Positions 1-64,000 are shown, numbered from the stretch's first letter. The stretch is DNA of 64,000 nucleotides from Candidatus Cloacimonadota bacterium (GCA_963667255.1 OY762940.1:864001-928000), one strand, 5' to 3'. Made by a program: numbers and translations. The notes: generated by a model not told the origin, from the sequence alone.

Positions 1-140
1 CCACAAAAGAGATCAAATAATATGCACATAATTATACCCATGTCTGGAATTGGGAAAAGATTTGTCGATGCTGGGTATAAGGAACCCAAACCTTTAATTA
101 AAGTTGATGGGAAACTTATTATTGAGCATGTATGCAATTT

Positions 141-1251
141 GGGAGTGTGCAAATAACTGGGTCTGAAATAAGACCTAATTATGTTTGACAGAATAAGTTA
201 TGAACATTTATTAAAATGCCATGAGTATAATCAAAAAAAACGCTGTCCAAATTGTGATAGCTTAAACACAAAAAAGAAGGGATATATTTTCTCTGAAAGA
301 ACAACTAATCGTGGGAAAATTAAAGTCAAAACTCAACGATTTTATTGTAAAGATTGCCAAATAAGTTTTACCAATTTTGGATATAATAAGAGAACTCATT
401 TTGCACCAAAATTCAAAGATAAGGTTGTTACTGACTATATTTCAACCAAAAGTTCTCTTTCTGAAGTTGCTAAAAGACATGGGATTTGTAAAAATAGTAT
501 TCTTAATTGGATACCTCAGCGAGCTAATTTATATCAGGATAATGTGTTACACAGCAATATAGATGAGACAACAATTTATATTGATGGCAAGGAAATTAAG
601 ATAAACGGTAAGCGAAAAGTTGTCTTAGTCGCCAGTAGCAAACTACTTGATAAACCAATATATTACAAGATTTATGATAGAGAACATAGTAGTTCATCTG
701 AAGACTTTTTGAATAGACTAAAAAAAATGTATGACAACAAAATAATTGGGATTGTGTCAGATTTTGGGCGAGGGAAGTGCTTTGTTAAGCCAGTTAACCA
801 ACTTTTTGAAGATGTTCCACATCAAATTTGCTTGGTTCATTATTTAAGAAGCGTTAATATCAATGTTCCTAAAACAAAAAAGAGTAAGTTTTTTAGACGA
901 AATATTTTCTTTAAGAACTTGATTAAGAGCATTTTAAATGCTGAAACTTTACAAGAAGCTGAAAATAATTTAAGTTCGCTTAATCACTATGAAAAATTTT
1001 TTCGCCTAAAAATTCATAAGCGTTTTATTAAATCAATTAATCGAAACTTTGGTTTATTAACTGCTCATTTTCATTACGATTTTTTGGATAAAACAACAAA
1101 TAAAATTGAAAATATTAATCGACAATTGAATAGGAAATTAAAAAATTTAGACGGATTTAAATCTGAAAAAAATATGAATCATTTTTTGAAAATTTGGTTC
1201 AATAATTATTCAAAAGGAGTGGAAATTAGACCCAATTAAATGCACGCTCCC
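141..1251 (+). mobile_element. IS256-family insertion sequence, copy 1 (1111 bp)
   Basis: Imperfect 24-bp terminal IRs (GGGAGTGTGCAAATAACTGGGTCT / GGGAGCGTGCATTTAATTGGGTCT, 20/24 match). 8-bp target duplication TGCAATTT at 133-140 and 1252-1259. Confidence 0.95.
181..1239 (+). CDS. DDE transposase, IS256/Mutator family, with N-terminal Zn ribbon and HTH (IS1249/ISC1250-like layout)
   Basis: CPNC...CKDC Zn ribbon, IYIDG, IVSDFG, HQICLVH and TTNKIENIN motifs. Confidence 0.9.
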   Translation: MFDRISYEHLLKCHEYNQKKRCPNCDSLNTKKKGYIFSERTTNRGKIKVKTQRFYCKDCQISFTNFGYNKRTHFAPKFKDKVVTDYISTKSSLSEVAKRHGICKNSILNWIPQRANLYQDNVLHSNIDETTIYIDGKEIKINGKRKVVLVASSKLLDKPIYYKIYDREHSSSSEDFLNRLKKMYDNKIIGIVSDFGRGKCFVKPVNQLFEDVPHQICLVHYLRSVNINVPKTKKSKFFRRNIFFKNLIKSILNAETLQEAENNLSSLNHYEKFFRLKIHKRFIKSINRNFGLLTAHFHYDFLDKTTNKIENINRQLNRKLKNLDGFKSEKNMNHFLKIWFNNYSKGVEIRPN

Positions 1252-2786
1252 TGCAATTTATTTCCTGGGGAAGAAAAGTTTACTTTTATCTGCAATTCCA
1301 ATCATTTAGCAAAAACTAATATTCACAAAATTTTGAAAAAATTAAAGCCTAAAGCGAATGTAATTGAAATTCCTAAACACAAAAAAGGTCCAGTTTATGC
1401 TGTATCTTTAATTTATAATTTAATAGATGACGATGAGGAAGCAATTGTTAATTATTGCGATTTTGGAACATATTGGGATTATAAAGATTTTTTGAGGCAT
1501 ACTAGAAGTAGAAATGCTGATGGAGCTGTTCCTGCTTACAAAGGTTTCCATCCACATATGCTCGGAACAACCAACTATGCTTTTATGAGAGATAATAAGC
1601 AATGGATGTTGGAAATAAAGGAAAAAGAGCCTTTTACTGACAACAGAATGAATGAATATGCATCAAATGGAACTTATTATTTCAAAAAGGGCACATATCT
1701 TAAAAAATATTTTAGCAAACTCATTGATAATGATATAAATCTTGGTGGCGAATATTATGTCTCTCTTGTGTATAATCTTCTCGTTAACGACGGTTTAAAT
1801 GTTTCTATATATGAAATCCAACATATGTTGCAATGGGGAACTCCACAAGATTTGGAAGAATATAAAATTTGGTCTAACTATTTCAGAAATGTTATTGTAA
1901 ATCGTAATGAACTCGAATTTGTCCTTCCCAAAAGTACAATGTTAATTCCATTAGCTGGCAAGGGAAGTCGATTTGCAGATGCTGGTTATAAGATACCCAA
2001 ACCTCTTTTAAAAGTAAGCGGAAAACCAATGATAGTTCAAGCAGCTAATTCTTTGCCTAAAAGTGAATCGCAAGTATTTGTTGTTCTTCAAGAGCATTTA
2101 GATAATTTTTCCCTAAAACAATTTTTATTACAAGAATATCCTAACGCAAAAATTGTTCCAATTAACAAAGTTACGGATGGGCAGGCAATTACTTGTAGCT
2201 TTGGTCTCAAAGGCATTGATAAAAATGCACCTTTATTAATAGGGGCTACAGACAATGGTATGATTATAAATAAAGAAAAATATAATAGGCTAATCAGAGA
2301 TAAAAATGTTGATGCTATTATCTTCACTTTTAGGCATCATATAAGTAGTAAAAATAATCCTGAAATGTATGGCTGGGTAAAAGCTGATTTGCTTAATAAT
2401 GCTCTGTCTATTTCGGTAAAAAAACCAATTTCTAAAAATCCATATAATGATCATGCAATAGTGGGAACTTTTTGGTTTAGGCAAGTTGAATTTTTTAATA
2501 TAGCACTTAATAAATTGATTGATGATGACATAAGAATTAATGGGGAATTTTATGTAGATAGTCTAATGGGAGAATTGATAAAAATAGGGTTCAATGTCAA
2601 AGTTTTGGAAGTAGATAATTATATATGTTGGGGGACTCCAAATGATTATGAAACTTTCTATTATTGGCAAAGTTTTTTTCATAAAGCAAAATGGCATCCA
2701 TATTCGTTAGAAAAAGATCCAACTGTTAATAAATCTAAAATTATTAATCTTGATAAAAAATTCAGAAAATTTGAGCAAAAATTTGA

Positions 2787-3155
2787 ATGAGTAAAAATAA
2801 AAGGGAAATAATAAGATTTATTTTTGCTGGCTTTAGTGCTGTTGGTACGGATTTTGTTATTTATTTTATTTTAATTAATGTTTTGTCTAATAGTTTTTCC
2901 AAAATAATTTCATTTGTGTGTGGAACCATAGTTGCCTATTTGATAAATAAATATTGGACATTTGAAAAACACAAGAAATCATTGATTGAAATGTTTAAAT
3001 TCTTTTTCTTATATTTGCTTACTTTAAGTGTCAATGTGATTACTAATAAGATATTTTTGAATAATTTTAATTTAGTTTATTTTTCTTTTTTAATAGCAAC
3101 TGGAATTAGTACAATACTCAATTTTATTGGGCAAAAATGGTGGGTATTTAGATGA
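2787..3155 (+). CDS. GtrA-family small membrane protein
   Basis: 122 aa, four hydrophobic segments, RF..G...T..DF, YLINKYWTF and NFIGQKWWVF motifs. Confidence 0.85.
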   Translation: MSKNKREIIRFIFAGFSAVGTDFVIYFILINVLSNSFSKIISFVCGTIVAYLINKYWTFEKHKKSLIEMFKFFFLYLLTLSVNVITNKIFLNNFNLVYFSFLIATGISTILNFIGQKWWVFR

Positions 3156-3179
3156 AGATTTTAATTATAGTAAATAAAA

Positions 3180-3890
3180 ATGTGTAAAATGAAATTTTCC
3201 ATTGTTGTTCCTTGCTATAATGAAGCAAAAAACATCCCTTTAATTTTAAATGAATTTGATACTATTATCAAAAGAAACGATATAGAAGTAATTTTGGTTG
3301 ATAACGGCTCAACAGATAATACGAATGAAGTGATCGAATTATATTTGTCCAAGTATAAATTTGCACGGTCAATTAAAATTGATATTAATCAAGGATATGG
3401 ATTTGGAATTGTCAGTGGATTAAATGTAGCTAAAGGGGAGTTGATTGGCTATACCCATGCTGATATGCAGACAAATCCTACCGATCTACTAACCGCATTA
3501 GAAATAGTAGAAAATCTGAAAAATTGTGAAAATTGTTATGTAAAAGGGAATCGTAAAGGAAGACCTTTGTTTGACCAAATTTTTACAATTGGTATGAGTC
3601 TATTTGAATCGTTATATCTAAAAAAAATTCTTTGGGATATAAATGCCCAACCCAATGTGTTTCATAGGAATTTTTTTGAAAAAATAAAAGATAGTTGTCC
3701 CAAAGATTTTTCATTAGATTTGTATTTATTATATATGGCTAAAAAAATGAGATTTAAAGTTATACGATTTAAAGTTGTTTTCCCACCAAGAGTTTTTGGA
3801 AAGTCAAGTTGGAATACAGGAATAATTTCAAAATGGAAATTTATAAAAAGGACATTAGATTTCAGTTATAAGTTGAAAAAGGAAATATAA
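3180..3890 (+). CDS. GT2 glycosyltransferase (DPM1/GtrB-like)
   Basis: SIVVPCYNE, VDNGSTD, NQGYG, HADMQ. Confidence 0.9.
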   Translation: MCKMKFSIVVPCYNEAKNIPLILNEFDTIIKRNDIEVILVDNGSTDNTNEVIELYLSKYKFARSIKIDINQGYGFGIVSGLNVAKGELIGYTHADMQTNPTDLLTALEIVENLKNCENCYVKGNRKGRPLFDQIFTIGMSLFESLYLKKILWDINAQPNVFHRNFFEKIKDSCPKDFSLDLYLLYMAKKMRFKVIRFKVVFPPRVFGKSSWNTGIISKWKFIKRTLDFSYKLKKEI

Positions 3891-3893
3891 AAA

Positions 3894-4487
3894 ATGGAAT
3901 TTATTGCTCATAGGGTAAATACTATAAAAGAACTTGAAAAATTATCTTTAGAATATGGAGTTGAAATAGATTTACGAGACTATAGCAATAGACTTATTCT
4001 TCAACATGACCCCTTTAAAATAGGAGAAGATTTTGAAGAGTATCTAAAACTATATAAACATGGGACAATGATACTTAATATCAAAAGTGAAAGAATTGAA
4101 TTTAGGATTTTGGAATTACTAAAAAAATACAATATTTCTAACTATTTCTTTTTGGATTGTTCTTTTCCAATGATTAATCTTCTTACAGAAAATGAAGAAA
4201 AAAATATCGCTTTAAGATTTTCTGAGTATGAAGGATTGGATACAATTTTAAATATGAAAGAAAAAATTAAATGGATATGGGTTGATTGTTTCACAAAATT
4301 ACCCATAGATAAAGAGAGTTATGCTATATTAAAACAAAATAATTTTAAATTGTGTTTAGTTTCCCCTGAACTTCAAAATCAAAAAGAAAAATTAGCTGAA
4401 TATAAACAATACTTGCTAAATAACCAAATAGAATTTGATGCTGTTTGTACGAAGGAATGTAACATTAGCTATTGGGATAAGTTTTAG
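3894..4487 (+). CDS. Glycerophosphodiester phosphodiesterase/PLC-like protein
   Basis: IAHR, GVEIDLR, HDPF, LNIK motifs; lies in a glycosylation operon. Confidence 0.65.
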   Translation: MEFIAHRVNTIKELEKLSLEYGVEIDLRDYSNRLILQHDPFKIGEDFEEYLKLYKHGTMILNIKSERIEFRILELLKKYNISNYFFLDCSFPMINLLTENEEKNIALRFSEYEGLDTILNMKEKIKWIWVDCFTKLPIDKESYAILKQNNFKLCLVSPELQNQKEKLAEYKQYLLNNQIEFDAVCTKECNISYWDKF

Positions 4488-4496
4488 TTTCAGCGT

Positions 4497-5660
4497 TTAT
4501 TGCCCGAGAATAGCTTTATTTTCCGTGATAAACAGAATAAATGGTAAGCAAAGTAAATTGGCGATTGCGGCAATGATGAAGGTAGTATTAAATCCGTAAA
4601 TATCGAAGAGAACTCCGGCGGAGTAAGCCATCAGGGAGTTAATTCCCAAATTTAGCGACATAAAAACGGCGTTCAAAAAAGCGGGATTGTTTTTATCGGA
4701 ACTGTTAATAGTCGCCAGTAAAATCGGTCCGTTGGCAAATGTGCTCAGTCCGATGCCTATTAAGCAAATTATTGTAACATATTGGTTGGACTGAAATTGG
4801 TTAAGTGCTATCAGAAATACAGACGACAAAACAACTGTTATGCCGAGAAGTTTGCGGCGAGAGAATTTGTCGGAAAGAGTTCCTGCACAGAATACACCTA
4901 TAGCTCCGAAAAATTGGACAATTGCCAAAGCTGAGCCTCCGATGACCAAACTTTTGCCCAGCGATGAGTAGTAAGTTGGGAGGAAAATTGTTACGGAAGC
5001 TTTCAAAATCCCCGCTGTCATATAAATTCCCGATATTCCTACGACTAATTTTGAGTGTTTTTTTAGCGTTCGTAATGCGTTGTTATGCTTGAAGTTACTG
5101 TTTGGTTTTTGTTCCACTTTTTCTTCTTTTAGTTTAAAGAAGAAATATATTGTTGAGATGATGACGGGCAAGAGTAGATAGTAGAGTTTGTGTTCGCCCA
5201 AGGTGGAAATCCCCCAGACGAAGAGCACAGGACCGGCGAAGCGGGCAATCTCCCCTCCTAACATATAGAAGCTCATTCCTTTTCCTATTAGTTCTCCCGA
5301 TAAATGTCTGACCATTACCGGTGCGGGAATATGGAACAACAGGACATTAGTTCCGCAAAATAGGAGCACGACGATTAGTGCCAAATAGTTAGGGCATTCA
5401 GTCAGGAAGCACATACAGATAGCAGAAACCAAAGGTCCGAAAATCACGAAAAACCGTAGGCTTATTCTATCTGCGATTATACCCAAAAATGGAGTGAAAA
5501 TTGAGGGAGCACGAAAAGCTACATTGAGCATAGCGGCTTGTGAATATGATAGCGAGAGGTTTTTTATCAGGACAGGTAGCACGGGTGAGATGAAAGAGGA
5601 GTAAACATCGTGCATAAAATGCCCGAAGGACACTAATATTATTTTGGAAGTTTTAAACAT
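4497..5660 (-). CDS. MFS transporter (Fsr-like)
   Basis: About 12 hydrophobic segments; GHFMHDVYSSF; GIIADR and GTLSDKFSRR motif-A loops. Confidence 0.85.
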   Translation of the reverse strand: MFKTSKIILVSFGHFMHDVYSSFISPVLPVLIKNLSLSYSQAAMLNVAFRAPSIFTPFLGIIADRISLRFFVIFGPLVSAICMCFLTECPNYLALIVVLLFCGTNVLLFHIPAPVMVRHLSGELIGKGMSFYMLGGEIARFAGPVLFVWGISTLGEHKLYYLLLPVIISTIYFFFKLKEEKVEQKPNSNFKHNNALRTLKKHSKLVVGISGIYMTAGILKASVTIFLPTYYSSLGKSLVIGGSALAIVQFFGAIGVFCAGTLSDKFSRRKLLGITVVLSSVFLIALNQFQSNQYVTIICLIGIGLSTFANGPILLATINSSDKNNPAFLNAVFMSLNLGINSLMAYSAGVLFDIYGFNTTFIIAAIANLLCLPFILFITENKAILGQ

Positions 5661-5699
5661 TAAAAAGAGCTATGATTAAACAAAAAGCTTATAGCAAAA

Positions 5700-6194
5700 C
5701 TATGTTGAGGCTTTGCAATTGCTTTTGTTGGCAATTGCCTTGAGCACCGTTTTGGGGACAAATTCTTCTAATTCGCCACCCAACATCAAAACTTGTCTTA
5801 CTATGGATGAGGAAAGATAGAGATTGCGAAAATCTGGCATAAAGAAAATTGTTTCCAAATTGGGTGAGAGCTTTTTATTTGTGAGGCTTTGCTGTAGTTC
5901 ATATTCAAAATCGCCCATTGCTCTCAATCCTCTAACAAGAAAATCAGCATTTTTTTTATTGGCAAAATCGACGATTAAACCTCTGAAATTTTCTACCTCT
6001 ACGAAAGGATGATTTTTGAGTGCTTCTTTGCAAATTTGTGTTCGCTCTTCCAGTGTGAATAAAGAGTCCTTGCAAGTATGATAGGCGACGGCTACTATAA
6101 CTTTATCGAAGAGCTTACCAGCTTTTTCTATGATATTTATGTGACCGTTGGTAATGGGGTCAAAAGTCCCTGGATAAATTGCGATTTTATTCAT
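5700..6194 (-). CDS. coaD: Phosphopantetheine adenylyltransferase
   Basis: YPGTFDPITNGH, VRGLR..DFEYE, LSSSIVR. Confidence 0.97.
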   Translation of the reverse strand: MNKIAIYPGTFDPITNGHINIIEKAGKLFDKVIVAVAYHTCKDSLFTLEERTQICKEALKNHPFVEVENFRGLIVDFANKKNADFLVRGLRAMGDFEYELQQSLTNKKLSPNLETIFFMPDFRNLYLSSSIVRQVLMLGGELEEFVPKTVLKAIANKSNCKAST

Positions 6195-7329
6195 TTTGCT
6201 CTTTAGAGTTAGGATTCGTCAAGAAACTCGGTTTAAAATTTTTGGCGTTCTGAATATTTTTGATTTTGCGAAAAGCTATAGATTGTTCTTCGGAATTTCT
6301 ATCAGCTTCTTTTTTGATAAAACCTAATTTAGTTTTTTCATCTTTGTTTTCTGTTTTTATGAAATCGTTGGAAATATTTAATCCTGTAGCAATCAAGATG
6401 ATTTTAATTGAGCCAGAGAGATTGTGGTCAATAACTAATCCCTTTATCACATCAACATTGGAATGGATTTTGTTGGCTATAATTCCCGTTGATTGTTCGA
6501 ACTCCGCCATTTGCAAATCTGTTCCTCCGATTACATTAATAATAACGGAGTCGCAGGAATCCAGTTTCATATTGGTGGTTATGATGTTTTCGAAGATTTC
6601 GTTGAAAGCGTCCTCAATTCTGTTTTCGCCTCTTCCCGTTCCACTGCAAATAATGGCATAGCCTTTATCTTTGATAACTTTTTTGATATCAGCAAAGTCC
6701 ACATTTATGTAACCTGTTTCATTCATGGTCAGACAGATGCTGTCAATGATATCCAAAAAAATTCCGTTTCCTTTGGCGAAAGCATCGAAGACGGAAAGAT
6801 TGTTGAACTTCTCCAAAATTTTTTGGTTGGGGAAGATGATTAAAACATCTGCACTCTCTTTTATTTTTAGGAGTCCTGCATTAGCATTTTCGAGTCTGAC
6901 TTTTCCTTCGGAGTTGAATGGCATAGTAACGGCAGCGATGGTAAGGATGTTCATATTGCGGGCAGTTTCTACGATGAATGGGGTCGCTCCTGTCCCTGTC
7001 CCGCCACCGAGTCCTGCCAAGCAAAACAGAATGTCTGTTCCTTCCAGAGCGTCTATTATCATCTGTTTAGATTCTTTGGCGGATTCGAGACCGATTTTCG
7101 GCTCTGACCCAGCTCCCAATCCAGATGTTATTTCCGGTCCGATATTGAGTGTGTTTGTCAACTCCTTGCTATTCAAATCGTTACAATCGGTGTTGATTGC
7201 CAAAGGGTAAAAAGAGCTTTTGGAATTTTTGATGACATACGACAAAATATTGGAACCTGCTCCGCCTATCCCGAATATTTTTATGTTGCCTTTATAGATT
7301 TGAGGCTTGGTTGCAATTTCTATTTCCAT
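6187..7329 (-). CDS. ftsZ: Cell division protein FtsZ
   Basis: GIGGAGSN, GLGAG, GLGGGTGTG, INVDFAD; follows ftsA. Confidence 0.95.
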   Translation of the reverse strand: MEIEIATKPQIYKGNIKIFGIGGAGSNILSYVIKNSKSSFYPLAINTDCNDLNSKELTNTLNIGPEITSGLGAGSEPKIGLESAKESKQMIIDALEGTDILFCLAGLGGGTGTGATPFIVETARNMNILTIAAVTMPFNSEGKVRLENANAGLLKIKESADVLIIFPNQKILEKFNNLSVFDAFAKGNGIFLDIIDSICLTMNETGYINVDFADIKKVIKDKGYAIICSGTGRGENRIEDAFNEIFENIITTNMKLDSCDSVIINVIGGTDLQMAEFEQSTGIIANKIHSNVDVIKGLVIDHNLSGSIKIILIATGLNISNDFIKTENKDEKTKLGFIKKEADRNSEEQSIAFRKIKNIQNAKNFKPSFLTNPNSKEQNE

Positions 7330-7334
7330 AGCTG

Positions 7335-8576
7335 TTAGATAAAATCTTTAAAGAATTTTGATACTTTTGATAAAAAATCGTCTTTGAGAAATTTTTTGTT
7401 CATTTGAGGAGTGCTTTCTTTTTCCGACCAATGTAGAAGAAGACCGACGGTGGAAGCATATTCCACATCTTGTAGTCGCGTAATTTTTTCTCCGCAAAAG
7501 TCATCAAGATTTGGCTTCTTGAGACAAACGAACATCTGATTTTGAAAAGCTTCTTCCAAGAGAGTTTGCAATGCCGGCAATTTGGAACAACCGCCACAGA
7601 GGACTATGCCCACGGAGATGTTTCTCAAAATATTGTTGTTCAAAAAATTGCTGTATATCGCATCAACTATTTCCTTGGTTTGATAGATGATGATTTCGTT
7701 GATGGTTTCTGTGGAGACTGTCTTTATGCGTTGCCCGTTCAATTCGGTAATTTCTACATCTTTTTCTGTGCTCAAATCAGCCAGTTTGATTTTTTCGGCT
7801 GTTGCCAGTTTTGTGTTCAATCCGATTGCAAGAGCTTCTGTGATATTTTTTCCGCCGAGAGGAATAACTTTGGTGTAATAGAGCGTGCCACCGGAATAGA
7901 TGCTGATATCCGAAGTTCCGGAGCCGATGTCCAAGCAGATTGCTCCGTAAAGCTTTTCTTCTTCTTCCAAAATCGCCATCGAAGAGGCGAGCCCGCTGTA
8001 GATAAAGCGAATTACTTTGCATCCTGCTAATTCCACACATTTGTTGATGTCGCGGAGATTGGAGCGTTTGGCGAAGATAATGTGGACTTCCGATTTCAAT
8101 TCGCAACCGTATTTCCCAACAGGATTTTCTATGAGAGTCGGGTCGTTGTCTATGGCGTAGTTGCGAGGGATAGCGTGAATAATGCTGAGATTTTCTTTGT
8201 CTTTGTTTTCCAAAAGAGCTTTATTCTTGGCGTTATCGATGACATCCTTGATGTTTTTTTCTTTGATTTCGGTCTCTTCGTAGTTGCTGATGGTAATAGT
8301 CCCGCCAACATTGCTGTGCTCGATGTAATCTCCAGAAATTCCGACCAAGACGGATTCTATCTTGATGCCTGCTTCTTCCTCGGCGATGGATATAGCGGAG
8401 AGGATGCTATCTTTGGTGCGATAAATGTCGCTTACAATTCCACCCTTCAGACCTTCCGAAGGACTTTCGCCACTTCCTAAGATTTCCAGTTTGTTATCTT
8501 GAGAAAAACATGCTATGACGGCATAAATTTTACTGGTGCCAATATCGATGACGGCGAAGTTGTTGGAACGACTCAT
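7335..8576 (-). CDS. ftsA: Cell division protein FtsA
   Basis: IDIGTSKI, LDIGSGTSD, IVLCGG, YASTVGL; dcw position. Confidence 0.95.
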   Translation of the reverse strand: MSRSNNFAVIDIGTSKIYAVIACFSQDNKLEILGSGESPSEGLKGGIVSDIYRTKDSILSAISIAEEEAGIKIESVLVGISGDYIEHSNVGGTITISNYEETEIKEKNIKDVIDNAKNKALLENKDKENLSIIHAIPRNYAIDNDPTLIENPVGKYGCELKSEVHIIFAKRSNLRDINKCVELAGCKVIRFIYSGLASSMAILEEEEKLYGAICLDIGSGTSDISIYSGGTLYYTKVIPLGGKNITEALAIGLNTKLATAEKIKLADLSTEKDVEITELNGQRIKTVSTETINEIIIYQTKEIVDAIYSNFLNNNILRNISVGIVLCGGCSKLPALQTLLEEAFQNQMFVCLKKPNLDDFCGEKITRLQDVEYASTVGLLLHWSEKESTPQMNKKFLKDDFLSKVSKFFKDFI

Positions 8577-9254
8577 TTATTTCTCCAGCTCCTTGTAAAT
8601 CAATTGTTTCTTGAAAGATAAATCTATCACTTTGTTTTTGAGGTCAATACTTTTCTCTAAACTTTTGAGTTTGTTAATTTTACCCAAAATATCGCCGGGA
8701 CCTAAGCAAACATAGTTAATTGGACTGGATTTTAGAAAATACAATTTGTCGTTTTTATAAGAAAATTCCGAGATTAATTTTGCAAATTCGGGGTCTTTGG
8801 ACAGAATTTCGTTATAGAGGGAGTAGATTTCGTTAATTTGGGGATTGTCGATTGTGTCTCCGAGACTGTAGTAGGGTATGTCCAAATTGATAATGGGAAC
8901 CGGAGAATAATTTTGAAATTCCATAACAACTTTGTTTTTGCTCAATGGGGTATAGTAATTTTTCGTTTTCAGAAGAAAATAGTCTTCTTGATACAAGGGT
9001 GAAACGATGATGGCGTTCGGGAAAGATTTTTTCAATTTGCAGTCGTAAATTCTCGGAGAGTTCAATTTGTCGAGGATTTGTTGTTTGCTGACGGAGAAAA
9101 TATTTTTTCCGAGAAAATCGTCGAAACGAGGGTCGCTTTGCTCGGTTTTGTTGAGGCGAATGGATGCCACGCTGAAGTATGAGGACTGGATAAAAAAGAT
9201 AAATCCACCAATCAGCAAAAGGATTGCCAAGAGTAGTATAAGTTTTTTTTTCAT
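8577..9254 (-). CDS. ftsQ: FtsQ/DivIB-like protein
   Basis: N-terminal TM helix, POTRA-like KKSFPNAI, C-terminal IDLSF; lies between murB and ftsA. Confidence 0.7.
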   Translation of the reverse strand: MKKKLILLLAILLLIGGFIFFIQSSYFSVASIRLNKTEQSDPRFDDFLGKNIFSVSKQQILDKLNSPRIYDCKLKKSFPNAIIVSPLYQEDYFLLKTKNYYTPLSKNKVVMEFQNYSPVPIINLDIPYYSLGDTIDNPQINEIYSLYNEILSKDPEFAKLISEFSYKNDKLYFLKSSPINYVCLGPGDILGKINKLKSLEKSIDLKNKVIDLSFKKQLIYKELEK

Positions 9255-9979
9255 GAGATTTTTATCTCCATTGTTAGGGTTATATTGAACTGTTTTTTTA
9301 TTTCGGCTTGCACGAATTTGATTAACGCTACGACATCGCCAGAGGTTGCGTTGCCGGTATTTATGATGAAATTCGCATGCTTTTCACTGATTTTTGCTCC
9401 GCCGATACTTTTGCCTTTTAAATTTGCTTTGTCGATTAATTCTCCTGCACTTATGTTTTCGGGATTTGTGAAGATACAACCCAAATTAGGAGATTTGAGA
9501 GGTTGCGATTTTAGGCGTTGAGCAATATTATTTTTGACTTTTTTTTGGATATTTTCTCTCGAATCGGTCTGAAGAGCTATTTTTATTTCGTAAATATATC
9601 CATCAATGTCGGTAGAGCGGTAAGAATATGGAAATTCTTTGATGAGGTGTGTTTCGTTTTGGGGATTGATGGTGAGCAGGCTGTTTACCATGGGACAGAT
9701 TGATTGTCCATAAGCTCCTGCGTTCATCTTCACAAGACCACCGATATTGGCAGGGATACCGGCGAGAAATTCCAAACCGCCCAAATCTCTTTTTGCTGCT
9801 TCGTGTATGAGGTAGTTGACATTGACATTGGCAGAGACGATAACGGTGTTTTCCTCGAAAACAATTTTTTTGGGCATCAGATTGTCACAAAAGATTTTTT
9901 GCTCTCCGGTCAGCAGAGAGTTAGAACCACCGCTGACAATAGAAAAATCTTGTCTTAGCAATTGGGAAACCTCTTCCAA
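9251..9979 (-). CDS. murB: UDP-N-acetylenolpyruvoylglucosamine reductase (true start may lie upstream, near 10042)
   Basis: GGSNSL, GLEFLAGIPANIGG..KMNAGAYG, YSYR, GCIFTNP, SEKHANFIIN. Confidence 0.92.
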   Translation of the reverse strand: MEEVSQLLRQDFSIVSGGSNSLLTGEQKIFCDNLMPKKIVFEENTVIVSANVNVNYLIHEAAKRDLGGLEFLAGIPANIGGLVKMNAGAYGQSICPMVNSLLTINPQNETHLIKEFPYSYRSTDIDGYIYEIKIALQTDSRENIQKKVKNNIAQRLKSQPLKSPNLGCIFTNPENISAGELIDKANLKGKSIGGAKISEKHANFIINTGNATSGDVVALIKFVQAEIKKQFNITLTMEIKIS

Positions 9980-10005
9980 GTTTTGCGGGTAATATCCTTG
10001 CGAAT

Positions 10006-11397
10006 TTATTCTGATGTGGGAGAAGATTGTTCCAGTTTTGATAGTATCTCCTTGCCGTATTTATAGATATCGCCGGCTCCAAAGGTAATTAGGATGTCGC
10101 CAGGTTTCAAAAGTTCCAGCGTAGTTTTGACTATGTCTTGATTAGTGCTAATGGTGTGAACGCCGTTGTGATTGCATTTGATGGCTGCTTCGCTGATGAG
10201 CAAATTCGTAACACCTTCGATTTTCTGCTCTCTGGCAGGGTATATCGGCGAGACCAAAACCAAATCTGCATCCATAAACGATTTGCCAAATTCTTCCGCA
10301 AAATTTAGAGTTCGCGAGTAGAGATGAGGTTGAAATAGAGCAACTATTCGCCCTTCAGTTGTATTTCTCACACCTTTGAGAGTGGTTTTGATTTCTGTCG
10401 GATGGTGGGCATAATCGTCGAAAATAGTGATATCGCTTGCGGTGCCGATTTTTTCCAAGCGTCTTTTTACTCCGCTAAAGTTTTGCAAAGCGGTTTTGAT
10501 GGTCTCAAAATCCAAATCGAGTTCCAGTCCAATTGAAATTGCCAAAAGAGAGTTCAGGATGTTGTGTTTCCCAACTAAGTTTACATCTATTCTGCCCAAC
10601 AATTTATTGTTGTGATACAGGTCAAAATTGGAAATGCCATTTTTAAATTCAATGTTCTTTGCCCGCAAATTTGCTTGTCTGGAAAATCCGTAAGTGACGA
10701 TTTTTTTATCTATCTTGGGTAAAATATCTTTGATGTTTTCGTCTTCCAAACATACGGTAACCGAGCCGAAAAATGGCACGCTGTTAGCGTATTGGATGAA
10801 AGCTTTTTTCACTTCTCCCAAGTTCTCATAACAATCGGTGTGGTCTAATTCGATGTTGGTTATACCCGCTAAAACCGGAGTTAATGTTAGGAAAGAGTGG
10901 TCGTATTCGTCCGCTTCTACTACCACATAATTGCTATCGCCCATTTGGGAGTTGCTCCCGATATTTTTGACAATTCCACCGACGATGATGGTCGGAGATA
11001 GTTTTGCGAAATTGAGCAAATGCCCGACCATAGATGTGGTTGTGGTTTTGCCGTGGGTCCCTGCAATGCCGATACCAAATCGCATTCGCATCAACTCGGA
11101 GAGCATTTCAGCCCGTTTAATGACGGGAATGTTTAGGCTTTTGGCAGTTACTACTTCGGGGTTATCCTGTTTCACGGCAGATGATATGACGACTACATCT
11201 ATCTCTTTGTTAATCAGCGAACCGTCGTGACCTTGAGTTATTTTCGCACCATTTTTTATCAGTTCCAGACAGTTTTCGTTCAGATTCATATCGGAGCCGG
11301 TGATGGTAAACCCTTGGTTTAGCAAGATACCAGCTATACCACTCATCCCGATACCTCCGATACCAACCATATGTATTTTTTTGGTTTTTCGTAACAT
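10006..11397 (-). CDS. murC: UDP-N-acetylmuramate--L-alanine ligase
   Basis: GIGGIGMSG, GTHGKTTT, EADE, DDYAHHPTEI, FQPHLYSRT. Confidence 0.97.
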   Translation of the reverse strand: MLRKTKKIHMVGIGGIGMSGIAGILLNQGFTITGSDMNLNENCLELIKNGAKITQGHDGSLINKEIDVVVISSAVKQDNPEVVTAKSLNIPVIKRAEMLSELMRMRFGIGIAGTHGKTTTTSMVGHLLNFAKLSPTIIVGGIVKNIGSNSQMGDSNYVVVEADEYDHSFLTLTPVLAGITNIELDHTDCYENLGEVKKAFIQYANSVPFFGSVTVCLEDENIKDILPKIDKKIVTYGFSRQANLRAKNIEFKNGISNFDLYHNNKLLGRIDVNLVGKHNILNSLLAISIGLELDLDFETIKTALQNFSGVKRRLEKIGTASDITIFDDYAHHPTEIKTTLKGVRNTTEGRIVALFQPHLYSRTLNFAEEFGKSFMDADLVLVSPIYPAREQKIEGVTNLLISEAAIKCNHNGVHTISTNQDIVKTTLELLKPGDILITFGAGDIYKYGKEILSKLEQSSPTSE

Positions 11398-11569
11398 TTA
11401 TTCGTCCCTTGTAAAAATTTGATTTTATAAATTAAGTAAGAGAAAAATTGACAAGATATTTTTTTGATTGACTGAAAATTAAAATTTTTTATTTGCTCCT
11501 GAATATGGGAAGGATGATATAAAGTTTCAAAATTATGAGTGATGATTGTTGAGTTGATAAGGATAAAAG

Positions 11570-12310
11570 ATGATTAAAAATAAGAAAATAGTTGTTGTAA
11601 TGCCTGCATATAATGCGGAAAAAACTTTAGAAAAAACATATTCGGAAATTCCTTTTGATATTGTGGACGATGTAATTCTTACTGACGATTTTAGTAATGA
11701 TGATACTGTTAAATTGGCACAAAAGTTAGGGATCAAAAATATACTGAGACACCAAAAAAATTTGGGATATGGTGCAAATCAAAAAACATGCTACCAAAAA
11801 GCGTTAGAATTAAATGCAGATATTGTTTTAATGCTACATCCGGATTATCAATATACTCCCCAGCTAATACATTCTATTTGTTATATGATTGCTGATGGTG
11901 TATTTCCTGTGGTTTTGGCTTCCAGAATTTTGGGAAAAGGGGCTTTGAAAGGTGGTATGCCCCTTATTAAATATGTTGCCAATAGATTTTTGACATTTGC
12001 CCAAAATATTTTTTTGAATCAAAAGTTATCGGAATATCATACAGGTTACAGGGCTTTTTCTGCTGAAGTAATTAAATCTATAAATTTGAAAGGGAATTCG
12101 GATGATTTTATTTTTGATAATCAAATGTTAGCACAGATATTTTATAAAAATTATGAAATCGGAGAATTGACTTGTCCTACTAAATATTTTTCCGAAGCTT
12201 CTTCCATTAACTTATGGAGAAGCACAAAATATGGAATTGGTGTTTTGTTTGTTTCATTGCAGTTTAGGTTAGCTAAATTGGGATTTTATAAAAGTAACTT
12301 ATTTGATTGA
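11570..12310 (+). CDS. GT2 glycosyltransferase (DPM1-like)
   Basis: VVMPAYNAE, TDDFSND, NLGYGANQK, HPDYQY, TGYRAF. Confidence 0.9.
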   Translation: MIKNKKIVVVMPAYNAEKTLEKTYSEIPFDIVDDVILTDDFSNDDTVKLAQKLGIKNILRHQKNLGYGANQKTCYQKALELNADIVLMLHPDYQYTPQLIHSICYMIADGVFPVVLASRILGKGALKGGMPLIKYVANRFLTFAQNIFLNQKLSEYHTGYRAFSAEVIKSINLKGNSDDFIFDNQMLAQIFYKNYEIGELTCPTKYFSEASSINLWRSTKYGIGVLFVSLQFRLAKLGFYKSNLFD

Positions 12311-12359
12311 TTTTTTGGGATACAAGATTTGATAGATATTTGTTTTGGTTCAAGACAAC

Positions 12360-12387
12360 TTGACAAGCAAATTACACCAGTTAAGAT
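12360..12387 (+). promoter_or_regulatory. Candidate sigma70 promoter
   Basis: TTGACA-N16-TAAGAT just upstream of the IS1595 remnant ORF. Confidence 0.4.
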
Positions 12388-12392
12388 AGTAT

Positions 12393-12905
12393 ATGCCGAT
12401 GAGTAACAAGGGTGTAAAAAATGCCAAAATTTCGGAAGAGAAATTTAGAGAAATAACTATGTATTTTTCTTTAGATATTGAAGCCAGTAGAACTGCAATT
12501 TTGACTAAAATTTGTAGAAATACGAGTAATAATTATTTGTTCAAAATTGGAGAAAGAATTGTTTAGTTTTGCTGTGAAGATTCTCAATTTTCTGGTATAA
12601 TTGAAATAGATGAATCTTATTTTGGTGCAAAGCAGTTAAAGGTAAACGAGGGCGTGGAGTTGAGGAAAGATAAAAGTTTTGGATTACTAAAATGAAGTAA
12701 CAAAGTTTATACACAACTGGTTGATAATTGTAGCAGAAAGACACTACAATCAATTATAAAAGAAAGGATAAAAATGTCAGTGAAAATCCACTCTGATGGG
12801 TGGGAAGCATACAATGGGTTAGTCGATTTAGAATATCAAACCCCAGCGATGTGGCCACTAAAATAATGAATTTGCAATAAAAATGGACATATAAATTGGA
12901 GATAA
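12393..12905 (+). pseudogene. Decayed IS1595-family (IS1016-like) transposase
   Basis: Fragments AKISEEKFREI..FSLDIEA, FSGIIEIDESYFGA, KGKRGRG, KVYTQLVDNCSRKTLQ, IHSDGWEAYNGL, NEFA and GHIN, broken by stops and frameshifts; 3' part missing. Confidence 0.8.
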
Positions 12906-12911
12906 TGTTTT

Positions 12912-13877
12912 ATGGACTTTGATATAAAAGCCCCTGTTTTAGCTTTAGTTTTACCTTGTTACAACGAAGAAGAAGTGTTGCCAACAACAATTAGCCGATT
13001 AACCGAAGTGTTGCAAGAATTAATTGGTTTACAAGAGATTTCAGAATTAAGTTATATGATGTTTGTTGATGATGGAAGTTCTGACTTAACTTGGAATATA
13101 ATTGAAAAAAATTTTGAAGCCAATAAATTTATTAAAGGAATTAAATTTTCAAAAAATTTTGGTAATCAAAGTGCCTTATATGCAGGTATGCAATCTGTTT
13201 TAAATAAATGTGATTGCTTGATTACAATCGATGCGGATTTACAACAAGATGAAAGAAGTATTATTAATTTTATAAAGAAATTTAAAACTGGTTCAGAAGT
13301 AGTTTTAGGTATAAGAAAAAGTAGAAAAATAGATAATATTTTTACAAAATTATCATCAACATGTTTTTATAATTTAATGAATCTTATGGGTGTTAAAATA
13401 GTTAAACATCATTCAGAATATAGGCTTCTTAGTAATAAGGCAAACACAGCATTATTAGGTTTTAATGAAGTAAACCTATTTATCAGAGGTTTAGTTAATT
13501 TAATTGGCTTTAAAACAGATTTTGTATTTTTTACTTGCAAAACTAGAGAAAGAGGAAAAACAAAATTTTCAATTACCAAACTTATTTCTTTAGCTCTTGA
13601 TGGAATAACCTCTTTTAGTGTAGTGCCTTTGAAATTTATTAGTGTAATGGGATTATTGATTTTTCTTATTTCAATCAGTATGATTTGCTATGTTTTTTTT
13701 ATTGCTTTATTTACAGAAAAATCAGTTCCAGGTTGGGCTTCTACTGTTTTACCGATTTATTTTCTTGGAGGAATTCAAATAATTTTTATCGGTATATTAG
13801 GCGAATATATGGGCAAAATATATAAAGAAACAAAAAAAAGACCTTTATATTTTATTGAGAAAAAAGTAGGGATTTAA
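12912..13877 (+). CDS. GtrB-like bactoprenol glycosyltransferase (GT2 plus two C-terminal TM helices)
   Basis: PCYNEE, VDDGSSD, SKNFGNQSAL, IDADLQ, DGITSFS..PL, GEYMGKIYKETKKRPLY. Confidence 0.92.
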   Translation: MDFDIKAPVLALVLPCYNEEEVLPTTISRLTEVLQELIGLQEISELSYMMFVDDGSSDLTWNIIEKNFEANKFIKGIKFSKNFGNQSALYAGMQSVLNKCDCLITIDADLQQDERSIINFIKKFKTGSEVVLGIRKSRKIDNIFTKLSSTCFYNLMNLMGVKIVKHHSEYRLLSNKANTALLGFNEVNLFIRGLVNLIGFKTDFVFFTCKTRERGKTKFSITKLISLALDGITSFSVVPLKFISVMGLLIFLISISMICYVFFIALFTEKSVPGWASTVLPIYFLGGIQIIFIGILGEYMGKIYKETKKRPLYFIEKKVGI

Positions 13878-13887
13878 GGATTTAAAT

Positions 13888-15474
13888 ATGTTTTTAAAAA
13901 GAAAGAGATTGTTTTTTTGGGGAATAGTGTTTTTTTACTTTATTTTGATTTTTTATAAGGCAAATTTAGGGATTATAGATGATTATAATTTAGCTGGCAG
14001 TTTTTTTGAAGGGAGATTTTTAAGTTTTTTTATTTTCCCTGAAATTGGAAGGTTTTTCCCTTTGTTAGGGCTTGAATACAATTTTGTTTCTCTTTTTTTA
14101 GTTTGTCCTGTTGCATTTTATACTTGCAATGCATTTCAGTTTTTGTTAGTAGTTTTTTTATTGTTCAAAATTTTAGATGAAATAATTATAAATAATAAAT
14201 TGAAATATTTTTTAATTTTAATTTTTATTTTAAGTCCAGGTTTCGTTACAAGTTGGCTTAGATGCTTAGTTGCCGAAAGGGATTTGGTTCTTTTTTTTGT
14301 TATTTTCTTATACTTTTATCTAAAATTTCAAAATAATCAAAAATTATTATTTTTAATTGTAGGGTTATTGTCTGCCAATATAGCTCTTTATTATAAAGAG
14401 CCAGGGTTTTTGATGCTGGGAACTTTTTCTTTTTTCCATCTTATTTTTGGCTGGAAAGAGATAAATGTAAGACGAAGAATCTTTGATTTTTTACTGCTAT
14501 TTTCCAGTTTTATTTTTATTGTGGTTTACTATTTTGTAGTATATATCCATCGTGGTGAATCTTTATATGGAAATAGCAGTTGGCAGCCATTTTTTTATTC
14601 TTTTTCGCTTTTTATAAATTATGTTTTGAACAATCCTCTTCTTTTTCTAAATATAATTTTTTTTCTTTGGAGATGTTATTGTTTTTTTAAAAAGAAAATT
14701 AAATTTAATTTTCTTTATGATTCCATGTCTTTTGCTGCGATAGTTTATTGTTTAGTTTATTTCAAGATGAGAATGTTTACACCTTACTATTTATTACCGG
14801 CTTATGTTTTTGCATTGCCCGCTTTAGTTTATTATTTTAGTAATATTAATTGGAGAGAAAAGATTTTTCTGAAAATTGCTTCAATTGCAACATTATTGTT
14901 AGTTGTTTGTAGTAGTTTACCTGCTGGACTTTATTGGTTCTCTTTTTATAAAAATATACCTCATAATTACCAAAAAACACTTGTTTTTTTAGAACCATAT
15001 ATTAAAGAAAAATTTGCTAAAGGGGAACGAACTAGTATTTTTCTTTATGGAATATATAGAAACTCTAACTCGGAAGTGTATGGGAGTTTTAGGTTTTTTT
15101 TGTGCGAATATAAAAAATTACCTACAATGTCTTTTGATTTGAAAACAGACATAGAATCTAATAAAAATCGTTGTAAAACCGCCGATTCGCCATACTCTTT
15201 TTGGAATAAAGAAGAAATTGATAAAATCGAAAAAGGTGATTTGCTGATTGTAACACCATACACTTACAAAAATTTTTATAAAGATTCTTTTGATGATTTT
15301 GAGACGATTTTTAGAACAAATTCTCCGATTGTTATCCCAGATGTTAGTTTGAGAGCGATTATTAAATATTTTGTTTCCAGCTATATTCATGAGCACTCAG
15401 ATAATCCCGGAATGTATTCCAATAAATTTTTGGGCTTGCCTCAAGATTTTTATGTGCTCAGAAAAATAAGATAG
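13888..15474 (+). CDS. Polytopic membrane protein, probable GT-C/GtrC-type glycosyltransferase
   Basis: About 10-11 TM segments, IDD near the N-terminus, GRFFPL, YKEP; directly follows the gtrB-like gene. Confidence 0.6.
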   Translation: MFLKRKRLFFWGIVFFYFILIFYKANLGIIDDYNLAGSFFEGRFLSFFIFPEIGRFFPLLGLEYNFVSLFLVCPVAFYTCNAFQFLLVVFLLFKILDEIIINNKLKYFLILIFILSPGFVTSWLRCLVAERDLVLFFVIFLYFYLKFQNNQKLLFLIVGLLSANIALYYKEPGFLMLGTFSFFHLIFGWKEINVRRRIFDFLLLFSSFIFIVVYYFVVYIHRGESLYGNSSWQPFFYSFSLFINYVLNNPLLFLNIIFFLWRCYCFFKKKIKFNFLYDSMSFAAIVYCLVYFKMRMFTPYYLLPAYVFALPALVYYFSNINWREKIFLKIASIATLLLVVCSSLPAGLYWFSFYKNIPHNYQKTLVFLEPYIKEKFAKGERTSIFLYGIYRNSNSEVYGSFRFFLCEYKKLPTMSFDLKTDIESNKNRCKTADSPYSFWNKEEIDKIEKGDLLIVTPYTYKNFYKDSFDDFETIFRTNSPIVIPDVSLRAIIKYFVSSYIHEHSDNPGMYSNKFLGLPQDFYVLRKIR

Positions 15475-15530
15475 AATAAAATAGCTTGACTCCGTTCATA
15501 GTGTTCGCACATTCGACAATGTCGTAAGTA

Positions 15531-16430
15531 ATGCGTAATCAAGGTGTAATTTTGAAAGTAAGAAACTATTTTAATTCTCGTAAAGTTTTGATTGAAGACT
15601 TTATCAAAGAGAGGATGAACAACTATTCGTGTCCCGATTTTCTCAAAAATGGAATGTCGGAGGTGATGCTTCGAGAGGACGACAAGGAACGGGGAATTTT
15701 TCTGTTTGCTGTGTATGAGTCGCTGATGGGCAGGAATAATACAGGTGCTATAAAAAAAATGGTGCCTGTAGCTGTGGCAATAGAGTATATCTATTCGGGG
15801 CTTTTTCTTCACGAGCATTTGCCTATTATGAATATTTATGGGAGCAATGAGTGGCATAAGAAATGCCAAGAGAAATTTGGTTTTGCCAATGTGGTGTTGA
15901 TTGGTGATGCTTTGCTTACTGAGGGATTCGCTATTTTGTCGGAGTTGTCCAAACCGAAGATGGCGGCTTATTGCGTAAAGGCTCTATCGGACGCTTTTTC
16001 CAGCAAGGGGTCGATTGCTGGATATGTTGTTGAGTCTAGTTCCATAGGGAAAAAGATTAAAGAAAATGTTTTGAAGTATATCCACACGAAAAAAACTGCC
16101 AGTATTTACAGGGCGATTGTGGATATTGCTTGTGAGTTTCATGGGGAAGTTAGTCAGGAAATGGCTTTTGATTTGAAGGAATATGCGTTGAATTTTGCTG
16201 TTGCCAAGGAAATCTTGAAAGAGACTGTTCTTTATGTGGAGATGAAAGAGGGAAGCACAAAGGTAAAGAGGATTGAAGACAAGTTGCTTTATCCGGATAT
16301 CGAAGGTTTGGATAGGTCAATCAAAGCTATAAGAAGGTTGCTGAAGACTGCTCAGGATGTTATTGAAGGGTTTGGCAATAATCAGATTTTGTTGGAGTTT
16401 TTGAACAAGCTAAGGTATGATATTCCTTAG
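15531..16430 (+). CDS. IspA/polyprenyl synthase homologue lacking catalytic motifs
   Basis: Fold landmarks AVAIEYIY, FG...VLIGDALLT.GF, IHTKKTA and KLLYP..GL are present; DDxxD motifs are absent. Confidence 0.75.
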   Translation: MRNQGVILKVRNYFNSRKVLIEDFIKERMNNYSCPDFLKNGMSEVMLREDDKERGIFLFAVYESLMGRNNTGAIKKMVPVAVAIEYIYSGLFLHEHLPIMNIYGSNEWHKKCQEKFGFANVVLIGDALLTEGFAILSELSKPKMAAYCVKALSDAFSSKGSIAGYVVESSSIGKKIKENVLKYIHTKKTASIYRAIVDIACEFHGEVSQEMAFDLKEYALNFAVAKEILKETVLYVEMKEGSTKVKRIEDKLLYPDIEGLDRSIKAIRRLLKTAQDVIEGFGNNQILLEFLNKLRYDIP

Positions 16431-16458
16431 TGTTGAAATTATGTGAAATTTTATTGTA

Positions 16459-17427
16459 ATGTTTAGATTTTTTTACTATGCTGCTTATCGTTTTAGATGG
16501 GCGGCATTTTTTTTAATAATGTTTTCTTTCAGCGGATTGCATGGGTTTTATGTGGGAAACCAAACTCCGTTTTTCAAGATTTTTGGTGTTCCCAAAGCTG
16601 AATCGGCAAAAATTTTTGCTGGGCAGGAACTTAGTGTAATATCTGATGTGTCGTATAATAGCGTGTCGAGAACCGCTGAGGATAGATTTCTCTATCTGAA
16701 AGGGGAATGCTATACCTTTAATTTTGTCTATTCTTGCAGTGTCGGGGGCAATTGGTCTGTTGGCGTTGAAGTCCCTTATGTTTTGGTTAGGTCTACCAAT
16801 TTAGTCAAGTTTGTTGATAAATATCATTCGTTATTGGGGATAAAAAGCAGAAGTATTAGCTGGTTGGATGCTCCGAGTTATTATTTGAACTTGCCCGATG
16901 CAAAAGTTTTGTGTAATGGGAATGATGAGGCTTTCGGTGATATGCTTTTTAAGGTGAAGAATAATTTTTATAAGTCTGACAATTTTTTTGCAAGTTGGCT
17001 TGTTTATTACAAGTTGCCCACAGGTAAAAAGGATGTCCTCACGGGAAGTGGGAAGAGCGATTTTTCTGTTGCTTTGAGTTGTTCTCACTATATGAAGAAG
17101 TTTGTGTTTGATTGTTTTTGTAGTGGTTCTTATCTCGGAGACTTTGCTCCATTATCAAAATATCAACGGAATTTTGTTTATACTGGAGATGTTGGTATGG
17201 ACTATTTATTTACCAAAAAATTTTCTGCAAGAACGCAAATCAATGGGAGCACAGCATATTACAAAAATACGGGGCTTGGCTCTTTTGATACAGGCTCATT
17301 GCAACTTCTCATCGGAGTAAAATATTTGATGGAGCGTTGGGAGTTTAAATTTTTTGTAGGCGAAGATTTAATCGTTACACATTCACCGGATGTGAGTATT
17401 AGCTTTAGCACGATTTATAGATTTTGA
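16459..17427 (+). CDS. Predicted outer-membrane beta-barrel protein (DUF3187-like)
   Basis: Signal peptide, alternating beta-strand pattern, KLPTG..LTGSG, FVGEDL...SPDVS, C-terminal YRF. Confidence 0.6.
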   Translation: MFRFFYYAAYRFRWAAFFLIMFSFSGLHGFYVGNQTPFFKIFGVPKAESAKIFAGQELSVISDVSYNSVSRTAEDRFLYLKGECYTFNFVYSCSVGGNWSVGVEVPYVLVRSTNLVKFVDKYHSLLGIKSRSISWLDAPSYYLNLPDAKVLCNGNDEAFGDMLFKVKNNFYKSDNFFASWLVYYKLPTGKKDVLTGSGKSDFSVALSCSHYMKKFVFDCFCSGSYLGDFAPLSKYQRNFVYTGDVGMDYLFTKKFSARTQINGSTAYYKNTGLGSFDTGSLQLLIGVKYLMERWEFKFFVGEDLIVTHSPDVSISFSTIYRF

Positions 17428-17495
17428 GTGGCTGGAGACAGAAAAAAAACTTTGACAGATATTCTTGCCAGTTGAGAGTAGCGAATGGAGGAATT

Positions 17496-19337
17496 TTGGA
17501 TTGCAAAGATAAAATTGTTGATATTTCGGGTTACAATAATCAGCAGTTGACTGAGTTAGCCGATGAGTTGCGAGAGCAGATTATAAGCGTTTGTGCCAGC
17601 AATGGCGGGCATATTGCACCATCGTTGGGAACTGTTGAGCTTACTTTAGCGTTGCTGAAGGTTTTTAATCCGGCTGAAGTTCCAATGGTGTGGGATGTTG
17701 GGCATCAAAGTTATGCGTATAAGATTTTGACTGGAAGAAAAGACAGATTTCATACTTTACGCAAACTTGGTGGGATTAGCGGGTTTAATAATATTTTTGA
17801 GAGCGAATACGACGCTTTTTCTGTTGGACACTCTTCTACCTCTATTTCTGCTGCTTTGGGTCTCGCTGTGGCACATCCAGAGAGGAAAGCTATTGCTATT
17901 ATTGGCGATGGTGCTCTCACGGGCGGAATGGCTTTTGAGGGGATTAACCATATTGGCGATTTGAAGCCTTCCAATTTGATAGTGATTTTGAACGATAATC
18001 AGATGTCTATCTCTCCCAATGTTGGTGGTTTGCAAAAAGCTTTGACCGATTTTTTGGTTTCCAAGAGTTACAATTTTTTGAAAAAAGAGGCTTACGATTT
18101 ATCCAAATTTTTGCCGGGGAACATTCGCAATACATTGTTGCATGGCTCAAGGAAGATGGAAGAGAGTTTGCTAAATATTTTTTCCAAGAATATTTTCTTT
18201 GAGGATTTCGGATTTAACTATATAGGTCCTGTCAACGGGCACAATATGCCACATCTGATTAAGGTGCTTTCCAAGATTGATGCGAATGTAAACGGACCGG
18301 TGTTGTTGCATGTCATTACCAAAAAAGGCAAAGGGTTTAGCTTTGCGGAAAAAGACCCTGAGATATTTCACGGGATTGCTCCTTTTAATCGGGAAACAGG
18401 CGAAATTTTGCAGGTGTCAAAACGCAGTTTTGCGAGTGTTTTGGGAGATGAGTTGGAGAGATTGGCTACTGCCAAAAATGATGTCTGTGCTGTTGTGGCT
18501 GCGATGTGTAAGGGTGTTGGCTTAGATAGATTTTCCAAGAAATTTCCAGATAGATTTTACGATGTGGGGATAGCGGAACAGCATGCCGTGACTTTTGCTG
18601 CTGGATTAGCCAGAGGTGGCAAAAAGCCTTTTGTTGCCATCTATTCCACTTTTTTGCAGAGAGCTTTTGACCAGTTGGTTCACGATGTTGCTATGCAAAA
18701 ATTGCCTGTTGTGTTGTGTTTGGATAGAGCCGGTTTGGTGGGAGCAGACGGAGCGACTCATCACGGAGTGTTTGATTTGGCGTATCTCAAGATGATACCC
18801 AATTTTGTAGTCTTGGCTCCTTTTTGTGAAAAAGAGTTTGTGGAGATGCTGAACTGGGCTGCCGATTATTGCGATGGACCTGTGGCTATCAGATATCCGC
18901 GTGGCGATGTGCCTGATGATAAATTCGCTGAATTTGTTTTGGGCAAAGCTGTTGTAGATAGAGCAGGTTCTGCGGTTGCGATTTGTTCTGTGGGAAATAG
19001 CTTGACTGATGCCAGAGAGTTGGTGGACATTATGCACAAAGATGGGATAGATGCTAAAATTTTGCATTACAATTGCATTAAGCCTTTTGATTACACAGCT
19101 TTGGACACGGCTCTCTCGGAAAATATCAGTGAGTTTATCACTATGGAAGATGGTGTTCTCTTTGGAGGATTTGGAGAGACTGTGAGCGATTATCTCTGCG
19201 GGAAGAGGGCGAAAGTTTTCAAGTTTGGCTATGGAGATGAGTTTGTGCCTCACGGGACGGTTGACGAATTGAAAAATAAACTTGGTTTGAAACCAAGACA
19301 AATTTATAAGAAATTTCTTCAAGGGAGGAAGATGTGA
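17496..19337 (+). CDS. dxs: 1-deoxy-D-xylulose-5-phosphate synthase
   Basis: GGHIAPSLG, WDVGHQSY, GHSSTSIS, GDGALTGG, GIAEQHA, AIYSTFLQR, DGATHHG; TTG start after GGAGG. Confidence 0.97.
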   Translation: MDCKDKIVDISGYNNQQLTELADELREQIISVCASNGGHIAPSLGTVELTLALLKVFNPAEVPMVWDVGHQSYAYKILTGRKDRFHTLRKLGGISGFNNIFESEYDAFSVGHSSTSISAALGLAVAHPERKAIAIIGDGALTGGMAFEGINHIGDLKPSNLIVILNDNQMSISPNVGGLQKALTDFLVSKSYNFLKKEAYDLSKFLPGNIRNTLLHGSRKMEESLLNIFSKNIFFEDFGFNYIGPVNGHNMPHLIKVLSKIDANVNGPVLLHVITKKGKGFSFAEKDPEIFHGIAPFNRETGEILQVSKRSFASVLGDELERLATAKNDVCAVVAAMCKGVGLDRFSKKFPDRFYDVGIAEQHAVTFAAGLARGGKKPFVAIYSTFLQRAFDQLVHDVAMQKLPVVLCLDRAGLVGADGATHHGVFDLAYLKMIPNFVVLAPFCEKEFVEMLNWAADYCDGPVAIRYPRGDVPDDKFAEFVLGKAVVDRAGSAVAICSVGNSLTDARELVDIMHKDGIDAKILHYNCIKPFDYTALDTALSENISEFITMEDGVLFGGFGETVSDYLCGKRAKVFKFGYGDEFVPHGTVDELKNKLGLKPRQIYKKFLQGRKM

Positions 19338-19801
19338 TCAAATTTAATCTTAATGGAAAAGATGTATCTGTTGATGCGGACCCTTTGAAATCTTTGGTGA
19401 GAGTTTTGAGAGAGGATTTGGAGTTGACCGGAACGAAAATCGGTTGTGCCGAGGGAGAATGTGGAGCTTGCACTGTTCTTTTTGAGGGGAAGCCGGTTAC
19501 CAGCTGCACGATGAATCTTATCCATGCCGAGGGTAAAGATGTGAAGACTGTGGAATGGGTTGCTGCCAGCAAATTGGGCGAAGTGATTAAGAAGGCTTTT
19601 TACGAGGAAAATGCTGTGCAATGCGGATTTTGTTTCCCGGGATTTATGGTGACGACTTATCATTATATCTCCAGTGGTGGCACGGACGACCGAGAAAGCA
19701 TCAAGAGAGCGTTGTCGGGAAATGTCTGCCGTTGCACAGGTTATGAAAAGATAATCTCGGCTGTGCAAAGAGCGTGCAACGATGCAAAAGGGGTGAAATG
19801 A
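19334..19801 (+). CDS. Xanthine/CO dehydrogenase-type [2Fe-2S] small subunit (CoxS-like)
   Basis: GTKIGCAEGECGACTV, QCGFCFPG, GNVCRCTGY. Confidence 0.92.
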   Translation: MIKFNLNGKDVSVDADPLKSLVRVLREDLELTGTKIGCAEGECGACTVLFEGKPVTSCTMNLIHAEGKDVKTVEWVAASKLGEVIKKAFYEENAVQCGFCFPGFMVTTYHYISSGGTDDRESIKRALSGNVCRCTGYEKIISAVQRACNDAKGVK

Positions 19802-20625
19802 TGAACGGAAACAAATTAGTAAGAGTTGAGAGTTTGTCCGACCTTTTTGCGAAGAGTGCGTCTTGTAAGGATAATTTCTGTTATTTGGCAGGCGGAACGG
19901 ACATCAATGTGCAAATCAGCAAACAGATGATAAAAGACAGCACTCTTTATTTTATCTCCAATTTGGATGAACTCAAGGGCATCTTGGTAAACGGCGATGA
20001 ACTTGTGATTGGTTCAGGCGAGACTTTTGGCAATATCATAAATTCAAAGTTGGTTAAGTCCAAAGTTCCTTTCTTGAGCGATTCTTTGGTAAATTTTGCC
20101 TCACCTCTTTTGCAAAACGCCGCTACTATCGGGGGCAACATCGCTAACGGCTCTCCTACTGCCGATGCCACTCCTTTGTTGTTGGCTTTGGATGCTGATG
20201 TTGTGCTGGTTTCCGCAGAGGGTGAACGACGGGTCAAACTTTGCGAATATTTTACAGGATACAAGAAATCTGTATTGAAAAAGGGCGAGCTTGTTAAAGC
20301 CGTGGCGATTAAAATTGAAGACGGGAAGAGCTATTTTTATAAGAAAGTCAGTTCCAGAAAATCTTTGACTATTGCTAAGGTCTCGTTGGCTGCTGTTTAC
20401 AGCAAAGATGGCGATAAATTTGACAGCTTGAGGATTGCCGTGGGTAGCCTGAACGAATATGCAAGAAGATTGCCCAAAGTGGAAAAGGTGCTTTTGGGCG
20501 GTGGAAGTGACGATGAACTTAAAAAGGCTTTGCAAGCCGAAATTACTCCGATTACCGATTTGAGGTCGGATGCCGAATACCGTTTTGATGTCGCTTGTAA
20601 TTTAATTAACTCATTGAGAAATTAA
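19798..20625 (+). CDS. Xanthine/CO dehydrogenase-type FAD-binding medium subunit (CoxM-like)
   Basis: LAGGTD, QNAATIGGNIANGSPTAD, PITDLRSDAEYR. Confidence 0.9.
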   Translation: MMNGNKLVRVESLSDLFAKSASCKDNFCYLAGGTDINVQISKQMIKDSTLYFISNLDELKGILVNGDELVIGSGETFGNIINSKLVKSKVPFLSDSLVNFASPLLQNAATIGGNIANGSPTADATPLLLALDADVVLVSAEGERRVKLCEYFTGYKKSVLKKGELVKAVAIKIEDGKSYFYKKVSSRKSLTIAKVSLAAVYSKDGDKFDSLRIAVGSLNEYARRLPKVEKVLLGGGSDDELKKALQAEITPITDLRSDAEYRFDVACNLINSLRN

Positions 20626-22328
20626 TGCAATATACAGTTTTAGCCAGAAAATATCGACCACAGACTTTTGAGCAGATTTATGCTCAAGACCATGTGACTA
20701 AGATTTTGGCAAGCTCTGTGGAAAAAGACAGAATTGCTGGAGCGTATTTATTTACCGGGCCAAGAGGAGTGGGGAAAACTTCCTTGGCTCGTATTTTTGC
20801 CAAAAGCCTGAATTGTCAGAATGGTCCGACCGTTACTCCTTGCGGAGAGTGTAGCAATTGCAAGGAGATAGAGAAAGCTATTTCCTACGATGTGGTGGAG
20901 ATAGATGGTGCGTCCAACACAGGAGTGGACGATATCAGGGAATTGCAGAAAGATTTGATGTTTTCCACGACCTCTTCGCGTTACAAGATTTACATCATAG
21001 ACGAGGTTCATATGCTCTCCACCAGTGCATTTAACGCACTATTGAAGACCTTGGAAGAGCCACCGGAAAGAGTTATTTTCTTGTTTGCCACTACAGAGCC
21101 ACAAAAAATTTTGCCCACGATTTTATCTCGTTGTCAGAGATTTGATTTGAAGAGGATTCCGTTTGGTGCTATCTTGGAAAATTTGCGGGCGATTTGCAAA
21201 AAGGAAGAGTTAGAGTTTGAAGAGAGTGCTTTGGCTATCATCGCTCGCAAAGCTGATGGCGGGATGCGTGATGCACTTTCTCTTTTAGACCAGATGATTT
21301 CCTATTCTGCCAAATCTATTCGTCGTGAAGATGTTTTGTTTATGTTTGGAGTGATTTCTTGGCAGGTGTATGTGGATATTTTGCAAAAGATTTCCGTGCA
21401 AGATACGGCAGGAGTTTTGGCGGAATTTACCCGAATTGTCGATGAAGGGAACAGTGTTTCGGAATTTATGACGGGATTTTTGGAATTTCTGAGTGCACTT
21501 TTGACTCTTTTTTATAATGGGGAAAGCGAAAATATTCCCGATACCATTGCCAAAGATGCCATGGAGGTCGCCCAAAAATTTGGGGAGAGGACTCTAATTT
21601 TGTTGATAGATATTTTGGCGGAAGCTGTGACCAAAATCAAATATTCAGCAAACCAAATTTTTGTTGCGGAGTTGTCGTTGATTCGGTTGTCCAAGGTGGA
21701 AAATCTCAAGTCTGTGGACAAGATAATTTCGTATCTGACGAGCAGTGCAAAGGTAAAAAGCGGGCAGTCGAGTGTTTCGGCGAATGTTGAGGAGAAGCAA
21801 AAGATTTCGGTTAATTTTGCGGATACAAACAAAATTAGTGCTAAAAGCTCTCCCGATGTTACACCTGTGAGAAATGTGCCTGAGAATGTTGAAAATGCTG
21901 AAGAGAAAGATGTTACGGCTTCGGAGCAATCGGATAAGAGTTTGACTCAAGCGGAGTTTGATACGGCTTTGCCCGAAATTAACGAACTTCTGAAAGAGAA
22001 TGAGTTCGGTGTTTATGTGACCAATTTTTTTGGTGCGTATCCGAAGAAAGTTTTGCAAGGGAATTTATTGCAAATCGAGTTGCCTAATGCGTTTGAATTG
22101 TCCTCTTTTGAGAGCGATAAGGAGATGCTGACGAAATTTTTGTCGCAATATTTTGGTGTGAAGTTGCAATTGTTCATGAAGGTGAATGAGTCTCTCCATT
22201 CGGATGTCCAAGTGGAGAAAAAAGCTGATTTGCCGGTGTCTGCCGAAGAAAAGTTTGCAAAAATTGAAAAAGAGTATCCTAAAGTCGCAGAATTTATCAA
22301 AGAGATTGATGGCGAGATAGTCCGATAG
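20625..22328 (+). CDS. dnaX: DNA polymerase III gamma/tau subunit
   Basis: LARKYRPQTF, GPRGVGKT, CGECSNC, IIDEVHML, NALLKTLEEPP, SRCQRF, GGMRDA. Confidence 0.97.
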   Translation: MQYTVLARKYRPQTFEQIYAQDHVTKILASSVEKDRIAGAYLFTGPRGVGKTSLARIFAKSLNCQNGPTVTPCGECSNCKEIEKAISYDVVEIDGASNTGVDDIRELQKDLMFSTTSSRYKIYIIDEVHMLSTSAFNALLKTLEEPPERVIFLFATTEPQKILPTILSRCQRFDLKRIPFGAILENLRAICKKEELEFEESALAIIARKADGGMRDALSLLDQMISYSAKSIRREDVLFMFGVISWQVYVDILQKISVQDTAGVLAEFTRIVDEGNSVSEFMTGFLEFLSALLTLFYNGESENIPDTIAKDAMEVAQKFGERTLILLIDILAEAVTKIKYSANQIFVAELSLIRLSKVENLKSVDKIISYLTSSAKVKSGQSSVSANVEEKQKISVNFADTNKISAKSSPDVTPVRNVPENVENAEEKDVTASEQSDKSLTQAEFDTALPEINELLKENEFGVYVTNFFGAYPKKVLQGNLLQIELPNAFELSSFESDKEMLTKFLSQYFGVKLQLFMKVNESLHSDVQVEKKADLPVSAEEKFAKIEKEYPKVAEFIKEIDGEIVR

Positions 22329-22434
22329 TTTTGGTGTTTAGAAAAAACATTTACAATCAATCTTCTTCTTTTTTTTTTGTTCATGAAAGAAAACGAGATT
22401 ATTAAAATATAAAATATGGAATAAGGGAAATTTA

Positions 22435-24078
22435 ATGAGTACTAAACATATTTTTGTCTTGGGTGGGGTGCTATCTTCGCTTGGTAAAGGCGTTGCGGCT
22501 TCCAGTATAGGCTTGTTGTTGAAGAAAATGAATTATCGGGTTAATATGCAGAAGCTTGACCCGTATCTGAATGTTGACCCGGGGACAATGAGTCCTTATC
22601 AGCATGGGGAAGTTTTCGTTACCGATGATGGAGCTGAAACCGATTTGGATTTGGGGCATTATGAGAGATTTATAGATGAATCTCTGAGTCAAAATTCTAA
22701 CGCCACTTCTGGCAAGATTTACGAGACGGTGATTTCCAAAGAGAGAAAAGGTGAATATTTGGGGAAAACCGTTCAGGTGATTCCGCACATTACGGATGAG
22801 ATAAAGAGGATAATCTACGCTGCCAGAGAAGGTTATGATGTGGTGATTACTGAGATTGGCGGGACAGTAGGAGATATAGAGTCGTATCAGTTTTTGGAGG
22901 CAATCAGGCAGTTTACTTTGCAAGAGTCGGCAGAAGATTGCATGGTGATTTTGCTGACTTATGTGCCGTTTATCAAAGCTGCCGGCGAGCTGAAAACCAA
23001 GCCGACACAGCACGCTGCTGTGAAATTAAGAGAAATTGGCTTGCATCCGGATATGCTTTTTTGCAGGAGCGAGTTGCCTTTTTCCGACGAGATAAAAGAA
23101 AAGATAGCTTTGTTTACCAATGTGAGGTCGAATAATGTCGTCAATGCAATAGATGTGAATTCGATTTACAAGTGTCCGGGAAGTTTTATGGGACAAAATG
23201 TTCACAGTTTGGTGTGCAAGAGATTGGCACTGGAGGAGAGGAAAATCGATTTTGGCGATTGGCAAGCGATGATAGATGCTATCGATAATCCGCAAGGAGA
23301 GGTGGAGATAGCTGTTTGCGGTAAATATGTGGAACATCAAGATGCGTATAAGAGCATCGTCGAGGCGTTTGTTCATTCGGGAGCTTACAACAAAGTCAAG
23401 GTCAAAATTAAGTGGGTTGACACTCGAGTGGTAACGGAGGCGGAGGATGTGGAGCAGGTTTTGCAAGGCGTTGATGGCATTTTAATACCGGGAGGATTTG
23501 ACAAAAATGGCACTGGCGGCAAAATCTTGGCGGCAAAATATTCTCGGGAGAATAGTATTCCGTTTTTCGGTATTTGTCTCGGGATGCAAATCGCTTGCAT
23601 AGAGATTGCCAGAAATGTTTGCAACTTGGCTGATGCTAATTCCAGTGAGTTTGATGCGAAAACAACAAATCCGATTATTCACATTATGGAAGATAAAAAA
23701 TATTTAGAAAATTACGGTGGAACTTTGCGATTGGGAGCTTATGAGTGTGATTTGTCAGAAGGTAGTTTGGCAAGAGAAATCTATAATCAGCCCAAAACAA
23801 GAGCAAGACATCGTCATCGTTATGAGTTCAACAATGCGTATCGAGAGACTTTGCAGGATGTTGGTCTTAAGATTTCCGGACTGTCGCCCGACGGAATGTT
23901 GGTGGAGATAGTTGAGTTTCCGAGCCATCCGTTTTTCGTGGGTGTGCAATATCATCCGGAATTTTTGTCCAGACCGACTAAACCTGAGCCTATTTTCAGA
24001 GATTTTGTCAAAGCTTGCATCGCATATAAGGCTCAAAAAAAAGATAAGGGGTTATTATGTCAGAGTTCAGTAATTTAA
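22435..24078 (+). CDS. pyrG: CTP synthase
   Basis: GGVLSSLGKG, KLDPYLNVDPGTMSP, GICLGMQ, RHRHRYE, QYHPEF. Confidence 0.98.
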   Translation: MSTKHIFVLGGVLSSLGKGVAASSIGLLLKKMNYRVNMQKLDPYLNVDPGTMSPYQHGEVFVTDDGAETDLDLGHYERFIDESLSQNSNATSGKIYETVISKERKGEYLGKTVQVIPHITDEIKRIIYAAREGYDVVITEIGGTVGDIESYQFLEAIRQFTLQESAEDCMVILLTYVPFIKAAGELKTKPTQHAAVKLREIGLHPDMLFCRSELPFSDEIKEKIALFTNVRSNNVVNAIDVNSIYKCPGSFMGQNVHSLVCKRLALEERKIDFGDWQAMIDAIDNPQGEVEIAVCGKYVEHQDAYKSIVEAFVHSGAYNKVKVKIKWVDTRVVTEAEDVEQVLQGVDGILIPGGFDKNGTGGKILAAKYSRENSIPFFGICLGMQIACIEIARNVCNLADANSSEFDAKTTNPIIHIMEDKKYLENYGGTLRLGAYECDLSEGSLAREIYNQPKTRARHRHRYEFNNAYRETLQDVGLKISGLSPDGMLVEIVEFPSHPFFVGVQYHPEFLSRPTKPEPIFRDFVKACIAYKAQKKDKGLLCQSSVI

Positions 24079-25073
24079 ATTTTGATAAGTTTAAGAATGG
24101 CAATAAGCAAGGTTTGCCAAATTTGCCGAAGTTGCCGAATTTTTCGGGGAAAAAGGCTTTCTTTGGAGTGATTGCTATTTTTGTGTTGGTGTTTGTCTAT
24201 TCAGGATTTTACACTATCGAGCCGGATGAAGCCGGTATCGTTTTGCGATTTGGGAAATATCAAGCCACAACGGAGCCAGGACTTCATTTCAAGTTGCCTT
24301 TGGGAATTGATAATGTAACTAAAGTGAAGATTACGAGGGTGCATAAGGTTGAGTTTGGATTTCGCACGGTTTCTGCCGGAGTGGTTTCCAAGTTTGATAA
24401 TCGTGACTATCCTGATGAGTCTCTGATGCTCACGGGTGATTTGAATATTGCCGATGTGCAATGGATTGTGCAATATCAAATCAAAGAGCCGTGTAAGTTT
24501 TTGTTCAATATAAGAGATGTGGAGACGACAATCCGCAATTTGTCTGAATCTGTGATGCGTGGATTGGTAGGAGACCGCTCGGTTGACGAGGTGATAGTGA
24601 TGGACAGGCAGCAAATTGCCGAAGATGCCAAAGAGAAGTTGCAGAAGAGTTTGGACGAGTATGAAGCGGGAGTGAAGATAAATGTAATAAAACTACAGAA
24701 TGTAAATCCTCCCAAAGCTGTGCAAGCTGCTTTTAATGAAGTAAACTCTGCCAAGCAAGAGCAGGAGAAGATTGTCAATCAAGCATGGCAAAATTACAAT
24801 AAGATAATTCCCGAGGCTAAGGGTAAGGCGAAACAGATTTTGGAACAAGCTGAAGGTTATGCTATCAACAAAATAAATCGTGCCAAGGGTGATGCTGATA
24901 GATTTAATCAAATCTATGATAAATACAAATCTGCCAAGACAGTAACAAGAACAAGAATGTATATTGAAGCGTTGCAAGTGGCGTTGCCTCAGGTGAATAA
25001 AATCTATATAGTGGACAAAGACCAGAAATCGATTTTACCGTTGCTGGATTTGACCAAGGGAGGCGTGAAATGA
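24057..25073 (+). CDS. hflK: FtsH modulator HflK
   Basis: TM helix plus SPFH domain, MLTGDLNIADV, AFNEVNSA, RAKGDADRF. Confidence 0.93.
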   Translation: MSEFSNLNFDKFKNGNKQGLPNLPKLPNFSGKKAFFGVIAIFVLVFVYSGFYTIEPDEAGIVLRFGKYQATTEPGLHFKLPLGIDNVTKVKITRVHKVEFGFRTVSAGVVSKFDNRDYPDESLMLTGDLNIADVQWIVQYQIKEPCKFLFNIRDVETTIRNLSESVMRGLVGDRSVDEVIVMDRQQIAEDAKEKLQKSLDEYEAGVKINVIKLQNVNPPKAVQAAFNEVNSAKQEQEKIVNQAWQNYNKIIPEAKGKAKQILEQAEGYAINKINRAKGDADRFNQIYDKYKSAKTVTRTRMYIEALQVALPQVNKIYIVDKDQKSILPLLDLTKGGVK

Positions 25074-26011
25074 AATCTTGGAAATTTGGTGTGCTCATTA
25101 TTGTAGTGGTTTTGGTTGCTTTCAATAGTCTTTATACAGTGCAAGAGGGTAAACAAGCTATAGTTACGCAGTTTGGAGAGCCTGTCGGAGGTGCGATTAC
25201 GGAGGCAGGGTTGAAGTTTAAGATTCCTTTTATCCAAAAAGTTCACTTTTTTGATGAGCGAATTTTGGAATGGGACGGTGACCCGCAACAGATACCGACT
25301 GCTGACAAAAGATATATTTGGATAGATATGTTTTCGCGTTGGCAAATCGAAGACCCACTCAAGTTCTATCAAACGGTGCAAATGGAAAAATTGGCTCAAG
25401 GCAGATTGGACGATGTCATTTCCGGCTCGGCACGAGATATTATCTCTTCCAATAAGCTGATAAGCATAGTCAGGTCAACCAACAGAAAGATGTCCTATTC
25501 GGAAGATACGGAGTCTGAGGTTGCAGTGGAAGCGGTAAAAGTGGATATTGGAAGAGGCGAATTGGAGAAAATGATTTTTGATTTGGCGAGAGGCGAAGTT
25601 GCAAAATACGGAATCAGGTTGATAGATGTAAAGGTTAAGCGGATAAATTATGTGAAGGATGTGCGGGAGAAAGTTTATGAGAGGATGATTTCTGAGCGAC
25701 AACGGATTGCCGAAAAATATCGTTCACTTGGTAAGGGGAAAAAGGCTGAAATAGAAGGTATGAAGAGCAGAGAGTTGGACAATATAGAATCTGCTGCTTA
25801 TCAAAAGGCTCAATCCATAAAGGGTAAAGCCGATGCGACTGCGATAGCGATTTATGCCAAAGCCTACAACAAAGACCCTGAATTTTACCATTTTACAAAA
25901 TCTTTGGAAGCTTATAGAGAGGTTATGTCCGACAAATCAGAACTTATCTTGACGACCGATTCGGAATTGTTTAAGTATTTGAATGGCAGTTCATTGAGAA
26001 GTGGAAACTAG
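25070..26011 (+). CDS. hflC: FtsH modulator HflC
   Basis: IVTQFG, FKIPFIQ, VYERMISER, AYNKDPEFY; paired with hflK. Confidence 0.93.
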   Translation: MKSWKFGVLIIVVVLVAFNSLYTVQEGKQAIVTQFGEPVGGAITEAGLKFKIPFIQKVHFFDERILEWDGDPQQIPTADKRYIWIDMFSRWQIEDPLKFYQTVQMEKLAQGRLDDVISGSARDIISSNKLISIVRSTNRKMSYSEDTESEVAVEAVKVDIGRGELEKMIFDLARGEVAKYGIRLIDVKVKRINYVKDVREKVYERMISERQRIAEKYRSLGKGKKAEIEGMKSRELDNIESAAYQKAQSIKGKADATAIAIYAKAYNKDPEFYHFTKSLEAYREVMSDKSELILTTDSELFKYLNGSSLRSGN

Positions 26012-26456
26012 TATAGACGAAAAGTTTATGAAAATAGCCCTCGAGCAGGCGAAGAAATCTGCTGAAATCGGGGGAATACCCATTGGTGCTGTGTTGGTGA
26101 AAGACGGCAAGGTGTGTGCTATGGCTTGCAACGGAGATAAACCCAACAGGATTGCTCATGCCGAGAAGTTGGTGATAGAGGAGATGATAAGCCGAGGGGA
26201 GATATATTTTTACGATTACACTTTATATGTTACTTTGGAGCCGTGTGTGATGTGTGCAGGATTGATACAATGGGCAAGAGTTGGCAGAGTGGTGTATGGA
26301 GCGAGCGATCCTAAATCGGGTGCCATGGGCTCTCTCTATGACATTGCCGGAGATAGACGATTGAATTTCAATCCTGAGGTTACAAAGGGTGTGATGGCAG
26401 ATGATTGTGGGGGAATTTTGAAAGAATATTTTAAAATCAGAAGAGGACTAAAATGA
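26001..26456 (+). CDS. tadA: tRNA adenosine(34) deaminase
   Basis: PIGAVLV, AHAE, TLEPCVMCAG, YGASDPKSGA, YFKIRR. Confidence 0.88.
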   Translation: METSIDEKFMKIALEQAKKSAEIGGIPIGAVLVKDGKVCAMACNGDKPNRIAHAEKLVIEEMISRGEIYFYDYTLYVTLEPCVMCAGLIQWARVGRVVYGASDPKSGAMGSLYDIAGDRRLNFNPEVTKGVMADDCGGILKEYFKIRRGLK

Positions 26457-26893
26457 GAGGAATTGTTATTTATTTTTCTTTTGATGGGAAGGTAGAAAAG
26501 TTTGCGAAAAAGGTAGCTGATAAATGTTGCTATCTTGCTTTACCAATTAGTTTGAAGAAATCTGCAGGAAATCTAACAGGTAAGTTTGATGCAGAGTTTG
26601 AGGATTTTGAAGTTAATTATGACGATTACGATATTATAATTTTCGGATTTTCCGATGAGTTGAACAGCTTTATGCCGGCATTAAAAAAATTTTATGGCAA
26701 ATATCCTCTTCGCAAGAAAAGTATAGCTACTTTTTCTATTAATTCCAAAGGTGAAAGAGAGAATTTTTTGCGGCAAGTTGTCTTTTTTTTCAAGAAAAAT
26801 AAGATAGTTAAGGCTCAAAGAATTAGGTTGGAAGGTCTTGGAGAACAAAGCATTACTCACTTAGCAAATATTTTTTGTAGAGGATTGTATTGA
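26453..26893 (+). CDS. Flavodoxin-like fold protein with degenerate FMN loop
   Basis: IVIYFSFDGKVEKFA, DYDIIIFG, KSIATF. Confidence 0.5.
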   Translation: MRGIVIYFSFDGKVEKFAKKVADKCCYLALPISLKKSAGNLTGKFDAEFEDFEVNYDDYDIIIFGFSDELNSFMPALKKFYGKYPLRKKSIATFSINSKGERENFLRQVVFFFKKNKIVKAQRIRLEGLGEQSITHLANIFCRGLY

Positions 26894-27141
26894 GCATATT
26901 TGAGATTGTGATGCTTTTGTGTTTCGGAGCGAGTTGGCCAGTGAGCATTGCCAAGGCGTTGCGAACTAAAAAGGTTGATGGAAAGAGTCCTCTTTTTTTG
27001 GCGTTGTTGCTTTTGGGCTATGCTTGCGGGATTTTGCACAAACTGTTTTATAACATGGATGTTGTAGTTTTGCTCTATGCTTTCAACTCTTGTTTGGTTA
27101 GTGTGGATTTGTTTTTGTATTATAAATATAGGACTGATTAG
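26890..27141 (+). CDS. Small PQ-loop/SemiSWEET-like membrane protein
   Basis: 83 aa, three TM helices, FGASWP.SI.K..RTK...GKS. Confidence 0.65.
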   Translation: MSIFEIVMLLCFGASWPVSIAKALRTKKVDGKSPLFLALLLLGYACGILHKLFYNMDVVVLLYAFNSCLVSVDLFLYYKYRTD

Positions 27142-27142
27142 A

Positions 27143-27529
27143 ATGCATTTTTCTTTTATAAATTCGGGGTTTTCGACCGTTTTTTTGTTGCTATTTTCCA
27201 ATGTTTTTATGACGATTGCTTGGTATGGTCATCTGAAGATGAGAGAGTTTAGTTGGTTTGGCTCTTTGGGGCTGTTCGCCATTATTCTTATCAGTTGGGG
27301 GATAGCTTTTTTTGAGTATATTTTCCAAGTGCCTGCTAATAAAATCGGTTATTCCGGAAATGGTGGACCGTTTAATCTGTGGCAACTGAAGGTTATCCAA
27401 GAAGCTATCTCTTTAATCGTTTTCACTCTCTTCACTTTGGTTGTATTCAAGACGGAGACACTGCGACTAAACCATATTATTGGTTTCGTGCTTTTAGTCT
27501 TGGCGGTGTATTTTCTTTTTAAGAAGTAA
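27143..27529 (+). CDS. DMT-family small membrane protein (DUF486-like)
   Basis: SNVFMTIAWYGHLK, SWGIAFFEY..QVPAN, QLKVIQE. Confidence 0.85.
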   Translation: MHFSFINSGFSTVFLLLFSNVFMTIAWYGHLKMREFSWFGSLGLFAIILISWGIAFFEYIFQVPANKIGYSGNGGPFNLWQLKVIQEAISLIVFTLFTLVVFKTETLRLNHIIGFVLLVLAVYFLFKK

Positions 27530-27559
27530 GTTGTTAGTTGGTTGTGATTTACCAGTAAA

Positions 27560-28231
27560 CTACTTGTTCTTCTTTTCCCAAACTATTTCCGCTTGTGATT
27601 TGCGAAGATACATAGGTTCGAGATTGCAGAGAGAGTCAAAATCGAATTTCAAATCAGGTTTCGCCATAGTCAGCAGGTAAGAGGATAGTGGCAATTTTTG
27701 TGCGGAGTCGGCAAAAGTCAGTTTGAGATGAGTCGCAAACTCTTTGATTATTTCGTAGTTATCGCCAGTGATGATGAACTCACCAGAAATTTTTGAGAAG
27801 AAATCTCCAATTTTGTAACAGTTCGGTTGAATGAGAGGATTTAGATTTTGGTCGTAAACCGCAGCGTAAATCTCCTTGGTTTTGGCATCGGAGAAGCTGA
27901 TGATATTTTTCCCCAAATTGGCAAAGGTGGCTGCTCGCATTTGCAGAGAACAGACTGGCAATAGCGGTATAGAATGCGGAAAAGCAAGACCTTTGGCTGT
28001 GGCAAGTCCTATCCTGATGCCTGTGAAAGAGCCCGGTCCGATGCTAAGCACAATCTGTTGCAAATCTTGCACTTGTAAATCGCAGTTTTGCAGGGCTTGG
28101 TCTATCATTTTCATCAGTTTGGAGCTGTGTGTTCCCTGAATATTCAGATAGGAAAGGAATTTGATTTCCCCGTCTTGTGCTATAGCGATGCTCCCCGAAG
28201 GCGAGTGCGAATCTATTGCCAGTATGTTCAT
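27560..28231 (-). CDS. tsaB: tRNA threonylcarbamoyladenosine biosynthesis protein TsaB
   Basis: ILAIDS, HSSKL, GPGSFTGIRIG, DAKTKEIY, LEPMYLR. Confidence 0.93.
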   Translation of the reverse strand: MNILAIDSHSPSGSIAIAQDGEIKFLSYLNIQGTHSSKLMKMIDQALQNCDLQVQDLQQIVLSIGPGSFTGIRIGLATAKGLAFPHSIPLLPVCSLQMRAATFANLGKNIISFSDAKTKEIYAAVYDQNLNPLIQPNCYKIGDFFSKISGEFIITGDNYEIIKEFATHLKLTFADSAQKLPLSSYLLTMAKPDLKFDFDSLCNLEPMYLRKSQAEIVWEKKNK

Positions 28232-28237
28232 TTTTCT

Positions 28238-29176
28238 TTATACCGTGAATTTTGCAGGTTTGCCATTGAGAACTGCGAAGCAATCGCCGAAAGACATTTG
28301 TGCCATTTTGGTGCGAGTTCCCAGTGTCCCAGAGCCGATGTGAGGAGCGATGACAACTTTGTCGTTGTTCATAAGTCCCTTATTTACAATTGGTTCATTC
28401 TCAAAAACATCCAGCCCGGCTCCAGCGATTTCTCCGTTGTTCAGAGCCTCGACCAAATCCTGCTCTTTGATGACAGCACCTCTGGCGGTGTTGACGATGA
28501 TAGCGGAATTTTTCATCATCTCGAACTCTTTTTTGGTGAATAGATGCTTGGTGGAGTTGTTCAGCGGGCAGTGCAGAGAGATGTAGTCGGACTCCTTGAT
28601 GAGCGTGTCCATATCGACCATTTTGCCACCGAGAGCATCCAATTCTGGATTTGGTTTGCGGGTGTAAAGAATTGGCATTCTAAAGCCTTGCGACATTTTG
28701 CCCATAGCCGTGCCGATGCGACCTGTGCCGATTATTCCCAGAGTTTTGCCGACGATGTCTTGACCCAACATCAAATCGGGAAGCCAGCATTTGAATTTGC
28801 CGGTTTGCATAAAGCGGTCGGATTCCACGATTTTTCTGGCAGTTGCCATCAGCAGAGCCCAAGCCAGTTCCGCAGTGGTGTCCGTGAGCACATCAGGAGT
28901 GTTGCAGACGATGATGCCCTTGCTCTTGGCGTAGTTGAAGTCGATGTTGTTGTAGCCCACAGCGTAGTTGCAGATGACTTTCAGATTGGGAGCAGAGTCG
29001 ATGATTTCGCGGTCGATTTTGTCAGCCAGCATACTCACGATGGCATCAGCGTCTTTGGCTTGCTCTTTGATTTTGTCGTAAGACATCAGCCCGTCCGATT
29101 TGTTGATGTATGTTTTGTAACCGAGAGAGGAGAAGTCGGGCATATATGGTAACTCTTTGGTAATTAAGATTTTCAT
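28238..29176 (-). CDS. D-isomer-specific 2-hydroxyacid dehydrogenase (glyoxylate reductase-like)
   Basis: AVGYNNID, NTPDVLT, GTGRIG, VNTARG, GLDVFENEP, PHIGS. Confidence 0.92.
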   Translation of the reverse strand: MKILITKELPYMPDFSSLGYKTYINKSDGLMSYDKIKEQAKDADAIVSMLADKIDREIIDSAPNLKVICNYAVGYNNIDFNYAKSKGIIVCNTPDVLTDTTAELAWALLMATARKIVESDRFMQTGKFKCWLPDLMLGQDIVGKTLGIIGTGRIGTAMGKMSQGFRMPILYTRKPNPELDALGGKMVDMDTLIKESDYISLHCPLNNSTKHLFTKKEFEMMKNSAIIVNTARGAVIKEQDLVEALNNGEIAGAGLDVFENEPIVNKGLMNNDKVVIAPHIGSGTLGTRTKMAQMSFGDCFAVLNGKPAKFTV

Positions 29177-29539
29177 TTTGTTCTCCTTTTGATTAAATAA
29201 AGTTAATTTAGAATGTTGAGATTGGGTGGAATGTCAAGAAAAGTTCTGTTCTTTCTTTTTCAGAATTGCTCTTACAGAGGGTCTCTTCTGCATAAGGGGA
29301 ATAAACAAGCAGTAGCTAATTAAATAGATATACACTCCCAAGTAAAACATGGGAGAGAGAGAAAGTCCAGACACATTTCCACCTCTCAAGCACAAAAGCA
29401 CCAAGCAATAGAATGGGCTTGTGCTTGACCATATGGGTTTTGGGATAGGACATCAGCACGAAAAGTAGAATGGATACCCACTTCCGTGAGTATGAGGGAA
29501 TAGAGAAGCAAGAAGTCCAAACATGCTTTGTCGCGTATG

Positions 29540-29567
29540 CGTTCCCAAGCCGGAGCTTGGGAACGAG
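29540..29567. repeat. REP-like palindrome, with an interrupted second copy at about 29619-29675
   Basis: CGTTCCCAAGC-CGGA-GCTTGGGAACG is a perfect 11-bp IR; GGAGCTTGGGAACGAGAA recurs near 29660. Confidence 0.7.
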
Positions 29568-29744
29568 AACTAACAAGACAAACCCAATAATTGCTCAGCG
29601 GTCAATGAAGCCAGTATACATTCCCAAGGCTGTCAAGCATAATGGAATTGTGCTTGGCTGGAGCTTGGGAACGAGAAAAGGTAACAATAACTGCATTTCA
29701 CGCCCTTGTTTTGGCGACTTTATGACAAAAGGAGGTTTCTTTTG

Positions 29745-29778
29745 GTTCAGTTTTCTTTCACGGCGAAAGAAAATGAAC
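29745..29778. repeat. Intergenic hairpin upstream of ileS
   Basis: GTTCA(G)TTTTCTTTC-ACGGC-GAAAGAAAATGAAC. Confidence 0.55.
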
Positions 29779-29854
29779 ATTGAACTCTTGACAGAATACA
29801 CCTTTCGCAAGATTTACTTTGAAAATTCAAAATCTAAAAAGGAGGAGGATTCAA

Positions 29855-32800
29855 ATGTATGAAACTATTGATCCCAAGAAAAAAAGTGCTGAGATAGAAG
29901 CACAAATCGCTGATAAATGGGAGAAAATCGATATTTTGAGCAAGAGTAGCGACAAGGGAGACGAAGAGTTTATCTTTTTTGAAGGTCCTCCGACTGCGAA
30001 TGGCAAGCCGGGTATTCATCATGTGATGGCTCGCTCTATCAAGGATACTGTCTGCCGATACAAGACGATGCAGGGTTATCGATTTAAGCGAAAAGCTGGC
30101 TGGGATACTCACGGATTGCCTGTGGAGATAGAGGTGCAAAAGCAATTGGGTTTGGACGACAGGAACAAGATTTTGGATTATGGGATTGAGGAGTTCAACC
30201 AAAAGTGTCGTGATTCCGTGTTTAGCTATGAGAAACTCTGGCGGAAGATGACCGAGCAAATGGGCTACGAGATTGATATGAATAACCCTTACATCACTCT
30301 GGACAACAATTACATTGAGTCTGTGTGGTGGCTGCTTGACCAGATGTGGAAGAAGGGGCTTCTGTATCAGGGGCATAAGGTTGTGCCGTTTTGTCCTAAA
30401 TGTGGCACTCCGCTGTCTTCTCACGAGGTGGCTCTTGGCTATCAGGAAGTTACCGAGCCGTCTGTGTTCATCAAGTTTCGTAAGAAAGGCGAGGCGAAAA
30501 CTTACTTCTTGGCTTGGACGACAACGCCGTGGACGCTTGCGGGCAATGTGGCTCTCGTGGTTGGTGCAGATTTGGACTATGTGAAGGTGGAGTGTGACGG
30601 AGAAAATCTCATTCTTGCCAAAAATTTGTTGAAGATTTTGGATGGAGAATATAAAATTTTGGAGGAGTTCAAAGGCGAAGCTCTTCTGGGGCAAGAGTAT
30701 GAGCCTCTTTTTGATTTGCCAGCGCTCCAAAACGAAAATTCTCACAAAGTTTACGCTGGCGATTTCGTAACCACCGAAGACGGAACTGGCATCGTGCATA
30801 CAGCGGGAATGTATGGCGAAGACGATTACCAAGTCTGCAAAAAGCACGGTATTCCGCTGGTTCACACTGTGGGCGAGGACGGCAAATACAACAGCAATTT
30901 CCCGATGCTTGAGGGTTACTTTGTCAAAGACAAAGAGGTGGAGAAGCAAATCATCATCAGTCTGAAAGAGCGGGGACTTTTTTTCCGCAAAGAGAATTTT
31001 AAGCACACCTATCCGTTTTGCTGGCGATGCAATAGTCCGCTACTCTACTACGCTCGCAACAGTTGGTATATCAAGACGACCGACTACAAGGACAAGATGA
31101 TTGAGGAAAACAAGAAGGTCAACTGGGTGCCGAATTTCGTGGGTGAAGGTCGCTTTGGTTCTTGGCTGGAGAATAACACCGATTGGGCTATCTCGCGTGA
31201 TAGATTTTGGGGAACTCCGCTGAATATTTGGGTTTGTGATGATTGCAAATCTATGACCAGTATCGGTTCGCGAGAGGAGTTGATGAGTCGCGGAAAAACT
31301 ACCGATGGGAAAGCTGTTTCGCCAAATCCTGAACTGCACAAGCCCTTCGTGGACGACATCGTTCTTACTTGTCCCGACTGTGGCGGTGTGATGCACAGAG
31401 TGCCACAAGTGATTGATTGCTGGTTCGATAGCGGTGCGATGCCGTTTGCTCAGCATCACTATCCGTTTGAGAATAAAGAAAATTTCGATGAGCTTTATCC
31501 TGCCGATTTTATCTGTGAGGGCATCGACCAGACGAGAGGTTGGTTTTATTCGCTCTTGGCGATTTCCACGATTATCAAAGGGCAAACTCCTTACAAAAAT
31601 GTTTTGGTTAACGATTTGATTTTGGACAAAGACGGCAAAAAGATGAGCAAATCGAAGGGCAATACGGTTGACCCTTTCCAAATAATGAACGAATACGGAG
31701 CCGATGCGGTGCGTTGGTATCTGCTTGCCGGCAGTCCTCCGTGGATTCCCACGAAGTTTGACCCTAATGGCGTGAAAGAGGTTGCGGGTAAATTCTTCGG
31801 CACTTTGAAAAACACTTACTCCTTTTTTGCAACTTACGCTAATATTGACGGCTACAAGGTTGAGGGCAAACGAGGGGTTTCGTCGCAAATCGATTGCTGG
31901 ATTATGTCCAAGTTACACGGGCTTATTGCTTATGTGCAAGAGAGGATGGACGCTTACGATTTGACTAAGTCCGTGAGAGCAATCCAAAATTTCACTTGCG
32001 AGGAGCTTTCCAACTGGTATGTGCGTCGCTCTAGAGAGAGGTTCTGGTCGTTTGAGCTGACCGAAGATAAAAAGGACGCTTACTACACCTTGCACACAGT
32101 TTTGGTGGAGCTGTCCAAGCTTATTGCTCCGGTTTCGCCATTTTTGGCAGATTGCATTTTCGGCTCGTTGACTGATGAGGAGTCTGTTCATTTGGCAGAT
32201 TTCCCTGTGAGTGAACCTGCGAAAATCGATTTGGAGTTGGAAAAGAAGATGGACACTGTTATCCAAGTTGTTTCTTTGGGTCGTTTTGCGAGGAATAACG
32301 CTTCCCTCAAAGTTCGTCAGCCTCTTGCCGAGATTAAACTTCCCAAAGGTTTGCAAGCGATTGTGCAAGGCATGGAAGGCTTGATTTTGGAGGAGATTAA
32401 CATCAAGAAAATCGGTTTTGTGGACAAAGATTTCGTCTCTTATGCAGCGAAGCCCAATTTCAAAAGTGTCGGCAAGAAAGTCGGTAAGGACATAAAAGCG
32501 TTGCAAGAGTTTTTGCTTACCGCCGACATCGATGCGATTCAAAAGAGTTTTGCTGATGGCGAGCCTTACCCAGTCAATCTTTCCAGTAACGATTACGAGC
32601 TGGAGAAGGAAGATTTGTTGTTGGAGTTGAAAGCGATGGACGGCTACCAAGTGGAGTCTGGGCAGAATTTCTTTGTGGCTTTGGATACGACACTGTCCGA
32701 AGAGTTGATTTTGGAAGGTTACACGAGAGAGCTAATCAACAAAATCCAGTTCACTCGCAAAAATTCCGGTCTTGAGGTGATGGATAGAATAAATGTCTGC

Positions 32801-32962
32801 TATTACTATGAGGAAGATTTGAGCGAAAAATTGTCTCAGTATTTGGAAGAGTTGAAAAAAGAGACTTTGGCAGATAGCTTCACTAAAGCATCTTCGAGCG
32901 ATGGTATGGAAAGGTGGGATGTGAACGGCTTGGAGATTTATCTGAAAGTGGAGAAGGTTTAG
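29855..32962 (+). CDS. ileS: Isoleucine--tRNA ligase, type 2
   Basis: EGPPTANGKPGIHH, GWDTHGLPVE, WTTTPWTL, EGIDQTRGWF, KMSKS; type-2 C-terminus; ATG after GGAGGAGG. Confidence 0.97.
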   Translation: MYETIDPKKKSAEIEAQIADKWEKIDILSKSSDKGDEEFIFFEGPPTANGKPGIHHVMARSIKDTVCRYKTMQGYRFKRKAGWDTHGLPVEIEVQKQLGLDDRNKILDYGIEEFNQKCRDSVFSYEKLWRKMTEQMGYEIDMNNPYITLDNNYIESVWWLLDQMWKKGLLYQGHKVVPFCPKCGTPLSSHEVALGYQEVTEPSVFIKFRKKGEAKTYFLAWTTTPWTLAGNVALVVGADLDYVKVECDGENLILAKNLLKILDGEYKILEEFKGEALLGQEYEPLFDLPALQNENSHKVYAGDFVTTEDGTGIVHTAGMYGEDDYQVCKKHGIPLVHTVGEDGKYNSNFPMLEGYFVKDKEVEKQIIISLKERGLFFRKENFKHTYPFCWRCNSPLLYYARNSWYIKTTDYKDKMIEENKKVNWVPNFVGEGRFGSWLENNTDWAISRDRFWGTPLNIWVCDDCKSMTSIGSREELMSRGKTTDGKAVSPNPELHKPFVDDIVLTCPDCGGVMHRVPQVIDCWFDSGAMPFAQHHYPFENKENFDELYPADFICEGIDQTRGWFYSLLAISTIIKGQTPYKNVLVNDLILDKDGKKMSKSKGNTVDPFQIMNEYGADAVRWYLLAGSPPWIPTKFDPNGVKEVAGKFFGTLKNTYSFFATYANIDGYKVEGKRGVSSQIDCWIMSKLHGLIAYVQERMDAYDLTKSVRAIQNFTCEELSNWYVRRSRERFWSFELTEDKKDAYYTLHTVLVELSKLIAPVSPFLADCIFGSLTDEESVHLADFPVSEPAKIDLELEKKMDTVIQVVSLGRFARNNASLKVRQPLAEIKLPKGLQAIVQGMEGLILEEINIKKIGFVDKDFVSYAAKPNFKSVGKKVGKDIKALQEFLLTADIDAIQKSFADGEPYPVNLSSNDYELEKEDLLLELKAMDGYQVESGQNFFVALDTTLSEELILEGYTRELINKIQFTRKNSGLEVMDRINVCYYYEEDLSEKLSQYLEELKKETLADSFTKASSSDGMERWDVNGLEIYLKVEKV

Positions 32963-33069
32963 GCATAGATTTTTCTTCTGAACAGTTAGTTGCAACTTAC
33001 TGTTGACAATAACACGGCAGGTAAAATATTTACCAAGAATATGAATTTGTAGAAACAGGAGACTGAGTG

Positions 33070-33387
33070 ATGTACGCAATTGTTGATTTTAAAGGTATGC
33101 AGTTTAAGGCTGAAAAGGATAAGGTTGTTAAAGTTCCTTTTCTTAAGGATGCCGAAGTTGGCTCCAGCATTAGCTTGGATAGCGTGATTTTTTATAAGGA
33201 TGATAAAGATGTTCTTTTGGGAATGCCAAATGTAGAGAACACCAAGGTTGAGATAGAAGTTTTGGCTCACAAGAAGGACAAGAAAATAATCGTTTTCAAG
33301 AAGAAGAGAAGAAAAGGTTATCAAAGAAAACAAGGTCACAGACAGGATTTTACTGAGATTAAAGTTAAAGATATTGTAAGGAGCTAA
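33070..33387 (+). CDS. rplU: 50S ribosomal protein L21
   Basis: MYAIV...[24 protein letters not shown]. Confidence 0.97.
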
Positions 33388-33390
33388 CCA

Positions 33391-33639
33391 ATGGCACATA
33401 AGAAAGGTGGTGGATCGACCAAGAACGGAAGAGATAGTAATCCTAAGTATCTCGGTGTGAAAAAATATGGTGGCGAGAGCGTGATTGCCGGAAATATTAT
33501 TGTTCGTCAAAGAGGCACCAAGCTCAAACCCGGTCGCAATGTCGGCTTGGGCAAAGACCACACTATTTTTAGTTTGATAGATGGTAATGTTTTATTTACT
33601 ACTGGCAAAGACGGACGCAAGTTCGTTAATGTAGTGTAA
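33391..33639 (+). CDS. rpmA: 50S ribosomal protein L27
   Basis: [33 protein letters not shown]. Confidence 0.98.
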
Positions 33640-33658
33640 ATTTTTTAAAAATAATTTG

Positions 33659-33692
33659 AAGCAAACTTGGTGTTTCTGAGTTTGCTTTTTTA
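33659..33692 (+). terminator. Intrinsic terminator after rpmA
   Basis: AAGCAAACTTGG-TGTTT-CTGAGTTTGCTT followed by a T run. Confidence 0.75.
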
Positions 33693-33706
33693 TTTGGAGA
33701 TTTGTA

Positions 33707-34039
33707 ATGACGAGAAAGATAGAGATTAAACTTCTGAAGATTTACAGTAGAGTTTTGACTTATTTGATTGACGACCCTGTGTTGCAGTTTGTGAATATAA
33801 ATGATGTGAAGATTGCCAAAGATTTGTCTTTGGCGAATGTTTATGTGTCTTGTTTCGATCCGAACAATAGCAAAAAAAAAGTGCTTGCTCACTTGGAGAA
33901 GAGTTCGGGAGTTTTCAAGTCAGAGTTGGCGAGGTTGAAGACTATTCGGAGAATCCCTGAGATGCAGTTTCATTACGATGACACTGTGGAGAGAGCTGTG
34001 GAGCTGAGTGGGAAGATAGAGGAGTTGACGAATAGTTGA
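33707..34039 (+). CDS. rbfA: Ribosome-binding factor A
   Basis: IDDPVL..V.I.DVKIAKDLSLANVYV, RRIPEMQFHYD. Confidence 0.85.
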   Translation: MTRKIEIKLLKIYSRVLTYLIDDPVLQFVNINDVKIAKDLSLANVYVSCFDPNNSKKKVLAHLEKSSGVFKSELARLKTIRRIPEMQFHYDDTVERAVELSGKIEELTNS

Positions 34040-34141
34040 TTTAATTATACTTTCTTTTGTTCTTGGTATACGGGAAATCATTAGGGAAAATTTTTTAACA
34101 TTATGACTTGACGGCTATAAAAAATTCTGAACTTTTGCTGT

Positions 34142-34219
34142 ATGAAAATAAATAAATTAGTCAGTCAGTCAGTCAGTCAAGGCTGTATATGGTTTAGTAA
34201 GTCAATTAATTTTAGATAG
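34142..34219 (+). CDS. Putative 25-aa leader peptide containing (AGTC)5
   Basis: MKINKLVSQSVSQGCIWFSKSINFR*; TTGACG at 34108; stop lies 2 nt before a terminator stem; no SD seen. Confidence 0.35.
   Translation: MKINKLVSQSVSQGCIWFSKSINFR
34159..34178. repeat. Tetranucleotide simple sequence repeat (AGTC)5
   Basis: Five exact AGTC units. Confidence 0.95.
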
Positions 34220-34221
34220 TT

Positions 34222-34258
34222 AGAGATAGTTCGATTTGTTCGAGCTGTCTCTTTTTTT
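34222..34258 (+). terminator. Intrinsic terminator or attenuator
   Basis: 13-bp stem AGAGATAGTTCGA / TCGAGCTGTCTCT (two G-U pairs), 5-nt loop, six further T. Confidence 0.8.
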
Positions 34259-34279
34259 GTGTTAAAAAATAAAAAAAAG

Positions 34280-35390
34280 GGGAGCGTGCATTTAATTGGG
34301 TCTAATTTCCACTCCTTTTGAATAATTATTGAACCAAATTTTCAAAAAATGATTCATATTTTTTTCAGATTTAAATCCGTCTAAATTTTTTAATTTCCTA
34401 TTCAATTGTCGATTAATATTTTCAATTTTATTTGTTGTTTTATCCAAAAAATCGTAATGAAAATGAGCAGTTAATAAACCAAAGTTTCGATTAATTGATT
34501 TAATAAAACGCTTATGAATTTTTAGGCGAAAAAATTTTTCATAGTGATTAAGCGAACTTAAATTATTTTCAGCTTCTTGTAAAGTTTCAGCATTTAAAAT
34601 GCTCTTAATCAAGTTCTTAAAGAAAATATTTCGTCTAAAAAACTTACTCTTTTTTGTTTTAGGAACATTGATATTAACGCTTCTTAAATAATGAACCAAG
34701 CAAATTTGATGTGGAACATCTTCAAAAAGTTGGTTAACTGGCTTAACAAAGCACTTCCCTCGCCCAAAATCTGACACAATCCCAATTATTTTGTTGTCAT
34801 ACATTTTTTTTAGTCTATTCAAAAAGTCTTCAGATGAACTACTATGTTCTCTATCATAAATCTTGTAATATATTGGTTTATCAAGTAGTTTGCTACTGGC
34901 GACTAAGACAACTTTTCGCTTACCGTTTATCTTAATTTCCTTGCCATCAATATAAATTGTTGTCTCATCTATATTGCTGTGTAACACATTATCCTGATAT
35001 AAATTAGCTCGCTGAGGTATCCAATTAAGAGTACTATTTTTACAAATCCCATGTCTTTTAGCAACTTCAGAAAGAGAACTTTTGGTTGAAATATAGTCAG
35101 TAACAACCTTATCTTTGAATTTTGGTGCAAAATGAGTTCTCTTATTATATCCAAAATTGGTAAAACTTATTTGGCAATCTTTACAATAAAATCGTTGAGT
35201 TTTGACTTTAATTTTCCCACGATTAGTTGTTCTTTCAGAGAAAATATATCCCTTCTTTTTTGTGTTTAAGCTATCACAATTTGGACAGCGTTTTTTTTGA
35301 TTATACTCATGGCATTTTAATAAATGTTCATAACTTATTCTGTCAAACATAATTAGGTCTTATTTCAGACCCAGTTATTTGCACACTCCC
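34280..35390 (-). mobile_element. IS256-family insertion sequence, copy 2 (1111 bp, inverted)
   Basis: Same IRs as copy 1; 8-bp duplication AAAAAAAG at 34272-34279 and 35391-35398. Confidence 0.95.
34292..35350 (-). CDS. IS256-family transposase
   Basis: Same protein as copy 1 except KNSILN to KNSTLN. Confidence 0.9.
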   Translation of the reverse strand: MFDRISYEHLLKCHEYNQKKRCPNCDSLNTKKKGYIFSERTTNRGKIKVKTQRFYCKDCQISFTNFGYNKRTHFAPKFKDKVVTDYISTKSSLSEVAKRHGICKNSTLNWIPQRANLYQDNVLHSNIDETTIYIDGKEIKINGKRKVVLVASSKLLDKPIYYKIYDREHSSSSEDFLNRLKKMYDNKIIGIVSDFGRGKCFVKPVNQLFEDVPHQICLVHYLRSVNINVPKTKKSKFFRRNIFFKNLIKSILNAETLQEAENNLSSLNHYEKFFRLKIHKRFIKSINRNFGLLTAHFHYDFLDKTTNKIENINRQLNRKLKNLDGFKSEKNMNHFLKIWFNNYSKGVEIRPN

Positions 35391-35408
35391 AAAAAAAGCG
35401 AGGAAAAG

Positions 35409-36875
35409 ATGAAAGTAAAAAGTCTTTTAATGATGTTGTTAGCTGTTTTTATGCTGTTTGCTCTTGGTTGTGATTTGGACAGCCTTTTTGGTAATGATGA
35501 GGATGATAAAAAAGATCCCACAAGTACTACAACTACGGTTTCTTTGAGTTATCCCGCCAATGAATCGACAGAGCAATCTACAACTATCACATTTAAATGG
35601 AGTTGTGATGCTAACTTATTTGATGTGTATCTTGGCACAAGTCCTTCAAATCTTAGCAAAATTGCCGGTAATCTTACCAGTAGCAGTTTTACTAAAAGTG
35701 ATTTAGCTCCAGGGACTAAATATTATTGGAAAGTTGTAGTGAATATTGGTGGCGTGACTATAGAAAGTCCTGTGAGAAGTTTTACTACTAAGAGTTCCAG
35801 TACAACCTCTACTTTAAATATAGCTTCTTCCTCATCAGGTGCTATAGCTACAGCAAGTAGTTATGGTAGTTATGCTGGTGAAATTAGAAATGCCTCTAAA
35901 ATTAATGATGGAGATATTAATACAGGTTGGGCTGGCACAAGTATTCCAGCTTGGAATAAAATTGAGTTTAATAAAGAGTACACAATAACAAAAATCAAAT
36001 GTACAGCTTATTATCATACACAAACTTACACCCTTGAATTATCTACTGATGGAATAAATTGGCAAAATGTAGCAACTCATACAACCCCAGACAACAAACC
36101 AAGTGGACAAGACGAGGGTTTAGATGTTTATGAAGTGGATATTAATAATATTTCTGCTAAATATGTGCGTGTTACAGTAAACAAAACAGATGCTCCAGCT
36201 TCACATATTTATCAAGCAACGATTAATGAAATAGAAGTATATGCAACAAATACATTTTTTAGCGAAGACTACGAGAGTTGCACAGTAGGTAGTTTGCCGA
36301 GCGATTATTATATTCGTCATAATGGGTCTGGCGATAGTTACCAAAAAGTAATTCAAAGTGGAAGTACCAAGTGCCTACAATTAGTATCAGCATATTATTG
36401 GGCAGTTTCTATGACTAAAAAAATTGATAATGATTTACCTTCTGTAACCAAAGGAAGTGTTGATATTAAATTTGCAACTAATTGCACAAATTATTCTTAC
36501 GGAAATACTAATCATGTTTTTGGGAAATTTGTAGAACTAAATGCTTTTAGTATTAAGAATAAAGCAAATAAAAGTTTTGGTTTCTGTGCTGCAAGACTTG
36601 CAAGTGATGGGAATTATTATATATTATGCGATGAAAAAAAACACAAAGTGAATAATGATGAATGGATTACTATAAGTTATGAAGTAGATTTTAATAATAA
36701 TAAATATGAAGTAAAAGTAAATGGCAATTCATTTTGTAGTGGCAATACTTTATTTCCTGTTACTAATTTTTCAGAAGAGTGGAGAACAACAGATGGTTCA
36801 GCTTGCATATACCTTCATGTGGGAAATTCTGCCAAATTGACAGGTTTATTTGATAATATTAAAATAACGAACTAA
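35409..36875 (+). CDS. Lipoprotein with FN3-like module, F5/8 type C (discoidin/CBM32-like) domain and C-terminal beta-rich domain
   Basis: Lipobox FALGC; YPAN...FDVYLGT...PGTKYYWKV; ASKINDGDINTGW...STDGINW...KYVRV...NEIEVY. Confidence 0.75.
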   Translation: MKVKSLLMMLLAVFMLFALGCDLDSLFGNDEDDKKDPTSTTTTVSLSYPANESTEQSTTITFKWSCDANLFDVYLGTSPSNLSKIAGNLTSSSFTKSDLAPGTKYYWKVVVNIGGVTIESPVRSFTTKSSSTTSTLNIASSSSGAIATASSYGSYAGEIRNASKINDGDINTGWAGTSIPAWNKIEFNKEYTITKIKCTAYYHTQTYTLELSTDGINWQNVATHTTPDNKPSGQDEGLDVYEVDINNISAKYVRVTVNKTDAPASHIYQATINEIEVYATNTFFSEDYESCTVGSLPSDYYIRHNGSGDSYQKVIQSGSTKCLQLVSAYYWAVSMTKKIDNDLPSVTKGSVDIKFATNCTNYSYGNTNHVFGKFVELNAFSIKNKANKSFGFCAARLASDGNYYILCDEKKHKVNNDEWITISYEVDFNNNKYEVKVNGNSFCSGNTLFPVTNFSEEWRTTDGSACIYLHVGNSAKLTGLFDNIKITN

Positions 36876-36892
36876 AAATAAATAAATTATTG

Positions 36893-36924
36893 AAAGAGTC
36901 TCTATAATAAGAGGCTCTTTTTTT
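36893..36924 (+). terminator. Intrinsic terminator
   Basis: AAAGAGTCTCT-ATAATA-AGAGGCTCTTT followed by a T run. Confidence 0.8.
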
Positions 36925-37127
36925 GTTTGGCAGACAATTCGAGTATTTTTTTACTCTAAATTTTGTAAAAGGGGAAGTAAGTGTACATTTTCTCCAGTAT
37001 TATTATTTGACAAATAGTGTTATATTTAACCTATAGTTTATAGGAGTTTGATTATAGCAAGATTTGCGATTCCCTCTTTCTTTGTTATTTGTTTATTGCG
37101 TTAGAAGATTGATTAAGGATAGGATTG

Positions 37128-39086
37128 ATGATAAAAAAGTTGCTTTTTATATTATTGACTTTAGTGATTTATTTCGCTATTTCTTGTACATGCAATAGCA
37201 ATCCTTTTACTCCTTATGAAATAACTGCAACGGATAGTCTTTCCGTTACCTTAGTTTCCCCTGCCAACGGAGCAACAAATCAAGATACAAGTGTGATATT
37301 GAGTTGGAGTGGAACTGCAGAAACTTATGATGTGTATTTAGGAACGGATTCCACCAGTCTTAGTAAAATTATAAGCACAGATAGCACAAATTGTATAAAG
37401 AGCGGACTAAGCAAAGGGACAACATATTTTTGGAGAGTGGTAGGTATAAGAGGCAGTGTGAGCGATACAAGTGTTATTAGGTTTTTTACCACAAAAATAA
37501 ATGTGTCTCTGATTTCTCCTACCAATGGAGCAACAAATCAGGACACAAGCGTAACATTGAATTGGAGTGGAACAGCTGAAACCTATGATGTGTATTTGGG
37601 AACTGATTCCACCAGTCTTAGTAAAATTATAAGCACAGATAGCACAAATTGTATAAAGAGCGGACTAAACAAAGGGACAACATATTTTTGGAGAGTGGTA
37701 GGTATAAGAGGCAGTGTGAGCGATACAAGTGTTATTAGGTTTTTTACCACAAAAATAGATGTGTCTCTGATTTCTCCTACCAATGGAGCAACAAATCAGG
37801 ACACAAGTGTAACATTGAATTGGAGTGGAACAGCTGAAACCTATGATGTGTATTTAGGAACGGATTCTTCTAGTCTTACTAAAATTTATAGTACCAATAG
37901 TACAAGTTATACGAAGAGCGGACTAAACAAAGGGACAAAGTATTATTGGAAAGTGGTAGGTAACAAAGGTAGCGTGAGCAGTGCAAGTGATGTTTGGAAT
38001 TTTACTACAAAAATAAGTGTTCTTCTAATTTCCCCTGCCAACGGAGCAACTGAACAACCGACCGATTTGACTTTTAGTTGGAGTGGAACAGCAGAAACCT
38101 ATGATGTGTATTTGGGAACTGATTCCACCAGTCTTAGTAAAATAGCAAGCAACTTAACAGCAACCACTTATACAAAAAACGGGTTAGATGAGATAACTAC
38201 TTATTATTGGAAGGTAGTGGGCACAAAAGGCAGTGTGAGTGGGACAAGTGGTGAGAGAAAATTTATTACTAAGCTTAATTTGAATTTGGAAATGGTGGCG
38301 GTGGACTCAGGTACTTTCCAAATGGGGCTTGGCACATTAGTTGCCACTGATACTGTGCATTCTGTAACCATAAGTAAATCTTTTGAGATATGCAAATATG
38401 AGATAACCAATGATCAAGTGGTAAGAGTATATAATTTGGCAAAGAAGAAATTAAGTGGTCTGAGTTTTAGTTCTACAGCTGTGACTTATAATAGTAATAA
38501 AATATTGGATTTAGAAGCGGGTGCGTGCTACATTGAATATGCATCTTCTTCTGATACATTATATGTAGAAGAGGGCAAAGGGAAATATCCAGTAACTGTA
38601 ATCACTTGGGAAGGAGCAACTTCTTTTGCAGAGTTTATGAATGCTTTATCAGGAACTGACAAATATAGATTACCTACTGAGGCTGAGTGGGAATTTGCAG
38701 CCAGAGGTGGTAAAAGTAGCAATGGTTATATTTATGCTGGTAGCAATACCATAGGTGATGTAGCTTGGTATTTAGACCATTCTTCCACTACTGATAATAC
38801 TTCTAGCAATTGGAAAACTAATCCCGTGGGGAAAAAAAATCCTAACGAACTGGGGATTTATGATATGAGTGGAAATGTTGGTGAATTGTGTTCAGATAGG
38901 AAAGGAAATTATAGCAGTAGCAGTCAAACCGACCCTACAGGAGCGAGTAGTGGCACTGAGCGTGTTTATCGTGGTGGTTCATGGTGTCATGGCGAAGATA
39001 TTTGCAGAGTTTATTGTCGTTCTTATACTTTTAGTTCTACGAGTTCTAGCACTATGATAGGGTTTCGTATAGCTCGTAGTAAGTAG
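37128..39086 (+). CDS. Lipoprotein with four 86-aa FN3-like repeats and a C-terminal FGE-sulfatase (SUMF1/CLec-fold) domain
   Basis: Lipobox FAISC; GTFQMG, KYEITN, YPV..ITW, RLPTEAEWEFAARGG, PNELGIYDMSGNV.E, RGGSW, IGFRIA. Confidence 0.88.
   Translation: MIKKLLFILLTLVIYFAISCTCNSNPFTPYEITATDSLSVTLVSPANGATNQDTSVILSWSGTAETYDVYLGTDSTSLSKIISTDSTNCIKSGLSKGTTYFWRVVGIRGSVSDTSVIRFFTTKINVSLISPTNGATNQDTSVTLNWSGTAETYDVYLGTDSTSLSKIISTDSTNCIKSGLNKGTTYFWRVVGIRGSVSDTSVIRFFTTKIDVSLISPTNGATNQDTSVTLNWSGTAETYDVYLGTDSSSLTKIYSTNSTSYTKSGLNKGTKYYWKVVGNKGSVSSASDVWNFTTKISVLLISPANGATEQPTDLTFSWSGTAETYDVYLGTDSTSLSKIASNLTATTYTKNGLDEITTYYWKVVGTKGSVSGTSGERKFITKLNLNLEMVAVDSGTFQMGLGTLVATDTVHSVTISKSFEICKYEITNDQVVRVYNLAKKKLSGLSFSSTAVTYNSNKILDLEAGACYIEYASSSDTLYVEEGKGKYPVTVITWEGATSFAEFMNALSGTDKYRLPTEAEWEFAARGGKSSNGYIYAGSNTIGDVAWYLDHSSTTDNTSSNWKTNPVGKKNPNELGIYDMSGNVGELCSDRKGNYSSSSQTDPTGASSGTERVYRGGSWCHGEDICRVYCRSYTFSSTSSSTMIGFRIARSK
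37243..38274 (+). repeat. Four tandem 258-bp intragenic repeats
   Basis: Units start at 37243, 37501, 37759 and 38017; units 1 and 2 are nearly identical over their 3' two-thirds. Confidence 0.92.
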
Positions 39087-39163
39087 TCGGTTTTGTTTTC
39101 ATTGTGCGTTTTGGGAATGCTTGGAGAAAATTGACAATTACGCCTTGTATTATCAATTGTTTT

Positions 39164-40009
39164 TCACCATCTCTTGTGCATCCAAAACCACTGTTCAGGA
39201 TATTGTAAGATGTATTTTTCTAACGACTTATTTATTTTTTCGGTCAATTCAGGAATTTGTTCTTTGGTGTAGTCTCGACCGTCAAAAGGCTTTTCGGCGA
39301 TAATTTTAAACCCTTTTTCGGTGCGGACACAGAAAATCGGTTGGAGCATAGCACCCGCTTTGATGGCGAATTTCGCTGGACCTTGGAATACAGATGCGGG
39401 ATGTCCGAGCCAAGTTTGTTGGAGTCCAACCTTGCGAGCGTTTTGGTCAACCATGATGCCGATACCTTCATCGTTTTTTAGGGCTCGCAGAACATCTCGG
39501 AAAGCGGTTTCCAAAAAAATACTGGGAACACCGTTGGACAAGCGGATTTTCTCCACATATTTATCGATGTATGGATTTCGCATTCGTTTTGCCAAGCCGT
39601 TCACTTTGTAGCCAATGACCTTCGTCATATAACGCATTCCGATTTCCCAGTTGCCGATATGCATATTGGGGTAGAGGATGCCTCTGTGTTGGCTGTGAGA
39701 ATATTCCAGATTTTCCATTCCGACTACTTCAAAATTCTTCAACAATTTTTGTTGATTGCAAAAGAAAAATTCGTAAGCTAACAGACCGAGATTGTAATAA
39801 ATTTGGGTGCAAAGGGAATTTATCTCACTATCATTCTTATCGGGAAACACCATTTTTAGTTGCTGAACGACAACTTTTCTTCTTATTTTGGAGATAGTCA
39901 TTATTCTGGTTAGAGCGAATTTTTGCACAAATCCGGGCATTGGCAGAAAAATTGCTTTGAAAAGTTTAAATCCCGAATATTCTAAGATGTTTTTGAGATT
40001 ACTATTCAT
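39164..40009 (-). CDS. Lipid A lauroyl/myristoyl acyltransferase family (LpxL/HtrB-like)
   Basis: HIGNWE, NPYID, MVDQN, PEQWFWMHKRW. Confidence 0.9.
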   Translation of the reverse strand: MNSNLKNILEYSGFKLFKAIFLPMPGFVQKFALTRIMTISKIRRKVVVQQLKMVFPDKNDSEINSLCTQIYYNLGLLAYEFFFCNQQKLLKNFEVVGMENLEYSHSQHRGILYPNMHIGNWEIGMRYMTKVIGYKVNGLAKRMRNPYIDKYVEKIRLSNGVPSIFLETAFRDVLRALKNDEGIGIMVDQNARKVGLQQTWLGHPASVFQGPAKFAIKAGAMLQPIFCVRTEKGFKIIAEKPFDGRDYTKEQIPELTEKINKSLEKYILQYPEQWFWMHKRW

Positions 40010-40778
40010 AGTAGGTTTCGATCCTTTTATACCAACCGGAGAGCCATCTTTGTTCATGAGGCGACATTTTTACTCTGCGTTTGAGAACATATTTGGCTGC
40101 ATCGGCAAAATCGTGAGCGGGAGAGTCTGTCAGATTTTCCATCTTCTCCAGCACTTGTAGCAGACCCCAGTGGTAACCGTTGCAAGACTCTAGAGCGTTA
40201 AGACCTTCTCCTTTGAAATTGACATAATCCAGCATGGCGTAAATTCCGTTGGCTGTTGTAGCGAGTTCGTTGATATTTTTTTTCACTTTCTCTTTGTGGT
40301 CGCTTGCATTTATGATTTTGGGGAGAGCCTCTTGCAATCGAAGAACAAGAAATTTGGTTTGCTCTTCTTGGGTATTTTGCAAAAATCTGTAAAGTTCCAC
40401 GCGTTTGGAGCTGTCGAAACCGGAATTGAACTGTTCTTCCGAGTTCCAAGGGCAAGTAGTAGAGCTGTTTAGCCAACTTGGCAGGCAAAAGTTGGTGCTT
40501 TCCAAATAGGAAATGAATTTGGGGAAACTCTCCACGAATTTTTTCGTCTCAGCATCAGGATACCAAATAAAATGAGCAATTCCCAGAGATAAGAATTTTT
40601 CGTTGGCGTTCCATTGCAATAGGTTTGAATAGTGGAGATTTGTCTCATTTTTGAAAATCTTGTGTGCCAAAATTTCTGCTTGCGACTTAGGGATTTCTAT
40701 TTCTATTGAGTTTAACAAGTTGAAAAAAGAGGCAAGTATAAAAATTATTAAAAATTTGGTATTTTTATTTTCTTTCAT
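40002..40778 (-). CDS. Exported hypothetical protein
   Basis: Signal peptide; distinctive motifs SLGIAHFIWYP, FVESFP, DYVNFKGEG, WGLLQVL; overlaps the next gene start. Confidence 0.7.
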   Translation of the reverse strand: MKENKNTKFLIIFILASFFNLLNSIEIEIPKSQAEILAHKIFKNETNLHYSNLLQWNANEKFLSLGIAHFIWYPDAETKKFVESFPKFISYLESTNFCLPSWLNSSTTCPWNSEEQFNSGFDSSKRVELYRFLQNTQEEQTKFLVLRLQEALPKIINASDHKEKVKKNINELATTANGIYAMLDYVNFKGEGLNALESCNGYHWGLLQVLEKMENLTDSPAHDFADAAKYVLKRRVKMSPHEQRWLSGWYKRIETYYE

Positions 40779-40936
40779 ATTATTCTTTGATTTATAAGCC
40801 GTTAGCTTTACTAATTATTCAACAAACAAAATTTTTTGCTAGTTGAGAGCAAGTAATTTTTGTTTTTTTTTGACATTTTGTTCAAAAACAAGAAATTGGC
40901 TATGGTTTGTAAGAAAAAATAAAAGTAGGTTCAGAG

Positions 40937-41524
40937 TTGATAAGAGTAATAGAGTCTTGTTTTGTTAAGAGTGCCGTTAAGGTGACTGATTATCCCGTCG
41001 TTATTTGCAAAGAGGTGGCTTTTGTGGGCAAATCCAATGTGGGTAAATCTTCGATGATTAACGCTATATTGGGAAGAAAATTGTTGGCTAAGATTTCGTC
41101 TCGCCCTGGGAAAACGCAGTTGATTAATTTTTTTAGTGTTACCACAAAAGACGATGAGCAGGAGATGAAAGGCGAGTTGAGTTTTGTGGATTTGCCTGGT
41201 TATGGGTTTGCCAAGGTTCCGCTAAAAGAGAAAGAAAATTGGCGGGGAATGATACAAGCATATTTGACCAATCGCCCGCAATTGCTGGGTGTTTTGCTGT
41301 TGGTGGATATTCGGCACAAGTTCGATTATAAAGACCAGTTGATGCAGGAGATGCTGGAGGCTAACGGCATCAACTATACGCTGGTGGCGACGAAGAGTGA
41401 CAAAATCGCTAATAGTAAATTGAAGAGTGTGATTAAAGAAAATTTTCCGTTCAAAGTTCTTCCTTTTTCTGCTAAAAACAATAAGGGGATTTCTGAGGTT
41501 TTGCGGTGGATAAACGAATTGTAA
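40937..41524 (+). CDS. engB: Ribosome biogenesis GTPase EngB/YsxC
   Basis: GKSNVGKSS, PGKTQLINFF, DLPGYGFA, TKSDK. Confidence 0.95.
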   Translation: MIRVIESCFVKSAVKVTDYPVVICKEVAFVGKSNVGKSSMINAILGRKLLAKISSRPGKTQLINFFSVTTKDDEQEMKGELSFVDLPGYGFAKVPLKEKENWRGMIQAYLTNRPQLLGVLLLVDIRHKFDYKDQLMQEMLEANGINYTLVATKSDKIANSKLKSVIKENFPFKVLPFSAKNNKGISEVLRWINEL

Positions 41525-42531
41525 TTTTGGCTTTTGCGTGTTGTTTCTCTTTTTGTTTTGCTGGAGAAGAGCAAAAACTGGATGTGTTGGTGAAGAAGAT
41601 AGAGGCTCGAAAACGCGAAATTAATGAAATTAAATCCGAGCAGACTGAATATTCCCAAAAGATTAGTGATTATGGGAATCGTCTGAAAAATGCAAAATCT
41701 CGACTGACTGTGTTGGAAAAGAGATATTCCGGAAAGAGCAAAGAGAAGGCGAAGATTAAGACAGAAATTGAGCAAGTTAAGAAGGAAATTGCGGACATCA
41801 ATGCTCTGTATCTATTGGCTTTTATTCGGCTTTATGAGGCGGAATACATAGATGAGGAGCCGATGAATTCGCAGGTGCTCAGTTATTTTGTTCAGTCGTC
41901 TTCCAACAAGGTGGAGATGTATAACGAGAAAAATCTCAAACTTCAAAACAGCACGGTCGACATAAATAGGCAGATTAGGGAGTTGGAAGAGAAGAAAGAC
42001 AAAGAGGTGAAGAATATTAAGTTTTCTCAATATGTGACTTCTGTTGCGGGTGCTTTCCTCGTGGAGAGTCGCAGTAAAGAGAAGAAAATCAGTAAAGAGT
42101 TGGCTTTTTTGCAGGAAGAGCGGGATAAATTGGAAAAGATAATTGCTAATCTGAAATTGGATAAAATGCGAACGGGATACTCGTATAAATTCAGCCAGTC
42201 AAATATTTTGTGGCCTGTGCGAGGGGAGATTGTCGATAACGATTTGCGTAGGAGTGGTCTTGATATTAGCACAAAGGACAAATATTGCAAAGCGGTAGAT
42301 AATGGTATTGTGGCGGAATATGACAAAATTGGGAATAAAAAATGCTTGGTAGTTGACCATCGGAACGGTTATATAAGTGTCTATGTTTATAAAGGCAATA
42401 CATTGGCTGAATTGCGGAGTGAAGTGAAGCGGGGACAAAATCTTGCTTTGTTGCAGTCGGATTTGATTCATTTTGAGCTGGTGAAAGACAAGAAAATTTC
42501 CGTTAATCCTCGGGTTTTTTTTGTTAAGTGA
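41506..42531 (+). CDS. EnvC-like murein hydrolase activator (coiled coil plus degenerate M23 domain)
   Basis: Signal peptide, long coiled coil, WPVRG, GLDI, VVDHRNGY, VKRGQ, HFEL, VNP. Confidence 0.7.
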   Translation: MDKRIVILAFACCFSFCFAGEEQKLDVLVKKIEARKREINEIKSEQTEYSQKISDYGNRLKNAKSRLTVLEKRYSGKSKEKAKIKTEIEQVKKEIADINALYLLAFIRLYEAEYIDEEPMNSQVLSYFVQSSSNKVEMYNEKNLKLQNSTVDINRQIRELEEKKDKEVKNIKFSQYVTSVAGAFLVESRSKEKKISKELAFLQEERDKLEKIIANLKLDKMRTGYSYKFSQSNILWPVRGEIVDNDLRRSGLDISTKDKYCKAVDNGIVAEYDKIGNKKCLVVDHRNGYISVYVYKGNTLAELRSEVKRGQNLALLQSDLIHFELVKDKKISVNPRVFFVK

Positions 42532-43091
42532 AAAGGATGTCAGGAATAAATCTGCATTTCACAGGCTTGATGTTCGGTGTAGGAGCTTCTGTGGATGACG
42601 AGGTTTCGCTGGAGAAAATCAATAGGCTCAAGCAACGACCACAAAGCAAATCTTTCATCGTTCTTTTGGAGAGTTTGCAGAAATTGAGCAAATATGTGGA
42701 AGTTGACAGCAAATTGTCAGCGTTTTTGGGGAAATTTTGGCCAGGTCCACTGACTGTTGTTTTAGCTTGCAAAAATCTGCCACATTTGAGTCAAAACGGT
42801 TGCGTTGCTTTTCGAGTTCCAATAGACGAATTTTTGCGAAGTAAGTTAAATGCTGGGGAGATTGTTAGCACCAGTGTGAATTGTTCGGGTGAAGAACCTC
42901 TTGTGGATGTGGATGTGATATTGAGTAAATATAGCAACTGGTTTGATGAGAATTGGGTGCCGAGCGGAGTAACAACGGCGAAGGGGACTCCATCGACCAT
43001 TGTGAAAATTGAAGGAGAAGAGTTGGTTTGTTTGAGAGAGGGTGCTTTGGATTTTGCAGCTGTCAGAAGAGAGTGGACAAATGTTAAGTAG
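42528..43091 (+). CDS. tsaC: Threonylcarbamoyl-AMP synthase (Sua5/TsaC/YrdC)
   Basis: LKQRPQSK, FWPGPLTVV, AFRVP, STSVNCSG, PSTIV, LREG. Confidence 0.85.
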   Translation: MKRMSGINLHFTGLMFGVGASVDDEVSLEKINRLKQRPQSKSFIVLLESLQKLSKYVEVDSKLSAFLGKFWPGPLTVVLACKNLPHLSQNGCVAFRVPIDEFLRSKLNAGEIVSTSVNCSGEEPLVDVDVILSKYSNWFDENWVPSGVTTAKGTPSTIVKIEGEELVCLREGALDFAAVRREWTNVK

Positions 43092-44025
43092 TTTGTTGAA
43101 ATATAAGAAGATAGGGATTTTGACTCATTCTAATCCTGACCCTGATGCTTTGGGTTCTTGTTTTGCTATGCAGATGATTTTGGGCAAAGAGAGATGCGAT
43201 GTGGTTTTGGAGTTTGGTTTGACCAGACCTCTTTTTGCGGAGTTTGGTGCGGTTGTGTTGGCAGGCGATGATTTGCATTACGATGCTCTTTTGGTGTTGG
43301 ACGCTCACCAGTCCAAGAGGTTGGGATTGTTGGAGGAATTTGTTGAGAATTTTGCCAGAGATATTTTTATTATCGACCACCATCGTGTAGGTGAGTGCAA
43401 AATTCCTACAATGGCGGAACTCATTGACCCAACTGCGGTTAGCACCGGAATTTTGGTTTTTGAACTGTGTTCGTCTTTCACTTTGCATTGGGATGAGGAA
43501 GCACGAGAAAAGTTTGCCCGAGCTATCTATTACACGATTTTGGGCGATACCGACGGTTTCCAAAATCGCAATATTGATGCAAGATGTTTTTCTGTTTGTG
43601 CGGAATTGGTAAAGTTTGGATTGAAAGCCGGTTTAGCTTTTGAAAAATTCTATTGTCAGAAAAGTTTGAACGATTTCAAATATATGGCAGAGATTTATGA
43701 GTCAATCCAAGAGTTTGAGCAGGGGAAAATAGTTTTTGCTTTTAGTAGTTTGGAGTTGCAAAATCGGCTTGGCTATGTCTATCGGGGGCTTCCGCAGATG
43801 ATGGGGGAGCTGAAAAAGTCTGCAAACTATGAGATAATTGTCATTTTCAAAGAGAGAGAAGATAATTTGTATAAACTTAGTTTTCGCTCCAAGTCGATTG
43901 ATGTCCAGTCTGTTTGCAAAAAATACGGCGGAGGCGGTCATTTATTGGCTTCCGGTTGCGAGATAGCGGGGAGTTTGGAAGATACAAAAAGGCAGATATT
44001 GGAAGTATGCAAGAGCCTTCTTTGA
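43081..44025 (+). CDS. nrnA: DHH/DHHA1 phosphoesterase (NrnA-like)
   Basis: HSNPDPDALGS, IDHH, DTDGF, LSFRSK, GGGGH..ASG. Confidence 0.88.
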   Translation: MLSSLLKYKKIGILTHSNPDPDALGSCFAMQMILGKERCDVVLEFGLTRPLFAEFGAVVLAGDDLHYDALLVLDAHQSKRLGLLEEFVENFARDIFIIDHHRVGECKIPTMAELIDPTAVSTGILVFELCSSFTLHWDEEAREKFARAIYYTILGDTDGFQNRNIDARCFSVCAELVKFGLKAGLAFEKFYCQKSLNDFKYMAEIYESIQEFEQGKIVFAFSSLELQNRLGYVYRGLPQMMGELKKSANYEIIVIFKEREDNLYKLSFRSKSIDVQSVCKKYGGGGHLLASGCEIAGSLEDTKRQILEVCKSLL

Positions 44026-44867
44026 GCGGTGTTCTTTTGGTAGATAAACCCGCAGGAATAAGCTCTTTTGGGGTGATAGCGAGACTGCGGAAAATTTTGA
44101 AAATCAAGAAGATTGGGCATTGCGGGACTTTGGACAATTTTGCTACGGGAGTTTTGATTATATTGATTGGCAAGGCAACTCGTTTGGCGAGGTTTGTGTC
44201 AAATCAGGACAAGGTTTATGAGGCGACGATTTTGTTTGGGGAGAAGACCAATACCGCCGATATTACCGGAGAAATAGTTGAAACTGGAGGTCTTCCGTCT
44301 GATTTACCGACAGATTTTGAGGGGAAAGTTTTGGCAATCTCTTCGCAAATTCCACCTATCTTTTCGGCAATAAAAGTCGAGGGGAAAAGAGCTTATGCTC
44401 TTGCTCGTGATGGTAAAGAGATTGAGATGAAGCCTCGGGAAATCAAAATTTTTGAGTTCAAAGTTGGCAGTTTTGATAAGCAACGGTTGAATTACACGGC
44501 GAGAGTTTCCAAAGGCACATACATAAGAACTTTGAGCGAAGATATTGCGGGGATGTTGGGCACTGTGGGAACGACAGAAAATTTGCGACGAACAGAGTGT
44601 GCTGGATTTGGCATAGAGAAGTGCGTAACTATTGATGATGGAACAAGATATGAAGTGATTAGAGATAGAATTTTGCCCGCTGATGTTTTGCTGAAAGATT
44701 TTCCTGAAATGACTCTGACGCAGGAAGAGTATGTGTGTTTTAAAAATGGTAATTTTATTGAGAAAAAAAGTGATAAAAATGGTTTTACACGAATGTATTA
44801 CGAACAATTATTTGTTGGTGTGTCGTCCGTTGAACAGGAGATGGTAAAACCGCAGATAGTTTTTTAA
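44007..44867 (+). CDS. truB: tRNA pseudouridine(55) synthase
   Basis: DKPAGISS, KIGHCGTLD, QIPPIFSAIKVEGKRAY, SKGTYIRTL. Confidence 0.95.
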   Translation: MQEPSLSGVLLVDKPAGISSFGVIARLRKILKIKKIGHCGTLDNFATGVLIILIGKATRLARFVSNQDKVYEATILFGEKTNTADITGEIVETGGLPSDLPTDFEGKVLAISSQIPPIFSAIKVEGKRAYALARDGKEIEMKPREIKIFEFKVGSFDKQRLNYTARVSKGTYIRTLSEDIAGMLGTVGTTENLRRTECAGFGIEKCVTIDDGTRYEVIRDRILPADVLLKDFPEMTLTQEEYVCFKNGNFIEKKSDKNGFTRMYYEQLFVGVSSVEQEMVKPQIVF

Positions 44868-44868
44868 A

Positions 44869-47235
44869 ATGGTAAGTTTTATGAATAGATTGGTAAGAGT
44901 TTTATTTATTGTTGTTTTTTCTTTTAGTTGCTTGTGTGGAGCAGGTGTTGAGAGGGATATTAGCGAAGCTTTTAATACCGAGGCAAAGCGAACTGAATGG
45001 TGGAACGGTCTTGAATATCAGTGGAAGTTGGCTTTTAATAAACTTCTTGGTTACGGGAAAAGTGTAAGGAAACCGGAAGATGTGCGATTGGAAGGTTTGT
45101 TGTGCCGTAAAGCTCTTTTGCTATACAGCTCTGAAATCACCAATCTATCCGGTGTGAAAAATCTCACACATATAGAAAATCTCAGTTGCTCCTACAATAA
45201 GATTACTAATATTCAAGGGTTAAAAAATCTTACTAATCTGAAAATATTGAAACTTAGCGACAACCGAATTAAATCTTTGGAAATTTTGAAAAATCTAAAG
45301 GATTTGGAATATTTGCGAGTTGATTTTAACGATTTGCAGGATTTGAAGGGGTTGGAGGAGTTATCAAAACTTAATCGGGTGTATGCAGACAATAATTTTA
45401 TCTCTTCGCTTGCTCCTTTGGCTGATAAGCCGGAGTTGGAAGAACTTTATATAAATGATAATAGTATTGTCTCTCTTCTTCCTCTGAAAAATAACACAAA
45501 ATTAAAAATGTTACAGGCAAGTAATAATCAACTTCAAAATATAGATGGATTGTCTTCTCTTGAGAATTTGGAGAAAGTTTATATTTTTAATAATAATTTG
45601 GTGAGTTTGGAAGGTGTCCAAAATTTGAGAAAATTAGATATTTTTGCTTATTCGGAAAATAGTGAGATATTGCCTGATGAAGAAAAAGATAAAGTGAGAG
45701 ACTTGTTTGCTAAAAAGAAAAAATTTAGGGTTAGCATTGCCAGTGCTTCGGTTTCTATTTTAATTTTTGGTCTTGTTATTGTATTTTTGGTGAAATTGAT
45801 TTTACGGATAAGAGTTAACCGAAAGAGAAGAAGAGAGTTTTTGCGTTTGCATAAACTGTTTTTGGACAAGACGGCAGGATATTTTGATAATGATGCCCGT
45901 CTCTATCAGTGGTGGGAAAATCTTAACCATCAGTGGCGAAGAGTGTTTAATGTAGAGTTGGATAACGGAGCGTCTTTATTTGTGCCGAAACCTTCCGATT
46001 TACGAAAAATTTTAACCATTACTTTTCTTGAGATTAATGTTGAAGATTTGAGTGATTTGTCAGGATTGAATAACTGCACGGAATTGAGATACTTGAGATT
46101 TTACAATGAGAAACAAAAATTTTTAGATTTATTTTCAAACATTGAATTTCTAAATAGATTTCCTAAACTGGAGAAGCTTAGGTTTTCCACCGGTAAGATT
46201 AGGAAAATCAAAAATTTTGCAAAGTTGAATGAAAAATTTAGGGTTGCTATTCCCGAAAATGAATCGGATTTTGTTAAGAGCGGTAGTATTATTGAATTAC
46301 CTTGTGAGAGAAGGTTACGATATAAGTATCCGATAGTGGCAATAGGGAATTTTGAGGGGTTGCATTTAGGGCACGCCAAGATTTTGAACAGACTTTATTC
46401 TCGGGCTCAAGACACTGGTGGAGAAGCACTTATTCTTACATACAAGGTGCACACAAGAGAGCATTTTTTGAAACTTGCCAATAAACCTATAGCACCTTAT
46501 ATGGTTTTGGACAAAAAACATAAAGAAAATTTGTTGTTTCATAAATTTGGAGTGCATTCTATTTTGTATTTAGATTTTGAACAAGGTCTTTCCGAGTTGC
46601 CGGCTGAGGAGTTTTTTAAGACTATTTTGGTTGATAAGTTGCATATTAGGGAGATAATTTGTGGATACGATACTCGATTTGGCAAGGGACGAGAGGGAGA
46701 CTATAAATTGCTTTTGAAACTGTCGGAACCTTATAAAATCAGAGTTAGACTTGTAGAGCCTTTGTTGGTTGGCGGGAAGATTGTGCGGAGTGAGTTGATA
46801 AGGGATATGATTAAAAACGGAGAGATTGCCGGAATTAAGAATTTTCTCTCGCGTCCTTATTCCATATCAGGAACAGTGATGGAAGGGAAGAAAATTGGTG
46901 GAGTCTTGGGATTCCCGACACTCAATGTGAAGCCCATACAAGAGTATAAACTTTATCCGCCCAAGGGAGTTTATATCACGCATACTTTTATTGGTGGTAT
47001 AGGATATTATGGGCTTACCAATATTGGATTTGCTCCGACTATTAGAGACAGTGAAAAAACAGAAACAATTGAAAACTATCTTTATAAATTCAAGGGTAAA
47101 GTCTATGGGCAAGAGGTTAATGTTGTTTTTCTAAAATTTTTAAGAGACGAAAAGAAGTTTGCTTCTCGCAAAGAATTGGTGGAGCAGATTAAAATAGATT
47201 TGGAGAAATTAAAGCGGTATATAAGGGTTCATTAA
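44869..47235 (+). CDS. ribF: Signal peptide-LRR-TM fusion with a C-terminal bifunctional riboflavin kinase/FAD synthetase
   Basis: From about aa 487: GNFEGLHLGH, GYDTRFGKGREG, G..LGFPTLN, GVY, NIGFAPT, FLRDEKKF. N-terminal 22-aa LRRs. truB-ribF synteny. Confidence 0.85.
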   Translation: MVSFMNRLVRVLFIVVFSFSCLCGAGVERDISEAFNTEAKRTEWWNGLEYQWKLAFNKLLGYGKSVRKPEDVRLEGLLCRKALLLYSSEITNLSGVKNLTHIENLSCSYNKITNIQGLKNLTNLKILKLSDNRIKSLEILKNLKDLEYLRVDFNDLQDLKGLEELSKLNRVYADNNFISSLAPLADKPELEELYINDNSIVSLLPLKNNTKLKMLQASNNQLQNIDGLSSLENLEKVYIFNNNLVSLEGVQNLRKLDIFAYSENSEILPDEEKDKVRDLFAKKKKFRVSIASASVSILIFGLVIVFLVKLILRIRVNRKRRREFLRLHKLFLDKTAGYFDNDARLYQWWENLNHQWRRVFNVELDNGASLFVPKPSDLRKILTITFLEINVEDLSDLSGLNNCTELRYLRFYNEKQKFLDLFSNIEFLNRFPKLEKLRFSTGKIRKIKNFAKLNEKFRVAIPENESDFVKSGSIIELPCERRLRYKYPIVAIGNFEGLHLGHAKILNRLYSRAQDTGGEALILTYKVHTREHFLKLANKPIAPYMVLDKKHKENLLFHKFGVHSILYLDFEQGLSELPAEEFFKTILVDKLHIREIICGYDTRFGKGREGDYKLLLKLSEPYKIRVRLVEPLLVGGKIVRSELIRDMIKNGEIAGIKNFLSRPYSISGTVMEGKKIGGVLGFPTLNVKPIQEYKLYPPKGVYITHTFIGGIGYYGLTNIGFAPTIRDSEKTETIENYLYKFKGKVYGQEVNVVFLKFLRDEKKFASRKELVEQIKIDLEKLKRYIRVH

Positions 47236-47236
47236 T

Positions 47237-47602
47237 ATGAAAATCAAAAAATTATTAGAGATACTTGATGGGGAATTGCTTAGTGATGAAAAGCATTTGG
47301 AGTATGAAGTGGATTACGGTTTGGCTTCTGATCTTATTAGTGACCTTTTGATGTGTGCTCTGTATCCGGCTGCTCTTTTTACGGGGCTTGTCAATCATCA
47401 AATAGTAAGAGTAGCGGAAATGATTGAGTTGCAGGCGATTATCTTTGTGCGAGGCAAGAAGCCAAGAGAGGAAATTTTGCAAATGGCTGCTGATCATGAT
47501 ATGCCGGTTATCTGCACAGAAAAGTCTCTTTATGCGGCATGTGGTTTGGCTTATCAGGGAGGATTGGAGACATCTCCAATAAAATTGAGTATCAATGAAT
47601 AG
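47237..47602 (+). CDS. DRTGG-domain protein
   Basis: ASDLISDLL, TGLVN.Q..RVAEM, IIFVRGK.P, YAACGL. Confidence 0.8.
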   Translation: MKIKKLLEILDGELLSDEKHLEYEVDYGLASDLISDLLMCALYPAALFTGLVNHQIVRVAEMIELQAIIFVRGKKPREEILQMAADHDMPVICTEKSLYAACGLAYQGGLETSPIKLSINE

Positions 47603-48074
47603 CTTTGTTTATAGCAAGGATAATAGTTTAAATCCTGATTCGTTTATGATAGAACTCGGTCAGCCGATGATGAAATACGATTTTTCCATCAAATCTAAAG
47701 ATTTTATCTCTTCCGGAGAGGCGACCACTAAGGTAAAGAAACAACTCAAGGAGCTTGGTATTGATGCTGTTCCACTTAGAAGGTTTGCAGTGGCAAGCTA
47801 TGAGGCGGAGATTAATGTTGTGGCACATTCAATCGGCGGAAAGATGGAAGTTGGTATTTATTCCGAATTTGTTTATTTGAAATTTATAGATAATGGACCG
47901 GGAATTGTGGATATAGAGAAGGCTATGCAACCAGGGTATTCTACCGCTGATGATTTGGCTCGTTCTATGGGATTTGGAGCTGGGATGGGATTGCCCAATA
48001 TCAAAGATAATGTAGATATTATGCGGTTATTTTCCGATGGTTACACCAAATTGGAATTGGTGGTTTTTTATTAG
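47595..48074 (+). CDS. Anti-sigma-factor-like Ser/Thr kinase (RsbT/RsbW-type HATPase)
   Basis: YEAEINVVAHS, DNGPGI.DIEKAM.PGYSTA, GFGAGMGLPN. Confidence 0.82.
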   Translation: MNSFVYSKDNSLNPDSFMIELGQPMMKYDFSIKSKDFISSGEATTKVKKQLKELGIDAVPLRRFAVASYEAEINVVAHSIGGKMEVGIYSEFVYLKFIDNGPGIVDIEKAMQPGYSTADDLARSMGFGAGMGLPNIKDNVDIMRLFSDGYTKLELVVFY

Positions 48075-48087
48075 AGGATGATTTGTT

Positions 48088-49695
48088 ATGAAAGGCAAAG
48101 AGGCTGTTCAAGAGATTAAAGAAAAGTGCATTGGTTGCACAAGGTGTGTTAGGGCTTGTCCTGTTTCGGCTATTCGTCTTAGAAATGGGAAAATAGAGAG
48201 AAATAGTGATATATGTATTAGCTGTGGTCATTGTATCAAGATTTGTCCCGTTGGAGCTATTGAGAGCGTTTTCGATGAGTTTGAAGAGATTTTGGACAAT
48301 CCCAAATTCAAGTATAGAGTTGCTCTTTTGTCTAATGTTTTCATCGGTCAATTCCCTCGAAAAGTCAGTTATGATATGGCTGTTGATGCTTTGTTAAAAT
48401 TGGGATTTGATGAGGTCATAGATGAGAATATGATTACGGGAATCATGGCTCCTATTTTTGCAGAGAAGCTGAAAAAGACTAAAATCAGACCTTTGATTTC
48501 TTCTAATTGCCCTGCAATTGTTCGTCTTATTCAGACAAATTATCCGTCGTTGCTTTCTCATATTTTGCCTTTGGAATCTTCAGTTTGCATTTTAAATGTT
48601 TATTACAGAGAATATTTGGTAGGGCTTAAAGGTTTGTCTCCGGAAGAGATAGGGATTTTTTATATCGCTCCGTGCTCTGCCCAAGTTAATGCTCAAAAAA
48701 ACCCTCTTGGGCATGATAAGTCTCTGCTTGATGGTTCTCTTGCTATGAAAGATGTTTACAACAAGATTATGAATATTTGCTTTTATCAGGAGCAAGAAAA
48801 TTTAGAGAAAAAGAAGGATAATGAGAATCTTGTTAAGCATGAGAATTGGGGAATTTATATTTCGGAAGGAAATCAGATAAAAAAAAGCAATCTCAAAACT
48901 TTGGCTGTCAGTGGGATAAAAGGGGCAAAAGATATTTTATCCAAAATAGAGGGTGGACAGCTGGAATATTTTGATTATGTGGTCTTGCGTAGTTGCACCA
49001 ATGGTTGTGTCGGTGGAGACTTGAATGTTGCTAATCCATTCCTTGCTACCAATCGAATCAGCTCTTCCAATATTGAGTTTAAGCCGATAGAGAAAGAGCT
49101 ATTTTACAAGCTTTTTAAAGAGAAAAAATTTAGTTTTCAAAAAGAAATAAAGCCTTTGGAGCATAATGTTGACAACAGTTCCATAAAAGGTAGGATAATA
49201 AAGATGAAAAGGTATGGTGATATTCAAAAACTTTTGCCCGGGAAAAATTGTGGTATCTGTGGTTGTCCGACTTGTGCTGATTTGGCGAAGGAAATTGTGG
49301 AAGGGAAGGCTAAATTTTCCGATTGTGTTTTTAACATTAAAGAGAGGAAGAAAATTTCTCTACTGGAGGTTTTGGAATATATCAAGGGCAAAGTTATTAC
49401 AAAAGAACAGGATTTATCCGAAATTTGTGTAGAGAACGCTTATGTTGGTGATTTGTTGTCCGATGTTATGGCTTCTGCTGGAGGATGTCAAGTTTGGATT
49501 ACTATTATGCAACATCAAAACTCTGTTGCCGTGGCTTCTCTTTTGGATATCAGGGCAATTATTTTTGCCAAGAATAAGATGCCGGACGAACGCTCCATTG
49601 AAAAAGCTAATGAAGAGGGGATAGTGATGATAGGTAGTTCGTATAATTCGTTTAAAATTTCAGGTATTTTGCACAATTTGATATCGGTAAAGTAA
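48088..49695 (+). CDS. [FeFe]-hydrogenase-like putative sensory protein (2x[4Fe-4S], H-domain-like, FeS domain) fused to DRTGG
   Basis: Two CxxCxxCxxxCP motifs; ISSNCPA, IAPCSAQ, SCTNGCVGG; LPGKNCGICGCPTC; C-terminal YVGDLLSDVM. Confidence 0.78.
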   Translation: MKGKEAVQEIKEKCIGCTRCVRACPVSAIRLRNGKIERNSDICISCGHCIKICPVGAIESVFDEFEEILDNPKFKYRVALLSNVFIGQFPRKVSYDMAVDALLKLGFDEVIDENMITGIMAPIFAEKLKKTKIRPLISSNCPAIVRLIQTNYPSLLSHILPLESSVCILNVYYREYLVGLKGLSPEEIGIFYIAPCSAQVNAQKNPLGHDKSLLDGSLAMKDVYNKIMNICFYQEQENLEKKKDNENLVKHENWGIYISEGNQIKKSNLKTLAVSGIKGAKDILSKIEGGQLEYFDYVVLRSCTNGCVGGDLNVANPFLATNRISSSNIEFKPIEKELFYKLFKEKKFSFQKEIKPLEHNVDNSSIKGRIIKMKRYGDIQKLLPGKNCGICGCPTCADLAKEIVEGKAKFSDCVFNIKERKKISLLEVLEYIKGKVITKEQDLSEICVENAYVGDLLSDVMASAGGCQVWITIMQHQNSVAVASLLDIRAIIFAKNKMPDERSIEKANEEGIVMIGSSYNSFKISGILHNLISVK

Positions 49696-50409
49696 ATGTT
49701 ATGTAAAGCTGATTTGCATACACATTCTGTGTTGTCTCCGTGTGGAGATTATTCTATGTCTCCGTCTCTTTTGTTTGAGAAAGCCAAGAAACTTGGGTTC
49801 AAGATGGTGGCTATTACGGAGCACAACTCCTTGTCCAATGCGTTGGCTTATTCCAAAATTGCCGACAAATTTGGTATTCATTACATTTTCGGTGTGGAGA
49901 TTCAAGTAGATTTGGAGATTCATGTTCTTGCTTATTTCCCCGATTGGAGTGCTGCTAAGTTGTTTAATAGTGAACTTTATGAGGTTCTGCCTAATATAAA
50001 AAATAATTATGGACTTTTTGGGGATCAGGTTTTGATAGACGAAAACGAAATGGTTATCGGATTTGAGGACAAATTGCTTTTAAATTCCCTTTCTTGGGAC
50101 TTGCAAACAGCGTATAATAAAGTGAAAAAGTATGGTGGTTTGTTCGTTGCGGCACATGTTGATGCGGAAAGTTATAGCATCAAATCGCAACTTGGTTTTC
50201 TTCCTGATGAAATTATGTTTGACGGTTTAGAGGTTGTTGGGGATATTTGTGATTGGAATAACAATAACCTTCCGATTGTCAAAAACTCTGATGCTCATTA
50301 TCTAAAAGATTTTGGCTGTAGATATACGGAGTATGAAATGAGTGATTTGAGTTTTGAGAGTTTGAAAAAATCGTTATTGGGTAGAAAGTTCAAAATAAAA
50401 TCTAATTAA
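49696..50409 (+). CDS. PHP-domain phosphoesterase
   Basis: DLHTHSVLSPC, AITEHN, GVEI, HVLAYF, AAHVD, NSDAH. Confidence 0.88.
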   Translation: MLCKADLHTHSVLSPCGDYSMSPSLLFEKAKKLGFKMVAITEHNSLSNALAYSKIADKFGIHYIFGVEIQVDLEIHVLAYFPDWSAAKLFNSELYEVLPNIKNNYGLFGDQVLIDENEMVIGFEDKLLLNSLSWDLQTAYNKVKKYGGLFVAAHVDAESYSIKSQLGFLPDEIMFDGLEVVGDICDWNNNNLPIVKNSDAHYLKDFGCRYTEYEMSDLSFESLKKSLLGRKFKIKSN

Positions 50410-50414
50410 GGGGG

Positions 50415-50891
50415 ATGTTAATGGATACTTGTGATAGTCCTTTGTATGCTGAACTCAAGAAAATCATTGATTCCAAAAAAGATTTGCGAGATCCTTTGAT
50501 TGAGGTGTTGAGAGAGGCACAATTGTTGTTTGGGTATTTGCCCAAAGAGGTATTGGTGTTTATTGCCAGAGAGATGAAGTTGCCTATAAACAAAATTTAT
50601 GGGGTTGTTACTTTTTACAATTTCTTTTCTCTCAAGCCTCGTGGAAAGTATGTTATCAATGTTTGCACGGGAACTGCGTGCTATGTAAAAGGTGCTGCTC
50701 GTGTGGTGGAGATGTTTGAGGAATCTTTGGGAATCAAATTGGGCGAGACGACGCCTGATAAGAAGTTTACTCTCTCGTCTGTGAGATGTGTGGGTGCGTG
50801 TTCTTTGGCTCCAGTCGTGGTGATAGGCGATGAGACTTATGGTAGAGTTGCTACCAAAGAGCAGATAAAGAAAATATTGGAGAATTTCTAA
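50415..50891 (+). CDS. Hydrogenase [2Fe-2S] subunit HydC (NuoE-like), copy 1
   Basis: GYLP, GVVTFYNFF..PRGKY, VCTGTAC, RCVGACSLAP. Confidence 0.92.
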   Translation: MLMDTCDSPLYAELKKIIDSKKDLRDPLIEVLREAQLLFGYLPKEVLVFIAREMKLPINKIYGVVTFYNFFSLKPRGKYVINVCTGTACYVKGAARVVEMFEESLGIKLGETTPDKKFTLSSVRCVGACSLAPVVVIGDETYGRVATKEQIKKILENF

Positions 50892-50906
50892 ATTTTTGGT
50901 TGAGAG

Positions 50907-51455
50907 ATGGAAGATATTTCTTTACATTTATTGGATATTTTACAAAATTCGGTTAGTGCTGGTGCGACTCTGATAACTTGTCGTTTCGTGAAGATTGCAG
51001 ACAGATTGCAATTGTCCATTGAGGATAATGGGCGAGGGATGGACGAAGAGACGGTGAATGCTGCGTTAGACCCTTTTTATACGAGCAAGAGTTTTCGCAA
51101 AAAGAAAATTGGTTTGGGTATTCCGCTATTTGCTCAGAGTGCCAAGTTGTCGGGTGGAGATTTCAGTTTGGAGTCGAAAGTTGGGCAAGGAACACGGATT
51201 AAAGCTGAATTTGTGGTTTCCAATATAGATGCTTTGCCTCTCGGGGATATTTCGCTATCTTTGGTAAACTGCATAGTTGCTCATCAAAGTGTTGATTTTG
51301 TTGTAGAGATTGTGTGTGATACGGAAGAGGAGTTTAGTTTGGATACACGGGAGATAAAGAAAGAGATGGAAGGAATTTCTTTGAATGAACCAGTAGTTAG
51401 AAAATACTTAGAAGAAGTAGTTAGTCAACAAGTATTGAAATTGGAGGATAGATGA
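50907..51455 (+). CDS. Stand-alone HATPase (histidine kinase-like ATP-binding protein)
   Basis: HLLDILQNSVSAGA, IEDNGRGM, DPFYTSK, GLGIP, SKVGQGT. Confidence 0.85.
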   Translation: MEDISLHLLDILQNSVSAGATLITCRFVKIADRLQLSIEDNGRGMDEETVNAALDPFYTSKSFRKKKIGLGIPLFAQSAKLSGGDFSLESKVGQGTRIKAEFVVSNIDALPLGDISLSLVNCIVAHQSVDFVVEIVCDTEEEFSLDTREIKKEMEGISLNEPVVRKYLEEVVSQQVLKLEDR

Positions 51456-51805
51456 AATCTTTGGCAGATTTAAGAAAATTGAAAGAAGAAGTTAAGAAGA
51501 AAATGAATTTGAGAGATTCTGATTATAAGTATAAAATAGTGGTGGGTATGGGGACATCGGGGATTGCGATGGGTGCCAGAGAAGTGATGAAAACTTTTTT
51601 GGATGAGATAAGTAAAAGAAGTATTAGTGGAGTCATTGTTACCCAGAGCGGAGAAAAGGGTGCTTCCAGTATGGAGCCGGTTGTGGATGTGATAGAGACT
51701 GAGGGGAAGACGGTTACTTATTGTCAGATGAATGCCGAGAAAGCGAGAAAAGTGGTTAATGAGCATATTGTGAATGGGACGATTGTTAACGAGTACTTAA
51801 TATAG
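51452..51805 (+). CDS. Thioredoxin-like ferredoxin subunit (HydD/HndB-like), usual Cys ligands replaced
   Basis: MKSLADL, IVVGMGTSGIAMGAREV, QSGEKGASSMEPVV, EHIVNG. Confidence 0.75.
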   Translation: MKSLADLRKLKEEVKKKMNLRDSDYKYKIVVGMGTSGIAMGAREVMKTFLDEISKRSISGVIVTQSGEKGASSMEPVVDVIETEGKTVTYCQMNAEKARKVVNEHIVNGTIVNEYLI

Positions 51806-51816
51806 AGGATCGAGGT

Positions 51817-53640
51817 ATGTATAAAAGAGTCGATATCTTATTATGTTTTGGCTCGGGGTGTGTGTCAGCCGGAGCTCGAGGGATAAAAGAGGAACTTCAA
51901 CGCTTAGTTCGTGAAAATAAAATAGATAATGAAGTCAATATTATAGAGACGGGCTGTATGGGTCCGTGTGATTACGGTCCACTGATGCTGATATATCCCG
52001 AGGGAGTTTTTTACAAAAAGCTTACTCCGGAAGATATGAAAGAGGTAGTTGAGGAACATTTGATAAAAGGTAGGGTTGTTGAGCGACTCCTGATGCACGA
52101 TGATACTGTGGCTGATAGGGCTATCAGAAATGTGGAAGATGTGCCTTTTTACAAAAATCAAACGAAAGTTGCTTTGAAATATTGTGGCTACCTGAATCCT
52201 GAATCTTTGGAAGAGTATGTGGCGGTAGATGGATATTCCGCTTTGGGCAAGGTTTTGGAAGAGATGAAACCAGAAGATGTGATTAACGAAATTAAAATTT
52301 CCGGCATTCGTGGTCGTGGTGGAGGAGGATTTCCCACTCATCTCAAATGGAGTTTTGCCCGTTCCGCCAAAAGTGAAGATGGTGTAAAATACATGATTTG
52401 CAATGGCGACGAAGGTGACCCGGGAGCTTTTATGGACAGGTCGCTTTTGGAGGGAGACCCGCATAGAGTATTGGAAGGAATGATGATAGGGGCTTACGCT
52501 ATCGGAGCCAGCAAAGGTTATTTCTACATCAGAGCCGAATATCCGTTGGCTATCGAGAGGATAAAACTCGCTATCAGCAAAGCTCGAGAATACGGATTAA
52601 TTGGCGATAATATTTTGGGTAGTGACTTCTGTTTTGATGCTGAAGTGCGGACAGGTGCTGGAGCTTTTGTTTGTGGAGAGGAGACAGCTCTTATCTCATC
52701 TATCGAGGGCAAGAGAGGTCATCCGAAGCCGAAGCCACCGTTTCCTGCGAACAAAGGATTGTGGGACAAACCGAGCAATATAAACAATGTTGAGACTTTT
52801 GCTAATATTTCATCGATAATCTTGAATGGTGGACAGTGGTTTGCCTCTATGGGCACGGAGAAGAGCAAAGGGACAAAGGTGTTCGCTCTGACCGGAGATG
52901 TGAAAAATACCGGTTTGGTGGAAGTGCCGATGGGGATCACGATTGGAGAGTTGATAGACAATGTCGGTGGTGGTATCAGCAAAGGTAATTTCAAAGCCGT
53001 GCAACTTGGTGGTCCGTCCGGAGGATGCTTGACCAAAGAGCATTGGGATGTGCCGATTGATTACGATTCGCTCACTGCCAAAGGGGCAATGATGGGCTCT
53101 GGCGGTGTGATAGTGATGAACGACTCTAAATGTATGGTGAATGTGGCGAAATTCTTCTTGGAATTTTCTCTGGAGGAGTCTTGTGGCAAGTGCTCTCCGT
53201 GCAGAGTTGGGCTGAAGCATATGCACAATATTTTGGAGAAGATTACCAGCGGGCAAGGTTGTATGGAGGATTTGGATGAGCTGGAAAGTGTTGGCAAGTT
53301 GATAAAAGCGACTTCTTTGTGCGGACTGGGACAATCTGCACCAAATCCTGTTCTTTCTACAATGAAATATTTCCGAAACGAATACGAAGCACACATCAAG
53401 GATAAAAGGTGCGATGCTTTGGTTTGCACGGAGTTATTGCATTTCAATATTAACAAAGATAAATGTGTGGGATGTTCGTTGTGTGCCAAAAAATGTCCTG
53501 TTAATTGCATAAGCGGGTCAAGGGAAGAGAAATTTGACATTGCCCAAGATGCCTGTATCAAGTGTGGAAACTGCCATGATGTTTGTCCGGTAAAGGCTGT
53601 GGAAAAATTGGCTGGTAAGGTTGAGTGTGAGGAAGAGTAG
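51817..53640 (+). CDS. Hydrogenase flavin subunit HydB (NuoF-like), copy 1, bifurcating-type signatures
   Basis: N-terminal CxxxxC...CxxxC; GRGGGGFP; DEGDPGAFMDR; GTKVF; GGPSG; ESCGKCSPC; C-terminal 2x[4Fe-4S]. Confidence 0.93.
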   Translation: MYKRVDILLCFGSGCVSAGARGIKEELQRLVRENKIDNEVNIIETGCMGPCDYGPLMLIYPEGVFYKKLTPEDMKEVVEEHLIKGRVVERLLMHDDTVADRAIRNVEDVPFYKNQTKVALKYCGYLNPESLEEYVAVDGYSALGKVLEEMKPEDVINEIKISGIRGRGGGGFPTHLKWSFARSAKSEDGVKYMICNGDEGDPGAFMDRSLLEGDPHRVLEGMMIGAYAIGASKGYFYIRAEYPLAIERIKLAISKAREYGLIGDNILGSDFCFDAEVRTGAGAFVCGEETALISSIEGKRGHPKPKPPFPANKGLWDKPSNINNVETFANISSIILNGGQWFASMGTEKSKGTKVFALTGDVKNTGLVEVPMGITIGELIDNVGGGISKGNFKAVQLGGPSGGCLTKEHWDVPIDYDSLTAKGAMMGSGGVIVMNDSKCMVNVAKFFLEFSLEESCGKCSPCRVGLKHMHNILEKITSGQGCMEDLDELESVGKLIKATSLCGLGQSAPNPVLSTMKYFRNEYEAHIKDKRCDALVCTELLHFNINKDKCVGCSLCAKKCPVNCISGSREEKFDIAQDACIKCGNCHDVCPVKAVEKLAGKVECEEE

Positions 53641-53666
53641 GGGATTAAAAAGAAAAGGAGATTATT

Positions 53667-54104
53667 TTGAGTATAATGAATAAATACTTGCCTGAAAAGG
53701 AAAATATTTTGGAAATTTTACATTTAGTTCAAAATGCAAATCCAAAAAACTTTTTGAGCAAAGAAGATTTAGCCGAAGTCGCCAACTATTTACATTTGCC
53801 TTATAATCAAGTTTATTCGGTGGCAAGCTTTTACTCGATGTTTTCATTAAAGCCACGGGGAAAATTTGTTATCAAGGTCTGCCAGTCTCCACATTGCGTA
53901 GTAAATGGTTCTGATAATCTTTTGGATTTTCTAAAGAAAAGGGTTAAAAAAAATCCTGAAATCTCGTTGGAAGAGTGTCAGTGTCTTGGTGTTTGTGGTA
54001 ATTCGCCAGTGGTTTTGGTAAATGACAAAATTTATGGTGATATGGATAAAGAGAAGTTGGAAAAACTTTTGAAAAATTTAGAAGGTGGTAAAAATGTTTT
54101 ATAG
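53667..54104 (+). CDS. HydC/NuoE-like subunit, copy 2
   Basis: VYSVASFYSMFSLKPRGK, VCQSPHC, QCLGVC. Confidence 0.88.
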   Translation: MSIMNKYLPEKENILEILHLVQNANPKNFLSKEDLAEVANYLHLPYNQVYSVASFYSMFSLKPRGKFVIKVCQSPHCVVNGSDNLLDFLKKRVKKNPEISLEECQCLGVCGNSPVVLVNDKIYGDMDKEKLEKLLKNLEGGKNVL

Positions 54105-55644
54105 AACACATCTTCTGTTTGTGAAGGACGATAACTCTATTGATAAGGGGTTGCAAGAAGTTTTAAGAGTTCTCAACGAAGAGTTGGTAAAATACGGATT
54201 GGAAAAGGAAATAGGTGTTTTGCAAACTGGTTCTCTCGGATATATTTCCAAAGGCGTTCACTTTGTCGTTTATCCTGATAATTTGCTTTATACCAAGATT
54301 ACTCAAGAAGACATTCCTTTGATAGTGCAGGAACATTTTTTGAAAGGGCGTCCGGTAAAGAGGCTTTGTGAGAGTGCCAAAAGAGATGTGGAATTTGCTT
54401 ATTCGGAAAGGATAGTTTTGAAAAATTCCGGCAAAATTGACCCTGAATCTATAGATGAATATATTGCTGTTGATGGTTATCAAGCTCTGGGCAAAGCTTT
54501 TGAAATGGGTAGAGAAGCTACTTTGCAGGAGATAAAGAAGTCTAATCTTCGTGGTCGCGGTGGAGCTGGGTTTCCCACTGGCATCAAGATGGAAATGACT
54601 GCAAATCAGAGTGAAAAGCAAAAGTATATTGTGGTGAATGCTGATGAGGGAGAGTCGGGAACTTTCAAAGACAGACTTATTATGGAAGGAGACCCGCATA
54701 AGCTCTTGGAAGGAATGGTGATAGCTGGTTTTGTGGTGAGGGCGGATACAGGCTATATCTATATTCGTGGAGAATATAGTCTTTGTGTGCAAAGGTTAAA
54801 AATCGCTATAGAACAAGCACATAATTATGGATTGTTGGGCAAAAATATCTTAGGTAGCGGTTTCGATTTTGATGTCATTATTAAGCTGGGTGCTGGCTCG
54901 TATGTGTGTGGAGAGGAGACCGCATTGCTAAACTCTCTGGAAGGAGGCAGAGGCAATCCTCGTTTTAAGCCACCTTACCCGGGGGAGAGAGGTCTTTGGA
55001 ACAAGCCAACTGTGATAAACAATGTTGAAACTTTGACAAATATACCGGCAATAGTGGAGAAAGGTGGAGAGTGGTTCGCAGGAATTGGGACACCAGAATC
55101 GTGCGGGACGAAAGTTTATACTATTTTGGGTGAAGTGAACAATCCGGGATTGATAGAAGTTCCTATGGGCACAACATTGAGGGAAATTATCTCCAAATAT
55201 GGAGGTGGACTGAAAGCGGATAAGAAGTTTAAAGCTGCTTTGGTGGGTGGAGCTGCCGGAATGTTTTTACCTGAGCGGTTATTAGACATCAAGATGGATT
55301 TTGAGAATTTGTCCAAAGAATCTGCTGTTTTGGGTTCAGGAGCTATTTTGATATTGAGTGAAGATGCTGACATACTCAGGATTTTGACTTCTATTTTGAA
55401 GTTTTTCTTGCATGAGTCTTGCGGTAAGTGCAGTGCATGCAGGATTGGCTATAAGATGTTGGTTACCTTGCTGGATAAGATAGTTTCTGGTGAAGGCAAA
55501 TCGGAAGACATTGATAAAATGGTTGAGATTGCCAATGTGATGAGAGTAACCTCATTCTGTGCTTTGGGTCAATCGTCGATTATGCCTATTGGCAGTATTA
55601 TCAAATATTTTAAGGGAGATTTTAAAAGGTTTACAGGAGAGTAA
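54094..55644 (+). CDS. HydB/NuoF-like flavin subunit, copy 2, non-bifurcating-type signatures
   Basis: GRGGAGFP; DEGESGTFKDR; GTKVY; GGAAG; ESCGKCSAC; lacks N-terminal Cys ligands and the C-terminal ferredoxin domain. Confidence 0.9.
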   Translation: MFYRTHLLFVKDDNSIDKGLQEVLRVLNEELVKYGLEKEIGVLQTGSLGYISKGVHFVVYPDNLLYTKITQEDIPLIVQEHFLKGRPVKRLCESAKRDVEFAYSERIVLKNSGKIDPESIDEYIAVDGYQALGKAFEMGREATLQEIKKSNLRGRGGAGFPTGIKMEMTANQSEKQKYIVVNADEGESGTFKDRLIMEGDPHKLLEGMVIAGFVVRADTGYIYIRGEYSLCVQRLKIAIEQAHNYGLLGKNILGSGFDFDVIIKLGAGSYVCGEETALLNSLEGGRGNPRFKPPYPGERGLWNKPTVINNVETLTNIPAIVEKGGEWFAGIGTPESCGTKVYTILGEVNNPGLIEVPMGTTLREIISKYGGGLKADKKFKAALVGGAAGMFLPERLLDIKMDFENLSKESAVLGSGAILILSEDADILRILTSILKFFLHESCGKCSACRIGYKMLVTLLDKIVSGEGKSEDIDKMVEIANVMRVTSFCALGQSSIMPIGSIIKYFKGDFKRFTGE

Positions 55645-55645
55645 A

Positions 55646-57394
55646 ATGCAAATAACAATTAATGGGAAAAAAATAGAAGCGAAATCTGGACAAACCATCA
55701 TAGAGGTTGCCCGTGAAAATGGGGTCTATATTCCGAGTTTGTGCTATCACAAAGATTTGGTGCCTACCGGAAATTGCGGAGTTTGTGTTGTTAAAATCGA
55801 TGGTATGGGTCCGCTGAAAAGGGCGTGTGTAACTCCTGCCGAAGATGGAATGAGCATCACTACGGATTCTGTGGAACTCAGGAAAATCAGGCGAGAATTG
55901 CTGTCGCTTATCTTGTTGGCTCACGATGTCAAGTGTCCTACTTGCGACCAAAACGGCAAATGTGAATTGCAGGAACTTATCAACTATATGGATATCCCCG
56001 AGCCGAAATATGAGCCGATTTTTAAGAAGACTGCGATTGATAATTTCAGCCCTTCGATAGTGAAGGATACCAACAAGTGTATTCATTGCGGGAGATGTAT
56101 AGCCGTTTGCAACGATATTCAGGAAGTTCATGCACTCTGCGTAGAGGGTCGTGGATTTGAGAGCAAAGTTACTACAGCTTTTGGCGAGTCGCTTGCCAAT
56201 AGCCCGTGTGTGAATTGCGGTCAATGCACGGTTTATTGCCCTGTGGGAGCTCTGAAGGAAAAATCGCAAATCGAAGAGGTGCAAACTGCGTTATTTGACC
56301 CGAGCAAAATAGTGGTAGTGCAAGAAGCTCCGGCTGTCCGAGCGGCTCTCGGCGAAGAGTTCGGATTGGACCCCAAAGAGGTTACAACCGGCAAGATGTA
56401 TGCTGCTTTGCGTAGATTGGGTTTTGACAAGATTTTTGATACCAACTTTGCTGCCGACCTTACCATTATGGAAGAGGGTTCGGAGCTTATTCAGCGAGTG
56501 AAAGAGGGTGGCACTTTGCCCTTGATTACCTCCTGCTCTCCAGGTTGGGTTAAATTCGTGGAAACCTATTTTCCCGAGTTTCTGCCTAATGTCTCTTCTT
56601 GCAAGTCTCCTCAACAGATGTTTGGGGCGATGGTTAAGACCTATTTTGCCAAGCAGGAGACTATTGACCCAAAAGACATAGTCAGTGTGTCTGTTATGCC
56701 TTGCACAGCGAAAAAGTTTGAGGCTCAACGACCTGAGATGAACTCTTCGGGTTATCGTGATGTCGATTATGTCCTCACGGTCAGAGAGTTTATCAAGATG
56801 ATAAAGGGTGCAAAGATTGATTTTAAAAACTTGCCTGAAGAGCAAGCCGACCAATTGATGGGACAATACACAGGAGCTGGAACGATATTCGGGGCGACAG
56901 GGGGAGTGATGGAAGCTGCTATCCGCACCGCATACGCTTTACTCTCGGGTAAAGAGTTGGCGAACTTGGATGTTATCCCTGTCAGAGGTATGTCTGGCAT
57001 CAAAGAGGCGAGTTTGGATATCCCCCTGAAAGACAGTTCCGTTGTCTTGACTGTGAATGTTGCGGTTGCTCACGGACTTGGGAACGCCAAAAAGCTGTTG
57101 GAAGATGTTCGTGATGGCAAGAAGAGTTATCACTTTATCGAGATAATGGCTTGTCCGGGCGGATGTGTTGGTGGTGGCGGTCAGCCTTACGGTTCCGATT
57201 TGGCGGACAGAGCTCGTCGCGGAGAGTCTCTCTATAAGGAAGATAAAAATTGTGAGTTAAGGACTTCGCACACCAATCCGATGATTAAGAAAATTTATGC
57301 CGAATTTTTGGGTGAACCGCTCTCGCATACATCTCACAAGTATTTGCACACCGATTACAAAGAAAGAGACCAGCTAACTGGTAAACAAGATTAA
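55646..57394 (+). CDS. hydA: [FeFe]-hydrogenase catalytic subunit (group A)
   Basis: [2Fe-2S], His-ligated [4Fe-4S] and 2x[4Fe-4S] motifs; H-cluster motifs TSCSPGW, MPCTAKKFE, EIMACPGGCVGGGGQP. Confidence 0.96.
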   Translation: MQITINGKKIEAKSGQTIIEVARENGVYIPSLCYHKDLVPTGNCGVCVVKIDGMGPLKRACVTPAEDGMSITTDSVELRKIRRELLSLILLAHDVKCPTCDQNGKCELQELINYMDIPEPKYEPIFKKTAIDNFSPSIVKDTNKCIHCGRCIAVCNDIQEVHALCVEGRGFESKVTTAFGESLANSPCVNCGQCTVYCPVGALKEKSQIEEVQTALFDPSKIVVVQEAPAVRAALGEEFGLDPKEVTTGKMYAALRRLGFDKIFDTNFAADLTIMEEGSELIQRVKEGGTLPLITSCSPGWVKFVETYFPEFLPNVSSCKSPQQMFGAMVKTYFAKQETIDPKDIVSVSVMPCTAKKFEAQRPEMNSSGYRDVDYVLTVREFIKMIKGAKIDFKNLPEEQADQLMGQYTGAGTIFGATGGVMEAAIRTAYALLSGKELANLDVIPVRGMSGIKEASLDIPLKDSSVVLTVNVAVAHGLGNAKKLLEDVRDGKKSYHFIEIMACPGGCVGGGGQPYGSDLADRARRGESLYKEDKNCELRTSHTNPMIKKIYAEFLGEPLSHTSHKYLHTDYKERDQLTGKQD

Positions 57395-57408
57395 AATGAG
57401 ATTATTTC

Positions 57409-57443
57409 AAAGCACTTCCGCTAGAATGGTGGGAGTGCTTTTT
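57409..57443 (+). terminator. Intrinsic terminator after hydA
   Basis: AAAGCACTTCCGC / GTGGGAGTGCTTT stem with G-U pairs and a T tail. Confidence 0.75.
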
Positions 57444-57520
57444 ATGAAAGTTGTTGAAAATGAGACAAATAAAGGAGCTTAGAGATTTATTAGAATTGTT
57501 AGAAAAAAAGGGGTAAAAAA

Positions 57521-57841
57521 ATGTTAACATATAAAAATTATAAAGGTTATATTGATTACGATGAAGCTAATGCCGTTTTTTATGGTAGAGTGTTAGGCGT
57601 TAGTTCTATTTTGTGCTTTGAGGGAGCGACTTCTGTGGAATTGGAGCAAAGTTTTAAGGATGTTATAGATACCTATCTTGCCCATTGTGAAAAAACAGGT
57701 AAAAATCCTGACAGGTTTTACTCGGGGAAAACTTTGTTGAGAATGCCGCCTAATTTACATCGCAGATTGGCGGAAAAGGCTGAAATGAAACAAGAAAGTT
57801 TGAACTCTTTTTTGGTTGAAAGTTTGCAAAGTGTTTTGTGA
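57521..57841 (+). CDS. HicB-family antitoxin
   Basis: LTYKNYKG.I.YD, FYGRV, FEG....ELEQSF...IDTYL, YSGK..LRMPP.LH..LA. Confidence 0.85.
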   Translation: MLTYKNYKGYIDYDEANAVFYGRVLGVSSILCFEGATSVELEQSFKDVIDTYLAHCEKTGKNPDRFYSGKTLLRMPPNLHRRLAEKAEMKQESLNSFLVESLQSVL

Positions 57842-58383
57842 TGGATAAAATGCGAATTTGTGTTTATTGTGCATCGGCGGATGCGATAGGCGACAGTTAT
57901 AAGAATGTAGCGAGAGAGTTGGGCAAGCTGATGGTGGAGCGAGGGCATAGCTTGGTGTATGGTGGAGGAAATGTAGGTTTGATGGGAGAGTTGGCTCGCA
58001 CGATAATGGAGAAAAGTGGTTACACATTGGGGGTCATTCCTCACAAATTGGAAGGTTTGGAGTTAGCTTACAAAGGTGCCAGCCAGATGATTTTCACGGA
58101 GAATATGCGTATTCGCAAGTCTGTGATGCAGGACAATGCTGACGGTTTTATTGCGTTGGCAGGCGGATATGGGACTCTGGAGGAGTTGCTGGAGATGATA
58201 ACGCTGAAAAAACTGGGCTATCACGACAAACCGATTGTTGTGCTGAACACGAACGGATTTTACGACAAGTTCATAGATTTTATAAACGAGACAATTGAAA
58301 AAGGGTTTTCCACTCCCGAGAAATTGTTTGCCGTCGTTGAAAATCCGCTTGATGCGTTGAAATTGTTAGAGGATTCTAACTGA
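57838..58383 (+). CDS. LOG-family nucleotide phosphoribohydrolase
   Basis: ICVYCAS, LVYGGGNVGLMG, RK, AGGYGTLEE, HDKPI..LN..GFYD. Confidence 0.9.
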   Translation: MMDKMRICVYCASADAIGDSYKNVARELGKLMVERGHSLVYGGGNVGLMGELARTIMEKSGYTLGVIPHKLEGLELAYKGASQMIFTENMRIRKSVMQDNADGFIALAGGYGTLEELLEMITLKKLGYHDKPIVVLNTNGFYDKFIDFINETIEKGFSTPEKLFAVVENPLDALKLLEDSN

Positions 58384-59764
58384 TACTTTTAATCCAGTTT
58401 CTTCCCATTTCGATAGTTTTCAGCACAGTCTCAGGAGCTGGACCTCCGGGCAAATTCCGCTTACTTACGCAAGTTTCCAAGGAGATAGCTGGATAAATAT
58501 CGTCATCAAAGAGCGGAGAGAATTTCTTAAATTCTTCCAAACTAAGCTCTTCAATGGCAATTTTTTCGTTTAGGCAATGGTAAACAATCTGACCGACAAT
58601 ATGGTGAGCTTCACGGAAAGGCAGATTTTTTTTCGCCAAATAGTCGGCAACATCCGTAGCGTTGGTAAAACCTTTTTTGGCACCATTTCTCATAGTTTCG
58701 TCATTGATTTTCATCGTAGATAGCATCGGCGATAGTGTCAAAAGGCAACCTTTCAGCGTGTCCACCGTGTCAAAAAATCCCTCCTTATCTTCTTGCATAT
58801 CTTTGTTATACGCAAGCGGTAGAGACTTTAGAGTTGTGAGGATTCCGATGAGATTTCCGTAAACTCTCCCCGTTTTTCCTCGTATCAGTTCGGCAACATC
58901 GGGATTTTTTTTCTGTGGCATGATGCTTGAGCCTGTGGAGTAGGCATCGTCCAAAGTAACAAAAGAGAACTCGTCGCTCGACCACAAAATAATCTCTTCG
59001 CACAGTCTGGAGAAGTGCATCATCAAAATGGAAGCGGCAGCTTGAAACTCCACGATGTGGTCCCTGTCGCTCACTCCGTCCAGCGAGTTGTAGGTGATAT
59101 CGGCAAAATTCAGCTCGTCGGCGACCATTTGTCTATCGAGAGGGAAAGTTGTTGTGGCAAGTGCTCCCGAACCGAGAGGCGAGGAATCAGCTCTTTTGAT
59201 GCAATCGGAAAATCTCTCAAAATCGCGTTTGAACATAAAGAAATACGCCATAATGTGATGAGCGAAAGTTATTGGTTGTGCCTTTTGCAGATGAGTGTAG
59301 CCAGGCATAATGGTTTCTAAGTTGTTTTCCGCAAGTGTTAAAACTGCTTTTTGCAACTCAAGCAGTAAATTTTGCAAAACAGCGGTTTCTCTTTTCAAAT
59401 ACAATTTTATGTCCAAAGCGACTTGGTCGTTTCGCGACCTGCCTGTGTGGAGCTTTTTCCCGACTTCTCCGACTTTTTGGGTAAGCAGAGTTTCGATGTT
59501 CATATGGATGTCTTCTGCTCCCGAGTCAAAAACAACTTGTCCGTTTTCGATTTCAGTTTTCAGTTCTTGCAAACCCTTGATAAGCGTGTCAGCTTCTTGT
59601 GCCGAGATAACCCCTTGAGCACCAAGCATACGAGCGTGAGCGATAGAGCCTTGGATATCTTCGAGAAATAACCGCTGGTCAAAACTGATGGAAGAATGAA
59701 AATCTTCGACTAACTTATCCGTATTTTTCTGAAATCTGCCACCCCAAAGTTTACTCATCTTCAC
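58376..59764 (-). CDS. argH: Argininosuccinate lyase
   Basis: KLWGGRF, EDIHM, HTGRSRNDQV, PGYTHLQ, GSSIMPQKKNPD, YNKDMQEDK. Confidence 0.98.
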   Translation of the reverse strand: MKMSKLWGGRFQKNTDKLVEDFHSSISFDQRLFLEDIQGSIAHARMLGAQGVISAQEADTLIKGLQELKTEIENGQVVFDSGAEDIHMNIETLLTQKVGEVGKKLHTGRSRNDQVALDIKLYLKRETAVLQNLLLELQKAVLTLAENNLETIMPGYTHLQKAQPITFAHHIMAYFFMFKRDFERFSDCIKRADSSPLGSGALATTTFPLDRQMVADELNFADITYNSLDGVSDRDHIVEFQAAASILMMHFSRLCEEIILWSSDEFSFVTLDDAYSTGSSIMPQKKNPDVAELIRGKTGRVYGNLIGILTTLKSLPLAYNKDMQEDKEGFFDTVDTLKGCLLTLSPMLSTMKINDETMRNGAKKGFTNATDVADYLAKKNLPFREAHHIVGQIVYHCLNEKIAIEELSLEEFKKFSPLFDDDIYPAISLETCVSKRNLPGGPAPETVLKTIEMGRNWIKSIS

Positions 59765-60171
59765 CTCGTATAAATCAAAATTTTGATGATAAACCCTCAG
59801 AATTTGGCAGGAGTGTCAAGGATAAATAAATAGTGATAAAAATTGCTTGTCATATTAAAGCAGTAATTGAGTTTGAAATTTAAGGAAAGGAGGATGTCAA
59901 ATTGGGGAATTTATATAATGAAGACTTGTTAAAAAAAAGGATTGAAGAATTAGAAATTTTTTCTCCTAGGCTATCTTTTATATTCAAAAAATTGTATAAG
60001 TATGCTAAAAAGGATAATGGCATTAACCCAATATTAGATATAGGTTGCGGGAAAGGTCATGTTGTAGAGGAAATTGCTAATTATTTTAACAATAATATTG
60101 ATGCTATTGATATTGATTCCAATGAAATAGAAGAAGCTATGCAAAATAGTATGCATAAGAATATAAATTAT

Positions 60172-61282
60172 GGGAGTGTGCAAATAACTGGGTCTGAAAT
60201 AAGACCTAATTATGTTTGACAGAATAAGTTATGAACATTTATTAAAATGCCATGAGTATAATCAAAAAAAACGCTGTCCAAATTGTGATAGCTTAAACAC
60301 AAAAAAGAAGGGATATATTTTCTCTGAAAGAACAACTAATCGTGGGAAAATTAAAGTCAAAACTCAACGATTTTATTGTAAAGATTGCCAAATAAGTTTT
60401 ACCAATTTTGGATATAATAAGAGAACTCATTTTGCACCAAAATTCAAAGATAAGGTTGTTACTGACTATATTTCAACCAAAAGTTCTCTTTCTGAAGTTG
60501 CTAAAAGACATGGGATTTGTAAAAATAGTATTCTTAATTGGATACCTCAGCGAGCTAATTTATATCAGGATAATGTGTTACACAGCAATATAGATGAGAC
60601 AACAATTTATATTGATGGCAAGGAAATTAAGATAAACGGTAAGCGAAAAGTTGTCTTAGTCGCCAGTAGCAAACTACTTGATAAACCAATATATTACAAG
60701 ATTTATGATAGAGAACATAGTAGTTCATCTGAAGACTTTTTGAATAGACTAAAAAAAATGTATGACAACAAAATAATTGGGATTGTGTCAGATTTTGGGC
60801 GAGGGAAGTGCTTTGTTAAGCCAGTTAACCAACTTTTTGAAGATGTTCCACATCAAATTTGCTTGGTTCATTATTTAAGAAGCGTTAATATCAATGTTCC
60901 TAAAACAAAAAAGAGTAAGTTTTTTAGACGAAATATTTTCTTTAAGAACTTGATTAAGAGCATTTTAAATGCTGAAACTTTACAAGAAGCTGAAAATAAT
61001 TTAAGTTCGCTTAATCACTATGAAAAATTTTTTCGCCTAAAAATTCATAAGCGTTTTATTAAATCAATTAATCGAAACTTTGGTTTATTAACTGCTCATT
61101 TTCATTACGATTTTTTGGATAAAACAACAAATAAAATTGAAAATATTAATCGACAATTGAATAGGAAATTAAAAAATTTAGACGGATTTAAATCTGAAAA
61201 AAATATGAATCATTTTTTGAAAATTTGGTTCAATAATTATTCAAAAGGAGTGGAAATTAGACCCAATTAAATGCACGCTCCC
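60172..61282 (+). mobile_element. IS256-family insertion sequence, copy 3 (1111 bp)
   Basis: Same IRs; 8-bp duplication TAAATTAT at 60164-60171 and 61283-61290. Confidence 0.95.
60212..61270 (+). CDS. IS256-family transposase
   Basis: Protein identical to copy 1 in the ORF track. Confidence 0.9.
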   Translation: MFDRISYEHLLKCHEYNQKKRCPNCDSLNTKKKGYIFSERTTNRGKIKVKTQRFYCKDCQISFTNFGYNKRTHFAPKFKDKVVTDYISTKSSLSEVAKRHGICKNSILNWIPQRANLYQDNVLHSNIDETTIYIDGKEIKINGKRKVVLVASSKLLDKPIYYKIYDREHSSSSEDFLNRLKKMYDNKIIGIVSDFGRGKCFVKPVNQLFEDVPHQICLVHYLRSVNINVPKTKKSKFFRRNIFFKNLIKSILNAETLQEAENNLSSLNHYEKFFRLKIHKRFIKSINRNFGLLTAHFHYDFLDKTTNKIENINRQLNRKLKNLDGFKSEKNMNHFLKIWFNNYSKGVEIRPN

Positions 61283-61792
61283 TAAATTATCAATGTCTTG
61301 ATATAGCCAATGTTGAGAAGAAATACAGCTTAATTACTTTGGTAGAAGTTTTAGAACATATTGAAGACATTGATGGTTTTTTAGAAAAGGTTTATCAGGT
61401 TGCGGAAGAAAATTCTATTGTAATTATAACCGTTCCTCAAGGAAAAAGTATTCATGAGTTGTTGATGGCTATTGTTAGATATTTGAAAAGAATAAAATTT
61501 TTTGCGTGGATAATTAAAAAATATCGAAATTTTATTAAGCGTGGTGAGGAATATAATGAATCTCCTCATGTTCAGATGTATTCGGTTAAATCTTTGAGCA
61601 GTATATTGGAGAGGAATGGGTTTGAGATTTTGGAGGCAGAGAAAGCAGGTATTTTCTCTTTGCTTTTTTGGACTTTTGTACCTTTTATTAAAATTCCTTT
61701 TTTAATAAAAAGGCTTGAAAATAAAGTTTCACCATTTTTTAATAAATTTTATTGTGAGCAATTGTTGTTTGTGTGTAAAAAAGGTTAAAACT

Positions 61793-62776
61793 ATGGGGAG
61801 AAAAATTCTTGTCACTGGTATTACAGGCTTTGTAGGGAGGCATACTTCCAGAGCTATTTTGGCAGAGGGGAAGTATGATTTGGTAGCCATCGTTCGTCCC
61901 GATACTGACCCGAAGCGATTCGAAGAATTTGTTGGTAAGGTCGAAATTATAGAGATTGATTTGTGTGATTTGGTGAGTTTAGAGAAGTATTTGGAAACAG
62001 TCAAATTTGATGTAATTTTGCATATAGGAGCTTTGAGAGGGGGGAAGAAATTTTCTCAAGAAGAGTTCATTAAATCGAATGTAGAATCTACTAGAGTTTT
62101 AGCTGAAAAAGCCTTGATTAAGAATAGTAATCTTGTATTTTGCTCTTCTGTTGGAGTTTATGGAGGTGTTCCTAAAAATCTCCCTGTAAAAATTAGTCAC
62201 CCTAAAGTTCCGGATGGTTGTTATCATGCTACTAAGATTGAAAGTGAAAAAATAATTATGGATTGTGTAAATAGGGGACTTGATGCTCTTATTTTACGAC
62301 CTTCTATTATTTATGGGGTTGGGGACATAGGTTTTGCCTCCAATCTTGTTAAATTAGTGGATAAAGGGATAATTTTTTTGCCCATTAGGAAAACAATAAT
62401 TCATCTTACTGATGTTGATTTGTTGGTAGAAGTGCTTATTAAATCTTTAGAATTAAAAAAATTTAACACAACAATTTACAATGTTGCGGATTCAAATAGC
62501 TTAATTTTGGGAGATTTGGTTGATTTCATAAGTGAAGAATTAAATGGCAATTCTTATCCATTTTACAAAAAACTACCACATCTTTTGTATACTTTGGGGA
62601 GAAAGCTTTTCAAAATTTTGAATAATGAGTTGTGGGTTAATAGATTTGAATTTATAGCATCTGATAGAGAGTATGATAATGGGAAACTTTATGAAGATTT
62701 TGGACTGTCTTCTGTAGAAACTATTCCTTCTATTAAGAAGGTGATTGATTGGTGTAAAAACAATAAGGAAGAATAA
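61793..62776 (+). CDS. NAD-dependent epimerase/dehydratase (extended SDR)
   Basis: ILVTGITGFVG, CSSVGVYG, YHATK..SE, LRPSIIYG. Confidence 0.9.
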   Translation: MGRKILVTGITGFVGRHTSRAILAEGKYDLVAIVRPDTDPKRFEEFVGKVEIIEIDLCDLVSLEKYLETVKFDVILHIGALRGGKKFSQEEFIKSNVESTRVLAEKALIKNSNLVFCSSVGVYGGVPKNLPVKISHPKVPDGCYHATKIESEKIIMDCVNRGLDALILRPSIIYGVGDIGFASNLVKLVDKGIIFLPIRKTIIHLTDVDLLVEVLIKSLELKKFNTTIYNVADSNSLILGDLVDFISEELNGNSYPFYKKLPHLLYTLGRKLFKILNNELWVNRFEFIASDREYDNGKLYEDFGLSSVETIPSIKKVIDWCKNNKEE

Positions 62777-62895
62777 TGAAATTAATAAAATCTATTTTTG
62801 CGTTAGTTGTTTGGCTATTTTGCTATATCCCTACAACTGTGTTTGTATTTTTGGTATTTTTTAAAAGCTTATTTAAGAGGGGACACATCAAATGA
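62776..62895 (+). CDS. 39-aa single-TM small protein (not in the ORF track)
   Basis: MKLIKSIFALVVWLFCYIPTTVFVFLVFFKSLFKRGHIK*; TAATG overlap upstream and ATGA overlap downstream. Confidence 0.55.
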   Translation: MKLIKSIFALVVWLFCYIPTTVFVFLVFFKSLFKRGHIK

Positions 62896-63752
62896 AAGAA
62901 ATTTCTCAAAAAGAAAAGGAAACCCTATTTAATTTTATTGAAAGAACAATTGATATGTCTGCTGACGATTTAGATGAAGGGATAGGCACAGTTTATGAGC
63001 GAATAGTTATTGATGAATATTTTAAAAGAATCAAATTTAAGTATAACATCAATACAGTTTTGGAAACACCTGCCGATGGAGTAACGGGCGTGCCCGGGTT
63101 GAATAGTTTGGAATTTGCTAGAAATGGGGCTAAAGTATTTCAAGCAAATCCTTCCCAAAAAATGTTAGATAAAGCCAAGAAGATTTGGGATAAAAAGGGA
63201 TTGGGGGATTTTGTGGAATTTCACAAGTCTGAGATTGATGATTTACCTTTTGAAGATAATAGTTTCGATTTGGTTTGGAATTATTGCATGTTTGAGAGAT
63301 TTGAGCATCCAGAGGTTATGTTGGAAATTATGAAAAAGGTGTCAAAAAAATATGTAATGGTTATGACTCAAAATTTTTGGAATTTAGGAACTTTCGTCCA
63401 TTGGCTTTTTCATAAATATCACAAGTTGGAATGGGATCATGGATATACTAAATTCATGAAATTATCTGGAATTAAGAAAGTTCTTAAGAAGGCGGATTTA
63501 AAAATTTTAGAGATTGGAATGATTGACACTCCTCCTTGGATGGATACTTGGGATATGCCTTTGCGTGGAGAAATAAAGAAAATTTTGTCGCCTTTAGGAA
63601 TGAAATGGAATTGGTCGATTGGCTCTGGAGATGAAAAAGATAGCAAGGGTGGAACGATTTCTTTTTTCTCCAAAATAGAAAAATGGTTACCCCGTTGGTT
63701 TAATAAATTGCAAACTCACCATTATTATGTCTTGTGTGAGAAAAACAGTTAG
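62892..63752 (+). CDS. Class I SAM-dependent methyltransferase-like protein
   Basis: LPFEDNSFDLVWN..MFERF..PE.ML..MKKVSK; motif I atypical (LETPADG). Confidence 0.75.
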   Translation: MKEISQKEKETLFNFIERTIDMSADDLDEGIGTVYERIVIDEYFKRIKFKYNINTVLETPADGVTGVPGLNSLEFARNGAKVFQANPSQKMLDKAKKIWDKKGLGDFVEFHKSEIDDLPFEDNSFDLVWNYCMFERFEHPEVMLEIMKKVSKKYVMVMTQNFWNLGTFVHWLFHKYHKLEWDHGYTKFMKLSGIKKVLKKADLKILEIGMIDTPPWMDTWDMPLRGEIKKILSPLGMKWNWSIGSGDEKDSKGGTISFFSKIEKWLPRWFNKLQTHHYYVLCEKNS

Positions 63753-64000
63753 AATAATACCATCACTATTCCTACTTGATTTCGAATTTTAATTATTTTT
63801 TCATTATTTGTTAATCTTGCCAGCGGATAAAGCACATATCCTGTTCCGTTTGGATTTAGACATCTTTTCACTGTAGAAAATACGGCTTTTTGAGTGCATT
63901 CTATTTCAAATCGAGCGATTTGCTTTCCTTTGTCATTTGGCATTTTTCCTGAATTTTTTGGAAAGAAGGGAGGATTGCAGATTATGAGGTCGAATTTTTT
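63749..64000 (-). CDS. 3' end of a tRNA1(Val) A37 N6-methyltransferase-like gene (cut by the window edge)
   Basis: KFDLIICNPPFF...IARFE...CLNPNG..Y.LYP..RL. Confidence 0.65.
   Translation of the reverse strand, partial: KKFDLIICNPPFFPKNSGKMPNDKGKQIARFEIECTQKAVFSTVKRCLNPNGTGYVLYPLARLTNNEKIIKIRNQVGIVMVLF

Follow-up and report, generated by a model that had tools for sequence, protein, structure and literature searches.

The only riboflavin kinase/FAD synthetase (RibF) of this Candidatus Cloacimonadota genome is encoded, in the 64,000-nucleotide stretch of DNA analysed here (the window), as the C-terminal end of a much longer protein that carries two LRR modules and is predicted to cross the membrane once. 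The fusion is real and restricted to one lineage. We read its product, tentatively and at a little short of an even chance, as a receptor-like, membrane-anchored FAD synthetase that is likely ligand-tuned at the FMN-to-FAD step; this reading draws on comparisons among homologues and on structural models.

The fusion gene is a stop-free single frame of 788 codons on the + strand (44869-47235), directly 3' of truB (44007-44867, +), the gene that ancestrally precedes ribF. The second ATG (44881) is the start in all six congeneric genomes, and 784 aa is therefore the most likely product length. The original prediction, made from the window alone, had described this 788-aa frame in the ribF position, with a signal-like N-terminus, eight or nine internalin/SDS22-type LRRs of 22 residues, a hydrophobic helix at about 45725-45805, a cap motif on either side of that helix, no in-frame ATG between the helix and RibF, and a full RibF at the C-terminal end. 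All of these elements were recovered. A predicted cleavable (type I) signal peptide (44881-44943, +) is hydrophobic with a basic N-terminal end in 7/7 homologues, has small-x-Ala sites by eye, and contains no Cys conserved across the homologues. It is followed by a helical WW cap (44971-45105, +) and by LRR module 1, hereafter LRR1 (45106-45654, +), which is predicted to be periplasmic and consists of eight SDS22/internalin-type repeats of 22 aa, in register over residues 80-255, and a last strand. The predicted transmembrane (TM) helix, V288-L312 (45730-45804, +), is modelled within one long helix (approximately residues 270-331). Beyond it lie a second helical WW cap (45883-46020, +) and LRR module 2, hereafter LRR2 (46021-46278, +), which is predicted to be cytoplasmic and has about three degenerate repeats and no linker before RibF; the whole segment from the helix to RibF is devoid of Met. 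Homology links the two WW-cap/LRR modules (28% over 111 aa, E 2e-8); besides the fusion gene no further WW-cap/LRR gene was found in this genome.

RibF itself comprises an FMN adenylyltransferase module (46282-46839, +), in which the equivalents of HxGH, GxD, F128, S164 and R168 are kept and which carries the changes D25E, P58T, S163R and T165E (CaFADS numbering), and a riboflavin kinase module with canonical motifs (46846-47232, +). Pfam assigns LRR_4, FAD_syn (489-641) and Flavokinase (660-784) to the fusion protein, the latter two in the usual RibF order, and the TIGR00083 ribF model scores above its cut-off (199.2 vs 184.35); PRK05627 models fall below their own cut-offs (best 235.6 vs 241). 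One nucleotide past the fusion stop begins a DRTGG-like gene (47237-47602, +), the first gene of a hydrogenase cluster, which is kept in 6/6 congeners. A promoter/terminator scan returned matches at chance level (22 vs 18.9).

The same fusion is found in all six single-contig congeneric genomes of this Cloacimonadota genus and in the homologue P0008 (776 aa, 43% identical, on a 228-kb contig). Each of these relatives encodes one frame, and not two separate genes, with a common architecture of predicted signal peptide, capped LRR, predicted TM helix, second capped LRR and complete RibF in 776-784 aa. A search with FAD_syn gave a match in 57 of 61 genomes; the six congeners have frames of 785-810 codons, the other 51 class members frames of 296-354. 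The sole long frame among the phylum FAD_syn matches listed, 559 aa in G129, proved to be truB run together with ribF over an N gap. A profile of the cytoplasmic cap-LRR matched 15 of 232 phylum genomes, strongly in the six congeners only, the remaining nine matches being weak and partial (E 1.5e-6 or weaker). Among the best 150 matches of a 50%-cluster search, P0005 and P0008 alone matched in a near-full-length single stretch. Five related loci in the genome collection all belong to Candidatus Cloacimonadota/Cloacimonadales MAGs; an atlas search returned generic LRR clusters (0.90 or lower), and a metagenome scan ten generic LRR loci, with RibF fusion absent in the two inspected. Finally, contigs from two runs of one sample, possibly the assembly's source, cover the whole window with zero differences. 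These spanning contigs and the fusion in 6/6 closed congeneric genomes rule out a mis-join.

RibF, normally a soluble enzyme, is essential and a target for antibacterials. The present genome is a single closed contig of 1.59 Mb, 98.9% complete, and in it Flavokinase and FAD_syn each match once, within the fusion frame. No stand-alone ribF was found, which leaves the fusion as the only FAD-synthetase candidate. Three CTP_transf_like matches can be read, by their sequences, as CoaD, RfaE-II and NadD, and PAPS_reduct has no match above cut-off in the genome; a search for a second ribF or for a RibL-type or PAPS-reductase-type FAD synthetase found none. The genome encodes users of FAD/FMN (seven Pyr_redox_2 matches at or above cut-off among the ten listed, ApbE and Rnf genes) as well as riboflavin synthesis (ribD/E/BA/H and an FMN riboswitch).

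Two hydrophobic windows appear in each of the seven homologues, one N-terminal (Kyte-Doolittle 1.6-2.3) and one central (1.9-3.8), and other windows never rise above 1.2. The central segment fits a true TM helix, because identity among the six congeners is just 26%, with 0/26 columns invariant, yet hydrophobicity is always kept. The original prediction had read the basic run after the helix as positive-inside. That run is present, but the flank before the helix is basic too (+4 to +8, against +5 to +9 after it), and charge alone therefore cannot fix the orientation; we assign it provisionally from the signal peptide and from the need of RibF for ATP. AlphaFold2 models of the full-length protein (seven sequences) consist of a cap, an LRR solenoid (pLDDT ~80-95), one long helix through the TM segment, a cap, a short LRR and a Rossmann fold, at a pTM of 0.50, with pLDDT <50 in the helix C-terminal to the TM segment and a poorly modelled kinase. 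When the cytoplasmic part was modelled alone (30 sequences, 459 residues), pLDDT reached 87.6 and pTM 0.83, and we read this model as suggesting that LRR2 is packed in a fixed manner on RibF. A single-pass pattern of signal peptide, ectodomain, one TM helix and inner catalytic domain is thus suggested by the Kyte-Doolittle windows of 7/7 homologues and by the model. The receptor-like character originally proposed stands as far as this predicted architecture goes, which is well supported because seven homologues down to 43% identity share it in a single polypeptide, it belongs to the sole ribF, and its signal and TM segments remain hydrophobic despite sequence drift. Both functions offered in the original prediction, a receptor-enzyme and a membrane tether, are still in contention. 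Of the four motifs it called altered, two proved ordinary.

The kin of the LRR modules are mostly predicted at the cell surface. The same cap-LRR ends accessory predicted surface lipoproteins of the congeners G001 and G003 (30-37% identity to module 1), one cap-LRR predicted lipoprotein carries seven C-type lectin matches, and tandem copies of the WW-cap LRR are seen in signal-bearing proteins, the Reichenbachiella-named P0043 among them; P0055 has a WW-cap LRR and no evident signal peptide. Given its presence on predicted lipoproteins and signal-bearing tandem proteins, the WW-cap LRR would appear to be a mostly exported, mobile module. The closed congeneric genomes are small (1.5-1.6 Mb vs 2.2-4.4 Mb in the other near-closed genomes of the 61-genome search), and small genomes together with lectin/LRR lipoproteins suggest a host-associated life.

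On LRR1, conservation is higher at concave-side positions than at other exposed ones (0.61 vs 0.50, p 0.03, in the seven homologues; 0.72 vs 0.56, p 0.005, in the six congeners), in a test whose position classes we chose ourselves from general LRR geometry and whose sequences are kin. The conservation is concentrated in repeats 2-5, where N104, Y109, K128, D131, R150 and R170 are invariant. LRR strand positions tend toward conservation anyway, and we regard the patch as a candidate ligand face, a lead and not proof.

To describe the enzyme halves, we compared the seven fusions with 30 soluble relatives, numbered as in C. ammoniagenes FADS via the PDB match; the relatives are the best FAD_syn scorers of 51, a biased choice that inflates the counts of invariant positions given here. 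The kinase half is unremarkable: the motifs G[FY]PT[ALIV]N and GVY, the catalytic E268, and R292, F297 and D310 are intact in 7/7 fusions. The PTLN and ENY sequences, which the original prediction had listed as altered, fit the family consensus and are shared by some soluble relatives (Leu in 3/30, Tyr in 13/30). Both are also taken in by the published kinase consensus (PMC2573891, PMC2972280), so that the kinase half is canonical and these motifs normal; it would be expected to make FMN in the usual way.

The adenylyltransferase half keeps its catalytic frame. HxGH, as predicted, and Gx[DN]x x[FY]G are kept in 7/7 fusions, as are H28, H31, D125, F128, S164 and R168 and a hydrophobic flavin pocket (F62, L98 and Y106 equivalents); PMC7279473 reports that the aromatic residues F62/Y106/F128 are needed in the model enzyme. 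The other two motifs called altered, GNFEG (D25E) and RSELIR (S163, T165), are indeed changed. The FDG aspartate D25 is Glu in 7/7 fusions vs Asp in 30/30 soluble relatives; in SS[TS]x[IV]R, canonical in 30/30 comparators, S163 is changed in 6/7 and T165 lost in 7/7. A further change had not been named: the second proline of FxPHP, P58, is Thr in 7/7 fusions vs Pro in 30/30 soluble relatives (HP to HT). The FAD_syn scores, which do not depend on how the comparators were chosen, are lower in the six fusions (116-127 bits) than in all others of the 57 matches (136-171). According to PMC6829536, P56/P58 substitutions in C. ammoniagenes FADS abolish FAD synthesis and P58 is conserved in all species evaluated, and PMC3509593 reports that T165 substitutions strongly impair this enzyme and that S164 substitutions impair it too. 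Adenylyltransferase activity is thus not assured. Nonetheless, purifying selection on the module, the cell's need for FAD and a search that found no other source make continued FAD synthesis by this half, through a remodelled site, the most likely case. With three motifs and solubility failing, its sequence marks the fusion as a derived RibF orthologue and not a canonical type I FADS.

In a phylogenetic tree, the fused RibFs group together in a single clade (100/99) among the Cloacimonadota RibFs. The distance from the truB stop to the His28 codon is <=99 nt in 20 of 22 relatives vs 1496 nt here, which argues for an insertion of ~1.4 kb between truB and ribF. A mobile surface WW-cap LRR module would have entered there once, in the ancestor of the clade, and been duplicated. 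On the stem of the fusion clade, the adenylyltransferase module changed by 0.53 substitutions per site vs 0.07 for the kinase, in an analysis from which three kinase-degenerate rows were excluded; the bootstrap ranges do not overlap (0.34-0.76 vs 0-0.19), and the adenylyltransferase excess is the largest of 67 branches. Four other settings keep the contrast (0.37-0.57 vs 0.07-0.21), and within the genus the order is reversed (0.88 for the adenylyltransferase vs 1.15 for the kinase). Cutting the branch requires P0008; with this protein removed, the contrast falls to 0.82 vs 0.65. A contrast in invariant sites is small and merely suggestive (4/23 vs 1/18, and 1/30 for TruB). All non-TM domains are now under purifying selection (dN 0.05-0.24 vs dS of at least 1.0 or saturated, in 4 of the 15 possible pairs), and the adenylyltransferase module is not decaying (dN 0.05-0.17 vs dS 1.3-2.0, four pairs). 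The burst could reflect just a new packing surface for LRR2.

These observations can be assembled into a tentative mechanism. The genome's only riboflavin kinase/FAD synthetase is made in one frame, conserved in seven homologues; the signal peptide is predicted to export LRR1 and the helix to stop transfer, so that LRR2 and RibF would remain in the cytoplasm, where ATP is. The kinase half, with its intact motifs, would make FMN normally, and the adenylyltransferase half would make FAD via the remodelled flavin/phosphate site. LRR2 would pack on the adenylyltransferase half. Binding of a conserved partner by the outer LRR1 could then be relayed through the long helix and LRR2 to the adenylyltransferase site, and such a relay would shift the FMN/FAD balance, and hence also act on the FMN riboswitch of the riboflavin operon. 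What tilts us towards coupling is the stem burst confined to the adenylyltransferase, the confident and compact LRR2-RibF model, and the conserved concave patch of LRR1. That FAD synthesis is gated directly by an extracytoplasmic, possibly host-derived, cue bound to a domesticated surface LRR is a stronger claim, and on these sequences a doubtful one. If true, the gating would reach, via the FMN pool, the riboflavin riboswitch and flavin-dependent hydrogenase/Rnf metabolism, and would amount to one-component signalling without a kinase, cyclase or DNA-binding output.

The main alternative to ligand tuning is a passive tether or scaffold, unlikely in our estimation but a serious contender, in which the enzyme is constitutive and LRR1 binds an envelope partner just to keep flavin synthesis at the membrane, for instance close to ApbE and Rnf, both of which require extracytoplasmic FAD; LRR2 packing would then have brought the active-site changes as side effects. 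The unconserved TM sequence is easier to reconcile with a plain anchor than with a signalling helix of specific sequence, and purifying selection on all modules would be expected as well. ApbE, found in 5/5 genomes searched, has an N-terminal hydrophobic segment here, and RnfG/D/E/A are present. However, apbE and rnf are unlinked to the fusion gene (~233 kb and ~262 kb away), and an anchor has no need of a cytoplasmic LRR, or of changes at three substrate-site positions that are invariant elsewhere.

Those same changes, together with the lowest FAD_syn scores, the stem burst and the loss of a proline whose substitution kills CaFADS activity (PMC6829536), could instead mean that the adenylyltransferase half lacks FMN-to-FAD activity altogether and has a new substrate or product, such as a signalling nucleotide, or only binds nucleotide. 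FAD would then come from outside or from an unrecognised enzyme. We consider this improbable: the catalytic residues and flavin pocket listed above are kept, and numerous FAD enzymes and a de novo route to riboflavin are encoded, with no second FAD synthetase found.

A comparably slim chance attaches to two products from one frame, with an internal TTG/GTG start or proteolysis freeing a soluble LRR2-RibF or RibF and leaving a separate membrane LRR. Codon 325 (45841) is TTG in 6/6 congeners and follows a purine-rich stretch, and P0019 (419 aa, on a 13-kb contig) begins inside cap 2 at a Leu-codon position. But 7 of 75 invariant Leu columns are all-TTG in the six, so that the conservation of codon 325 is not unusual; a Shine-Dalgarno-like word precedes it in only 2/6 congeners, the ancestral RibF start has Gly-Ser and no start codon, and the frame is open down to 43% identity. 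A conserved internal start, looked for across the six congeners, was not supported.

Truncated or mis-joined variants do exist (P0006, P0007, P0279, P0280 and P0282, all on 8-10 kb contigs, and also P0248), but the first five share 90% clusters with intact 783-aa closed-chromosome proteins, and in P0248 the beginning of the G002 protein recurs. An assembly artefact or a neutral recent read-through is scarcely credible and already refuted by the conservation of the fusion, with six independent closed genomes and P0008 in frame and under purifying selection.

If the preferred reading of a receptor-like, membrane-anchored FAD synthetase is right, a core cofactor enzyme has been rebuilt in receptor form, the lineage's sole ribF product being a predicted single-pass membrane protein with a putative outer binding domain. 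A proline that the model enzyme cannot lose without being inactivated is missing from the remodelled adenylyltransferase site, and this natural loss of P58 offers a direct test of which residues FAD synthesis needs. Ligand gating, if real, would let an outside signal act on metabolism by a new route, and would offer a model for engineering enzymes under ligand control.

In the open-access literature we found no description of an LRR- or membrane-fused RibF, and the fusion is best placed by comparison with systems that share its parts. Like type I FADS/RibF (T. maritima 1mrz, C. ammoniagenes 2x0k; TIGR00083), it has the two modules in the same order (best PDB match E 7e-34), intact kinase motifs and HxGH, a position after truB and a branch among Cloacimonadota RibFs. 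Unlike them, it has ~470 extra N-terminal residues (predicted signal peptide, TM helix and two LRR modules) and altered FDG, FxPHP and SS[TS]xxR motifs, and at 776-784 aa with two hydrophobic segments it differs from the canonical soluble RibF of ~310 aa. It also differs from FADS type II, which PMC2972280 describes as having a dead kinase (PTxN lost, C-terminal module shortened), whereas the kinase of the fusion is intact.

The ectodomain resembles InlA (2omx), SDS22 (6obn) and the C. tepidum Roco LRR (5il7) in its 22-aa LxxLxLxxNxI repeats after a helical cap. It differs from them in its WW cap, which is shared instead with Bacteroidota multi-module LRR proteins and the lipoproteins of the congeners, and in that its LRR is joined to a TM helix and an enzyme. 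Despite the 22-aa repeats, an identity as an internalin is rejected, since the fusion scores far below all whole-protein internalin HMM cut-offs (80.7 vs 1600; 77.1 vs 1050).

In plant LRR receptor kinases and bacterial sensor kinases and cyclases, a signal peptide, a binding ectodomain and one TM helix precede a cytoplasmic catalytic domain. The fusion has the same predicted layout; it differs in that its output is an essential cofactor synthetase and not a signalling enzyme, and in the second LRR inside. Extra domains on flavin-cofactor enzymes are known from the metallo-beta-lactamase-fold-RibF proteins P0009-P0012 and from the Rhodococcus RibB-like-RFK (PMC2573891) and plant FADS-pyrophosphatase (PMC9678776), but there the partner domains are of enzyme type, and an LRR ectodomain is seen in none of them. 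The nearest functional parallel, by analogy only, is mammalian riboflavin kinase, which couples TNFR1 to NADPH oxidase (Yazdanpanah 2009, as cited in PMC7719303). That link is non-covalent, eukaryotic and made by a monofunctional kinase, unlike the fusion; what the two would have in common is the synthesis of a flavin cofactor at a surface receptor.

The helical-capped leucine-rich-repeat module present twice in the fusion protein (the WW-cap LRR) also occurs on predicted lipoproteins of congeners. In the congener G001, a minus-strand gene (L073:5462-9568) encodes a 1368-aa predicted lipoprotein that combines seven C-type lectin matches with a WW-cap LRR as in the fusion; this gene is an insertion separating two genes that adjoin in the source genome, and its product suggests host-facing surface proteins. 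A second congener, G003, encodes an accessory cluster (L072:319-14797) consisting of a transposase-like gene, a DUF285-repeat protein, and four predicted lipoproteins, all of which have the WW-cap LRR as their C-terminal part and one of which contains Lcl_C.

Directly 3' of the fusion lies a hydrogenase cluster (window 47237-57394), for which some gene names come from sequence reading. It encodes DRTGG-like, ATPase-like, Fe_hyd_lg_C, PHP, NuoE/F-like and [FeFe]-hydrogenase-like proteins, and over the DNA compared its gene order is identical in all six congeners. Among the 30 soluble relatives (the best FAD_syn scorers of 51), none showed the DRTGG-like gene as the immediate 3' neighbor of ribF. 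Elsewhere in the window, two putative exported lipoprotein-like ORFs (35379-39086) encode 498 and 653 aa, the second with near-identical internal repeats of ~86 aa. A signal-bearing ORF of 258 aa on the minus strand (40002-40778) is kept in every congener compared and had no match in a Pfam search. In the source genome, an FMN riboswitch (L054:2359-2471) lies upstream of ribD-ribE-ribBA-ribH.

RibF also appears in other arrangements. Four proteins of 570-620 aa (P0009-P0012) carry a metallo-beta-lactamase-fold domain (PF12706) N-terminal to RibF. P0019, a 419-aa LRR2-RibF form that is sister to G001, is encoded on a 13-kb contig, and this short form may be an error or a natural split. The 1222-aa P0013, in which an N-terminal RibF is followed by an unrelated long low-complexity tail, comes from a 5-kb contig and is probably chimeric. 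Outside the genus, no Flavokinase match was found in G007, G023 or G047 (99%, 94% and 57% complete, respectively). The RibFs of these genomes (L005, L007 and L011, respectively) have a kinase half without PTxN and without the catalytic Glu, and in this they resemble FADS type II.
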